In this document: one piece after another, positions 1 to 64,000 of the stretch
Layout of the letters: the number at the start of each line of letters is the position of its first letter
How positions within the stretch are numbered: position 1 is the stretch's first letter
DNA from: Guillardia theta CCMP2712
Taxonomy: Eukaryota; Protista; Cryptophyta
Assembly (NCBI RefSeq): GCF_000315625.1
Contig: NW_005434660.1
Location: 296,711 to 360,710, forward strand
Reading direction: 5' to 3'
DNA length: 64,000 nt
Made by a program: the position numbers and the translations under genes
Notes under the pieces: model-generated
Told to the model about the DNA's origin: nothing
Database searches by the model: none
The model's input: the letters and a program-made list of their open reading frames with translations, nothing else

Positions 1-1029
1 AAGCAGGTGAGTCAGGGAGGGGAGAGGGGGGCGATAGAGGTGACAGACGGGGAGCAGGTTGAGAAGGAGCAGCAGAGGAGGGAGAAAGAGCGAGAGGCGA
101 GGTTGGACGCCAGGTGAGAGGAGGGAGGGGCGAGAGAGGGAGGTGTCTGCTGACGGGGCTGGGGCGAGCAGGTCGACGGAGGAGGAGGAGAAGGCACAGA
201 AACTGTCGGATGCGATGGGGAAGGAAGGAAATGAACAAGAGGAGCATGAGGTAAATTCTTCTGCACCATGACTCGCATTGAAGTGCATTAGCATGTCAAG
301 GTGTCAGCCCTGGTGAAAGGCAGCAAGGTGGTTTATTTCACTGTATCTTATCTTACCCTCATCCTTATCGTGACCGTGACTTTGCTCTGCCTTCTCTCAT
401 TCGTTTCCTTCCTGTGCTGCTTGTTCTTCCTTTGAGTCCTTCCCCTCCAGAAGCCTGCAAGCTCTTCATCCCTCGACCCTTCACTAGGGAGTAACAGAGG
501 AACGGAGACTCCCACCAGAGATCTACCAAGGCTCCGAACAGCGTCAGGCGCAGCGCAGAAGAGCCTCCTCGCCAAGCTCTTGCGGGAACAGCGGAAGTTC
601 CTCGAACAGGAAGTGGCGCAGGATCTGTCGTCCGGCCCTCTGTCAAAGTTCAACCAGAAGCTGCGGCAGGAGGATGCGGCAGAGGAGCTGGCGGAGGGGA
701 AAGAGACAGAGGCCGAAAAGGAGGAGATCGCCAAAGGAGGAACACGGCAAGGGGAGCAAGAGGCTCTGACGTTCAAGGGCCTCAAACGCTCTGCTCGATT
801 CCAGCTGGCCCGATCGCTGCAGACACGCCTTAGGAAGGCGATCACACGAGATCTGGAGGAGGAGAACAAGGCTTTGACCCATGGCATCGAGCTGGGAGAG
901 AGGAGGAGAGCGAGGGCGTCGAGCTTGGCGAGCTTCTTCTCCTCTCAGAGCAACAAACTGCTCCAAGGGCTGCAGGACGCCTTCAAGCAGAAGTTTGCGG
1001 GGCCTGAACCTGCTGGACAAGGCGCGTGA
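1..1029 (+). CDS. 3' part of a charged, coiled-coil-like hypothetical protein (5' end outside window)
   Basis: E/K/R-rich ORFs 59-271 and 580-1029 joined by a GT-AG intron at ~251-450; stop at 1029. Confidence 0.55.
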
Positions 1030-1091
1030 ACCGACGTGGTTGACAATGCCTAACTGATGATGCCCATCATCTCCAGGCATTGCCGAGGGTG

Positions 1092-3125
<2,034 letters not shown>

Positions 3126-3380
3126 TCTGGTTATCCCGGCTCACTGAAAAGTTTACTCAACAGGTAACGTGATCAGCTGGGGGGCCCGTGCGCGCGGCGC
3201 CCGAGTCACACTGGCCGAGGTGACTCGTGACCGGTCACGCTCCCAAGGAGACGAATCCCTGCACGAGTATGTCGCCTTTAAAACTACTTTTGTTGGTTTG
3301 TACCACAACATAAGTAAAGATCGCCGTACACCGTCCTTTATATGTAGTAATTTTTTCTCGCAGGCATAAGATTTAAAACG

Positions 3381-5425
3381 ATGTTGATGTACAAGGTTTT
3401 AAATTGGGGCTCGTTACCTTATGTATCGCTGGATGGCAGCAGCAGCGAAGGCTCAGGGGAGAGCAGCGGAGAGAGATCGAAGGTAAGGCAGCAACCCATT
3501 GCCACGCGTGAAAGGCATGTCATGTATGGCAAGGTGAAGTGAAAGTTGCCATGGATCTTAATTAAAAGATCCGTCCCGATGAGCTCCTTTGAGCAGATGC
3601 GCCTGAATGGCACTTATGTGGAAAAGAGGCAGCTAGGACTTTTGTTTTCAATCTCGATGTTCATCTCTGGATCTCACTAGCAGCTGAATGGCAGATGAGC
3701 AACTGAAGCAAAACCAGAAGGAACCCGACAAAAGGCGATGATCCGGCTTCTTATAATATACTGTTTGTTTATGTGGGTGGGATTTTTTGTCGTCCTGTAT
3801 ATGAGGAACGAGCTGGGGTTGCCAACAAAAGGTACCAACGTTGATGACGACCTTCATTGCAGCTGACGTGATATGTGTCCTGCAGGAAATGAAGAAAAGG
3901 AGTCAGGTGAATAAACTTGCTCGAAGATACTTGCGATGTTTTCGGTGCTGAATCGTAGATGGGTAGTCTGCGCAAGGAGTCAGCTCATATGGATATGGAG
4001 GCTTCCTGTCGGGTGCGATTTCTCCGGGTTCTTCGTCGAGCTTCTTGGTTATCTCCCGCTTTTCCGCGGTATCACCTCCTCGTGCAAACCCTCCTCTGAA
4101 TCTTGAACGTTGCTGCAGAGAAAATCGATTTCTTCGCCTTGGACAGCGGCGAATGTCACGAGGACTTCTTGTCGATCTTGTCTGAGAAGGAGTCAACAGC
4201 CATAAAGGTTCGGGGATTTCTCATTCGATGCAGTGCTCTTGACCTGCGCTTGTGAGCAGGAAACTCATCGTAAAATGGATGCCCTCAAAAGTGGGAAACA
4301 GCCAAATGCCAAGACCATTGTTATTGAACATTCAGAACCTTGTGCATGGTCGAAGGTAGAGATGAAAACTTTGATTTTCCCTCGTTCTTCAACACCCTGA
4401 CTGTTCATGTGTTCGTCAGTACTTGCCTCTTCAGAAACCAGACGTCTTCATTGGACGAACCATGACGGAGTCTTGGACGCTTGACCACTCTTGGGTTCGG
4501 TGTGCTCAAAGGGTGGACGAGCTCTGGGTTCCCTCTAAATGGCATGTCGAGGCCTTTAAGAATGCTGGAATCCCCGAGGACAAGCTGATGGCAATGTGAG
4601 AAACTTTCTGAAAGGAAAAGTGCTTGTTGTTGCTGACACTTTCTGGCTGCAAGTCCTGAGGCAGTAGACACTGAATTCTTTGATCCTGCACTCGCTAAGA
4701 AGCAGGAGCGGCATTCCGATGATCTGGTCCTGCTTTCAGTCTTCAAGTGGGAGCATCGCAAGGGATGGGATGTACTGTTGGACGCCTACTGGTCTGCATT
4801 CACCCCGCAAGACAAAGTTGTCTTGAAGATAAGGAGCTACATCCCATCGTGGGAAGGAGGGCTCACCGAGATGCATGCTAGGGTAACCCAGTACGCCAAG
4901 ATGGAGTCGCCGAACCGTGTCAAGTACTGGAGGGAGCACAAGGGCGAGGATACCAGCATCCCTTCTCAGCTCGACGAGCTTGCTAGGATCGAGTTCCTGC
5001 AGGGAGGACCAACGATCCAAGAAGGAGCCTTGTCGAGGGCAGAGATGAGGGACCTGTATGCTTCGAGTGATGTGATGGTGCTCCCGACGAGAGGAGAAGG
5101 CTGGGGCCTTCCGATTGTGGAGGCCATGGCTATGGAGCTCCCGGTCATCGTTACCAACTTTAGCGGGCCCACTGAGTATCTCACGGAGAGTAATTCGTAT
5201 CCTATCGGCTACTCGATGGTAGAGCGACACAGCCACATGTACGCAGAGCCAGACTTTGATCAACTTGTATCAACGCTACGACATGTATTTGCGAATGCTA
5301 AGGACAGGGCGGCGAAGGGCAAGCGAGCAAGACAAGACATGGTCAAGCGATTCTCTCCCAGTGTTGTAGTCGATCAGATGATTGATCGCGCTAATTTCTT
5401 ACTGAGTAATAAAACCCGAATTTGA
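3381..5425 (+). CDS. Glycosyltransferase family 4 (GT-B fold), multi-exon
   Basis: HSEPCAW, GRTMTE, VDELWVPS, PEAVDTEFFDP, FKWEHRKGWDVLL, GEGWGLPIVEAMAMELPVI (EX7E motif); stop at 5425; start uncertain. Confidence 0.85.
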
Positions 5426-5475
5426 ACAAGCGACAACATGGCGATCTCTTTGGAGCTGGCCGTACTGTTGCTGGT

Positions 5476-6716
5476 TCAATGGTACATGTTGAACAGCAAG
5501 ATGCCAACTGCAGCTCCGATGCTTGTGTTGATCGCGTTCACCGCCTGTACAATATGTTAGAACAGTGAACCATGGATGTTCTTCATGACCTCATTTGTGA
5601 GCCATTTGTATTTATCCTGCACCGTGGCTCCGATCACCGATTCACATGTCGTCGCCACAAACGCTGCGATCATGACAACGGGGATCTCGGAGGCGAGCAT
5701 CACGTTCGTCATGACAGCCCAGACTGCAATCACAAGGCTCCCAACAACTCCTGTGCTCTAGTCACTCCCCATGACGATCCCAAGGGAGAACGACAAGGTT
5801 CCAACCTGCGAGGGTGCCCTCTACACTCACGGCTCCTTCCGTCCCTGCAGGGACCTGCGGAGATTTTCATCCTCCTCGATCATGCGGAAGATTCAGACTC
5901 ACGGGCTTCATGGAGGTGATGAGGAAGGTTTTCTTGCCATAGGCCTTCCCGAGCTCAGAGGCGAAGGTGTCGGAGAGCTTGGTAGCTAGAGAGGCAACGA
6001 ACCCGATCTAGGAGAAAGATCAGCCACATGGCAGCGTCTCCCTAGCACTCAAACCCTGAAGAGACCAGTGTCCTGAAGCGAGTACGTTGCCATCATCGCA
6101 CAGAAAGCAGCAGTGGCCGCTGATCCCCAGACGTTCTCAGGGCCTCGCGCTCCCCCGCGGCTCTCTGTCACAGCGATCAAACGAGGGAACGCGCTGCTCT
6201 ACCATCACCAGCGATACCCTTCTTCTCTTTCTCAGCCATCTTGACCTTTGTCACCAGCGACCCTGCGATTAGGTACACCACACAGGTGGACCAGCCGGCA
6301 AACCCCAAGGACCCCCACAGGATCACGCCCAACAACCAGGCACTGAGGAGTCCCGAGGAGGTCAGGAACGACCTGTACTTGCCCGTGGCCAGCAAGAGCA
6401 GGGCAAGCACAGAGTTAAGTACAAGGGAATACTGCAGATCCGTGTAGAGGAGAATCCCCGTCCCCTCCCAGCCCAGCACCTCCCCTGCGCGTAGACTTGT
6501 AATAGATCGATGCCTGAGTGGATGCCTGCTCAGGGAAGGAGTGAAGCGAGAACAGAGGGGCGATGTCGAAGGAGGATGAGCAAGACGGGAAGGTGATGCT
6601 GCAGAAAGGCTGGAAAAGCTCCTGCAGCCTGATATCGTCCCGCCATATGGAGACGAGAACGCGAGCATTGCGCCCTTGACCAGCATTACCGACGGGAAAA
6701 AGAATAATATTCCCAT
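5476..6716 (-). CDS. DUF92/TMEM19 membrane protein, VTE6 (phytyl-phosphate kinase)-like, probably plastid-targeted
   Basis: LTSSGLLSAWLLGVILWGSLG, GSLVTKVKMAEKEKKGIA, RGPENVWGS, C-terminal AVNAINTSIGA; hydrophobic N-terminus, ..MLAF, then an S/R/P-rich transit-like stretch. Confidence 0.85.
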
Positions 6717-7426
6717 GTGTGACTGAAAGTTACCGGCCCGGCCGCGCCCGGCCGGCAGCTTGGACTGAGCCTGTCCGGGCCGCCGGAACCGCACTCCGTG
6801 GCACCGGAAGTTTCCGGTCCTCCGACAGACAAAACGGGCTCCGTAAAACCGGTAGATACAGATCACGATGCCGCTGACCTTTTTACTACCTTGCCGCAGA
6901 GTCTGGTGCGTTTACTGCATGTCAGAATATCTAAGACTGGTTTAACGTTTGAACTAAAACTTGTTTTAAGTCACCAAACCGTCAAACCGTGCAACCGTGA
7001 CTTTGTGCTCACCCCAAAAGAATAGGAACTTAGGGGGTGGGGTAGGGGCTCGTGGGGACAAGAATTTCCAATCGTTGTGTTATGAGGTATGAAAAGTCAC
7101 CCACCCCAGGGTTTGGCCCTACAGTTTTACCGGGATTTGAGCATGCAATCAAAATACCTCATGTCTCACACTTTTATAGCAAAGAGACTATGATAAGGAT
7201 GTAAAGCGCTCTGGACCCCTCAGGAACATAAGAGTCTAATAACCCCTAGCCCTGTTTTGACCGGAACAGTTTACAAATGTGTTTTAACAATCCACACCTT
7301 TGCAACTGCTCTGCAAGCTCCTCCGACGTTTTCCCAATCGGCTGCTCGTCCTTCATCGCGCCCCCATCCTTCAGCGTTTGTTTGTGTTGCCCCGCCCTGG
7401 TCTATCACCTGCATCAGCCAATCACC

Positions 7427-7864
7427 ATGAGCTCTCTCCGACAACTCCTTTCTGCCGCTACTTATCAGCTCGACGCGCAGCCTCTTCGAGTCAAAGTTTG
7501 CCCCCGACCCCGCGGAAAGCCTTCGACCTACTCGCCAGTGGACCCCATCAATCTCGACTTGTCTTCAGTTAGGTCTCTCTTTCACCTCACCCAAACCGAA
7601 GCTGCTGAAACTCTCGGGATCTCTCTTTCCTCCCTAAAATCCGCTTGCCGTCGTATGGGTATCAGAAAATGGCCGTACAACCGAAGAAGTCAGTGCACAG
7701 CAAGAAGGAACAAGGGAGAATCCAATGGCTCGCCGATGCCCGAACGAGAACCCACGGATGATGATAGCCTTTCCTCGTACAGAAAACCTTACTGGACAGA
7801 GACTAGTATCGAAGAGTTGCTAGAAGAGTCTTTAATGCACGTCATGGGACATCTTTCACGATAA
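7427..7864 (+). CDS. RWP-RK domain transcription factor, intronless
   Basis: LSSVRSLFHLTQTEAAETLGISLSSLKSACRRMGIRKWPYNR matches the RWP-RK domain pattern. Confidence 0.9.
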   Translation: MSSLRQLLSAATYQLDAQPLRVKVCPRPRGKPSTYSPVDPINLDLSSVRSLFHLTQTEAAETLGISLSSLKSACRRMGIRKWPYNRRSQCTARRNKGESNGSPMPEREPTDDDSLSSYRKPYWTETSIEELLEESLMHVMGHLSR

Positions 7865-8049
7865 GGAGACTCTCCTCTATACCCCTCCGAGCGATTTGAC
7901 TTGAAAGCAACGCAAATGATGGTAATATCGACATTCGAAAAACTTAATCTGTGATACATGTTTTACATTTGAATAAACAACAACAAATGCCATGGTACTG
8001 GTTTGATAGTAGTTTGTCACTTGTCATCAAATTTGACGCCCTGTCACAT

Positions 8050-10125
8050 TGAAAAGGCCAAGAAGCCTGAGCAGAGGCACAGAGACAAGGGCGCAAACGC
8101 TAGTTAACATTAGAGACAATGTCTCAAAGTTTCACACTGAAATGACGGGGAAGCCTCAAACGAAGCCGACGGCAAGAGTAAATGAGCGGTATTCGTAAAT
8201 ACTGACCTTGATGGGTTTTCAGACAATTCTGGCCAAGCAGGAACATCTCTACATTGCTTGACACTGAATAAAAGGTAGATGAATGGAAAGAGCGTGCAAG
8301 AAGCAGCGGAAAGTTGAAGCACGAAAGGTGCGAACATGTAAGTTACATTCATTCAAAGAAGGAGAATAATGGAACATTTGAGTCCTGCGCACGTACTTTG
8401 CGGTCATGGAACCCAATATCAGTCTGCAGGCACAAGAAACCAGATTCAGCGGAACGGAAAAGAAGAGGTTTTATGCCCTCACATCCAAAGAGCGGAGGGC
8501 GCTCTCTCCTCTGCTCGGCTTGCCTGCATGCTCAAGGCTGGCATGCTTCTCGCTCAACCTCCGTGCTGCTGCCAGCTTGACCGCATGACTGTCAGCAATG
8601 AGAGGAGCCTTCATGCCAACGAATCTGTCAAAGAGTGGCTGCTCAGACTGGACTGATCCCTTCTTGAAGGTCTTGTCCGCGAAGCCCGACTACACAACCC
8701 TCAGCTGTCTACCATTGAGTGATAAGTTTGAATAATCTCACGTCGATGATCGAGCCAAGATTTTCATGCGCCGGTCGAGAAACCTTTTGGGCGAGCTGAG
8801 GTTGCGCAAGCTTGGTGACCTAAACATCGTGAGGAGTGGGATCAGAGTCGGTGAGAATAGAGTGACGATACCTTCTTGCTGCCGGAGTCAGAAAACTCTT
8901 GCTCAAAGAATGGCCTGCCATGAAGGCGTAAGCAGCATTCGGAACGAAAGTCGCAAGTTACATCTGGCCCTCCGATTTCTTGGCTGACAGCCTGTCATCT
9001 GAGAAGAGACCAAACGACTTCAGAGTCCCTTGAGAGTTCAGAGCCTGTAGGCCCTGTAAGTCATCGAAATATGCCAGCGAGAAATCAAGTACCTTGCGGA
9101 TCAATGCTCGCTTCGACTTGGCCTTCTTCTCTTGCTCAGCTTCATTCACAACATGCATCGATTCTGCTCCTGCACTGGCTTGTGGCCTAAGAATCTTCTT
9201 CACAGCTGGTTGAGGAGGCAGCTCCTTGACCTGCAATGCATCAGAACTCAGCAAGCAGGGCTTAAATTCCGTCACTTCAGCGACAGCAGGATGGACGACG
9301 CGTGCCTGTGCGACGATCAGTCGCTGGTGTCAACAGACTTGATCTTGTTTACCAGGAGCGGATGCTGGGGAGCCTCAGTTACAGTGCTCTTTGGAGGTTG
9401 AGTTCCGTCAAGAGCCTTCTTAACTTGAGATGCTGTGCGGGGGCTCATGTGGGACAGCGCTGACTTGGACTGGATGCCGGCCACAGCACTTGCAGCATGC
9501 GGAGCTGCTGAAGTCTTCGACAAAGATTCTTTCACAAGATGACTGGCTGAGACTCCATGGGGGCTACTCGCCTCCATCTGATGTTGTGCAATTTCAACTG
9601 GTGGGTGCACACTGTGCGGTTGGACCGGTGCCGGGTGGTCGACGGACCTCACAAAGGACTTTGGAGGAGACGCGTCGGCGTGCTTGATCTCTGGTGTGTG
9701 TTGCTGATGCTGCACTTGAGACTTCACGGAAGGCTCCTTCATCGCCATCTGCTCAAGATGGGCTGACGTTTGGGAGTTCTGATGGGCTCTGTTGATCATC
9801 ATGGCATAAGCCTCCTTCCTCGCTCGCAGCCTCTCCTCGTGCTCGGCTCTGAGAGCTTGCTGCTGCAAGCAAAGTTGTCAGGAGACACAATGGAGCAATT
9901 GAAAGAACTTTGCAGGCAACTGACCTGCTGGCTGGATACCAGGACGGTATGGCAACCGTAGAGGTCGCACACATTCACCAGCTTCTGGTTGCGTGAAGGA
10001 ATGGTCATCAAGACCGACTTGTGCTGATGATTCCTACTGGCCCATCCCGAAATCAGCACTATGCCGAGTGCCAAGCAAGACAGGGCTGCGAGAGTGGCAG
10101 AAAGCATTTTCTTCTTTTGTGCCAT
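8050..10125 (-). CDS. Hypothetical protein with N-terminal signal anchor, multi-exon
   Basis: MAQKKKMLSATLAALSCLALGIVLISGW start; consecutive minus-strand ORFs 9317-9868 and 8958-9275 linked by short introns; 3' end approximate. Confidence 0.55.
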
Positions 10126-10457
10126 TCCTTTGACCTGAAAACCGATCGCGTGTTACACCCGACAGAACAACCCGTCACACGAGAAACATTTCCTAAGTCC
10201 TACACGAGAATTTGCAAGAGATAGTTCAATCAACAATATTCATATCATCAACAATCATCCGATCATCCAACTTATTGCTTCCCTGACGCCCCACAAAGAA
10301 GCAACATAGCACAGGTCTGGAGCGCCAAGGTTTGCTTTCCCCTTACCTTATCATCGGTAAAACACACCATCACATTCCTGATCTCTCTCTACTTCATTGT
10401 TTCAACATAATCAAGAATTTTCTCCCTCTTCTCCTTGCACCTCCTCCATCACCTTCT

Positions 10458-10975
10458 TCATCGAACCATATCCCCCGATCTCAGGCGCAGCCATTGCTCC
10501 CCCGAAATAGCCGAATGAAACTGAAGCGTAACGGACAGCCCCATGATCACCCGGGCCGACCCGGCCCTCACGGCCTGCCGGGTTCACTGAAAACCTCGAG
10601 GCCTCTGGAACTCCAGTAGGCTTGTTTGTCGTAATGCACGCGACCCTGCCGATAACCCTGGCAGTCCTGATGCCTTTGCGATGTACAGGCTTCATGAGGT
10701 AAGACGATGGGGAGAATCTTTCACCTGTCTTCGTGCTGCCCGCATGTTAGTTCGCCCGACCTTGTCTTGCTCTCCCTCTGCTCCAAACACCACACGCCCC
10801 GACCTGGTTTGCGGTTCGAGTCTTTCGAGTAGTGGTGGGTAGTGAGGCCAGGTCCAGCGTTTGCATAATGTGGATGGTTTCCCGTGCTTGGATCGAATGC
10901 AAACATGTCAAATGGAGCGTTTGGGCCTCCCAACTCGCTGAGAAACCAAAGAGGTTGAATGTACATTCTTGACAT
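10458..10975 (-). CDS. Small multi-exon hypothetical protein
   Basis: MSRMYIQPLWFLSELGGPNAPFDMF...; exons spliced by eye to ...QAYWSSRGLE|FHSAISGEQWLRLRSGDMVR*. Confidence 0.45.
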
Positions 10976-11118
10976 GCAGCGAGAGAGAGAGAGAGAGGAG
11001 GGAATGTTTCAATCTCAAAGACATCATCTCGAGATGGCACTCTGTGCACTGATGATCTACTACTTGACATCTCATCTTCCATCTCCATGTATGCTCGCTC
11101 ACATCAAACTCCAGCACC

Positions 11119-12560
11119 ATGGTCACCAGGCGAATTGATGGGAGGTTCGCCAAGTCCCTCCTAGCAAGGAGTGCGTCCAGCAGCTCCATGTTCAACCCAA
11201 GGATGTCAGTACCCCAGCATGCGTCTCTCTTCTATCCTTACATACTGATTTCCTCATGCTCCTGGTGCGGCTCTCATACACCCCTGTCATGTGCAGCGCA
11301 AGAAATTCACACTTCCAGGTTGCATCGAAAGGGAGGCCGTGAGATGGAATGACGGTGTTGAAATCAGCCCCGGTCCTCCTTCCCATCCACCAGCAGATTC
11401 ATGAGCGACCAGGCCAGTGCAAGTGCACCTGCAGAACCCATGGTGACGGTACGATGTTGAGGCCATGCGAAACTGAAGTGTGCGGTTGCAGGAGGAAGAG
11501 GTCGATCCCGGGGAGATCGAGGGGACAGACCTGAGGGTCCTCAAGTATCCTCATCCTAAGGTGCTGCTCGCCTCTGTCGACCCTCCTCTGACCTGCATCA
11601 GCTGAGGGCACCAGACGAGGAGGTGACAGAGTTCGATGATAACCTTCGCAAGGTTATGTGACTATGGCCAAGTTGGCCTGTCGTGATCTCAATTGCAGAC
11701 CATCAAAGAAATGTTTCTTGTCATGTATGCCTCACGTGGAGTTGGACTTGCAGCCCCTCAGGCAAGTTTGTAGAGTTGATGGAGATGAGATCTACTCACT
11801 AAGAGAGCAGGTCGGTATCAACAAGCGCATCATGGTTTTCAACCCTGAAGGGGACAAAAAGAAGTGGCTTCAGGTTTTGATTTGTCATCAATTCATGATG
11901 CAAGTGACTGTCTGTGGTAGGAAATAGCTCTGATCAATCCAAAGATTGTCGAGATGTCAGAGGGGACAGACGTTGAGGTTTTTTCATCCAACCATCCTTG
12001 TTTTTACATGACGTTGTGTTTGGAATAGACCGAAGCTTGTCTTTCATTTCCTGGAATGCAAGGAAAGGTGATGAGGATTTGATTCAATGTTGCTTGTATT
12101 CTAACATGCAGAAAGGTTCGGAGACACAAGTGGATCAAAATAGAGGCCCAGGATCTGAAAGGGAAAACGATCAAGAAGAAGGCAAGAAATTTGTATCTTA
12201 GTGAAATGTCGTTGGTTTGACCAGCCTTCAGTTTACTGGGTGGACTGCCCGCGTCTTCCAGCACGAGTACGATCATCTCGAAGGTGTGTTTTCTTTTTCA
12301 GTAAGAGAAACCTCTAACACCGTGTAGGAGTTGTTTACATCGACAGGCTCGAAGACGAGGAAGACAGGGTTAGTTGTATGCATTTCTAGTCCAACAGTTC
12401 ATGATCACAACAACTTGCAGCAAACTGTTAAGCCAAAGCTTGACGAGCTGAAAAAGATCTACAAGGTCTACTCTTCTAATATGTACTTACGAGAGAATGT
12501 GACACTTCCCAGGAACAAAATGGTGATGAAGGAGCTCCACAGCTCAAGTGGAGCGAATGA
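11119..12560 (+). CDS. def: Peptide deformylase (organellar), many short exons
   Basis: All three PDF motifs after splicing: GVGLAAPQ, EACLS, QHEYDHLEG; also LRVLKYPHPK and LINPKIV; start uncertain. Confidence 0.92.
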
Positions 12561-12699
12561 AGACTAGAGGGAACAGACACAGAGCTATTGCAAGACTCGT
12601 TTGTTTAGAGTTTAAAGTTACATCAAAAGCCATTTTGCAACCAGTTCTCAATACAAGCTGAATGCAGGCACGCACACAAGGATTTCACGAATTATGAAT

Positions 12700-13647
12700 T
12701 TATCGGCCCATTGGATGGCCAAGAGCGTTGATGGACATGATCCCTCTCGAGTGATGTCCCACCTTCTGGCGCTTCTTCGCTGGCATAGATGTGGAGATCT
12801 GGAACTGAAGCTCATGCAACCTGTTCATGATGACACGAAGTCTGCGCTCATACATCATGAGCTCCATTGGCTGCTTGCCCTCAATCAGACGGACAAGCAC
12901 GTCCAAGTTGTCCAGGCCATTCTCAGAGCAGACAGCCTGCACTGCAGGAGGGAGGGGCTGAATAGGAGCAGAGTTGCCACCCATCGATCCCTTGAGCTTG
13001 CTTCTCTTGCGTCCAGGGATTCCCATGGTAGCACCGCTGGCCTTCAGTTGCTCTGCTTTCTCGGTCCAAGGCTTTCTTTCCTCCTCACTGAGCGCTTTCC
13101 ACATAGCTCCAAGATCCTTGACGTCAAGAGGGGTAGTGTGGCCTGCTTCCTTGTGCTCCTGCCTCTTGTCTTGGCAGAAGAGAAGGTATGACGATGGAGA
13201 GGGGGCGCTGGTTGCTTTGGGCTCAAGCTCGTTAAGAACGGTCTCAAGGCAACGACAGAAGTCACTCTTGTCTCCCCAGTACCGACGCTCCTCCTTGGGG
13301 ATCTTGGCTTGGCGCTCGGTAGCAGCAGCCTCAACAATGGCGCGAGGAACATTGAAGGTGGCGAAGTCAGGACCACTTGCAACAAGCTGCCAGCCATTCA
13401 AACGCTGGAGCACAACTTCGCGGTGATGAGTCCAGGCCTTGTAACGCATGCCTCCGTTCATCTCAGGATCCACGATCTTACAAGTCAATTGGATCACGTC
13501 TCCACCTCCCTGAAGGCCGGCAAGAGTATGGACATCAACAGGGCCATGATGTCCAACATTGTCGCCAGAATCCATGGCGAATGGGAAGCGAAACTGGTTC
13601 TCGGAGGAACTGCGTCGCTGGGAGAGCATAGCTTGAATCTCCTGCAT
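12700..13647 (-). CDS. HMG-box DNA-binding protein, intronless, 315 aa
   Basis: APSPSSYLLFCQDKRQEHK...VKDLGAMWKALSEEERKPWTEKAEQLK is an HMG box; C-terminal PAKKRQK is NLS-like. Confidence 0.88.
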   Translation of the reverse strand: MQEIQAMLSQRRSSSENQFRFPFAMDSGDNVGHHGPVDVHTLAGLQGGGDVIQLTCKIVDPEMNGGMRYKAWTHHREVVLQRLNGWQLVASGPDFATFNVPRAIVEAAATERQAKIPKEERRYWGDKSDFCRCLETVLNELEPKATSAPSPSSYLLFCQDKRQEHKEAGHTTPLDVKDLGAMWKALSEEERKPWTEKAEQLKASGATMGIPGRKRSKLKGSMGGNSAPIQPLPPAVQAVCSENGLDNLDVLVRLIEGKQPMELMMYERRLRVIMNRLHELQFQISTSMPAKKRQKVGHHSRGIMSINALGHPMGR

Positions 13648-14947
13648 TGTAGAAATGTACTGCTCAGAAACAAAGTTGATGTCCTACCCGAAACAGAGTC
13701 GCGCAGGGAGCAACAAAACGAAGGAACGCACAAACGAACCCGCTGCTGCTAACAGGAGGAGGCAGAGAGTGCGGGAAAGGAGCACAGAGGGGTGCGGAGG
13801 AGGATGAGGTAGGGGTAGCGTCCAGGAAAGTGTAGAGACGCTTTGTGGGGTGGAGGAACGATGAGGGGGTGGGCGCCAAGAGGAGGATGGATCAGCGGGG
13901 TGGGTCCCACTCGCCGCGGAAGAAGAGGAGGTAGAGGTAGGGGCCAAGGGAGGCAGGAGGGGTGTAACTGCCAATAAATTAAAAAAAACAAATTCAAACA
14001 TGCAGGTACTGATAGACAACATATTGGATCCTGAAATTCTACTGGAATACCAACTAATCTTTGAATTATTTTTTCTCAAGTTAACCAAAGATACTGACCG
14101 TCTGTTAGTTTTTTTCAGGGTGGGTGGCGGCCAAAAAGGGGTACCACAAGAAGGGGTGGGGGTGGCCTTCCAAAAGAAGGGGTAGTGAAGTTGACCGGTA
14201 GTCACATTCATGTACCCACCCATGGGAAATTTTCTAACATGGAGCACGTACAAAAGTGCCCTTGATCACCCCTACCTAAATTCAAATTTTCGATTAGAGG
14301 GGGTGGGGGTGGATCATGCCAGCTTGAGTGGGGTTCGGGGGTAGGGGGTCATGTGATTGTTTGAATACATAAAAAAACCAATGCTCATCACTCGTACAAC
14401 ATGTTTGAAATGCGCTAGGAAACGAGCACAGAATGCTTCTTATTCTTTGTTTCTAGCCCGATTTATCCAAAACTAACTCGCTATGAATCCGCAGTTAAAA
14501 AAAATCAGAATGATCCGCCTCTGCAGGCAAAACACACCTATTTTGCAAGTGTACATATTGCATTCTAGGTTTTTTTTCAAGACCCACCCGAATCCAATAA
14601 CTCGAAATAGATCCAAGTACCGTGCAGTTCAAGATCAAAATCACCCGTACAGCCATAACCCCTACCCTCTGATAAAGCCCAAAAAAAAATAGTGGACAGG
14701 TTGGCCTTCTTCAGGTGAGTGGCCGGCGGCCCGGCCCACCGTGTTTGCCCGAGTCAACGCCACTGGCTGGGGCCGCCCGGCTGCAGTGACTGCGGCACTG
14801 TCAAGCCTGAGCCTTGCCGCGCGACGCTGACGGTCGCCGTGAGGACCGTACTGGCTCACTGATCGGACTGAGTCACGCCGGACTCCCGGAGCCTGGGCCG
14901 GGCTCCGAGTCAGTGAGTCGCGGCGTCCGGCGACTCAAAATCATTCC

Positions 14948-17088
14948 CATTCTGGGGTCAAACCGCGTTGGTTCTCGTCCCATATTTTCAAGGGGGTGGT
15001 GCATGGGAAAATGGGGGTACACGGCGTGTGATTCGCGCAGGTTGAAATTCTGTACTGTTGAAATTCAAACCATGTTCAAAACTGTGATTAAAAGTGATTT
15101 TGGATGTTTAGCTTATCGTTTCCTGGTACCTTCTAAAATGTTTTAATTCTACACGCCATCACCCACTACCCCAGTGCGTCTTCCCTCGCCATTCTTCTCT
15201 CATGTCGCGAAGCTCTTCTCTGCGGATCCTTGTCTTCAGTGTTTGAGTTTTGTGCGAGCATGTTAGCCCAAGTTGCAGTGACTCGCAGCAGGTGACTCTC
15301 ATCAACATCTCTCTTCGTCAAACCCTCTGCGTCGGTTGGTGAAAATGTTATTATGCCATAATCTGTTTCAAAGTCTGGATCATATTTTTGAACGCATCCA
15401 TGGAAGGGGACGAGTAAACCACGAACACACACGAGCATGAAGAGACTCTCAAGTATTTTGTGAGAGGAGAAGGTGCAAATGAACTCGTTCCATCACACAG
15501 GTATGGAGTTCTTCTGTGGATTGTTCATTTTCTAATCGTTGTGCACAGGTAGCAAAAGCCTGGCGATGTTGAGAACTAGATTCTGCATGCTTGTAGCTGA
15601 AGCGTATTGCAAAAGTCCAAGAGCTTTATTCCATGCAGACTTTCATCTTTATGTGCTGGATGGAATATCATATTTATGAGAGATGCTTCACTGTGCCACA
15701 TGACTTGTTCAGATCATGTTTGAACTTCTCCGCCTTTGAATGATGCATCTCTTGTTGCATGACTTCAAAACACTTTGTGAAGATGCATAGTCTTGTATAT
15801 ATCCATGTCCACATGCTCAAAGCCTTGCCTCTTTGTGACAAACAAGATTGAAACCTCTTCAAGACAGCAAACTCAACCGCACGGTGTTGGATGGCAGTGC
15901 ACCTACAGCATGTGCTTCCATTCTGTTGTGCGCGCAGTTGGAGAAGTTCCATATGACATTGTGGTTGTCATTATCATTGTCTGGGAGTCCGTGTCAATTT
16001 GCTGATAGTTCGACATCCTGAGATAAACGCTTCGAATGAATAATAAATGTCAAATCAGATATCACCTCCAACCTTGATTCTACATTAATGTCAGTCTGGT
16101 TGCAACGCACAATGGATTCTTGCATGCCAGCTTACAAGCTTGAGTCTTGATCCCTGATATGATCTGAGGCTTAATTGGACGTCAAAAGCTCCACCATTAG
16201 GGAAGCCAAGCAAAGTTGATGTATTTCAGCAAATATGCAAACATGCAAATAACCTGAATGAGGAGAGTTTGAAGAGAGGAGGGAAGAATCAACAAGAGCG
16301 TCGTGAGAGTCAAGTAATTGGCATATTTCAAAGAAGCAGAAGTCATCAAAGTTGTTCTGATGATGTGAAGCAACGATGTATCGAAGCGTACAGAAGATTT
16401 GCCGTGCCGAGGAGGGAGTCAAGTGAGATGTGATTGCACCTTAATTAAGCGGACTCGTCATTATCTTACAGATTATCTTATTCAGTTCACTTTTCAGATA
16501 AAGTACATTACTCTGAGAGCCCAGAAGTCTTGAAGAGAAATTGATGATACGATTGACTTAGTCGTTGGAAATGTAGGATGACGAACTCATGCAGCCTTGA
16601 TCCACTTCTACAAGATCACCATGTCAGAATATGTGCTGGATTCTTGATGCCAATGGTACCTTGCGATCATGTTCTTACTTGGCGGTTCTTCACCTGTGCT
16701 CATGGTGGCAGCTCGCTGACCTTGCTGCTGTGCTCGCCCGGCGGCTCAGCATGACGGCTCGGAGTGCGATTAGACGATGGGAATGATGGGAGCGTTTCCC
16801 CACCCTCATTGATAGGGTGGGTCATCAAAATTGTTTTAGATAGTACAAATTAGCAGTTATGAACCGTTACTCAGTACAACTGTTTGTACCACGGATTCGA
16901 ATAAACAATTCATTGCCGTTAAAACAAATGGACACGCCAGTTCAAAATTTGAAGCACCCCTACCACTGATATTACCGAGCAACACCCCTCAAAAAACATG
17001 GGGTACACTACCACCGGTATCCTATGAGAACAGCATACGCATTCCTCTTTTGCGTTAATAAAGACCAACGCGGTTTGACCCCAGAATG
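14948..17088. mobile_element. 2.1-kb DNA transposon-like element with 25-bp perfect TIRs and a 3-bp TSD
   Basis: CATTCTGGGGTCAAACCGCGTTGGT (14948-14972) is the exact reverse complement of 17064-17088; TCC flanks both sides (14945-14947, 17089-17091). Confidence 0.9.
15166..16752 (-). pseudogene. Decayed intron-containing gene of unknown family inside the TIR element
   Basis: Frame MLSRRASTAARSASCHHEHR*RTAK*EHDRK|KWIKAA*VRHPTFPT...; stops and His/Cys codons explicable by C>T changes; last exon is ORF 15166-15438. Confidence 0.5.
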
Positions 17089-18877
17089 TCCGCCATCGGA
17101 TCGGCACCGTCCGACTCCGGCGAGTCACGCCGTGCGCCGTGCGCCCGCCGGCGGGCGGCGCCCGAGGCTGCCACCGTGCCCGGCGGAGTCCGATCACTGG
17201 CGCAGTCCGATCACGGCCACGTGACGCCCGGCGCGCCGGGCGCTCAACAGTGACGCCGGATCCGAGGCCCTCAAAATGCTCCTGGCAGCCGCAGTGACCG
17301 CTCACTGATCGGATCAGACTGAGTCACTGCCGCTGCACAGCCGCACGGTTTGAACCGAAGGTCTCAGGCTGAGGCTACGGCCGCAGTATCCGATGATAGC
17401 CTATACCGTACGGTCACGGTACTCAGGCCCGATCGCCGGACAGTCACGGTACCCGGCGTTCTCCGGCCCCCGGCCGTTCAGCCAAATAAAAGTTGGCCCG
17501 GCCCCGGCCCGGAGTCCGATCATGATGATAGCCTAGTACTACCGTAGCCTATCATAGTATACCGTACTGACAGCCTGAATCCGATCACGGTACGCCGGGC
17601 CGTTCACGGTTCTCCGGGCCGTTCCAAATTTGGCTCGGCGGCGCCGGGCCGGGCGGCCGCGGCGGGGCCGAGAGTCGGAGCCTCAGCCGCCGCTCTCAGA
17701 TCGACTCAGTGCCACGGTGATCGAGTCGGAGGCCGGGAGCCGCTCCGGAGTCCGGCGCCGTACGGGCGCCGTTCCAGCGCGGCCCGGCCGCCGGCGCCGC
17801 CCGACTCCCGTCAGTAAGGTCCCCTTCGTACTGATTCAAAGCTTTAACTTAACTTTGACTCAAGTTGAGTAAAGAAGGCCGGCCTGTCACGTGACCGGGT
17901 CCGGGCCGGCGATCCGATGATCGGGCCGGGGCCGCCCCGGCTCAGCGGCTCGCCAGGCTCCCTGACTCTCAGATCGACAGAAGTCCGCAAAACCGGCAGA
18001 CCGAATCCGATGACCCCCGGGGCAAAAACATGAAAAGCAAGGATTTCGGAGGAGATTTAGAGATTAAAACTTCTTAAAACTATCTAAGTTTTACAATCAT
18101 GAAAGGTAGTGTTGTGGTGGAATTGAGGTCTCAATCGAGATCTTGGATGCTCTTGTTGAGTCCAAAAAACGTCTTTTCATTCAGAATTTGGTATCTCTTG
18201 CTTATATTTCCTCTCTAAAAATACTTCTGAAGTATATCTTTTTATGAATTTAAAACATTTAAAAGTAACTCAGGGGCCAAGGAATCGACGGGGTTGTATT
18301 ACAGAGCCTAGCACCGGTCCCCAGTATTGGATGAGAAATGAACGGGTTGTTTGTAAGGATGAATCGCCTTCAAGGGGGTGGGTCAAATCCAGTTGTAAAC
18401 GATATTCTATTTGTGCAAGGGTGGTGGGGGTGGTGGGGGTACATATCCAGTTGGAATCGGGAATGAGGGGTTATTTCCCTATTACGGACGGTGGGTAGGA
18501 AATAAATCAGAACCAGAGGGGGTAGGGTGGTCAGTTTGTTGATGTTTTTGTTGGTTGGTTCTCCAGGACTTCATGTGGTGGGTACGTAAGAAGTACGGGT
18601 CCATTTCCACGTATTTGGACTTGTTTGAGGGGTGGGGGTAAACCATTGGAGGGGTTTAGGTGGGTGGTGGAGAGTAGGGGATAAATAAGTTGCAAAGATG
18701 TTTCGTAGCGCAAGGAGACATGGAGAGAAAGAACGACGAAGAGAAAGTAGTGCGAGGTCTAACAAACATGTTGACCTGATATTCGTCGAGGAAGGATGTT
18801 AGAAGAGAAGACTAAGATGACGAGGCAACTAGAATACAAAATACGGCTGGGGAGACATAGATAATATTGAAAGCAGA

Positions 18878-19815
18878 TGGTAGATCAGCAATTGGTAGAC
18901 TGTCAGATATTATTTCAGAGATGGAGGTATTGCATGGCGTGTTCCAGTGAACAACTAAAGATATTCATTCAAAGATACTGATTTTCCGTTTGCAGAACAA
19001 TCTTTGCTGCTTTTCAGAAACTCTGTAGAAGACTCTTACCCTTTTTCACCCCATCCCTTTATCTCCGTAGACTTCACACATAAAAAGACCCTGGACGTCA
19101 GTATCTACTGGACGTTTCTGTGAGCTTATCTCAAGCTCATCAAAATATCTCGCTACCGATCGTCTGTATGCAATCTGGTCTCAATCGATCTGGACATCTC
19201 TATTTGCATCAAACACCAACATAGACGGATACGACAACAACAGAATGGGTACGGACACGATTTGTATCCATTTGGGGCTCATTTTTTATGCAGCTGATAC
19301 AATCATCCCTCTCCACGACTTCTTGGGTCTCAACGACTACATGTCGGACGAGAATCGGTTCGCTCAGATGGTCTATATGTCGCTGGAAGCATGCTTCACG
19401 AAGCAACAGATAGAAGAATGCCGCGCTCGCATCATAGAGGACTCGGAAGAAGATCCTGAAGGTTTGTTCTCGTGTGTTGTTGTTATGCCGATCTCTGAAC
19501 GGCTCCCTGCTTCCAGATGATGTCGACTCCACCAAGGCAGCAAGGAAACCCTCTGCAGGCCGAAAGAGGTTGCATGCCGACACGTTTTCGGAGGAGCTGG
19601 AAATCTCCCCCTCCATCCTGTCAGGGTCGGAGACTCCTGACAACGTCTCGAGCCCCAAGGGCTGCACTCCCTGCGACACTCCGAGGAATCGGAAGAGTGA
19701 CGTGACGAGGTCACGGTATCTCCAAGACGACCTGTCATCATGCCACAGGCAAGCTCCTCCCACCGCAAGCAAGAGGCTGCACATAGCCTCAGGAGCAGAC
19801 TTCGAACTCTGCTAG
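18878..19815 (+). CDS. Hypothetical multi-exon protein with low-complexity C-terminus
   Basis: ORFs 19245-19520 and 19474-19815 with plausible GT/AG sites; start uncertain. Confidence 0.45.
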
Positions 19816-20027
19816 AACACGGAGGACCCTTCGGAGTTGTGCATCATTGTAATCGTAGTCACTTAAGTTAGGTTAATCGGTGATAAACTAAGGCCTCAAG
19901 TGCAAGTGATCTTGTCCGTGTTGTCGTTCTTTGCATCCCACTATCTTTACTCTCTGACCTCCACCATCCTGTAGAGCATAACTGGAAATTAGCTTGTGCA
20001 TCATGTCAATGCAATGATAGGCTGGCT

Positions 20028-23000
20028 TCAAGCAACTTCATAGTAAACATTCTCGGTCGTCTCCGCAATCTTGTCCCATGAGAACTCATGTTCGCACCTT
20101 GCCTCGAAGTAAGTAGCGCCACCGCCAGCCCTCTTCTCACCTGTCCCTTCCTCTCATTCCCATCTCCCTTGCTCGATCAAAGTTGCTGAAGACTTCCTTC
20201 ACCCCCCAGGCCACACTGTTGGGCTGCAGCAGGATCAGGGCAGAGCAGGAGCAGCTTCCAGCCTCCTCTCCGCTCACCTCGTTGTACACGTGGTACCCAT
20301 CCTCCCCGTGCCTGTCATGTTCTTCAGCAACAGCCTGCCCGTAATCACGTGACCTCACCTGACAAACTCTCCCGGCCCTCCACTCTGCGTAACAACCACT
20401 GGCTTGCCGCAAGCCCAGGCCTGGTCGAGAGAGAACTAGTCGGAGCAAGAGTGGACAAACCAAGGGAGGAGGAGGAGGGCTAGAGTGAACGAGCCAACGG
20501 AGGAGAAGATGAAAAGAGAGAAGACGAGCAGTAGACAAAGTGGAGGACACAAAGGAAGGAATGGAGACAGCAAGAGCTAGAGCGAGAAGAACCTCAAGGA
20601 CGACGATGCCAAAGGGTTCATTGCGAGAAGGCACGCAAACCATGTCTGTAGCTTTGAGAAGATCCTGCAAAGAAACAGATAGGATGAGAAATCAACGAGA
20701 GTTGTGGAAACCAAAAAGACAAAAGGAACAGCATTGAACAAGCTGCAAGGAAGTGCAAGTGTGGTAAGAGAAGTTGGAAGGAGGTGCGACAAAACAAAGA
20801 AGTGGGGAACAATCATTGAGGGACGAGCAAGAAGACAAACGGGAAAGAAGAAAAAGGTGGGGAGTATTCTCAAACCTTCAAAGGAGTTCCTGACATGGTA
20901 CCAAGGAAGCGGACTGCATGGCCAACGTTCAATTCTCGTGCCCTGCTCAAATTTGTGAGGAGGAAGTGTATGAATCCCAACGATTCTGCTGCCTGTTCTC
21001 CAGATCCGGCCGCATGTGACCGTCTCCAACGAAGATGACGACAGCATCTGATGGCACGGTGAGGAGAGAGAGAAGATGTCCATAACAGGAGAACAAGTTG
21101 AGAAAGACGATGAAGATAATCATGATTGAGAGATAAGATCATGATTCATTATCACATCAGAGCACATTGCCATGATAAAGATGATGATGATGATGATGAT
21201 GATGAGAACAACATCTGAAAATGAGAACATTGAATGATGAAAGGAGAGGAGGCGAGAAAAACACAAGCGAGGAGAGAGGTTCTTGTGATGACCGTTTCTG
21301 CACGATAGAATATCTGGGATGGCCTCAAGCAAGACATCTGGCCCCTGTTGAGAAGAAATCAGGCTAGAGAATATTGGCATCGCAAACTCGAGCAACCATC
21401 TCTTTCTTGCCTTCAACCCCTCCACAGTATCATTCATCTCGCCCCATCGTCTCCACCTCCACCCCTTCCTTGTCTTCACCCTCGCCCTCCACCACAATCT
21501 CCTCCTCCTCCTCCTCCTACTACTACTGCTACTACTCTATCGCCAGCACAACCAAACAACAGCCACGGCCACCACGAATTCTCTGTCTCTCTCAAGTGAT
21601 TTCACCTTCTGAACGACAAGTCGACCAACAAACAGAATCGTCGGCTGAAAGGCTCCAATGCCATACCTGACATAGTTTAGTCTTAGAATTCTCCGCAAAC
21701 TACTTCAAGTCTCCACGAATTCTTACCTCCCCTTGACGTCTGCACAATCAATCATCCCATCGAAGTTGTGCAATTGAATTCCGTTGTACGCCTGGAGACA
21801 TTTCAGTACAAGAACGGAAGCACGTCGCCTTCAGAGGCGGCAGATTGATCTCACCATCCTCAGCTTGTTGTCGCAGTGATATAAGGACTTTACTTCATCA
21901 CAGAGTCGACCAGACACTGCGATGACGCGATCCGCATGGTCGCAACTGTAACATCCTTCATCTCCTCCCCCCTCCCTTCCTCGTCTGCTGTCCCTTTCGA
22001 CTTGCTTCGCTTTCCCCCTTTCTTCCATTCTCTCCCCATCTCACCCTTCTTGCTCGATCGCTCTGATCCGAGCTGCTTGTCCATCGAAGTGAGTGTTTCC
22101 TGCTTGTCGCTCAGTGTTGAAATCACAAAATCAAAACACTCCAAACAACCGCATCGTCCAAACTCTGTCGAGTGGCAGGTTAAGATTGTTTTCCTTCCAA
22201 TCTTCTGTAACTGATACATTTGTCAAATACATCGCCATCGCAATCATAAAAATCCTTCGTTGCTTCTATGACATTCATAGTCTACCTTGATGTCTTTCCC
22301 TACATCTACATCTACCTTTGTCTCTTTCTTGACCACTTCCTGTCACGCCACTATCTTTATCTCCTCTTACATTCACGATGCTCATTGTCATGTAGCAATC
22401 TCTCTCTTACCTGCACGATTGTCTTGGCAGCGAGCCAGTCGTGAGCATGAATGATATCGAAGTGAGCCTGTTGGCACGTCAAACACATTCTACCTCACCG
22501 AACTCTTTGATGGACCTGCATGAAATTTTCCGACTCTCTGATGAACCAGACAAACGAGTTGCACATGTTGTTGCACTCGGAAACAAAGTCCTGCGCTTCG
22601 TGTTTCAACTCCTCTTGAAAAACCATTCAATCTCACCTCGTCGAGCTCGATCGGCACTCTGTGTATGTGGACATCATGAACAATCTCGTAGCTCTCTCCA
22701 GCCCTGCCAACTCTCCATCATCCATCCTCCCAACCTTCAAGCTTCTCCCCTACCCGCTGGCCCGAGCAAAAAGATGCACCTGGTCGCTCAGTCACAGACA
22801 GACTCTGATAAGCAGATACCACTCAAGATCACCTCGTGTCCTCTGCGAGCAAGAGCTGCTGCAAGCTCTGTGACGTGCGGCGCGACTCCTCCGACTTTCC
22901 AACAGCTGTTAGCTCACAACACAAGGACGAGGTCGATTCCACACCAGCGATGGTATGTAGAGATTCCTGGAATCAAAGTTCATGTCACTTCCTGAAGTCA

Positions 23001-23256
23001 AGAGCGAAGAGCTTGCCCTTACCCATGCACAGAGAGCAATCTTTAGCTGCCTCCCTCCTCCTCTCAGTCTCAGCTGATTCTGAGATGGGTGGTTGGGTCC
23101 CGGCAGAGCGGATTCAAGGAGGCTCCTTCCTCCAGTGATGTCCTTGGTTGGAACATAGCGATCGATCCTAAGAGAGGATAACAGTACCGAGTCGCTCGGT
23201 GAGCAGAACAACAAAGTGATTGTAGCAACAATCGAGAATGCGGAGGAAAACTTCAT
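20028..23256 (-). CDS. Glycosyltransferase family 4 (glycogen-synthase/MshA-like GT-B) with signal peptide and LRLRGG presequence
   Basis: KIALCAW..GGVAPHVTELAAALARRGHE, HDWL, CHSTEFGR, ADRVIAVS, YNGI, FVGRL..KGPDVLLEA, VPSRNEPFGIVVLEAW, FSWDKIA. Confidence 0.9.
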
Positions 23257-24878
23257 TCTTACGACCTTAGCAGGTCAAGGAGGTATCGAGCCTGAGACAT
23301 TGGTCACGTCTAGAAACCAACGAAAACACATGTTGTTCTCATACGTTGACGAGAAATCTAAGAAAACAAGCACATTTCATGGCATTCAACATTTCAAGCA
23401 ATATATGATAAACGAAACCAAGGAAGAGACCATTTCACGTGTTTGTTTCTTGACGTAACCAAACTATCATTCTCGACCCGTACCTATCGACGAGTATCTA
23501 ATGACCCTCACTGCACGCTCTTCGAGAAACATCAATGCCAGAACAGCTCGACTATCTCTGAGGCCATGGTCTGAGAGTTGAATCTCTCCTCTCCTGCTCA
23601 CTTCTCTCCTTCCTCTGCCCCTTCATCTCAGCCCAAATCCCCCAGTGACTAGCGGCCATTCCCACACCATATAACCGGGTCCGGTCAGGAATCACGAGGT
23701 ACGGGTCCTCAAACACCGGTGCAAATCTCATTAGAAAAGTGGGTACTAGTTGGAAGATCCTGTAATGATCGATGGGTGGGTGGTACAGCGAATCGATGCG
23801 TTTGGGTTGTTTTTCAGCAAGGCCTCCGAGTGATGATACGGTAGCGGCAGTTACATTGCAACTCGCCGGGGTCTCAGTGCAACCGTCACTGGCCGGCGCA
23901 CTGCCGGCCCGCGGCTGCCGCGGCTGCCGCGTCCAGTGCCGGCGGACCCGACGGGGGGCGGCTAACGGGCCGCCGAACAGGCTCCGTCCGCCCCGGCCGG
24001 GCCGCCGGCCGGGTTGTGACTCCGATGCTCAGCACCGTCACCCGGCGTGGCACTGCCGGGCGGCCGCCGCCGGTGACACGCCGGGCCGCGGGCCGCACTG
24101 CCACCAGTGGGCCACGGCGGACGACTCGCGCCCTACTGCGGCGGCCCCGTGCCCCCGGCCGGCCGTCACTGCCGCACGCCCCGGTGACGTGTGACCCTCA
24201 TCATGTGCAGAACGGCCCCCGGCCCGCGGCGCGGCCCCTCAGTGCTCGGCCGTTTGCCGCAGTGCCACGCCGCGGAACTAAGTTCCGAGTGCCACTGGGC
24301 CGCCCGCGGCCCGCGGCCCGCGGCCCGGCCGGGCCCGCGGCCGGATCGGACTCCGGCCGCCGGGCGGGCCCTCCGATGACCGACTGAAAGTGAGCAACGA
24401 ACCGGAATTAGAAATCCTGCTGCTAATGGCAGGGAAGGAAGAAACTGATTGGCAGGGAAATGTGAGATTATTTTACAGAGAAGACGAAGATAGAGGATGA
24501 GTTGGTAGAAGATGGATAGATTGGAGTTAAATTGATAGAAGGTAGATGGATAGAGGATGAGTTGATAGAAGATGGATAGATTGAGGATGGATCGAAAGGA
24601 AATGAGAAGATGGGTTGCTAGGGGATGGATAGAAGATTGGTTGATAGGAAACTTGGCGACAAATGGATAGGGGATGGATCGGTGGAAGATGGGTTGATAG
24701 GATATGGATGGGTAGGGGATGGATTGATAGAAGCTAAGGCAAAGCGAGAAAGCATAAGATTTGAGGGGAACGGTGAGAGGAGAGGAGAGACACAAATGAG
24801 AATCTAGGAATCACGATGCTTTAGCGACAAATAGCAAGAAAATGCGTTCAAGGTTTCTCTTTTGACACCGTGAATATC

Positions 24879-25933
24879 TTACTTGAGCTTTACAGCATGT
24901 TCAATATTTTGACATCTGATCCCATGGCGAAAGTCATGCCAATGCAAGAAATCATGAATCGTGAGCGATTGTTCCTGAATCCAATCAAGTGTGTTGAAAT
25001 CATCTCTGTAGGTATTATTGTTGATCAAAGGTTGCACGCTGGCGAGGTGAGTGACACTCAGCTGGCCCTCGCAGACATGAAGGCTAGAAGGTAATGATCC
25101 AGTGTGTGATCGTCTTCTCACATTGATCAGGTTTGGGCATAAGAAAACAGGCAGTGCGAGGTCTGGTGATCTAGACTGCTCTCCTTTCTGTAAATAATCG
25201 GGGAAGGCTCACTCGAACTCTCCATGACTTCCGATAGCATCTGCGACAGCTTCTCATAACTAGAGTGTATGCTCATAATTTCTGTATTCACAACAAAAAA
25301 TTCCTGTTTACATTATCGACTATTTGCAGAAATATCATAACAAAGAGAAGCAAAGAGATTATTGGCTACACAGAAAACCAAGCAAAGAGATTATTGGCTA
25401 CACAGAAAACCAATCAATTCATCACCTCCTGATGGTCCATTGGCAAGTGAAACTTCTCCCGTTGACTCTCCAAAGCATTGTTCGCGCTGCGGTCACGTTG
25501 CGATGGCGGCAATATGGTATCGGAATCAATAAGGGCCAAGTGAAACGCTCGCGTGTGCCCACCAGCGTTGACAGTTCCCGTAGAATATCCTTCACGTACT
25601 TGATTGGTCAGATGCCATCTAACATCTGAACTATCGTCATGAGAAAACGAGGTCGCTCCTCCGCAAGATCTCACCGCAAGTCCAATTTGCATTCACACGG
25701 ACCACAGTTCCGATTCCTCCTCTGCTTGGATCGGCCCTACCCGCATCTCTTCTTCTTTGCAGCCCTTGCTCGGACATCTTGACTAGTTGTCCTATCCGAG
25801 GCTTGACGTGTTTCCCGAGCAATCTCTCCTTCGTGAAAGGCACTGCCCCGAGCTCGCCATCGACGGCCTTCGCCTTGAAGAAACTTCGTCACTTTGCAAA
25901 ACTCATTTGATCTACTTGATCTCTGCTCCACAT
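24879..25933 (-). CDS. Hypothetical protein with a possible MIB/HERC2-like SH3-fold domain
   Basis: RIGQLVK...GGIGTVVRV...DVRW...YSTG...FHLAL resembles the Mib_Herc2 pattern; short introns. Confidence 0.45.
25349..25412. repeat. Perfect 32-bp tandem duplication, probably intronic
   Basis: AGCAAAGAGATTATTGGCTACACAGAAAACCA x2. Confidence 0.95.
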
Positions 25934-26027
25934 TTCCTGGCCTCTCTATCAGTCCATCAATCTATCCACCCCTTTTGTCCTCCCCTTTTGTCCTCCCCGT
26001 TTGTCCTCCCCTTTGTCCTCCCCTTTG

Positions 26028-26121
26028 TCCTCACCTCACCTCACCTCACCTCACCTCACCTCACCTCACCTCACCTCACCTCACCTCACCTCACCTCACC
26101 TCACCTCACCTCACCTCACCT
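26028..26121. repeat. (CCTCA)n microsatellite
   Basis: ~18 copies visible. Confidence 0.97.
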
Positions 26122-26352
26122 CCACCTCCTTCCCCCTTCCTGCCTGCCCCCAACCCGCATACATGCCGGTTCCATCAAACACTTACGTTGTCCATTTCCA
26201 ACGAACTCTAGGAGCAACCACCCCACCTACTCCTGCAAGGGCCGAAACTAATTACAGGACCCCTACATTAGACATAGTTTTCTACCCCACCTTGGTACCG
26301 CACTCACGACCTGTCTGTCTGTTGCCTGTGCCCCCGACATCGGAAGAGATCG

Positions 26353-29191
<2,839 letters not shown>

Positions 29192-29419
29192 CGAGAATGA
29201 AAGAAGACCAAGGGGCCTGTCTTGCCTTCTTTCTTCCTTGTTTACCAGCGTCTGTTCATAATTCGCCAAGGCTCTTCCTCTCGTTGTTTATTCTTCTTAG
29301 TAGCGTCTTACACCTTGATGGACATTCTTCTTATTCGCGCCTTCATAACCCAATCGTCTTCCATTCGTATCGTGATATCATACTCGTCGTGTTGAAGAAA
29401 TCCTGCGCCACCTTGGCAA

Positions 29420-31232
29420 GACAACATTACTTGTCATAGAAAGAAGGGCATTTGTCCTCACCTCCTCCTGGCTCAACTTTCTCAACTCTCCAGGCACAAA
29501 CAGCTTCGACGGGGAGTCTATGGCATGGTCAAACTGACTAGCGTCAGGTATCTACTTTTCCCTTACCCTCCCATCCCATGCTGCCCCCGTTCTCATCGCC
29601 CGTCGATTTCACTTCTTCCCTTTTGATTCCCTTGGGCTCTTCGTCCAACGTTCCCCTGCAAGAAGTCACAGAAGGATCTGAAGCTGGAAGAGTGGGGGAG
29701 AAGTTTAGGAGCAGCGGTGAATAGGAGGAGAAGAAGGGAAGGAGAAACGAAAGACAGATCTTGTGGAGGAGAGAGGAGCTGGGCAAGTCGAGCAGGTTGT
29801 TGTGGGAGGCATACATCGACTCTGCTAGCTTCAAGATGTCCAACAATCCACTGGTCACTGCCTCTTGCGCCTTGAAAGCTGCTATCAAACAAATGGAAGA
29901 GGAAAGCTGCAGTTCCAACCTTGAGCGTCTGCTCGTCGTACACCATAAGCTTGCCCCCCTCCATCTTTGTCTTCACGAGCTTGTCCTCGTCTGCACGACT
30001 GTCAGCACAAGAACGCCATCGCCTCGTCTCCTACCGTCCTTCATTGCATCTTCGTCGTTCATTCCATCTGGTCTTGCGGGGCTGAGGACCTCCTCAAGAA
30101 GATTCACATGCGTCAGGTATCTGCATCCTTGTCAACACGAGCAGAGGCTTCTGCTCGACGACAACACCTCCCGACGGCTTCTCTCTTCCTCTCGAAGTCT
30201 GCCTCCTCGCAGACTTGGCGAAGACGGTCGTCCCTCTGGTGGGAGAGGATCAGGAGCACGAGCAAGACGGCAGCATGGGAACCTGAAAGGGATGGTAGCG
30301 ATAGCGAATAGAAGGAATTCGGGTCAGGCCGTCGCTCGATGGTTTAGTGGACTTCTTGAGTTGATTCTTCTTCAACTCCCTGCCATGTAGCGTCACAGCA
30401 GCAGCCGTCTAAGGCCTTCCTCCCTCACGCTTCTCTGCGAGCAATCGCTGTCGGGTATCCACTGAGTTCGCACACAGACCGTCATGCTAACAGCAAAGGT
30501 GAGAGAGCTGTGGTACCGGGGGGCCGGTCCGAGTTTCTCAAGAAGCTCCAGGCACTCCTGTAGGCAGGTGAGACACAAGGCAAGCCATGGCAACTGTGTC
30601 GGAGCATCTTGCCTTGGATCGTTCACACCAGTGATCGTACAGCTGCTTCGATGTCCTGTCTGTCTTCATTTCCTGCGCTACCCTTTCCCAGCCCTATCAT
30701 GGTAGCAAGTTCAAACGTCATGTTGAGAACCTTTAGCACCTCAACAAAGAATTGCTTTTCATCAGAAAGCACAGCAGAGACACAATCACCATCACATACA
30801 CATCCGACATATCTCATTGCAACAACCATCGCCGCACTTCATGATCACATCGGATCGTAAATCCAATTCGCAGTCTGTGGGCTCCTCACCTTCACCCCAA
30901 AGTTCTTCACCGCCTCCGCTAGCATTCGTTCCTCGATGTCGTCCCATCTCTTGAAACCTGCATAGATGTGAGTTTCATCAGTGGAAATACAAAACCATCT
31001 GCTCCCATCTCATCCCCCTATCTTCTCAACCCATCCTCTTCCTCCCCTCTGTCAGCTACTTTTTCTCAAACGCCCTCGCATGCTATCCCCCATCTTCTAA
31101 ACAATCCAATCGTCCTCCTGCCAATATAACTTCTCCTCCTCCTCCTCCTCCCCATTCCCCCTCCCCCCCCCTCCACGTGCACGCGCGCGTCTTACTTCGC
31201 TTCCCCGACATGCCCGGCAGGTGGCTCGCCAT
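29420..31232 (-). CDS. Hypothetical multi-exon protein, possible N-terminal Myb/SANT-like segment and coiled coil
   Basis: RWDDIEERMLAEAVKNFG resembles the first Myb helix; charged downstream exons; 3' end approximate. Confidence 0.45.
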
Positions 31233-31305
31233 GGTGACCGGGGAGGCGGGAGAGGCGAAAGTTTACTCATTTACACCAGCAGGCTCGCCTCAATGAAACA
31301 GAGCG

Positions 31306-32396
31306 ATGAAAATGGCACAGTCGCTTCTGATCTTGTTGGTAGCGGCGAGCTCGAGAGGAAGAAGAGATGCTGGAGGAGGAGGAGGAGGGGGAGGAGGAGG
31401 AGGGGGAGAAGCAGCCGTACGAGGAGCAGGAGCAGGAGGAGAATTTGTAACAACATACACAACATACAGCGCTCTATTCAGGTTCACCACAAGGGAGCTT
31501 CCTGAACGGTATGCTTTTGATCGGTTAAGGGGGGGATGTCCTGGGTCTGGCAAATGCACAGATACAGATAAGGAGAATTTTCCGTCAGCGATCAGGCACT
31601 TGCCTCCTGAAGATGGTGAGGCTTCTCAGCATCGAGGCTTTCTTGCCTTATGAGCTGTGCAGGTCTTGACTCCAACTGTGAGATCCTGATGGGCGGACTT
31701 GAGGAGGAGATGAAGCTGTGGAATGAGGAGGAGATAACGGCCACTGCTCACCAATGGACTGGTTGTGACAAGTCGCCAGGGAATGCAGGAGCTCACGTCT
31801 CGGGTTTCAGTCAGGGCCGCATGCCAACAGAGGATAATGGAGGAGAGAAGGAACGGAAAGATGGGACAGCAGAAGTTGAGGAGGCTCAGGATTGCATCGA
31901 TGTCAGCGCACTCGTCTCAGAGGCGGACGCTGTGGAGAGAGAGATGATGGAAGAGACGTCCTCGAGACATCACCTCCCAGAGACGTGTCATGATGGTGGG
32001 AACGCTCCCTGCCCTGATTGTGCTGTTCCTCGGGCCAGCCATCACAGCGGGCTGAGCGGCTTGATGGAGGAAGCCTGGGGTCAGGAGCTCAACATGTGGA
32101 ACGAAGAGCTCAAACTCAAAGACTGGAACTCAGAGGACGGGGGCTGACACTGCAGGTGATGGGAGCCCGGCGTCGATATGTCTTGATGAGATCAAGGGGG
32201 TTTAGGGAGGGTCCACGCCCTGTGGCGGGTCACGACGCCTTATGCATGCTGAATTTGCCTTAAGAAGATAAGAAGAGAGCGTGAATCTCTGTCTTTCAAC
32301 ATCCTGAAGAGAATTCCAATTCAGATGAACGAGGTATCTTTTCTTTGTATGTACACTCGATCGAGACTTTTGTGACGCTTTCGACAGGCCGAGTAA
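31306..32396 (+). CDS. Hypothetical acidic protein with signal peptide and RLRGG motif
   Basis: MKMAQSLLILLVAASS...FDRLRGG; ORF 31650-32147; short terminal exons. Confidence 0.55.
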
Positions 32397-32635
32397 CTTT
32401 CTCTACATAGAGCCAATGACGGACGGATGCTCTTCTGGTCCTGACTTTCTTCGAGTCGTCAGTACTTTATAGTCTTTCGTCTCTGAGCAGGAACGTGTCT
32501 GTTTGCAGAGGGAAAATGCTTTTGGGATCTCATTCAATAGTTTATTCCGTGAAACATGCTAATTTACATAAAAGGGGAAGTCATAAATTCCATGCGTGAA
32601 GGCAGAAAAAAAAGAATCCATGTTCTAAATGAAAT

Positions 32636-32977
32636 TCACTGTGCAACGAAATTCCCAAGTCTATCAATAACTGGCGTGGTTGCCTTCCCAGCCGACACGA
32701 AGAATGAATAAGAGGTTTTTTCCGAAAGATTCCCAAACCGATCGATAGTCTTCTCCTGATGTATATTATACAGCGAATGTTCAAAGAAATGGAAGAATCG
32801 TGGCTTAACTTTGTCATCGGTGCACAAAGACTCATTCTTGTCGCTCATAATATTCTTACTATCATACCCGGCTAGATTTTCTCCTTCATTGCTCATGTGC
32901 CGCTCAGAAGACCGACAGCCAGCGCTCACAGTGCTTGCCCTGTTCTCAGAGCTCTCTCCGTGTACCAGGTTGCACAT
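32636..32977 (-). CDS. Hypothetical protein (fragment or first exon)
   Basis: 113-aa ATG-initiated ORF downstream of a GC island; no recognisable domain. Confidence 0.3.
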   Translation of the reverse strand: MCNLVHGESSENRASTVSAGCRSSERHMSNEGENLAGYDSKNIMSDKNESLCTDDKVKPRFFHFFEHSLYNIHQEKTIDRFGNLSEKTSYSFFVSAGKATTPVIDRLGNFVAQ

Positions 32978-34436
32978 TTTGACTTTAGTGTGTAGTGAGG
33001 GAGGAAGGAGGAGGAAGGTGAGGATGGGAGGTCGGCAGAGACTAACGTAAGGTATTGTGTAAATTACTACAGGGGAATGTGTGGTAAATTTTCCAATCTC
33101 ATGTCACTCTTCGACGAACAGTTCTAGTTTGAAATCTTTGAAAAGCTTCGTAGGTGCTAACCCATGATGCTTACAGTCATCATTTCCTTTCTTTACCCCT
33201 CAAAAAGTCAGCAAAGCAGAGTGATGCGCGTTGTAAACAGGTCACTGTCTGTAAAATGGTGACATCGACTCAGACTAGCTGTTTGCTCCGGCTTTGCCCA
33301 GGGGCCGGGACGTTCCCCTCAGCGCCCGGCCCGCCCGGCCGGGTTGTCGGGACGGTCGGTCCCGTCACACCGTCGGTCTTTAGTACTCAAAGTTAAGTTA
33401 AAAATCAGTCGGTGCTGATAACTCCGCCGCCTCCGGGAGGCACGGTCACGGAGTCCTGGGCGCGGCCGGGCCCGGCCGGGACTCCGCTCGCCGCCACCCG
33501 GCCGGGCCCGGCGTGGCAGTGGCGGCGAGCAGCGACGATCATCGGCGGCGGACCGTGAAGTTCGGGCGCCGGTTGGCGGCCGCACTGCAGTCACGGCGGC
33601 CGGGCTCAGCCGCTGCCGGGCGGCCACCGTGCGGCAGTGAGGCTGGCGCCCGGCCGCGCCCGAGACCCGGTGACTCCCGGAGGCGGGTCACCGGGTGCAT
33701 AGCGTTGCCGTTCCGTATCCTTGTCGGATCAGTCAACCAGGGTGGTTCTCATAGTAGTTTTAGTCAAATTAAAGCGGCAAGAGAAAATTGAGCTAAAAAT
33801 GTTTGCTCCGTCAATTTATGTACCTTTTTCGTTGCCAGGCCATCCAAGACGAGAAGGGCAATGTTGAGCAAAACCTTCCTCTATTTGATATGAATAGGCG
33901 TGTATAGTTGACTAAATAATCATGAGGTGGCTCGGGGTAGGTATTCAAATGATTTGAATCTTTCCAACGGCCTCCAGCCCGTGTTGAGGGGTAGGGGGTA
34001 GTGCAAACTTCTCGTATCAATCTAAAACACTTGTAAACGACCTCACACTTGCCCCGGTCTCTTCCCTATCCCACTACTCCCAATGTACTCAGGGACTGTT
34101 TGCTCAGCTGCTGAGCGCAGTCAAGGACCATGGCCCCTCAATGTTAACTCCTGAAAGTGCCAGGCAAGTACTGAGATCAAACAGCTCAATTCTTGGCTGA
34201 GAATCACACCTATAGTAGGTTGAATGTGAAAGGTATGCATCGAAATTTGCACTTGCGTACCAAAGCACTCATCAGCTATAGGTGCTGGTTATTCACTTCC
34301 AGAAGAAGGGAAACATGAAGGGAACCGATCAGAGAAGCAACCTTCGAAGACATAAAGGAAATTCGATTCTCCTTGTTGTGTTGACGCCCTAGCTTCCTTT
34401 ACCTGAATGCTTCGTCGGTTGAATATGAAACATATT

Positions 34437-35700
34437 TCAAGAGACTTCCTGTTGCTTTGCCATGATTGCGTTTTTTGAGGCTTCTCCCAACCTATTGTAA
34501 TATGGCGGTGTCATTTGTGAGGAGGTGAGGAGTTTGAGAGGCTGGGGGAAGGAGAGGGGAGGGGTTGGAAGGGAAATGGACGCCTGGGAGGCCAGGCTAG
34601 TTGATATGCCTGATCGCTGCGAGAGGAGATGCCGGAGGAGAGACTGTTTACTCAAGACCACTAGCGAGGAAGGCAGGAGGGCGAGGAGGACATGAGAGGA
34701 GAGGAAGGAGAAAGCTACGGGTAGAGACGGTTTACTTGACAGCACTAATGAGGAAGGGATGCTTCAGAGCCTCCAGTGCCGTAATCCTCGTGCGGGGATC
34801 GATGTCGAGGCAGCAGTTGAGGAAGTCCCAGATCGCATGTTTCTCATCCACCTCCAGCCAGTCCTTGCATCCCGCATGCGCGCCCAGGGAGCTTGACAAG
34901 GTCCGCCATGTTTGCTTGAAACCGCGGGCATAGCTGAGATGCAGTTCCAATGGTGGAATCTGAATGACATCAAGTTAGCAACCTCAGGCCTCCCTCCTCC
35001 ATATCACCCTCATCCTCATCCTCTTGATACAACAACGCCGACGACAACAATTTTACCTTAACGTCGAGCTTGAAATCTTCGATAACATCTCTGATCTTAT
35101 CTCTGTACTGACCCGTATACCCATAGTTGTGCTTCCACACAGCATCCATGCTCTTGATGTACATGCGCAAGCTGCTCAGACAGTCAGACAAGCGCACTTC
35201 CAAGGTACACAAAGAGATCTCCATCGTTGCCGTGACTATGTCGTTATGCTGGAACCATTGGAACTGTGTCGTGCGGCACAGCAGGGTAAGCAGTACTACC
35301 CCAGCAGCCCACACGTCCACTGCTGTGGTCTGGCACTGCATGCCCATGAGCACTTCGGGCGCTCGGTATCCCCGAGTTCCCGCGCGGTTGACTGGACGTT
35401 CGAATTTGACCCCTGAGTTCCTCACTGTCACCGATGCGTTCGTCTTGCTGACGCCCAACATGATCCGCCTCTTCGCCATCTGCTGCGCCATCTCTAGTTT
35501 CTCCTGCTCCTTTTGATTCCGCGAGGAGCGAGAGCTGGCCGTAGAAACCTCACAGGGCAAGATGTTGCCGATGCTGCGGCCTGATGAATGCATTTGTTTC
35601 TATGCCAGCCCAAAGTCCACAAGCAAGTACTTCTTATTCCTTCTGTCGTAGAGCCTCCGAGGAAGTTATTCAATTTCACGTCTCGATGTATAATAAATGT
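34437..35700 (-). pseudogene. CDC7: CDC7-like Ser/Thr kinase pseudogene, 5'-truncated
   Basis: IIHRDVKLNNFL/YDRRNKKYLLVDFGLA* with an 8-bp frameshift (35651-35658) and a TAG at 35600-35602; RAGTRGYRAPEVL..QTTAVDVWAAG; LDIDPRTRITALEALKHPF; subdomains I-V not found. Confidence 0.85.
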
Positions 35701-36365
35701 ATAATGTATAAGACAGTTCTTGCTCAAGACCGAGTTTAATGCACACTGTGACACGAAACCACTGAGAATTGAGGCAGCACCGTCTGCACATGAGACGTGA
35801 CTCCCGACTGTCACAGTGGTATGCTAGAATATGAAACTCAAGCATCATTGCAACGCCGCCGCTGTTCATCACACGGACGGCCCACTGCCCGGTACCGCCG
35901 GGCATTGCCGCCGCGTGGGGCCGCCGCCTGGCTCGGAACTTGACTCTCACCCGGGTCAGTGACCGTTCAACCGTTCAACGGTTGACTCACCGGTAGCCTT
36001 GAAGCCTGGGACCGGTCCGCCGGAGAGTCCGGCTCGCCCGGCCGCGGCCGTCGGACCTTGAGTTTTCAGTGTTCAATCATAACTGATGGCAGCGGGGCTA
36101 TCTGATCGGACTGGCCGCACTGCAGTGCGGCATGGCTGGCATGCTGATCCCGGCATTAAGAGTCGGCAGTGCCGACGGTGACCGTGTCACGCGCCGGGCT
36201 GCGGCCGCGCCGGACTCGACTCGGAGGCTCGGAGCCCGCGTCCGACTCGGAGGCTGGCCTGCCTGGCATTGCCGCGCCCTGAGCCCCGGGCGGCGCTGAC
36301 TCATGGCATGCCGGAACTTGGAACACTCAGTGCGCCCGAAATGATTCAGGGCCACAAAAAATATT

Positions 36366-36908
36366 TGGAACAACTTGAAAATTGAGGGGTTGTTCGGCCT
36401 GAAATCTTTGTGTGTCACGCAAGCAAGTCCAACCTACATGGAACAACGTGAAAATTGAGGGGGTGTTCGGCCTGAAATCTTTGTGTGTCACGCTCCTCCA
36501 AGTTTCAAGTTGTTCCATATAGTTTGGAGCAAGTCCAACCTACATGGAACAACTTGAAAATTGAGGGGATGTTCGGCCTGAAATCTTTGTGTGTCACGCT
36601 CCTCCGGCCTGAAATCTTTGTGTGTCACGCTCCTCCAAGTTTCAAGTTGTTCCATATAGTTTGGAGCAAGTCCAACCTACATGGAACAACTTGAAAATTG
36701 AGGGGGTGTTCGGCCTGAAATCTTTGTGTGTCACGCTCCTCCGGCCTGAAATCTTTGTGTGTCACGCTCCTCCAAGTTTCAAGTTGTTCCATATAGTTTG
36801 GAGCAAGTCCAACCTACATGGAACAACTTGAAAATTGAGGGGATGTTCGGCCTGAAATCTTTGTGTGTCACGCTCCTCCGGCCTGAAATCTTTGTGTGTC
36901 ACGCTCCC
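36366..36908. repeat. Tandem array, 137-bp period, each unit with a 65-nt hairpin and two copies of a 26-31-bp direct repeat
   Basis: Eight copies of CGGCCTGAAATCTTTGTGTGTCACGC (36395, 36468, 36574, 36605, 36711, 36742, 36848, 36879); three full palindromes with 27/30 paired arms and a GCAAG loop. Confidence 0.97.
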
Positions 36909-36926
36909 CGGCATCGCAAGTCAGCT

Positions 36927-38819
36927 TTGATGGCCATTATGGCCTTCACAGGCGTGGCTGGCCCTCCGAAGCTCAATCATGATGCATCGCCAATACGATA
37001 TCAAATATCAAAATAAAAATATCAATGTTGAAAGTTTCCCGCCACTGTGAACTCTGCGAAGCCGTACAGATATGAGGATGTGCAGCGTTTGACAGAGCAA
37101 GACAAGTCAGGTGAGCATTTATCTCTTTTTTTTTCATCGAAATTATCACGGGAAGAGATCCAAATGACGTGTTCTTGATGCAGGTTGGAATGATTTGCAG
37201 CCTTTGGCAACTTGTATGAGATTGATGAACGGGTGAAGACTTTGGCAAGTGCCCAACCAATATTACAAACCGGTATCCAGGAGTACGTAGACGTACCAGT
37301 AAGCCGCCCAGCATACAAAACTCTCGAGACAATGGCTGCATACGAAGGGGTTTTCGACACATCGCAGAACTGTCCCGATGTGAAAAGGTTGTGACATGAA
37401 ATGGGCACAAACAAAGATAAGTTCAGGACTCGGGAGTCGATCAGGTCTAGGCAAAATATTGACATGGTCATCTCACTGCATGGAAGAACATGCAAAACTG
37501 AAGGAAAAGCTCAACAGAAAGTTCTAAATGAACATCTACAGCGCATTTTAGCAGTCACGGTCGGAGCAGGTTGATGCTTGAAACAAAGATGATCCTCAGT
37601 ACAATCGAATGATGACAAGTAAGTCCCGTGGTTCGTGAAGGATTCTTCATCCAATTCTTAAGGATGTGTTGGAACGATGAAACATTTTGCAAATCACCAA
37701 TTTCATCACACTGACTGATGCATCATGTAAATATTACTGGTGTGAACTTGCATCAGATTCTGTTCATCGGATGAACCGCTACCAAGCAGTTGATGTCACA
37801 GCAAACAAGAGAGCCGTTTTGAAGATGCTGATATTCCTGACCGTAGAGCATTCAAGATGTGGCCACATGTCACATGCTTCTTGGTTAACGCAGATACACC
37901 CTCGCCAGGCAAAAGATGGAACGTCTTCAGGATTACAGGGAGGTCGGTTGTGCTTGTACCCTGATTGTAACTCTTCTAATAAAGATATGATAACCTGAAT
38001 GTGCAATTCTGTTTGTTGATTCACAGTGTTTGCGACTCGATTGCAATCATCGAGTGCTTGCTCTGTTGAACAAGGCACTCCTCTGTAGAGCCATGCGACA
38101 AGAACACTACAGTTGCACGGTAGCATTGCGACACCAAGACAGGATTGATCCGATGAACGTCTCATTTATTGATACGCAAAGGCGTCATCTGCACATTGTT
38201 TCATTTCTGACTAGGTTTCTGTGCAATCGAAATCCTTGTGAAAATATCATGAACGAGGAAAAATTTGAAGCGAAACGGAAAAATCATCGAAATATGATCA
38301 TGGATATAGTGATTCATGATCAACAACGGTTCTCTACAGTCATCTATGCGGGCAGGAACAGTCATCTTCTGTGCAAACGTCTCTTCATGTATCGTTGAAC
38401 GGTTGAGTGCATGTAAGACTTGCCTCCATAGAAAGGTGAAGTGCATGAATCCTGACTGTAAGACTAGAAGAATTGAAAGCAAGTGATGACATGAGAACAC
38501 ATATCTAGACAGAAAAGTCGCTCAAGGTACAGCTGGATACAAATTTCTCACAAATCACAGTCATGCATTTGAGCGCAACGTGCAACCTACGGCAATTTGA
38601 ATAAAGGGTCAATCAGAGTTGATTCTGTTCAATGGTGTATCGATTATCAATTCCTTACCTGATCATAAAAATTTCATCTTGTCTTCGAAGAATATTTGCA
38701 AGTACACCCGCGGATTGTTTGAACCTAGGGTGCATATTCCATTGCAGGATGGATGATTCAAAACCTTGGCCCAACCTGTAGAGTTGAGAAAGAAGCTCGA
38801 TCATCTCTTACAGGTATGA
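36927..38819 (+). pseudogene. Decayed multi-exon gene of unknown family inside the 5.8-kb element
   Basis: Long frames interrupted mainly by TGA (e.g. LE*FAAFGNLYEIDERV..KRL*HEMG; ~38340-38819); Cys cluster ACKTCLHRKVKCMNPDC. Confidence 0.55.
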
Positions 38820-39968
38820 TATGAGATCTTCATCTCATTTCTATCTCAGTTGGGTTGGATTCGAAGTCTCTCAATATCAAGGTTCATCCTGGTGAGTCAG
38901 GAAGGCACCATTTCATCGCTTCTTGCTCGTCCAGGGAGAGGGGGCTTGGGGAATGAGAAATGGGGGTTACCCCCACCCCCTATTGTAGAGTTTCAAACTC
39001 GTTCAAAGGTGGGTAGTTGAGGGTGCTCCATACCCACCCCACCACCCAAAATGACTCAAACGGAGGGGTTCTCGGATCCGAAGGAGTCCCGCCTCCATCA
39101 CCCCCTCTCATTTGAATTGAATGGTTCAGGCCGACCCCACATACAGGCTTGCAGTTTTCTTATGTATGCCCATATGATTTGATCGGACAGGCCCCAGGTT
39201 CAAGGGATGAAGCAATCACCAGCATGCTTGAAGATTTTTCATGGGAGTGGGGTTATACTTGTACCGGGTGTGTACAATACATAGGGGAGAACCCCGAATG
39301 GTATCAAAAGAGTACCAAAGTCACATGGTTCGGACTGTACTAACTGGTACCAAGAAATTGTACTCAAGAAGACCCTACCCCTGAAAAAGTCCTGCTTGGC
39401 TCTTCGTGATTTGAATTCGGAACACGGTCGGAAGACCCACCCCGCCCCCACATGAGGCGTGGTATGCGTGGATTTGAATCTACCACCCTCACCGCGAAAC
39501 GTTTTAGAGCTACAAGGTCAATTGAGAAAGGCAACGCTATGTGACTGGGCGCCCCCCCGCCCGGCCCGGGCCGCCCGGCGGGCGGCCGCCGCGCCCGGCG
39601 CCCGAGCTCGGAGTGAGTGATCAGTAGGCTCAGAGGCTAGTCACACTCAGCCCGGGTGCCGCCGGACCCAGTCCCTCTCAGGCTCCGAGGCTCCGAGCCT
39701 AATGACGCCGCCGGTGCCACGGACTCCGAGGCTCCAGGATACGATGATGAAAGAGTGCATGCAGTAAATTCAGTACCGTGTTATAATCTACACACGAAGT
39801 TGGGTTTGCGCTTGACCCGTCTGGCACGGTTCTGCTTCTCGTCCCCCAACGTTGACGTCCAGCTCGTGCAAATATTCTAAGAAATCATCCCTGCCGCAGC
39901 AGCAGACCACGTGCGTTCCAACCTGACACGGCCCGCATGCCCTGCTCGGCAGACGGGTCAGATTGATA

Positions 39969-40791
39969 TCAGATGATCACGTAGGGCTGAGACCTCCGCA
40001 AGCCAACAACTCTGCCACAAGACGGGCACGTGTGCCTCACGTTCTTCAGGTTGTCGAGGCAGAAAGGAATCAAACAGCAGCCTAGCCAGCAGCCCATCGC
40101 ACAGAGTATGCCAGCGCCTGGACATGCTAAGTAATGCCACAGTCAGGTGCACAGAAACTCACTTGTCCATGAAAGCGGGGTATGCTCGTAGTGGTTGGCA
40201 GAAAAATCTTCTTGCTTGCAATATGGACAACAAAATATCTACAGTTGCAATCAGCGTCAACAATGCACTGCTTGTCCCGTACCTGTGGATCTTGACCCCA
40301 TCTTAGCTTCCCCAGACTCAAGACTTGAAGTATCTGCCCTGTTTGAAGGTTTTCTGGATCCAGGTCGGGTTCTATCGATGAAGGTTCACCGAAGAGCGAA
40401 GGCTTTTTCTTTGCCTCTAACGCAACGGAGTTGACAAACAGCGGGGCCTGAACCTTGCCAGCGTTCGCCTGGCCGCATCCATCAGGCACACCACATAGAC
40501 TTCGATGACATCATTCACCTCAAGAATATCAGGCCCGGGCTCTATCTCATCTATTCTCAGAGTTATATCTCCCACGTCACGCTGCTGGCTGCTCTCAAGG
40601 GTTGCTGGGCCGCCAGCATGTTTGCAATCCTCTCCTTCCTCCGTTGATCGACCAGCATGCTGGGAAGGACTTCCCTCTGATTCTGGTGCATCTTCTGGGT
40701 GACCTGTGATTGTTGATGACTCTGAACACTGTAACTTCGCTTCATGGGCAGAGTCTTGCAAGTTTCTGGCCTCATCGGAAGGTTTTTCCAT
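39969..40791 (-). CDS. LITAF-like zinc-ribbon domain protein
   Basis: Spliced C-terminus FCCPYCKQ...[37 protein letters not shown]: two CxxC knuckles around a hydrophobic segment. Confidence 0.88.
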
Positions 40792-41537
40792 GCCCCCCGT
40801 CGTTATGGTGGCGCCCGTTAACAGGTTCGTCGTTTAGAATGATATATCACGACATATCTGTGACTTACAATCAGTCAGATAGCATGCGAGACCCTGACTA
40901 AATGCAAAACAAATAAATGTAGATAAATGCAAAACGCCAACAAGCATCAATCACAGAGAATTAGGCGTTCTCAAACTAGTAGCTAGTTTCAAAATGCTTC
41001 TTTGCAAATATTTCATCACATTATCAGATTCTGTTCACGAGTCCCAATCATACCATCTCAACTCGCATCTCACTGCCCGTTTCGCAGTCCCTTGCTCTTC
41101 CTCCTCAAGCCGCCATTGCTCCTTCACCTCTGAAGCGAGCTTGCCTCGCTGCCCGATTCTAGGCAGCGGCCCGGGCCGGCCCCGCGGATCCGATCGGTGA
41201 TCCGAGCCCCGGGCCCGGCGGGATTTGCCAGGGCACTGAATCGGACATGACTCTGTGACTCAGTGATGCCATGATGGTCGGTCCCCGGGCCCGCCGGGCA
41301 GACTTGCCAGTCTCTTTACTCATCGGTCACTGATGAGTCGCCACACCGGCCGCTATCAAACTTCAAACATGACCGGCGTCATCCGATTGATTGAATTGAA
41401 AACGGACTTGAACTTCAAGAATGCTAACTAACTAAGTTGCCACCCGCGGCCCCGGGCCGGCCGCAGCCGCGCTGAGCAGAACCGGGCTGCCGCCCTCGCC
41501 GCGCCGCCGCGCTGGAACTGATTTTGGAAGTTCTTTC

Positions 41538-42970
41538 TTACTTGTTGAGGAATATACTGCGGTCAATCTCTCTCCATTTCCCCTCCTCTAGGTTCCCGAG
41601 AAAGAGATCTCCTACTCTCACCCTATGAAGGCGAAGCACTTTCATCCCAACAAGAGCGCACATCCTCCTTATCTGCATGCCCAGTGTCACAACCACATCT
41701 ATGAGTGGATCAGCGGCAGAGCTTGTTTAGCTCTAATCCAAAAGTGGTGATCATTTCTGACCTGCCGGTACCTCCCTTCGGAAAGCACGATTCGCAGAGT
41801 GATGGAGTCATTGGATGGAGAAAACATTCTCTCATCAAGAACATCGACTTGAGCTGGCTTCAGCGCCTTTCCATCGAGACTGAGACCGTGCCGGAGACGA
41901 TGGATGGAAGGAGTCAAGTCGCTGAGTTGACCTTCCAAAAGTTCATTCTGATTGGAATCGCAACAGGAAGCAAGAGGATGGGACTGGAGGAGGGTATGAG
42001 ACGAGAAGGGAAGCTGAGGGAAAAAGGAGACACGGGAGTCTACAGAAAATTACCTGAAGGGTGAACCGTAACGTGATACTCTTTCTCGATTTTTGACTCT
42101 TGTCCGATCTGTTCATGCACTCATCGGATCGCAAGTAACGAGGGGAGTCGAGTAGCACCAGTTTTCTTGCGACTACTCCATCTTGAGTGAAAATCAACAG
42201 GCCGCTACCTTGAAGGAAAACAGATTAATAACACGTTTGCACACCCCAGTCTTTCACTCTCGAAATCCAGTCGTCCGGCGCATGCGAGGCCAGTCAAGGT
42301 TGAAGGAACAACAGCACGGGAGTAAGCTCGTGTGTGCTGGTTGAGAAGCAGAGTCAGAGGATGGAGCAAGGGTAAGCTGCTAGGAAAAACCTCGACGTCC
42401 GCTGAGCTCTGATTCTCTAGCGTGAGGAGCCTGTGGCGGGCGTCATTGGGGTGGTTGTGCTATCGTCGGGCTGACTTGATGGCCAGGCGATGCCGGTCTC
42501 TCTTGGAGGTCGCGTCAGAGTTCTGAGAGATCCAGTTGATCGGCTTGTGCAGCATGACTGTTAGTTCGCTCATCTTCTCTTCCTGCGCCTGCCCGACATG
42601 TCAACCTCACCGGCTCAAGCGCTGGGGTCAAGTGTTTCACCTCCTGAAGCAGGCGGACAGTAGCGTGTCGTGATACTTCTTCACCGAGTAGAGCAATCCT
42701 TCCGTCCACATCAACCAGCCCACGGCGAACCTTCCAAGGCCTGGTGTCACCTCATCGGCAGCACAAAGAAGGATTCGAGTACAAATTCATTAGCTTCTCT
42801 TCGCGAGCAAATTCCTTTCCTGGGGTTGAAGAATCAGCCGATGGTATCAACCTTAATAGTTGTATCAAACATACAATGACATGAGCCTGTTGATGTTCAG
42901 AAGTTCCTCTCCATCGCTGCTGTTGCTGAGCCCCCGGAAGTTCGTAGGCCCTGGCCGGTCCCTCCGCCAT
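41538..42970 (-). CDS. Pseudouridine synthase, RsuA/RluB/E/F family with S4 domain
   Basis: [17 protein letters not shown] (catalytic Asp), [19 protein letters not shown]|[27 protein letters not shown]. Confidence 0.9.
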
Positions 42971-43817
42971 GGTATTCCGCCGCTACATCTCAGCAGCGCT
43001 GCGAGTGAATGCTTCCTCCCTAACTGGAGCATGATTGAGCTATCCTGATCTCATCTCGCATCGTTCCCTTCCTTCCCTCTCCTCTCCCAGCCCATTCTGC
43101 CCCCTCATCGCCCCATCGCCCTGCGCTTTCGATCCGATCCTTGCTGTTTGGTCTACCTATCACCCCCTTGAGAACATCACCCCCCTTTTCTACTAATTTA
43201 TTCAGACACCATGACCGGTAGATTTGGTCCTCACGACAAGCCCACCCCCTCCTGCCTCGTGCGGGGGGAAAGCAATGGCCGAGAGCAGGGATTGCAGGCG
43301 GCCGAGAGAAAGATGGCGAAAGAGGGAAGAGGAGAAGAGAGGGAGGAGGAAGAGAAGAAGGCCATGCCGTGTTAGTGCAGAACAGAACTTGCTTTATTCT
43401 AGCTTGTAGACGGGAGCCCAACGTGGTGAATTGATGCAGAGCATGTTCTTGGAATGAGTCAGAGGAAAGCATCGTTCCATAAGGCGAGAGGGTTGCTCGA
43501 GTAGGCACCTTGCTCCTTGCTGTGCCAGCATAGTGATGAGCATGTAAGATGGAATGACTTGCTGTCATTTCATGCATAGGGAAAGCATGGGTTCCACAGC
43601 GAACCTGAAATCATCTAGATTCCGTGATGAGGAGGCAGCATGGGTGGAGTGGGTGGGAAGAGAGGGAGAGGGAGAGGGAAGGAGTAGAAGATGAAAATCA
43701 AGGAGTGAGGGTGAAGTATTGCACATGGAGAGATGGCATGTAAGGTCTTGATCTCTCAAGGGTTGATTGGCTCACCTTTACTAACTAGAAGATTCAGGTG
43801 CGCGAAAGCATTGATCG

Positions 43818-45767
43818 ATGGCCAAGCCATTGAAGACTACCGGAGACAAGTCAAGCAATGCGAGCAAGCCCAAGGACAAGCGGACAGTCTTTTCTTTCTT
43901 TCGGGTGATGGAGCAATTGGCGATGAGAGTGAGCGTCTCATGGTGATTGTAGGTGTTCGCGACTGTACTCGTCTTCGTCCTGATCTCAGTGTACGTCTTG
44001 AACGATAGCCCGTTTGCTCAGGAGCATGAGAACACACCGAGATCGTACAAGGCAGAGCGAGAGATCGTGCGGAGGATGTTCTACCATGCTTACGACGGCT
44101 ACCTCCTCCACGCTTTCCCCAAGGACGAGCTTGCGCCTATCAGCTGCACAGGACACGACACGCACAACTGTCAAGGATGTATGCTCACCTTCTATGACGC
44201 CCTGGACACGCTTGCGGTGCTTGGGAACAGGACTGAGTACCAGCGAGTGGTGAACTGGATCATCAAACATGGCGAGGAAACCTTCGACAGGGACGTGACG
44301 GTTTCTGTGTTCGAGACCAACATTCGCATCCTTGGCAGTTTGATCTCCAACCACCTCCTTGCCTCCGACAAGGACCTCAATCTCATGCCGGGATACAATG
44401 GCGAGCTCCTCACCCTCGCGCTCTCTCTAGGCAACAGGCTCGTCAACGCGTACATGACCCCGACAGGGCTGCCCTATGGCAGCATCAACCTGAAGAGGGG
44501 GATTCAGTATGGGGAGACGACAGTGACGGCGACGGCGACGGGCGGGACGGTGCTGCTGGAGTTTCTGTTGCTGAGCAAGCTCACGGGCAAGAAGATCTTC
44601 TCTGTCGTAGCCGAGAAGGCGACCAAAGCGCTGTGGGAGCGACGGTCGCAGTTGGGGCTACTTGGGTCTCATATCGACGTCAACACTGGGAACTGGGTTT
44701 ATTTTGACAGTGGGATAGGGGGGGGGATAGACTCTTTCTACGAGTACCTGCTGAAAGCCTACTTTCTTACGGGCAAGTCTACCTACCTCAACATGTTCGA
44801 TGAGGGGTACGCTGCGATCAAGAAGCACATTTTCATCGACGGAAAATCCGTAGGATGGTATGTCGACGTCAACATGTACACTGGAAAGGTGCCCTGCTCC
44901 CTTGCTCTGCTCACATTGACTGTATACCTCGTTCAGGTCATGTTCCCCTTCTACCGCAGCCTACAGTCCTTCTGGCCGGGGCTCCAGGCCCTCTACGGTG
45001 ACGTTGAAGAGGCTGAGACGCTCTTCATGCAGTTCTTCGAGGTGTGGGCCAAGTATGGCTTCGTTCCAGAGGCCTACAACCTGCTGGTCCATGCGCCGGA
45101 GAAGGGGCTAGAGCAGTATCCACTGCGACCCGAGCTAGCCGAGAGCGCTTTCTACCTGTACAGGGCGACAGGGAAGGACAAGTTCCGCCAGGCTGGGGCG
45201 ATCATCCTGTCCTCCCTTGAGAAGTACGCCAAGGTGCAGTGCGGGTACGCAGCTATCGAGAACGTGGAGACGAAGAAGGTCAGGGACCACATGGACTCTT
45301 ACTTCTTGGCTGAGGTGAGGGGAGAATCCCTCGGATGGGAGGAAACTGACTTCTCCTGCTCCTGCTTCCTCTCTCCCTTTGCTCCGTCCCTCTGCTCTTC
45401 ATTTGTTGTCCTTCCATTCCTACCTTGTTCTTTCTCTTCGTTCAGACGGTCAAGTACTTGTACCTCCTCTTCGACGACTCTCCTGAGACGGCTATCTTCC
45501 GTAACGCGTCCAAGGTCCGGTAGCCATCCTTCTCGCAGGTCCGCTAACCATGGCCATGCAGTACATCTTCAACACTGAGGCGCATCTGCTCCCTCTGAGC
45601 AAGCCTCCTCCATCCGAGTTTCTCGTCTCTCCTGACAACCCGCCCGACCTCCAGACTCGCAAGGCCCGGATGAGCAAGCAAGGTAGGCCTCCCTTGCGTC
45701 AGTCTGTAGCTGACGTGATTTGTGATCAGCCAAGAAGAAGAAGAAGACAAAAACTCCCAAGTCATGA
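43818..45767 (+). CDS. GH47 alpha-1,2-mannosidase, EDEM-like, type II membrane anchor
   Basis: MFYHAYDGYLLHAFPKDELAPISC, VSVFETNIRILG, GIGGGIDSFYEYLLK, YPLRPELAES, DHMDSYFLAE|TVKYLYLLF, FNTEAH. Confidence 0.95.
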
Positions 45768-45801
45768 TGCCCAGGCTGCGAATAGAATACACGTTTTGGC
45801 C

Positions 45802-48194
45802 TCATGTCTGCTGTGACTTCTTTGATCCACATCCTTGAATCATCGCGTAGAGTGTGATAGTCGCCGTGACGAGAGCTGCAAGCAAGGGTCAGCCTACCTG
45901 CAGTCAACCTGTCCTCCCACCCTCTCCCTCCCCCTCTCCCTCTCCCTCTCCCTCTCCCTCTCCCTCTGTTTCTGTCTGAATCCTTCTGTGTGAATCCCCC
46001 TCCTCCTCCCTGCTCTCTGCGCCCTACCTGCTGCTGATCGATACATGAAGACCGATCCCCACACGTCCATGATTATTCCTCCCAGCACAGTCCCTGCTGG
46101 AATTTTAGCAGCGGCAGAACCAGCAAAGAAAGGCAGGGGAAGGGGCATAGGAAAAAGAGGCGCAGGAGGATAGGTGCCGAAGAGGAAGGGTGTCAAAAAC
46201 GAGGAGGATGAGGAAGGAGCAGCTGGGAGGAGAGTGTCTGGAACTTCACCTGTGATGTGTCCGAGCCCTCGTACTGTGTCTTTCAGGCCTTGCGTGGAGG
46301 TCTCGAGGCCCTTCGGTGCTGCAGGCAACTCCCGTCATCCCCTCCCTCGCCCTCCACAACCTCACACGCCTAGACCAATCGCTCCCTCCCCTCCCCACGG
46401 AGCTTTTCCTCCAGTCTCTTCTGCGGCACTTTCTCGACCAACACCACCTTCCCTTCGTTCACGACCACTATCTCCACCCTTCCTGCTTTTACCGAGCTCA
46501 GCTGCATAGTGCACTCCAGCAAGTTGCATGCAGGCATAGGTGACCCCGTGGAGGGGCTCGACGAAGAGGACAAACCTGGAAAGCATCTGGATCAGAGAAA
46601 CAGACTGGCATCCCCTCCCTGACTCCGTCCCTCCGAACTGTCCTCTTACGAGCTCACACCACATCCTCTCCGCATGGCCTGCTCGTTGACTGCGATGTCG
46701 TTCCTCAAGCCTTCATTTCCCTAACACTTGCACCCTCTGTTCTACGCCTCTCAGCGTTTACCAGGGATTCTTGAAGAGTGTGTAGCAGACGACACGAACG
46801 ATGTAAGAGATTGCTCCAATGACAACCAGAACGTGAACGTTGATGTGCTTGAGGATCCAGTCACTGTGGTTGAAGATGGGTATCTCGAACAAGACAGTGA
46901 CTACTACTGTGATCCCACACAAGAAGTTGTTGGCACCTGTCAATGGAATCAACAAAAGTGATCAAACTTTCACCCTGCTTCTTCTCCATCATTCCAAACT
47001 GCAAAACATCCCCTTCCTCCCTTCACTTACCTCCCTTCCTTCTACCTTTCGCTCCTTGACTCTCTCGCTCTCTCACCCACTTCCCCAATGGCATCTTCGC
47101 CGAGCCTTCCCAAGAACATCTGTCTTCCTGGCCTGCCCTTACTCATATTCACTACCCTATCAAGCCCCTAACACCTTCTCTTCCTCCATCCTCGCCCTCC
47201 GTCACACCCGATCATCCTCTTATGACCTACCCAGATCTTGAGTGAAGAAGAGGAAAACCAGTCCCTCCACCAACGACGTCCCGATGCCGAGCACGTAGAA
47301 GGTCACGAAGAAGCTCAAGCTCTCAAGCTTCTCTGCCCACACGATTTGCAAGACTTGCTGCACGACTCCCCGTAAGTGATTGAAGGAAAACCTGCCGGGA
47401 AAGAGATCAGCTGGGTAGAGCTGAGATCCAGCACAGCTCCGTCAACCTGTTCCAGGTCTTGTCCTTCTCCTCCTCAGCTCTCTTTTCTCCCTCTTCAGCC
47501 TCTCCAACATCAAACTGCTCGTACGTGCCCAGCGAAGACGCTGAATCCTTGGCTGGTTCACCCTGCTTCTTGCGCTCGAACAGCATCAGGTGAATGACCG
47601 CAAAGAGAACAACTGACGCCATTAGGAACCCAACCACCATCGTCCAGCTCCCAACAAAATCGAGAAGTGGACCAAGGAAGAGAGCGTTGACGAGGCCCCA
47701 GGAGACAGCTCCCCATAGCCTGCACTTGCCGTAGTTCCTCTTTGGATCTTCCAGGTTCTGAACTGAGAGGGTGTCCAGGATCGTGAAGACGGGGGTGAAG
47801 AAGAAGCTGTACGTGCAGCGGGCGAGCAGTGTCCAGGTGAAGAGAAGGGTACCGGAATGGAGAAAAGGAATCGCGTAAGGGATCAGGTAGAGACAGACAC
47901 ATAAAGACGAGCAAAGGATGTTCGCCTCCAGGACTTTCTTCTTTCCTTGAAGATAGTCGCACACCCCGGCCCATATCGGAGTCGCCGCTAACCCCGTGGC
48001 CGACCCTGCTGCAAGCAAGTAACCAACCTCTCCGTTGCTAAGGCCGAGGTCCCTAAAGAAGATGGCGAGGAAACGCCCCTGACAGGGCAATGGTGAGGGC
48101 TAGACGTCTTGCGAAGGGTTCACAAGCCAACCTGGCATGCCGCTGCCCAGAACGTGAAGAAGTAGAGGAACGATACAACCCTCCTCGAGGTCAT
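45802..48194 (-). CDS. Major facilitator superfamily transporter (MFS_1-like/MFSD6-like)
   Basis: Multiple TM segments; LGLSNGEVG, PIWAGVCD, YGKCRLWGAVSWG, VEPLHGVTYA. Confidence 0.88.
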
Positions 48195-48588
48195 AGTCGC
48201 GTGTGTGTCTTTGGCTTCTCAAGCCATTCGATGATCAACGCAACGCAGTTCTACAGGGCAAGTTCTTTCAGATCGCTATCGAATTCGCCAATGCCTTCCC
48301 TCCCTGTTCCCCCCCCCCCCCAAACACAACTCGCTGCTGAACTATCTCAGGGACATTCATTTTGATCTAAAATCTGGAAACAACCTCTTTTGAAATTTGA
48401 GAGGTGAAAATCTGGGACTTCGGGCTATCCAAAGTCAGGGGAACAGCACTCAGCAAATTTCTCTGTAGATCGAGCTGACCTCTCAAGGAGCTGGAACTAA
48501 GTGGCTTTCTCCCTCCCGAAGGCTTCGCCGTCTCCGGCATCTCCCTGCCGTGCCGTTCAATCTGAAACATGTGCGAGGAGGTTGGAAC

Positions 48589-48688
48589 NNNNNNNNNNNN
48601 NNNNNNNNNNNNNNNNNNNNNNNNNNNNNNNNNNNNNNNNNNNNNNNNNNNNNNNNNNNNNNNNNNNNNNNNNNNNNNNNNNNNNNNN
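48589..48688. other. Assembly gap (100 N)
   Basis: Run of N; true distance across it unknown. Confidence 1.
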
Positions 48689-49092
48689 CCTCGTCCCCCC
48701 CCCCCCCCCCCGTCCCAATAGCCTTGCATACAACCAGCACATTCATGCCCTTTTTACGCGTGCATGGTTAATACCAGCATCTGGACAAGAACATGTCGTC
48801 ATCCATACAAAATTCTCCTCCAAAGCCTGTCTTTCCAACCCATCATCATTGTTTCAATCCTTATCCTCATGCTCCTCATCTTCGTCGTCATCGTCATCTA
48901 CGTCTTCTAGTTATCTGTAGCCATCTCGTTGTCTTCGGCTCCAGGCCCTCTGCCATGGCCTTGTCTGCCTGTCTTTCTCATTGCCAATAATCTTTCGGGG
49001 ACACAGGGCCCCTTGAGGGGCCCAAATCCCCCCAAAGGGCCCTGATTTGAAGACCCTCATACAGCATCTTCCGAAACGGAGAGGGCGCGAAA

Positions 49093-51200
49093 ATGGTGGC
49101 ATACGAAAGAGGAGGACGGGCACGTTCCGTTGATGAAAACCGCACAAGAAGAGACCCATCCATTGCTGAGATAAGACAACTTGAAGATGACAAAATCTGG
49201 GAAATCGCCGTTTTGTTATCGAAAAGCATGTGCTGCAAACAATTTATGAAAGTGCTTGCAGGCATGTCGCGCAGTGTGAAACGGTTGTATGAAGGACTAG
49301 AATTGAATCATAGGTACCTAATCGAACTTCAGATAGTGAAAACTGGATCATCAGAGCTATATTCATTGTTTTTTGTGCGATCGAAATCAGCAAATTCACA
49401 AAATTTGCTTTTTTCTGCATATTTTGATGTGGCGTTTGGGGAAGATTTCACGGGGAGCGGTGAAGTCTGGGTTGTTTTGGTATTTCATGGACACCCCTCC
49501 AATAGACAGTTGGTTTGGAGACGGATTGAGCTGCCGTGCCGGAGGAATCTTCGAGTTTGTGCTGTGGAAGGAAATTCACAATTTGCTATGTAGTCCTCGC
49601 TAGTTCTGTCATGCTCATCAAGTAGGCATCTAAAAACGAGTTGAACCTAACGTCAGTGTCATGACGATATCGTCTCCTTCCTTTTGTGAGATTTCACTTG
49701 CCTAATCCCACTGAAACTGCGATTTTTCATCATGTTCTGTCAATGTACAAACTGACAATCGCAAGGATTTTTTCGATGACAAGTTCAACATTGAGAACTA
49801 TGGATGCCCACTTCAACCGTCAATGAATGTGGTACTTGGAAGCCTTTGTTTACACATGGATAATTCATATTGAGGTGAGAATATGATGCTTTCATGGGCT
49901 CGCGAATGTTGGTGTTGATACGAGTGCAGGAATGTTGGAACTGAGGTTTGCCCAGGCTTTTCATGTAGGAAACTCCAGTTGTTCACTCGGATATTCATTG
50001 CTCGACTCATGGAACTCGGATTTAGGCATCTGGAACTCAGTTCGTATCTGAAAGAAAGCTGCTATCACAGCACACCATGGAGATAATACTCCACTTCCAC
50101 GCTTGAATTTCGAACAGTATTCTTGAAACTTGTGAAGAAACTTGTCAATCCCAATGATGAACACCTAAAACTATGTCTACCATTGCAGTTTGATGCGTGG
50201 AGTAGACTTTCTGTGACAGAGCCGCCGAGTTTGAACGCGGACAGGTGTTTTATTCAGACCTCGCGTCAAACTTGGTTGCAGAAGGTGAAAAAGAGGCCCC
50301 TTCCAAATCATGCATTTGCGGACGCAATTGATCATGAACCACCAACGCAACCATCTAGAATACAAAGGTGATCACCTCTTGTATGATTCTGATTCAGATT
50401 TTCTTAAATTCTTTGACGTTCCATGTTGTCACTCTAGCATAATTGCAAGTATGTGTCGAAGAGGGGAGGTCAACGAAATAGTTTCGTAATGCAAAATTGA
50501 AGCATTTTCCCATTGTCGAGGCTCGTGATGCTTTGCATGTGCTTCCTTGAGATGATTGAAGATGGTTGCTCTCTGGTTTTGGTTCATAAATGTGGAAACA
50601 AAATCATGAACAATGTAAACCGATCCAATGTTGGAAATTCACATTTAGCAGACAATCCCAACAAAATCATGAGCGAGAAATACAAACAAGGTACAATACG
50701 CAAGAGAATGAAAGGAATTGTCAGTCATAGATATAGATTTCGAGATCATAAGGGTTTGAGCGTTGTGCAGCTTCATGATTCCAGTCTATTCACACTGACA
50801 TTCGGTCTGAATTCGTTGTGTCAGGAATTTACAAGCAGAAAAACTGTATAAAAAGTCCATTTGTCGTTGTGTAATAAGCCTACACTCAACTATCTCTGAC
50901 TTGGACAGGTTCAACAGAGTGTAAAACATCGGTTCAGGTGGGGATTAGTGCACTTGAATGATCTTTCATCGCATTCAGAATGTAGAGAAGAAAATGCAGT
51001 ACGAATCGACAATGATTACCGATGACAAAAAGAACTGTTGAATCAGTTTGATGAACTTCGACATGCTTGCAATATGTTCATAATATGAAAATGCAATCGA
51101 ATGAAGTGTTCAACACACTCAACATGCTTCCATTGCCATCTTTGGGTTTAGGGTTCATGAGTTTGGCGAGGCGACCAAATCACATTTTCATATTACAACA
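49093..51200 (+). pseudogene. AT-rich decayed gene region of unknown family
   Basis: ORF 49093-49593, then a ~210-codon frame ~49734-50371 broken by only two TGA and one TAA; TG/CA-rich like the interiors of the TIR elements. Confidence 0.4.
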
Positions 51201-52733
51201 TGATGAATAACTCATGATGTTACAACTTTCTCGTGAGTCATATACTTTTAGAATGATCTTGGTTGTGATTCAAGTGCAAGAAACATGTTAAAATATCAAG
51301 CTACATCCTCATCATCAGCTTTCCTGCGACTACCGCGCGCCATTGTTCGGCAGTAAATAGACCCCCACCACATCTCCAAATACCCCTACCCTATACTTTG
51401 ACTGCTTTGTGCTTTGAAGCAACCGGGACAAATCAAAAAGCGATGGACCCCTACCCTATTAATTTCCCTAACCCTAAGAAAACTTGCCGAAAATCAAGAA
51501 AACGGCAAAAATCAAGGTCTGCAATTTGTGTCCCCGAAAGAATAACAATCTTTCTCCGAGCCTGCCTAGCTTGGATGGACTGTCGGGCACCCTGCAAGGG
51601 GGCCGGGCCCGGCCGGACATCCACTGGCATCTTTATACTCAACAGGATACTGAACTCCTGATTGTCCTCGTACTGATTTTTAACTTAACTTTGAGTAAAG
51701 ACTTGATACTGGTGAACTCATTCGAGTACAGTCAAACACGTGAACTACTCAGGCGGCCCGGCCCGTCTGAATCTGTTGGAAGTCGTCCGGCTGTTGCATG
51801 GCCATGCGAGGCGTGGAAGCCAAGCGATGGGAGTTGGAGTCGAAGGTACGTTGGGGGAGGAGGCCCAGCGCCTGTAAAGGATCCAAAGCACTTTACCGCG
51901 TGCCATGGCATTAAACATGAAAGTTCAAATATTAGAGGGAAAAATGACAAATATATTTGAAATTTCATTGGAAACACCATGCCTCAGTTATGTCAGCTGC
52001 ATGGCACCAGAGCGGACTTGCATTGCAGCCACTTGAAATATTTTCGCAGTCAATCTGTTTTTCCTAGAAAATGAAAAGGAATTTTGAAAGGTCTTCCTGA
52101 AATCGCTCTATAAGGATCGAAACGCCATGGTTTGCCATGCTGCCCGCATGACCAGTCCACATCATGGATACCACCCCTAAAACGACTACCCTAATTACAT
52201 GACTCTGAGATACCGGTCATCTTGTCGGCTGATCTGAATTTATCTGGTTTTGCTCCCCTTCTGTCTCCTTCATGGATACCACCCTACCCTTTCATAGACC
52301 CACCCCTAGATTGAACACGCACCCTGCAGTGTTCTCCCGTGCAACTGTACACGATGATGCTTGGGCTAGAATTATTGACACTAAAGGTGAAAGAATTGAT
52401 ATGTACTCTTATACTAAATATTCGTATACAATATACCTCAAGTCTTCACATATACCCTCCCTCCGCAGGGAAAATGTATGTCTCTTTACTACCCTTGGTA
52501 TTAGTACCCACCCTGCCTCAAGAAGCTAAAGTGACGGCTATTGGAACAACTCCGTGCCGTTCCCCATATTACCTCCCCACACTCCTCTAGTTCATTTGCC
52601 CTCTTGTTGTTACAAAAGCGATCAATCCTTACCTCCCTTCACTCTACCTCTCCCTTGCCTCCTCCCCTTCTTCTTCCTACACGCCCTTCAGCCTTCTTCT
52701 ACCTCACTTCTCTTACCTCTCTCATTACTTGCT

Positions 52734-53318
52734 ATGTCCGACTCCCAAGAATCGTCTAACCGCACGACGAGAGACTACAATCAGTATCAGAGCTCACAGC
52801 CCAGGTACACGCATTCAAATTCTCCCTTCGTCGCAACGAGCCAGTCAGAGCGGCGCGAAGACTTCTCTTTCGGTAGAGTATGGGAGTTCCTGCAGAAGGA
52901 TGGGTTGTTCGGAAGGCTTTGCGAAAGCGGAGTGATCGGAAATCCCAATGCTCTCCGTATGTTGGGACAGAGTCATGCCGCGACAAGATTGGACTCGATG
53001 TCAACATGCACTTCATGGGCTTCCTCCTCGAGCAGCACGTTCACAGACAGCATTATCAGCTCACGTGGACAAATGTTTGCTGGACCATACTTCTCCTCTG
53101 ATGAGCAGAGTCAAAGGCTCGAATCAGTGAGTATGGGGATGTCGATGAACTGGTCATATCCCGATGATTCAACGGACCTGTCTTCCAGTGATAGCAAGAA
53201 GCGATTTGCCAGCACTTCCTCAGCGGATGCAACCGAGGGAAAGAAGGCAAAGAGGCTTCATCAGGAGGGTCTTGACGATGACTCTGAGCTCAGTATTGGG
53301 CCGGGGGTACCGGTTTGA
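52734..53318 (+). CDS. Intronless Ser-rich hypothetical protein (194 aa) with a basic NLS-like motif
   Basis: ATG at 52734 after a pyrimidine-rich leader; open to 53318; GKKAKRLH. Confidence 0.6.
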   Translation: MSDSQESSNRTTRDYNQYQSSQPRYTHSNSPFVATSQSERREDFSFGRVWEFLQKDGLFGRLCESGVIGNPNALRMLGQSHAATRLDSMSTCTSWASSSSSTFTDSIISSRGQMFAGPYFSSDEQSQRLESVSMGMSMNWSYPDDSTDLSSSDSKKRFASTSSADATEGKKAKRLHQEGLDDDSELSIGPGVPV

Positions 53319-53520
53319 GGCCTGAAAACATGAAATGATGTGTGAAGGTATCCTGTTCTGATTTTAATTATTCATTCGTATGTAAATAAAGTCGTGTACT
53401 CTATTCAAACTTGTCACTTGAAGTTTCGAAACCAGGGAAGAACTTTCATAAATCGCGAGCTGATGTACCGTTAGCTCATAACTCTCCCCTGACACTCTCC
53501 GAAACGCCATTGCAGTTAGC

Positions 53521-55899
53521 TCATAACTCTCCCCTGACAGACCTCTGAGCCAGAATCTGCTCAATAGCTCGCAGTCTATGCATAACAACATTTGCAACGG
53601 CATCGGGATTGTAAAATTTTCGCACTTCCTCCATCCCAACCTGTCTCAGCACAGAGTTGCTCAACATTCGGATCATCCAACAAGCCTCAGAAGCGGCACC
53701 TTTGCGATTCTTTTCGCTTCATTTGGGTTCTCAAAGATTTTCTTAAGAATGTCCATGAGGCCTTTCACTGACGGTCTCGCCCACAGGTGTCCGGTAAACG
53801 CTCCCTCCCGAACCGGCTCGAGGCCCTGCCAGCAGGCTCAACGTTTGTAGCCTCGGAGGAGATAACGCAGGGGTTGACCTCAATGGGGATGAGAAAGCTG
53901 TTGTAGTCCTTCATGAACTCAGTGTTTCCGCTCCAGTTTGTTGCAACGACTGGAAGACCCTGTAGCAGGCTGAGGGAGATGGGAAAGGTTGACTCGTTTT
54001 TGTTGATTACCATGGCCATGGCCTCTATGTGCGGCCTCCCCCACCTTTGCAAGAAAGTCAGGTCATGTCTGAGAGGAGAAACAAGTAGACCCTTCGCCTC
54101 GAGATGGGAGAACGAAACAGTCAGAGCTCTGGCAGGAGATGAGATGTGAGAAGACAGAGAGTTAGCTTTACAGCGTAAAGTTGGGTCATTTGCTTCAGCG
54201 GTATGTCTTCGTCCAAGACGATGATGTTGCTGATATCCTGGAAGGAAAGAAGATGTTATAAAAATTAAACAGATATGAAGGCTTTCCGAAGGATCGTTCA
54301 GTCCCAACTTGTTCGATGCAAACTCGAGAATCTTCTGCTTGAAATCTCCGTCTGTATGATAATGCATGGTCTTTATGTACAAAACCGCCTATGTAGAGCG
54401 AAGTTGGCAATGAAAGAGAAGGGAAACGTTATGTAGCATCGCCAAAGAGAATTTAAGAGACTCACTCTGTTCTCTTTGGCTGGAAACTGTGAAAGAAATG
54501 CCTCTAGCAAGATATCCCAGCCCTTTCGGGCTTCCCACTTTTCAGGAGAAGTCAGCTGTCGATTCAGATAGCGGAGAACATCTCTATAGAAGTCAAAGAC
54601 AACTACCTTAAAAACAGAGAGAAACTTGAATCTCTTGTCTGCTGACAGAAGTTTGTGAGGTCTGCCGTCATTGCATCATCCCAATCATCATCTATGAGAT
54701 CATGAGCTCCTACGAAGATTTTGTTGGGTCGAACAGCTCAGTGTCGACAGCCTCAGGGATAACATGTATGCTCTCTCTGGCAAGTCCAGCGTCCTCGAAA
54801 ATTTCTTCAACATACCGTCAGCCAGTTCTTCTCATGTAAACGTCTCGCACTTTCATGAAACTTGGACGGGACCCAAATCTCATCCATTGCCTTTTTTGGA
54901 AAATTGACAGAACATTGAAGACGAAACGTCAGCTATGTCCGGCAGGTCTTGCTTTCTTTACCTTCAGTCTTCTCAACCATCCATCTGGCAGCCTGTCCGT
55001 CTCAAACATTGTTCTCCCGACGGCATACAACCTACAAGCATTCATTCACGGTGAGAGCCTGTCCAGAACCATCTTGCGCTCAGCGCATCTCAACTCTTTC
55101 CTTCTCTGACAAACCCCCAATCCTCCTCGTCCCGGCATTCTGCTCTCAAACCTCATATCCACCTGTCTTCTGACGGGCATGTCGACGTCGGGTACATCGG
55201 GGTAGGGACGCTCCAGGCCCCGGGCTCGCTATGACAGATCTGCGGGAGGTTTTGAACCCATCAACCGCCCCACGTTGTCCTCTCACATCTATCGTCGATC
55301 TCGGAGGAAACCTGGTGTACATTGCCTTCTGTAGTGTTTCCTATCAACAAGATATGATCACGCACACAGCGATTGCAGTAAACACTTTACCTTGACAGCA
55401 GCTGGCAACCCCTCAACAAATCTTGGGTTCACCGAATCCCCTGTTTGACGCTCTTACACGCTACGACTGCAGTCGTCGTGTCTCACCGTGTTGCACAACA
55501 GCCAGGTTTGCATGCTTGTGCAGCTCCATGATGTAAGAGAGCGCTTCTGAACAATACCCGCCACCACTGAGGAACGGGGCAAACCATCTCACGTTCAGGT
55601 TGAGGGGGCGAGAAGACTTGCTCTTGCTTTTTCTCTTTGATTTAGGTTGGTGAGCTGATACGAGAACATCATTTTGAAAAACATCATTGAGGCAACCAAA
55701 CACGAACATCTGCATGAAGCTAATGTAAGATGTAAAAGCACACAACCAAGAACCCAGACTTCATTACCAGCTCCCCTAGCTGTACGCATCGATACAGTCT
55801 CCGTGCAATGGCGTTTCGGCTCGTGCACAGATTCGTTTGAGAGCATATTAGCAACAGAACGATGGTGAAGAAGGCGGTCCCAAGAAAGATCCTACTCAT
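53521..55899 (-). CDS. Glycosyltransferase family 4, paralog of 3381-5425, with signal peptide and RGEL C-terminus
   Basis: APFLSGGGYCSEA, ICHSEPGAW, GRTMFETD, MDEIWVPS, PEAVDTELFDP, WEARKGWDILL, WGRPHIEAMAM, LPVVATNWSG. Confidence 0.88.
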
Positions 55900-56290
55900 T
55901 CCACACGCCCAGGAATCCCACAAAGTAGCAAGGCAGCCTGTTGCTCGACGATTGTTTCTAGTGTGAGCTTTCCTAACAGCTATGTGCCGATGATCCTCTG
56001 CTCGCTTGACAATCCAACATCATCTGATCAGCATGCATCTTTCCTCGACCCTCTTGCTCTCCTTTCCATGTCCGCGCTGCTGTCGCCATCGCCTTGCCTG
56101 TACTACCAAAACCCTCTGAGGCAGGTGTGGAGAACCATTCGCCACCCACCCCCACTTCACTTTACCCACCCCCAGCTTGCCCCTGCGCCCCATCCCACAA
56201 ACCAAAGAATCTGAGGACCCACCCCAATATCTCAAATAATTTATGTATGTTCATATGAAATATGCGGTATCCTACTCTCTATCCTCATTT

Positions 56291-56546
56291 TCATGTCACA
56301 TCCCAGGTTTGCAACTCAAGTACCCATTGCAAAATTGACAAACCCCCTAAGAGTGCATGGGGTATCTGTGTCATAAACGCTGAATGATAAGCAACATGCT
56401 GAGCTTGAGGGTGAGAGATCAGTTCCTCCTCCTCCTCCTCCTCCCCATCATCATCATCATCATCATCATCCTCATCATCATCATCCTCATCATCATCATC
56501 CTCATCATCATCATCCTCCTCTTCCTCCTCCTCCTCCACCTCCTCC

Positions 56547-56632
<86 letters not shown>

Positions 56633-58524
56633 GTCGTCGTCGTCGTCGTCATCGTCGTCGTCGTCGTCATCATCATCATCATCATCATCCTTTTCATCAT
56701 CCTCCTCCTCGTCCTTCACTCTTGCTGTTCTCCACATATACCTTTCCTCTCCTCCTTCCCTCCTCTTCCTTATACCTGTCTCGTTTTCCTCTTTCTCTCT
56801 TCTCCTTCCCGCCCCCTTTTGCATCTCTGCCTGTTCCCGATGTTCTTCGCTCATCTCCTCTCTCCCACGCATCCCACATCTGAATCCTCCTGCTTCTTCA
56901 CTTGCTTCTACTCCTTGCACGCACTTTCGCTGCCCAGTCTGAACATCTTCACTCAGCTCCCTGTGCTGGCAGCCCTCCTCTTGGAGGTTTCTTCCTTCAG
57001 TGTTTCCCCGCTTCTCTCAGGACGAGCCCTTCCTGCACAACGGTATTCACTCTCCTCTTCGTGTCACCATACTGACCGAAGTCCAAGCGCTTGCGCGAGC
57101 CGAGGACTGAAGAGAGTGTAAGACAGATACAGACTAGAAGGTGATCATGTTGACATGCATATTGCAGCAACGCCATGCGATCTCCTCCTGTCTCCAGAAA
57201 TCTTGTCATGAAGGTTCGTTCGTTACTATTCACCAAATTCCTTCTCTCTTGCTCCCCTTCTGTCGTTCGTTCTCCTGCTTCCCTCTTCTTCCTTACTCTT
57301 ACTTGATGTGTCCCCCTCCCGCTCGTTCCCGCCTCTGCCTTCCCTCCCTCACGCCACATCATAGGGCAACGAAGTTGTTATCGAGCCTGACTACAAGGTC
57401 GCCGCTGGTTTCCTCGCTGCCGGTGCTGCTCTGTTTGCCCTCAAGGAAGACAAAATGTGTCAGTCCTGCTCTCCAGCTGACTCGGTCGACAGGCCCCAGC
57501 TGCCGGCGTTCCCATTGGGGCCCTCGGCGTCTTGTTTGCGGTGCAGGTACTGCCGTTAGAGCTGGACGTGTCGATGCTCGTGCTGTCTGCTGTTGACGGG
57601 AGGGTCCCCTTGTGTTGCTGCTGACTTAGATCTCTGGTCAGACTGGGCGAGTGAGGTTTGTGCTTGACGATGAAGCCTTCGAGCTCAAGGTCAAGGGGCA
57701 GGTAAGAGTCTTGACATGAAAATGGCCATGGAAGCACTGAGTGGAGAAGGTACTTGCCTAAGTGGGTTTCTCACTTTGTTGATTGCAGTCAGAGCAACAG
57801 CTCGACGACAGTGGCGAGAACATTGTTGTAGGAGGAGCGAACAGGTCAGAATAGTGAAAGAAGATTCCATGCATGATTTCTTCACATCGTTGCTTTCGAT
57901 TGACACACGGAGGATTCTGACGGAGATTTGCAAATCAGATGGAAATACCCAACCTGGGTGAACTATGACTTCTTCCCGTCACTTGAGTTTCCCATCCTCG
58001 TTTACTTCAAAGAGAATCAGGTGTGGTGATGTAACAATAAGGGGGGATGGATACCTTTGAATGAGGAAAACAAGGATTAGAAGCTTCACGACCTGAACGA
58101 ACAGCCCTTGATACGACAAAGATCTTGATTTTGGAGATGAACACAGTACGTTAGAAGTTAAGATAGTGGAGAGCGGGAACACTGGGAGGAGGAGGAAGAG
58201 GAGGAAGAGAAGGAGACTGACTACTTTTCTTCTTCAGACTCCTCAGGAGAAGTGGGGAAAGGGCCCCGGAGGTTTTGACAACAGAAACAACGGACAGGTG
58301 GGAGGGTAGAGCTTGAAATGCAGGAGATCAGATGATTTGTTGACAGATTCACTTCTTCCCTGCCATCTGCAACACTGAGCAGCTCAACAAGGTCAGCGAT
58401 CCTTCTATATCGGTTGCCCCAAGATCGACATCTTTGTCTTCTTGTTAACGACTGTCCTCTTCTCGTGCACGCCAAACCCTCGTCGTCATCGTCATCAATC
58501 TCTATAGCACACTTGTTGCTCATC
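56291..58524 (-). CDS. Hypothetical multi-exon protein
   Basis: Chain of minus-strand exon-like ORFs with GT/AG borders; no domain recognised; boundaries approximate. Confidence 0.35.
56446..56690. repeat. Compound (CAT)n/(CCT)n/(CGT)n microsatellite
   Basis: Directly visible trinucleotide runs. Confidence 0.95.
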
Positions 58525-58675
58525 AACATCTTTAGGTCTTCATCGAGAAGGGTCTCCCATCTGAGCGGTACAACCCCAAGTAGAGACAACCCAAACAGCT
58601 TGTCGTCGATGCACAAACGACAACTTTCATTTCATTCACTTCAAGAATAGAATAAACATTGGCTGGTGTTGAGTT

Positions 58676-61600
58676 TCAATCGTCATCAGGCTCTCCATCG
58701 AACCCTTCCGGTCGCTCCCATTGAGTCCCGTTTGTGACTCTGTCGTGTACAACCGATCAGACGGGAGCATCTTGAAAGAAAAACGCAGAGAGAATTTAGG
58801 GGAAATGGAGAACGAAGGAAAGGAACAGGAAGGTGAAAAGGGAATTTGAGGGAAACAGTCCGAGGAAGTGGAGAAGCAGGATGATGAGATGGAGGAAGGG
58901 AAGGAGGAAGTGAAGATGGGGGAGGGCAGGGTCTCACTTGTTATAGAAATAAACGTTCCCGTCGTCGTCCCTGAAGGCTTCCCAGACAGCGTTGGGATTT
59001 TCCTCCTGCCGAATCGTCACCAGCAATCATTGACAGCATGAGAACAACGTCAACAAGCTGCTCCTCCCTCTCCTGCTTCGAATGAATGTGCATCTTGTCT
59101 GCGTTGAGAGTCATGGGAGAGAAGAAGGAGGGCGGTTCCGACCGTCTACGATTGCCAGGGATGGGTGTGTTTCCATAGCCACGGGTTGAGCTGGAGTGAG
59201 GGTCAGGTATGCGCAAATGAGGGAAAGGAGAAAGGAGGAGGAGGAGGAGGATAGCGGAAGTGAGAGGGGAAAAGGGGCTAGGACAAGAGAAGAGGGAGAA
59301 AGGAGAATCCAAAAAGTAGAGACACGTGGAGTTCCGCGGGGACAGCAATTCTTGCTGAGCAAGGGAAGGATGTCAGACCTAATGACTCGATCTCTTCCCT
59401 TTGTCTGCCGGATGGCTCGGCGTCTATCGGCGACGACAGGTCTCTAGCTGAATTGTCGTCCAGCGATGAAGCGTCTACAAGAACGGCCATTACTTGGAAT
59501 CCGATCAACACAAGAAAAAATTCGTCATATTTTCAAACAACATATGACAACATTCGTCATATCTTGAAACAACAAACCAAAACACTCGTCATATCTTCAA
59601 ACAAGATGCTTGGATCGCCCAGGGATGTTTTCATCAAGGTCACAAAATAAATCCGAGTGTTATTCTCGTGACAATCAAATCATCGCGTATCCCATTTTCC
59701 AAAGTTCAACAATGTCCTAAATTCTCGTTTTCGTCATTGTCAACGTAACCATACTTTGCAATGAACAGCAAAACGATGCCAAGAACCATAGCCCTTAACA
59801 CTTGCAGACACACCACATGATGTCAACAGCCCCTGATGCCACCCACGGAGAGAACATTTCTCCTCATGATCACAACAAGGTAATGTTCCCCTCTCAGCGC
59901 TCTCATCAACCTTGAGGATAGGAGTCGTTCTTCGCTCCATGCAGCTCAAGACGAGGAACAACACTGAGAAAGCAAGTCGGTGAGATGATAAGAGCGGGGA
60001 TGGGATGGGAGGAGAGAGGGGGGGGGTTGGCGCTAGCAGGAAAGAAGTAGGGATTGATGGACATACAGAACCAGACGAGGGGAGGAATCGATGGATAGAG
60101 GCAGAGGCAGAGGGAAAAACAGACGGAGAGATGGACAAAGAGAGGAAAGATAGAATGTGGGAGATGAAAAGGAAAACATGGTAACAAGGAAGGTGAGGAA
60201 GTTCCACGCTATCAAGCCGAGGGTAGTGCGCAGGAGATTTCGGAGAGCAACCCGCGAGCTTCTTGACTGGAGGTTTGCTTGCTTCCGTTCTTCTCTGCAG
60301 CAGCTCCTTTCGCTTCCCTCCTCGACGATCCTCTCTGACTTCTTCTCGCACTCTTGAGGTCGGGAGGAGAGTCTGGAGGGGGACGAGCGGGCAGGGGAGG
60401 AGGTTTCTTCTTGGCCTTGTCCTCCCCATCTGACTTGTTGCTGTCCACAGATTGTATCCTCGTGGAGTGCGACACAACCTGCCTCTCCGCATCGTAACTC
60501 TCTATCCCCCCGTCGTTTCTGCTGCGGTTCACGAGTCAACCTCCCTCCTTCAGGGTCCCTCATCTGACCTGGAGGGAGGGAGAGCATGGGCGAGGCTGTT
60601 CTGCTGGAGCTGCTGAGCGACGTGCTGGTCCCTCAGGTCGATACGGTTTTCTGCCTCCAGCATGTTCACTCCTCCTCCTCCTCCCAGGTGCTCCACGTTG
60701 GTCGGCTCGCCGATGGATGAGATGGGAATCGAAATGTCCTCCTGTCGGCGAGCAAGAAAATATCAGGAAACTGGCGCAACGCAACAACCCAGTGAGAGTA
60801 AGTCAATGGCGTTACCTTGAGCCCGCAGGCCTGCGCACACCTGAGGACTGACGGGCTTGCCTCGCTGAAATTGGTGCAGACTTCTCGGGCCATGATGTAC
60901 TCGGCCTCGAAGTTGGTGAACAAAGCCTGTTGTGACGTCAGTCACGCTGCTGGTACTCCTTTCATCGTCGACCTGCAAGACCTCTGCCATCCTGTCCCTC
61001 TTGACAGAGTCCCACAACTCCATGAGGGAAGTTTTTGTTCTGTTCACAGTTGTTTCAAGCGTAGAAAGCTCTTCCTGCATCTCGGATTCGTTCTGTCAGG
61101 TGCGCAAGGTCAGGGAAGTCGTCTGATCTCCTTCATCGCACTACATGTTTCTTCTCGCTCTCATGCTTCTTCTTGCTGTACTTCTGGAACGCCTTCTTGT
61201 ATTCTTGTTTCGCCTGCAATGACATGGCCATCAACATCTCAGGCATTTCGTCGATTAACTTCTACTTTCTTCGTGTCGGCATCCGATTGCTTCTCGATAT
61301 CCAGCAGTGCGTTGACAACCTTGAATCACCTCAACCCCAGCAAGATCCTTATTGTATTTCCCTACCTTGTATCTGAGAGTGTCGTTGTAAGCCGCCATAC
61401 TCTCGAGATTCTGTTTGTGTGCTTCTGCAATCTGTTGAAACACACAGTCATCACGGGCACAGGCTAGCAGCAAGATCGACGTTGGTGAGCAGGGCGAGGT
61501 CAGGATTGCTTCCATCCTCCGCCATGAGAATGAGTAGGTCGCTAGCATCGGGATCAGATCAGCCATCAACAAGTGGACTGAGGAAGTTCTCACCACACTC

Positions 61601-62010
61601 CTTGCCAGGCTTTCATGGCCTCCACCGAGGAGAGAAACGCTGCCTTGAACAGCTGCAGTGACACGTTGAGATCAGATCTTTAGAGCTCAAGGGGAGGAAG
61701 GGTGGGGGCAGGGCGTTGGAAGCGATGAGTTACCTTGGTGAGATTCTTTCTGTCTAGATTTGCTTTCTTCCAATCGGCCTTGGCCTTCAAGACCTGTAAA
61801 TGGGAGGGAAGAGGATCAGCAAAGGGGTCTATGTCATAGTCATGGCGTACATCCGCAGGCTCGTTCTCCTGCTTGGAGAGTCCGATGCTTCGGAACAGAG
61901 ACTTCATGAGAAGGGTTCGATGCTGGAGAGCTTCGCTGTTATGTAGGATCAGATGCTTGTCCACCTAACTTTATGCCCTCCACAGGAAAGGTGGAGGATC
62001 CAATATGAAC
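58676..62010 (-). CDS. Coiled-coil, Pro-rich protein with a C-terminal WW domain
   Basis: Spliced WEAFRDDDGNVYFYNK|VTNGTQWERP is a WW domain; KKPPPLPARPPP; helical N-terminal half; start uncertain. Confidence 0.7.
59521..59605. repeat. Minisatellite with 32-bp period, three copies, probably intronic
   Basis: YTCGTCATATYTTSAAACAA at 59521, 59553, 59585. Confidence 0.85.
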
Positions 62011-62116
62011 GCAGCTGCGACGACAGTGTGACCAGGGCAGGAAAGTGCTCGATCAATGAAGGTTGGAGTCGACAGTGTAGGAGAGGAGCAAGGGAGAGGA
62101 CCAATGGCGGGAAACC

Positions 62117-62119
62117 AGG

Positions 62120-62155
<36 letters not shown>

Positions 62156-62161
62156 ATGAGA

Positions 62162-62203
<42 letters not shown>

Positions 62204-62262
62204 ATGAGAAGGAGGAGGAGGTTGTGGTGGAGGAGGAGCAGGAGCAGGAGCAGGAGCAGGAG
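62117..62262. repeat. Interrupted (GCAGGA)n microsatellite
   Basis: Same hexamer as 1306-1496. Confidence 0.9.
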
Positions 62263-62605
62263 CTATCGAAAGCTCAAGAAGGCGGCGAACAAGGCGGGTA
62301 GCTGGGACCAGGGGGTGTTTGAAGTAGATTGGGGGGGTAAGGGGTTATCACCCTCAGCGTTTAGGCAGAAGAATGTACGGGTCATGAAAACTCCAGCGGT
62401 AGCATTGATGTCAGACAGAGGGGTGAAGACAGGGGCAAGTACGGGTACTGGAACGTTGGGATCAATCAGGATCTGCTGGACAGAGGGGGTCCTCTTTCAA
62501 ACTTTGCCAAATGAACAACTTTGAAGCTTTACATTTTATGACACGCATAGTTCAGCTAAAAGTTTTTGAAGTTTCAAAGTTTGCAAGCGCAAAGGCGGAT
62601 TTTCG

Positions 62606-64000
62606 ATGTCCTGCCACAGTGCTTTGCGCCGCCGCCTCAATGCGAGGATGGTGAGCTTCAGCGCTAGATACTCCTCCCTCCTTCTTCCTCTTCCTCCCTC
62701 CTCCCCTCGCACTACATCCACAAGACTTCAGAAAACCTTCCCTGCCACATCTTGGTCTCCGCCACCGTTCCTGTGCAGGGCTCTGTCATCGAGAAACGAG
62801 GTTGAGGAGAGGATCCGGAAGTACGCGAAAGAAGCTTGCAGAGTTGAGGAGCTGCAAGGTTTTGAAGCAAAGGACGTGCTCTCGAGTGCTGTGATTGGTG
62901 CTGGAACCATGGGTGGGGGGATTGCAATGTGCCTGGCAGAGAAAAACATCAAGGTGCAACTGATTGACAAAGATCCGAAGATGCTGCAGGGGTGCTTCGA
63001 GAGGATGAAGAAGAACTGGGAGAATGCAGTGAGCAAGGGAAAGATCACAAAGGAGGTGCTGGAACAAAGGCTCAAGTGTATTCACCTTCACGACTCCGTG
63101 GATGCATGTCGGGGGGTCGATCTGGTGATCGAGGCGATCTTCGAGGACATGAAGGCTAAGAAGGAGATCTTCAAGGAGGTGGACACGGTTGCGAAGGAGG
63201 ATGCGATCCTCGCCAGCAACACCTCAACTCTCAACATCGATCATATCTTCTCCGACGTCTCCCGCCCTCACAACACTGTTGGGCTGCATTTCTTCTCGCC
63301 GGCACAAGTTATGCCGCTGCTGGAGGTTGTCCGCGGAGGAAGCTCCTCCAAACAGACTTTGGCGACAGCGATGAAGCTAGGACAGACGCTCGGAAAGAGT
63401 CCTGTGCTTGCAGGAAACTGCTTCGGCTTTATTGGAAACCGAATGTTTGAGTCGTACACCAAGGAAGCCATGTTCTTGCTCGAGGAAGGTGCTCTTCCAC
63501 ACGAGGTTCACGACTCTTTCATCCTCACGATACCTTCTTGATCTTGGTCGGTGCAGGTCGATGAGGCGATTCAAGAGTGGGGGATGGTGATGGGGCCTTT
63601 TGCTGTGAGCGACCTGGCAGGAAAGTGTTCCTGGCCTATCGTTGCTTTTTCTCATGGTCGAATGATTGCAGGGTTGGACATCGGGTACCTCATTCGAAAG
63701 GAGCAGGGGCTGGTGGATCCTCAGACCCGATCTAAGGAGTGAGGAAGATATCATGTTGTGAGAGGGGTTTTCATCCTTTCTCAGATCGGGAAGATACGCA
63801 GGGACGATCGCAGACAGGCTGGTTCTTTCAGGCAGGAAAGGGCAGAAGACACAGGTGCTCAGCAGCGCTGTGGAGGGTATGCGCCATGACCTGTCATGGC
63901 AGGGGGGTTTCTATGATTATTCCAAGGGGAGGAATCCAGAAAGAGATCCCTCGGTCGAGGAGATTGTCAAGTCGGTCTCTCGAGGTGCATACCAACTTTG
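62606..64000 (+). CDS. 3-hydroxyacyl-CoA dehydrogenase with mitochondrial-type presequence (3' end outside window)
   Basis: AVIGAGTMGGGIA, VIEAIFED, ASNTSTL, GLHFFSPA, GFIGNR, MGPFAVSDLAG|LDIG, GRKGQKT|GGFYDY. Confidence 0.93.

Follow-up and report, generated by a model that had tools for sequence, protein, structure and literature searches.

A Non-Autonomous DNA Transposon with CA..TG Ends in Guillardia theta and a Two-Gene Element Predicted to Encode a RAG1-Fold Transposase

A 2.1-kb repeat of the cryptophyte Guillardia theta is located at positions 14948–17088 of the window (the whole 64,000-nt stretch of DNA analyzed here). Its ends and copies identify it as a non-autonomous cut-and-paste DNA transposon. 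Very probably, it is a passenger that shares its ends with a 5.3-kb two-gene element and is served by this master, whose transposase has a predicted RAG1 fold. The same explanation places the family as a separate lineage in the CMCT clade (CACTA-Mirage-Chapaev-Transib; Kojima 2025, PMC12730594).

Structure and Copies of the 2.1-kb Element

The features of the element are listed in Table 1. The perfect 25-bp terminal inverted repeats (TIRs) and the TCC target site duplication (TSD) described in the sequence-only reading are both present. For an inverted repeat of 25 nt, shuffled sequences gave a chance expectation of 0 matches. The termini are CAT...ATG, and the element starts with CATTC. The GGGGT/ACCCC-rich subterminal zones noted in the same reading were also recovered. 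GGGGT is seen at element positions 7, 46, and 67, and ACCCC at 2009, 2037, and 2131. Such motifs occur at about 0.03 per 200 bp in the interior.

Table 1. Features of the 2.1-kb element, in window positions.
Feature	Position	Strand	Remarks
Left TSD copy (TCC)	14945–14947	.	Directly abuts TIR
Left 25-bp TIR	14948–14972	+	Starts CATTCTGGGG; 100% complementary to right arm
Left terminal region	14948–15019	+	Homology with the autonomous element at its 3′ end (ORF2 side); GGGGT motifs
Interior	15020–16955	.	Non-coding, unrelated to the autonomous element (homology, coding, Pfam, and Rfam checks)
Right terminal region	16956–17088	-	Homology with the autonomous element at its 5′ end (ORF1 side); ACCCC motifs
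Right 25-bp TIR	17064–17088	-	Complementary to left arm
Right TSD copy (TCC)	17089–17091	.	Directly abuts TIR

The proposal of one decayed spliced gene inside the element did not hold. No exons are recognizable in the interior, and its longest ORFs (up to 92 aa) gave no match in a Pfam scan. The interior has no match in Rfam and no similarity to the ORF1 and ORF2 proteins of the family described below. No codon-like 3-periodicity is seen in its substitutions. In other subfamilies, which are themselves recently mobile, the ORFs are broken by frameshifts and stops. These results rule out a coding interior and indicate that the 2.1-kb element codes for nothing, keeping only its cis sites.

Two checks had been suggested along with the original description, a genome search with the TIR and a table of TSD lengths, and both support a multicopy family with 3-bp TSDs. 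The TIR has 41 matches across the 87-Mb genome, and the reversed-pattern control has 0. The family comprises about 17 full-length copies in addition to fragments. Perfect 3-bp TSDs flank 13 of the 16 paired elements scored, and their sequences are varied, without a target consensus. The TSDs of the other three are imperfect, and one of these copies is identical to two others.

The copy at C2, on another contig, is 100% identical to the window copy over 2141 bp, and its flanks and TSD are different. Because of this identity between different flanks, the window copy is judged to have moved very recently. The copies at C10, C47, and C60 are also mutually identical. No empty-site paralogue of the window insertion was found in the genome, because the flanks of this insertion are unique.

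A Two-Gene Element with the Same Ends

A 5.3-kb element with a TSD of AAC is located at G000:C154:116038-121368. It carries two intact genes, ORF1 on the plus strand and ORF2 on the minus strand. They are convergent, with about 110 bp between them, and both lie within the TIRs. C285 carries a relative 92% identical to this element.

The 2.1-kb and 5.3-kb elements share only their ends (about 135 and about 75 bp), and their interiors are unrelated. The left end of the 2.1-kb copy corresponds to nucleotides 5261–5331 of the autonomous element (72 bp, 81% identity), and the right end corresponds to nucleotides 1–132 (135 bp, 75% identity). Based on the unrelated interiors and a subterminal identity of only 75–81%, the likeness could be regarded as a coincidence, the 2.1-kb family being moved by another transposase. 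This is very improbable, as the first 18–25 nt are identical between the 2.1-kb element and the elements at C154 and C285, and each asymmetric subterminal region aligns with its counterpart, end for end. Besides, the right TIR of the C154 element is the subfamily-C TIR, and GTTGGT forms the final six bases of the TIR both in the C285 element and in the window copy. The TSDs of the two elements, AAC and CTA, are 3 bp long as in the 2.1-kb family. The sequence-only reading had suspected recent mobilization in trans. The identical copy with a different TSD and flanks elsewhere, and a two-gene element sharing nothing except the ends, both support this view.

Predicted Proteins of the Two-Gene Element

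The predicted structure of ORF1 is that of a DDE transposase and has the RAG1/Transib fold. The mean pLDDT of the model is 73, and that of the core is about 90. The best 49 Foldseek matches are all RAG1, RAGL, or Transib proteins, with a best E-value of 1.7e-9. Comparison by VIA gave Z 21–22 for RAG1 (431 residues aligned) and Z 21.7 for HzTransib HFC (419/480 aligned), followed by Z 15 for the P element and Z 9 for Hermes. About 210 additional residues, of low-confidence structure, are present at the N-terminus relative to HzTransib and RAG1. The Atlas language-model search with ORF1 placed RAG1 clusters first (0.95). Atlas structure matches to Transposase_21 and Plavaka clusters (TM 0.5–0.63) are about equal to those to RAG1.

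The putative catalytic residues D312, D410, and E737 are invariant among 23 sequences with identities down to 14–20%, including relatives from Cymbomonas and metagenomes. In the same set, C431xxC434 is positioned 21 residues past D410; C434 is invariant and C431 is at least 90% conserved. H706 and H712 (H706x5H712), 25 residues ahead of E737, are invariant. The dN/dS ratio of ORF1 is 0.31.

At the sequence level, ORF1 matched no Pfam model at E up to 1–10, including Transposase_21, Plavaka, the RAG1 models, and the newer RAG1 sub-domain models. Neither RAG1 nor Transib came up among PDB sequences, whether the query was ORF1 itself or a profile built from 9 or 23 sequences. PF12940 and PF02992, searched against the genome, did not match the ORF1 loci; PF02992 yielded a single weak, unrelated fragment. 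An exhaustive profile search with ORF1 collected 99 relatives. None of the 10 scanned against Pfam had a match, and 10 from an overlapping set that were looked up are all hypothetical proteins or without a name. Word-based protein searches gave matches only in Guillardia, Hanusia, and ENA contigs. Since RAG1, Transib, and CMC are not matched at the sequence level, the proposed homology of ORF1 to RAG1/Transib is based on the predicted model and the order of motifs.

The model of ORF2 is a mixed alpha/beta structure. For residues 53–202, the 16 best VIA matches are all BAH domains (Z 8–11), and the next non-BAH match has Z of 5 or less. Foldseek agrees with BAH (E 6e-5). The N-terminal half of ORF2 is thus predicted to be BAH-like. 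Pfam contains no BAH or other family match for ORF2, and the Atlas search was uninformative (score 0.84). A RAG2-like kelch-propeller partner was considered and rejected, as the fold of ORF2 matches BAH and none of the matches is a propeller.

At least 20 diverged ORF1/ORF2 pairs are present in the genome, and all are convergent. No TIRs were recovered for these other lineages, whose loci were too short. The dN/dS ratio of ORF2 is 0.19. ORF2 invariably accompanies ORF1, and purifying selection acts on it.

Proposed Transposition and Its Significance

The 2.1-kb passenger would rely on its 25-bp TIR and on the asymmetric GGGGT-bearing subterminal sequences of about 75 and about 135 bp that it keeps. 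After binding to these shared ends, ORF1 would cut the element out and insert it elsewhere by a 3-bp staggered cut, which would generate the 3-bp TSD. By analogy with RAG1 and Transib, excision would probably start with a nick, followed by hairpin formation on the flanking DNA. ORF2 would act as an accessory subunit, possibly for chromatin or target choice.

It can be speculated, tentatively, that the family is its own superfamily-level lineage in the RAG1/Transib-CMC clade and represents a second RAG-type transposase of two subunits that was assembled independently. Its RAG1-fold enzyme would depend on a BAH-fold chromatin-reading partner, not RAG2. Such a transposase would be active today in a cryptophyte, and the non-coding derivatives that it mobilizes, among them the window copy, would land in GC-rich islands.

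The classification puzzle posed by CA..TG ends with a 3-bp TSD finds an answer in a transposase of predicted RAG1/Transib fold, unrecognizable by sequence. A natural donor/helper pair is available in the 2.1-kb passenger, identical copies of which occupy separate sites, and the intact two-gene masters. This pair could be used to probe how a RAG1-fold enzyme works with a 3-bp stagger, and whether a chromatin-reader partner does for ORF1 what RAG2 does for RAG1. It bears on the origin of two-gene RAG-type machines, and may provide a transposon tool for cryptophyte genetics.

Classification and Comparison with Known Transposons

PIF/Harbinger elements resemble the Guillardia family in their 3-bp TSD and two ORFs. 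They differ from it in the TWA target, the transposase fold, and the Myb/SANT partner. Only TTA among the 13 perfect TSDs fits TWA, no match to DDE_Tnp_4/Plant_tran or Myb was found, and the predicted fold of ORF1 is RAG1-like. The fold and the target sequences refute a PIF/Harbinger-type element, the probability of which is practically nil.

Members of the CMCT clade have a D-D-CxxC-H..H-E series with H(3–4)H before the catalytic E, 5′-CA..TG-3′ termini, and TSDs of 2–5 bp (PMC12730594). Like them, the Guillardia family has C(2)C past its second D, a His pair ahead of E, CA..TG termini, and a TSD of 3 bp as in EnSpm. Short subterminal repeats and non-autonomous derivatives are also common to both. 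In contrast, its ends are CAT rather than CAC/CACTA, its His spacing is H(5)H, and its transposase gene has an obligatory, convergent partner whose predicted fold is BAH-like. No sequence similarity to transposases of named members was detected (Pfam, PF02992, and PF12940). The family was found only in cryptophytes (Guillardia and Hanusia); remotely related sequences occur in Cymbomonas and in metagenomes.

As an alternative to a separate lineage, the elements could belong to an ordinary, catalogued CACTA/EnSpm (CMC) family whose second protein is TnpA-like. Such a family would have the same TSD length, CA..TG ends, subterminal repeats, and two-protein layout, and it would be in line with the Transposase_21 and Plavaka matches in the Atlas. 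Nevertheless, this assignment is rather unlikely. The terminus CATTC is not CAC(TA), PF02992 (Transposase_21) has no match in ORF1 or in its paralogues, and the predicted fold of ORF2 is BAH-like. To our knowledge, TnpA has no BAH-like fold. Searches of the literature for EnSpm or Transib in Guillardia had no result. The ends, the TSD, and the motifs are considered to indicate a probable separate CMCT lineage that fits no named member compared. The sequence-only reading, a divergent CMC-like or unclassified family, pointed in this direction. The family may already be catalogued.

HzTransib (PDB 6pqx) and RAG1 share with ORF1 the predicted whole-core fold, from the DDBD to the C-terminal domain (Z about 22 over about 420–430 residues), and the order of catalytic and zinc-binding residues. 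This could suggest a true Transib/RAGL member whose stagger shifted to 3 bp and whose RAG2-like partner was swapped for another protein. The first rank of RAG1 clusters by language-model features and the convergent genes, as in ProtoRAG, are in favor of it, and so is the RAGL element of another alga (AanRAGL, a RAG-like two-gene transposon of Aureococcus; PMC9435367). We consider it improbable. No sequence match was found to PF12940 or the newer RAG1 sub-domain models, or to RAG1 or Transib in the profile searches of PDB sequences. The TSD is 3 bp and not 5 bp, the termini are CAT, the TIR has neither a CAC heptamer nor a nonamer-like sequence, and the model of ORF2 is no kelch propeller.

As in ProtoRAG and RAGL, the transposase and partner genes of the separate lineage proposed here lie tail to tail within the TIRs. 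The TSD length (3 bp versus 5 bp) and the ends differ. The partner, BAH-like by prediction, differs from the kelch propeller and PHD finger of RAG2, and by analogy with that PHD finger it may likewise read chromatin.

Termini, Copies, and Target Sites

The element in the window is delimited by perfect terminal inverted repeats (TIRs), and dinucleotide shuffles of the window give a chance expectation of none for such an inverted repeat. TCC abuts the element on both sides as the target site duplication (TSD). The motif GGGGT is seen at element positions 7, 46, and 67, and its complement ACCCC at positions 2009, 2037, and 2131, against an interior density of about 0.03 per 200 bp. These facts confirm three features named by the sequence-only reading: perfect 25-bp TIRs, a TCC duplication, and GGGGT/ACCCC-rich subterminal zones. 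GC-rich islands flank the element, which itself has a higher AT content. The C-terminal part of an ORF upstream of the element resembles an HMG box by eye.

Positions of the features (C numbers, contigs of Guillardia theta; L numbers, excerpted loci; other positions are those of the window)
Feature	Position	Size	Remarks
Window element	14948–17088	2141 bp	Bounded by inverted repeat
TIR pair of window element	14948–14972 / 17064–17088	25 nt	100% complementary; inverted-repeat search
GC-rich island around window element	14700–14947 and 17089–18025		100-bp GC 0.6–0.8; many short palindromes
Upstream ORF	12700–13647	315 aa	− strand
Second CAT..ATG-ended element	33698–39541		TIR 16 nt, 94% complementary
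Repeat cluster inside second element	36428–36837	74-nt repeats	Inverted and direct; 80–90% identity
C2 copy	C2:182168–184308		TSD TTA
C10 copy	C10:742782–744885 (L032)		Flanks CAC / GGC
C154 (master) element	C154:116038–121368 (= L031:1539–6869)	5331 bp	Inside one TIR pair; TSD AAC
ORF1	C154 element	920 aa open frame	+ strand; GUITHDRAFT_119696
ORF2	C154 element	381 aa	− strand; tail to tail with ORF1, ~110 bp apart
Tandem repeat, 5' region of C154 element	C154:116346–116977 (= L044:909–1500)	262 bp, three copies	
C285 relative	C285:586–26312 (L029, L045, L057)	25.7 kb	Swollen; family TIRs; TSD CTA; 92% identical to C154 element
Further ORF of C285 element	L045:325–1473	383 aa	

The sequence-only reading had proposed a search with the TIR and a tabulation of TSDs. 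In the genome (87.1 Mb, 669 contigs; the window is C14:296711–360710), 41 sites match the TIR with up to three mismatches, and the reversed control pattern matches none. TSDs were scored for 16 elements, 14 paired copies of 2.09–2.17 kb and two long coding elements. Perfect 3-bp TSDs are seen in 13 of them (TTA, TCC, GCC, TTC, TCA, GCT, GAC, TCA, AGC, TGA, GTT, AAC, and CTA), and the other three are imperfect (GAC/GGC, GGT/GTA, and CAC/GGC). No target consensus is found among the 16, which excludes a TWA target; the family is not PIF/Harbinger.

A DNA search with the interior of the window element revealed about 17 full-length copies and about a dozen fragments; the copies fall into three subfamilies about 8% apart. 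The C2 copy is 100% identical to the window element over all 2141 bp, and their flanks are unrelated. Since the flanks of the window element are single-copy in the genome, it represents a separate insertion, not a duplicated segment. The copies on C10, C47, and C60 are also mutually identical. The flanks of the C10 copy do not match each other despite this 100% identity, as if the copy, once inserted, had been rearranged or had recombined with another. About half of the family is inserted in GC-rich stretches, and the mean flank GC of insertions is 0.59 versus a background of 0.51. The window element is a genuine transposon of the non-autonomous type that was active recently.

The second CAT..ATG-ended element in the window is flanked by GTG and TGA, which have at most TG in common and make no clean 3-bp TSD. 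It probably represents another family of the same kind.

Interior of the Window Element

The longest ORF found by a scan of the interior is at most 92 aa. The ten longest interior ORFs have no significant match in Pfam (the sole match, DUF6026 at E 0.028, is far under its cut-off), and the interior shows no match in Rfam and does not resemble the proteins encoded by the family itself. Subfamilies differ from one another at 267 sites, which are evenly spread without codon periodicity. Frameshifts and stops interrupt the four longest ORFs in other subfamilies, and the subfamilies with broken ORFs still hold identical, recently moved copies. The decayed spliced gene read here from sequence alone is therefore unsupported; the interior is not a gene.

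Long Coding Elements

The similarity between the window element and the C154 element is limited to the ends. Their outermost 18–20 nt are identical. The right 135 bp of the window element shows 75% identity to the left end of the C154 element, and the left 72 bp shows 81% identity to the right end. Beyond the TIR, left and right ends are asymmetric, and in the alignment each end pairs with the corresponding one of the other element. Subfamily C has exactly the TIR found at the right end of the C154 element. The identical copy at an unrelated site, and the ends as the only part in common with an intact two-gene element, bear out the earlier proposal of recent mobilization in trans.

The TIR of the C285 relative has two mismatches overall to that of the window element, and the last six bases, GTTGGT, are the same in both. 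This relative contains an ORF1/ORF2 pair (92% identical) near the right end and a fragment of the ORF1 start near the left end. Its extra length could be either nested insertions or captured cargo.

As the first ~52 codons of the ORF1 frame fall in the tandem repeat, the true start is probably Met102, preceded by 101 codons, giving a protein of 819 aa. Comparison of the C154 and C285 copies gives dN/dS values of 0.31 (ORF1) and 0.19 (ORF2). At least 20 further ORF1/ORF2 pairs are present in the genome, with identities as low as about 25%. Every pair is convergent and most are intact, indicating that the two-gene unit is old and conserved.

Proteins Encoded by ORF1 and ORF2

ORF1 has no match in Pfam or among PDB sequences, and profiles built from 9 or 23 sequences do not change this. 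Against the genome, the RAG1 profile (PF12940) finds nothing, and Transposase_21 (PF02992) finds one weak, unrelated fragment only. An AlphaFold model was built from nine paralogues and orthologues (mean pLDDT 73, core ~90). Foldseek reported 49 significant PDB matches (best E 1.7e-9), and every one of them is RAG1, HzTransib, or the RAGL of amphioxus. In VIA-align, residues 212–799 of the model are superposed on RAG1 459–1003 (Z 21–22, rmsd ~4 Å, 431 residues). The HzTransib hairpin-forming complex scores Z 21.7 (419 of 480 residues aligned), followed by BbRAGL (Z 20.4), P element (Z 15), and Hermes and ISCth4 (Z ~9.5). RAG1 clusters are at the top of the Atlas language-model search (0.95). 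In the Atlas structure search, TM is 0.5–0.67 and similar for RAG1, Transposase_21 (CACTA), and Plavaka clusters, so the fold cannot separate Transib from CMC.

Among 23 sequences with identity down to 14–20%, including a Cymbomonas protein and metagenome proteins, D312, D410, C434, C568xxH571, H706, H712, E737, and H740 are invariant, and C431 is nearly so. Their order and spacing parallel those of D600, D708, C727xxC730, H937x4H942, and E962 in RAG1. The predicted fold of ORF1 and its motif set are of the RAG1 type. Remote relatives of 900–1770 aa, in which Pfam domains are absent, are found in the green alga Cymbomonas tetramitiformis (P0044) and many metagenome contigs (P0032–P0088), indicating that the lineage extends past cryptophytes.

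Relatives of ORF2 were found by protein search only in Guillardia, Hanusia phi, and a few ENA contigs. In its structure model (mean pLDDT 74), residues 53–202 match BAH domains alone; the 16 best VIA matches are at Z 8–11, unrelated ones are at Z 5 or lower, and Foldseek gives E 6e-5. This region is predicted to take a BAH-like fold. A RAG2-like kelch propeller is excluded by the BAH-only matches.

Possible Mechanism of Transposition

The ORF1 protein would bind the TIRs and the subterminal GGGGT-bearing regions, both in the master and in its 2.1-kb passenger, cut the element out, and insert it elsewhere by a cut with a 3-bp stagger. On the model of RAG1 and Transib, excision would probably begin with a nick, after which the flanking DNA would form a hairpin. 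ORF2 would be an accessory subunit, possibly tying the enzyme to chromatin. It can be speculated that such a link bears on the bias to GC-rich islands.

Comparison with Known Systems

No literature was found on Guillardia with Transib or EnSpm, or on BAH-domain partners of transposons. Strict CACTA is ruled out by the absence of CACTA ends and of a Transposase_21 match. Transib and RAGL have 5-bp TSDs and CAC ends, and RAGL also has a RAG2-like partner; the Guillardia family has none of these, which rules out strict membership in either. This holds even for AanRAGL, found in an alga, with its CAC ends and 5-bp TSD (PMC9435367). The CACTA-Mirage-Chapaev-Transib (CMCT) clade is characterized by C(2)C and H(3–4)H motifs, mostly CA..TG termini, and 2–5-bp TSDs (PMC12730594). 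The Guillardia family agrees with it in termini, TSD length, and C(2)C, and the His pair of ORF1 is spaced H(5)H. Sequence similarity of ORF1 is absent for every named CMCT member tested. The earlier wording, "divergent CMC-like or unclassified", fits both the CA..TG ends, 3-bp TSD, and C(2)C and this lack of a sequence match. The family is probably a separate lineage inside the known CMCT/RAG1-fold kind, set apart from the named members tested.

Follow-up and report, generated by a model that had tools for sequence, protein, structure and literature searches.

Between positions 17089 and 18025 of a 64,000-nt stretch of nuclear DNA from the cryptophyte Guillardia theta (hereafter the window), a tract with a GC content of 0.67 raises the question of how DNA crowded with short palindromes, each folded around a single C or G, may arise, and what links it to the TIR element that ends exactly where it begins. 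Writing S for C/G and W for A/T, and calling odd palindrome a pair of complementary arms around one centre base, 164 of the 630 S positions of this tract centre odd palindromes with arms of at least 2 (p=2e-45), against 21 of its 303 W positions, and 74% of its bases lie inside such palindromes. Its first base comes directly after the end of the element, here called TE1, which has split a palindrome island of ~1.2 kb and left this tract as the right half.

The palindrome signature of the islands and their genomic context

Eleven islands of this kind were analyzed in the window. The left half of the island split by TE1 lies at 14700-14947 (42 of 167 S positions are centres, and 31 of 34 W-S-W triplets have complementary flanks), and a further island is split by a second element, TE3, into a left half at 33290-33697 (68/301 S-centres) and a right half at 39542-39740 (37/149), the latter starting one base after the TE3 TIR. 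Within TE3 itself, directly upstream of its kinase gene, lies island D (35860-36327; 75/315). The islands at 23820-24390 (GC 0.77; 111/439, p=4e-30) and 41160-41520 (62/230, with an AT-rich middle at 41350-41440) are intact, and smaller ones are found at 3130-3245 (14/71; 15 of 17 triplets complementary), at 6720-6825 (14/73), ~450 bp upstream of an RWP-RK ORF recognized by its Pfam match (7277-7864, + strand), and at 51598-51770 (14/84; 26 of 34 triplets), in addition to a very small one at 10545-10590 (7/32, p=0.008). The island at 51598-51770 consists of two short G/C blocks around an AT-rich stretch, and ~100 bp downstream of this stretch a first exon with its start codon probably begins (ATG near 51800, then GTACGT). 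Taken singly, each of the 11 islands reaches significance.

The initial annotation had described these islands as dense in odd palindromes centred on C or G, and this description withstands dinucleotide-preserving shuffles of the 11 islands, in which S-centred odd palindromes with arms of at least 2 number 213.5 ± 13.9, for 608 observed (z=28); with arms of at least 3 there are 269 against 62, and with arms of at least 5, 44 against 5.3. W-centred odd palindromes in the same islands are not in excess (78 vs 92 shuffled), and even palindromes lie mildly above the shuffles (377 vs 308). All 32 NN-S-N'N' pentamers exceed expectation, by 1.7 to 16 times, and the enrichment covers all 16 arm types. 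The effect depends on the spacer, with z=21 for a gap of 1 nt and z ~2 for gaps of 0 and 2, and the symmetry is short-range, the probability of complementarity amounting to 0.50 and 0.42 for offsets of 1 and 2, respectively, and to ~0.33 for larger ones, for a baseline of 0.29. The coordinates first given and the individual strings first noticed are also correct, since 17528-17568 contains TAGCCTA, CTACCGTAG, CTATCATAG, ATAGTAT, and TACCGTA, and 35969-35983 reads AACCGTTCAACGGTT.

The excess of C/G- over A/T-centred palindromes, for which the initial annotation had proposed a composition control, persists under global and local controls alike. Pure C/G runs favour C/G-centred palindromes, so that global shuffles understate the expectation for all-G/C palindromes (172-214 in block shuffles), and local composition was controlled by shuffling inside 8-bp blocks, which handles such runs. 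Under these block shuffles, palindromes with A/T in their arms number 225 vs 51 (4.4-fold, z=23) and all-G/C palindromes 294 vs 214 (z=6.4), W-centred palindromes again being without excess. When the W/S pattern is fixed, 83% of island W-S-W triplets have complementary flanks for a null of 50%, and the palindromic share of island pentamers is 66% for SWSWS, 78% for WSSSW, and 78% for WWSWW, for a null of 25%, as compared to 19-26% in the rest of the window. On the strength of block shuffles and of conditioning on the W/S pattern, a composition artefact was rejected. The share of bases lying within S-centred palindromes is 63-77% in islands and 14-17% in coding controls, and GC-rich coding DNA in the window scores at or below background. 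The palindrome score is high, too, in two microsatellites located in other parts of the window.

The distance between palindrome centres has no preferred value, its distribution being flat save for the avoidance of adjacent centres, and the order of centres (C then G vs G then C) shows no dependence on distance, the nearest-neighbour version of that comparison being uninformative by construction; flat spacing and order are expected under heavy overprinting but give no positive support to an origin of the islands from excision scars. Short tandem duplications of 4-9 bp are common in islands, and several tandem repeats with 3-4 copies resemble slippage rather than target duplications. The islands do not correspond to RNA genes, since they gave no tRNA and, at the gathering score, no match to an Rfam family. 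Nor do they form a repeat family, as they share just 14-24-nt matches with one another; on this point, the earlier claim that no long repeat is shared stands for the islands as a whole and has to be amended for several of them, which hold one conserved AT-rich motif of ~33-45 bp.

This core motif (GTACTGATT...TTTAACTTAACTTTGA...AGTAAAGA) lies at 17828-17875 on the + strand of the island next to TE1, and alignment places further copies at 33378-33425 (- strand) and 51670-51702 (+ strand), the latter in the AT-rich stretch of the island at 51598-51770. Its core 16-mer is exact at three sites of the window, where 0.47 matches would be expected with up to 3 mismatches, and four additional copies of the motif flank TE3 in two of its other copies (L039 and L040). 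Scans of metagenomes for the motif returned no match, and the 35 matches of the 16-mer in viral contigs are probably due to chance in AT-rich phage DNA. Words such as TCCGATCA also recur in several islands. With regard to base composition, the CpG observed/expected ratio is 0.95-1.2 in islands and 0.73 in the window. The gene context, established here from Pfam matches and from gene calls at paralogous loci, agrees with the claim that many islands lie 5' of genes, in that most are located upstream of one (the kinase, RWP-RK, probable HMG-box, and 51.8-kb genes), and one island has convergent 3' ends on its two sides.

TIR elements with 5'-CA...TG-3' ends enter islands far above chance

TE1 (14948-17088, 2.1 kb) starts with CATTCTGG, is bounded by perfect 25-bp TIRs (14948-14972 and 17064-17088), and is flanked by a 3-bp target duplication, TCC, at 14945-14947 and 17089-17091. 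TE3 (33698-39541, 5.8 kb) starts with CATAGCGT, has 12-bp TIRs (CATAGCGTTGCC ... GGCAACGCTATG), and carries, besides island D, a protein-kinase gene, a 57-aa gene, and 137-bp tandem repeats. Both have 5'-CAT...ATG-3' termini, and both were found, as the initial annotation had it, to split an island; a third TIR element, TE2 (48991-51541), stops short of a small island by ~50 bp. Both TE1 and TE3 appear to be non-autonomous. The ORFs internal to TE1 reach at most 92 aa, no ORF above 128 aa overlaps it, and the Pfam scan, which covered 28 ORFs, revealed no transposase domain, of CACTA type or other, among them.

Three other copies of TE3 with 92-98% identity, two on the G. theta scaffold JH992995.1 and one on JH992967.1, sit in unrelated flanks. 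Homology among the copies breaks off exactly at 33697/33698, and in 4/4 copies palindrome-island sequence is found on both sides of the element. The three other copies were retrieved via the internal kinase gene and hence were not selected for islands. Overall, five of the six insertions of TIR elements (TE1 and the four TE3 copies, as opposed to TE2) are inside islands, which make up ~5% of the ~149 kb over which insertions were counted (binomial probability ~2e-6 by hand calculation). The expectation that TIR ends should be found at islands thus holds for TE1 and for four independent TE3 copies. For the four TE3 copies, the sequence common to the flanks is limited to TG, C, AC, and T (1-2 bp), which, as a putative target duplication of TE3, does not match the 3-bp peak found among the indels described below.

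Frequent short insertions or deletions in island D

Island D is the only island with paralogous copies, and three of these were aligned (the window copy, L038, and L040), the fourth TE3 copy being left out because of an assembly gap at this place. The three alignable copies are separated by 28 indel events of at least 4 nt in ~0.75 kb, when TE3 outside island D shows no such event over 2.47 kb and ~7 over 2.0 kb; the indel density of island D is more than 20 times that of the remainder of TE3, and gap events per 250 alignment columns amount to 12-18 in island D and 0-3 elsewhere in the element. The island therefore evolves via frequent short insertions or deletions amid nearly indel-free DNA, and the possibility that islands are conserved base for base is contradicted, in one island and between paralogous copies, by this indel hotspot.

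The junctions of these events carry a signature of their own. In 7 of the 28 events, the duplication at the junction measures exactly 3 bp, for 1.3 under the null (p=2e-4), and in three more it measures 2 bp; against a reading in terms of scars, microhomology-mediated deletion also leaves 3-bp junction repeats, and insertion vs deletion could be polarized for few events only, among which ATG/GCATG/ATG in L038, an insertion according to both other copies. Of the sequences enclosed by the duplicated copies, 16/26 begin with C (p=1e-3; mirror control 6) and 19/26 have G as their last base (p=1e-5; mirror control 5), with CA as the first two bases in 6/25 (mirror 1) and TG as the last two in 6/25 (mirror 0). 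These biases, together with the 5'-C...G-3' ends of TE1 and TE3, fit the proposal of the initial annotation that the central C or G of the palindromes comes from the terminal base pair of the element. Moreover, at least 5 indel events contain inverted flank-templated arms of 3-6 nt, and some indel cores open with CAC or close with GTG, one of them being CACAGTG.

The best footprint-like insertion (36117-36132; event win:269) comprises 13 nt found in the window copy only and absent from L038 and L040. It reads GCA / C TGC AG TGC G / GCA and can be parsed as a 3-bp duplication, C, its reverse complement, a 2-nt filler, the reverse complement again, G, and the duplication. At 35810-35820, another footprint-like insertion, of 9 nt and equally absent from L038 and L040 (GT / CACAGTG / GT; event win:581), can be parsed as C, 5 nt that repeat the left flank in inverted orientation, and G, or just as well as CAC...GTG terminal remnants, and a perfect 8-bp tandem duplication present in the window copy only (35962-35979; event win:422) overlaps the 15-nt palindrome at 35969-35983. 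Among the three alignable copies, a very small sample, no site was found that holds an element in one copy and a scar in another. An alignment-free count of TSD3-CA..TG-TSD3 across all islands gives 5 vs 9 in the mirror control and hence no enrichment, a pattern that overprinting would blur, and TSD3-C..G-TSD3 occurs 433 times vs 347 in the mirror inside islands and 1,789 vs 1,591 outside. We also considered a feedback through target preference, in which the target duplications would themselves be N-S-N' triplets, and rejected it: a tally finds such triplets in 4 of the 7 3-bp duplications, indistinguishable from the island background.

Origin of the islands

On this basis, we consider it somewhat probable that the islands are narrow, reused insertion sites of cut-and-paste TIR transposons and that much of their sequence consists of accumulated excision footprints. 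This is the landing-pad reading put forward in the initial annotation, which is supported on each of the three points examined: the C/G-centred excess outlives composition control, island copies differ from one another, and TIR ends are concentrated at islands. In the proposed mechanism, an inserting element would generate a 2-3-bp target duplication and, upon its excision, both flanks would be sealed as hairpins that keep the terminal C (left) or G (right) of the element at their tip. A host nuclease would then cut each hairpin 1-3 nt off-centre and end-joining would close the site, so that the scar would take the form flank-C-rc(flank) ... rc(flank)-G-flank, and one cycle would add ~5-10 bp, always including new G/C and copying local sequence in direct and inverted orientation. 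As a scar would be added in every cycle, the pad would therefore become longer, GC-rich, and full of C/G-centred palindromes. The elements may be drawn to these sites by chromatin that is open around the 5' ends of genes, by the AT-rich core motif, or by the scars themselves, should these be preferred targets.

A simulation of stacked scars suggests that such a process could suffice. The first parameter set tried (a 3-bp TSD, C/G retained in 80% of cases, geometric palindromic additions, and some nibbling), run for ~126 events from a 120-bp seed, gave a GC content of 0.67 (observed 0.69), an S-centred symmetry of 0.49/0.41/0.36 (observed 0.50/0.42/0.33), and a W-centred symmetry of 0.30/0.24/0.29 (observed 0.31/0.24/0.27), and also matched the depletion of direct repeats at distances 1-2 and their excess at 3-9; this agreement speaks to sufficiency only. 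A stronger version, in which a family of cut-and-paste transposons makes, extends, and re-uses its own pads, nearly every island base belongs to stacked scars, the hairpin keeps the terminal C/G of the element at its tip, promoter-type DNA arises de novo, and the islands keep a ledger of insertions, we put forward tentatively, as a possibility somewhat short of probable. As known to date, an excision footprint is an isolated scar only a few bases long. Were the present reading true, such footprints would be a major sequence-building force, able to make kilobase GC-rich islands mostly beside gene starts, and hence a new route by which a genome gains GC-rich, promoter-like DNA and an origin mechanism for CpG-island-like DNA in a protist. 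It would also provide an example of positive feedback between transposon and target, as well as a hairpin geometry with an element-derived tip base, distinct from those of hAT and RAG, and odd C/G-centred palindromes would offer an easy statistic with which to look for landing pads in other genomes.

The hairpin details known for the hAT element Hermes include a one-base offset, and it is because of such an offset that hAT footprints have odd symmetry. As a matter of fact, hairpins on flanking DNA and repair footprints are established for hAT, MULE, Transib, and V(D)J recombination (PMC5499845; PMC2921059), and the hairpin-sealed flanks of hAT elements such as Ac/Ds, opened off-centre and end-joined, yield short inverted duplications like those seen here (PMC2921059; PMC5499845). 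However, hAT elements make 8-bp duplications, and the tip of their hairpin carries the base complementary to the outermost one of the flank, which is seen as a base exchange, whereas the islands show a 3-bp duplication peak and an extra C or G beside an intact duplication copy, consistent with nicking one base into the element. Among the indels of island D, the 8-bp duplications and junction base exchanges of hAT geometry were not found, a single perfect 8-bp tandem duplication apart, and the insertion at 36117-36132, which keeps both 3-bp copies and adds C and G, falls outside classical hAT geometry. Furthermore, the footprints known are single scars, when the islands are kilobase stacks.

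CACTA elements (En/Spm) have a 3-bp target duplication, CAC... / ...GTG termini, and, as reported in plants, footprints with inverted duplications. The several indel cores that start with CAC or end with GTG, including CACAGTG, are reminiscent of them; with regard to the duplication, TE1 has TCC/TCC, but TE3 only the 1-2 bp mentioned above. The intact elements here end in CATTC.../CATAG... rather than CACTA/CACTG, and the CACTA/CACTG...TAGTG/CAGTG termini were not found on TE1 and TE3. Placing these elements in the CACTA superfamily would be guesswork. Coding joints of V(D)J recombination share the off-centre opening of hairpins and carry 1-4-nt palindromic additions beside G/C-rich extra bases, a length comparable to the 1-2-nt symmetry of the islands, yet they are somatic, RAG-driven, and signal-bound, have even palindromes that lack a central base, and do not accumulate in the germ line. 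Narrow, reused targets are also known from maize Mutator, 85% of whose new insertions fall, near the 5' ends of genes, in hotspots that make up 1.9% of the genome (bioRxiv 10.64898/2026.05.18.725947). We found in the literature on Mutator-type hotspots no report of footprint-built hotspots or of a palindrome grammar, and, more generally, no description of palindrome islands like these. Vertebrate and plant CpG islands resemble them in being GC-rich, mostly upstream of genes, and with a CpG observed/expected ratio of ~1 amid a CpG-depleted genome, but are not known to have an excess of C/G-centred palindromes or an origin from transposon scars.

Three other explanations have to be weighed against an origin from excision scars. 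The islands could be transposon-independent hotspots of double-strand breaks, caused by transcription, replication, meiosis, or a domesticated nuclease and repaired by hairpin sealing or error-prone templated end-joining, with transposons sharing the same open DNA. Such hotspots would account for the indel hotspot and the inverted flank-templated copies, as well as for the 4-9-bp direct duplications and the location near genes, and they would dispense with a transposase, of which the scanned ORFs offer none, and with an enrichment of the strict TSD3-CA..TG-TSD3 pattern. We nonetheless regard them as rather unlikely, since they leave unexplained why the central base is limited to C/G, why duplications peak at 3 bp, and why the indel cores have C/CA as their first and G/TG as their last bases, as do the elements found in islands, and since snap-back synthesis during end-joining requires a loop of several nt when the centre here is 1 nt. 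It is quite unlikely, for its part, that the islands are CpG-island-like promoters whose GC is kept by missing methylation or biased gene conversion and whose palindromes are selected sites of dimeric factors: the elevated CpG ratio, the gene-upstream position of most islands, and the 33-45-bp motif and recurrent words common to several of them are what this explanation predicts, but no set of binding sites predicts that 16/16 arm types are up and none of the A/T-centred types, the symmetry being a 5-mer-scale statistic rather than a matter of repeated motifs. Apart from the core, moreover, nothing can be aligned between islands, the indel turnover of island D is close to the local substitution rate as estimated from the alignment, which argues against strong constraint, and one island lies between convergent 3' ends. 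Promoter use as a secondary role can, however, coexist with an origin from scars.

That the palindromes are a mere by-product of low-complexity GC-rich DNA (C/G runs, slippage, or cryptic minisatellites) and call for no palindrome-making process appears hardly credible. The short tandem duplications and 3-4-copy repeats common in islands, and the high scores of the two microsatellites of the window, are in line with this explanation, which is largely refuted by the spacer, block-shuffle, and W/S-pattern tests: palindromes with A/T in their arms are in strong excess even within 8-bp blocks, pentamers are 66-78% palindromic once their exact W/S pattern is fixed, slippage yields direct rather than inverted repeats, and the effect is limited to a 1-nt centre.

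The origin from excision scars that we favour is read from one genome and ~8 kb of island sequence. A scan for islands in a 39-kb locus of Baffinella, another cryptophyte, found none, and one in a 22-kb locus of G. theta found one weak island only. On other G. theta scaffolds, the same palindrome grammar was found again in independent islands.

C/G-centred palindromes in the GC-rich islands

The 11 GC-rich islands of the window (3130-3245, 6720-6825, 10545-10590, 14700-14947, 17089-18025, 23820-24390, 33290-33697, 35860-36327, 39542-39740, 41160-41520, and 51598-51770) had been described in the initial annotation as dense in odd palindromes with a C or G middle base, and the strings quoted there were all recovered at their positions. 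Shuffles, block shuffles, and conditioning on W/S pattern (S, C or G; W, A or T) all confirmed this density. Against dinucleotide-preserving shuffles, the 11 islands hold 608 S-centred odd palindromes with arms of at least 2 nt (213.5 ± 13.9 expected), 269 with arms of at least 3 nt (62 expected), and 44 with arms of at least 5 nt (5.3 expected), when W-centred odd palindromes number 78 for 92 in shuffles and even palindromes 377 for 308. All 32 NN-S-N'N' pentamers exceed expectation, which the W-centred class taken together does not, and the 1-nt centre is specific: 3-nt arms reach z = 21 at gap 1 and z ~2 at gaps 0 and 2. Because pure C/G runs might inflate the S-centred counts, the test was rerun with shuffling within blocks of 8 to 40 bp; in 8-bp blocks, palindromes whose arms contain A/T number 225 versus 51 (z = 23) and all-G/C palindromes 294 versus 214, and W-centred palindromes show no excess. 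Under the second control, conditioned on the exact W/S pattern, flanks are complementary in 83% of the W-S-W triplets of islands (null 50%), and 66% of SWSWS, 78% of WSSSW, and 78% of WWSWW pentamers are palindromic (null 25%), for 19-26% in the window outside islands. Each of the 11 islands is significant on its own, S-centred palindromes take up 63-77% of the bases in islands versus 14-17% of those in coding controls, and GC-rich coding windows do not rise above background. In a whole-window scan, only the islands and two coding microsatellites stand out. Long tri-, hexa-, and pentanucleotide repeats, with (CAGGAG)n, (CCTCA)n, (GGA)n, and (CAT)n/(CGT)n units, occupy 1224-1573, 26029-26133, 26375-26625, and 56370-56760; the CAT repeat mimics the palindrome score, since its ATCAT string reads as an odd palindrome.

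The symmetry around S is short-range: the probability of complementary bases falls from 0.50 at the first offset to 0.42 at the second and ~0.33 at offsets 3-7, for a baseline of 0.29, and around W it is at baseline or lower. About one-quarter of the S positions in islands are palindrome centres, spaced at random save for an avoidance of adjacent centres, and neither the order nor the spacing of centres in islands gave a positive signal for scars. Tandem duplications of 4-9 bp are common, direct repeats of 4-mers are in excess at distances of 5-9, and some tandem repeats of three to four copies look like slippage. When compared with each other, islands share no alignable sequence except an AT-rich motif. 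Their CpG observed/expected ratio is ~1.0-1.2, for 0.73 in the window overall, and the low CpG outside islands hints at cytosine methylation there in this cryptophyte. A degenerate 15-bp tandem array, GATAGAGGATGAGTTG-like, lies at 24489-24745, ~100 bp from island 23820-24390.

TIR elements and their insertion sites

TE1 (14948-17088), whose TIRs are perfect over 25 bp, has 5'-CAT...ATG-3' termini, a 3-bp TCC duplication, and no long ORF; it divides 14700-14947 from 17089-18025, so that the latter island starts exactly at the TE1 end. TE3 (33698-39541), with 12-bp TIRs and CAT...ATG termini, was identified by BLAST as the window copy of a 5.8-6.6-kb element: this 5.8-kb segment has 92-98% identity to three places in GCA_000315625.1 (G. 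theta CCMP2712), at loci L038 (5274-11898), L039 (3683-12898), and L040 (5252-11860). Its cargo is two genes (one for a kinase and one of 57 aa), 137-bp tandem repeats, and the island 35860-36327 (hereafter island D); it was the kinase ORF (34970-35593) that led to these three loci and to two G. theta proteins already annotated. TE3 appears to be a non-autonomous, gene-carrying element in at least four copies; no transposase was found among the 28 ORFs scanned against Pfam. The TE3 kinase gene is annotated (GUITHDRAFT_107937 / _99883 family) and has its own island upstream; the 137-bp repeats (36349-36907, ~3.5 copies, each with an inverted repeat) vary in copy number among TE3 copies.

Homology between TE3 copies breaks off precisely at 33697 and 39542, the edges of the flanking island sequence, which makes 33290-33697 and 39542-39740 one island split by TE3. 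The flanks of the three other copies are unrelated, hence these are independent insertions, and each has palindrome-island sequence on both sides. Since these loci were found via a gene inside TE3, they were not selected for islands. In the ~40 kb around them, island-like tracts occur only at TE3 borders. The flanks of each of the four copies have only 1-2 bp in common, which gives TE3 no clear target duplication. TE2 (48991-51541; 15-bp TIRs, TCTTTCGGGGACACA; duplication ATAA) lies ~50 bp outside a small island. Overall, five of six insertions fall in islands, which make up ~5% of the sequence, in agreement with the proposal that TIR insertion targets islands. The 166-aa ORF of TE2 (49093-49593) lacks a Pfam domain and occurs word-for-word in a G. 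theta transcriptome. At L039, an 800-bp direct repeat (2435-3234 and 13692-14492, 98.9% identical) brackets the island and TE3, one copy forming part of the RWP-RK gene and the other being a gene fragment.

Indels in island D and the proposed stacking of excision scars

Because TE3 contains island D, the copies of this island are paralogs whose relatedness is known. Outside the island, TE3 copies retain 97-100% identity with 0-3 gap events per 250 columns, when island D shows 69-94% identity and 12-18 gap events. Islands are not kept base-for-base: pairwise alignments of island D yielded, in ~0.75 kb, 28 distinct and cleanly flanked indels (4-13 nt), most of them unpolarised and only few set as insertion or deletion, versus 0 in 2.47 kb and ~7 in 2.0 kb of TE3 outside the island. 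After normalisation of each indel to its maximal junction duplication, and with shuffled inserts at random positions as the null, a duplication of exactly 3 bp was found in 7 of 28 (null 1.3, p = 2e-4). Between the duplicate copies, the first base is C in 16/26 cases (p = 1e-3) and the last is G in 19/26 (p = 1e-5), for base frequencies of 0.31; CA comes first in 6/25 and TG last in 6/25, the mirror controls giving 6 for G first, 5 for C last, 1 for TG first, and 0 for CA last. TE1 and TE3 themselves begin with C/CA and finish with G/TG.

Individual indels match the predicted scar architecture. The insert at 36117-36132, in the window copy only, reads GCA/C-TGC-AG-TGC-G/GCA, that is, a duplication, C, its reverse complement, filler, the reverse complement again, G, and the duplication. 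L038 alone carries ATG/GCAT-G/ATG, which both other copies polarise as an insertion; L038 and L040 have TTA/C-TTA-G/TTA in common, and GGCTAC is followed by its inverted copy after a central C. The window copy has GT/CACAGTG/GT (35810-35820), whose insertion core (35812-35818) is the V(D)J recombination-signal heptamer, also found at Transib termini; this may be chance or the leftovers of a CAC...GTG-ended element. Fresh palindromes thus come with short insertions, and their origin is mutational rather than a selection on motifs. Junction repeats would also be the product of microhomology deletion, which likewise yields them. No site occupied in one copy and scarred in another was seen among the three alignable copies of island D, and in bulk island sequence a strict search found no enrichment of TSD3-CA..TG-TSD3 (TSD3, 3-bp target duplication) and a weak one of TSD3-C..G-TSD3.

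With regard to mechanism, a 0- or 1-nt centre precludes strand fold-back and requires covalent hairpin ends or a switch to the complementary strand. For hAT, MULE, and Transib elements and for V(D)J recombination, it is established that the flanks form hairpins, which are opened off-centre and then joined by the repair machinery of the host (PMC5499845; PMC2921059). The hairpin tip in hAT is complementary to the final base of the flank, a geometry that the present scars do not fit; because they retain both duplication copies plus a left C and a right G, the first nick would probably lie one base inside the element, whose terminal base would become the hairpin tip. The symmetry reaches 1-2 nt, as far as palindromic additions usually extend. 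A forward simulation of stacking (~126 events on a 120-bp seed of 45% GC, with 3-bp duplication, C/G kept in 80%, geometric palindromic additions, and some nibbling), at the first parameter set tried, gave a GC content of 0.67 (observed 0.69), S-centred symmetry at offsets 1-3 of 0.49, 0.41, and 0.36 (observed 0.50, 0.42, and 0.33), and W-centred symmetry of 0.30, 0.24, and 0.29 (observed 0.31, 0.24, and 0.27), and also reproduced a distribution of direct repeats that is depleted at distance 1-2 and in excess at 3-9. On this basis, scar stacking is sufficient to generate the observed statistics, and it explains the GC-richness, since every event brings obligatory G/C. Targeting, paralog indels, and simulation are three independent lines that support, short of proof, the initial view of islands as stacked excision scars, which we regard as somewhat the likelier origin.

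Precedents exist for excision footprints, for hairpins on the flanks, and for hotspots of insertion at the 5' ends of genes; in maize, 85% of Mutator insertions fall within 1.9% of the genome (bioRxiv 10.64898/2026.05.18.725947). Our literature search returned no account of kilobase GC-rich islands built from stacked footprints, nor a description of this palindrome grammar or of a hairpin tip taken from the element.

Gene context and the AT-rich motif

The annotated kinase gene has island D upstream, at a distance of ~220 bp, and the TE3-host islands of L039 and L040 abut RWP-RK genes or lie ~550 bp upstream of them; small window islands precede an RWP-RK ORF and, near 51800, a probable first exon, an HMG-box ORF has the split island at 14.7-18 kb upstream of it, and the L038 island sits between two convergent 3' ends. 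Islands are absent from some genes; a single weak island occurs in a 22-kb G. theta locus, and none in 39 kb from the cryptophyte Baffinella. Islands may plausibly have a promoter role. Three distinct RWP-RK-domain genes each have an island just upstream (6720-7864; L039 2436-3685; L040 4128-4627).

In ~149 kb of G. theta sequence there are seven copies of the conserved AT-rich motif (core TTTAACTTAACTTTGA, extending to ~45 bp; consensus approximately CCTGATTGTCCTCGTACTGATTTTTAACTTAACTTTGAGTAAAG), all within islands or adjacent to them: in three window islands (17828-17875, +; 33378-33425, -; 51670-51702, +) and next to islands at L039 (~3608 and ~12955) and L040 (~5174 and ~11919), where TE3 is flanked by two like-oriented copies. 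The motif may act as a promoter element or as a transposon attractant, or may itself be a tiny mobile element. The window is nuclear DNA of a eukaryote and not human; elsewhere in it, a GH47 mannosidase ORF (43953-45578) has 96% identity to a Guillardia theta protein, and at 48589-48712 a 100-N assembly gap (48589-48688) has a C run of ~20 nt starting a few bases after it.
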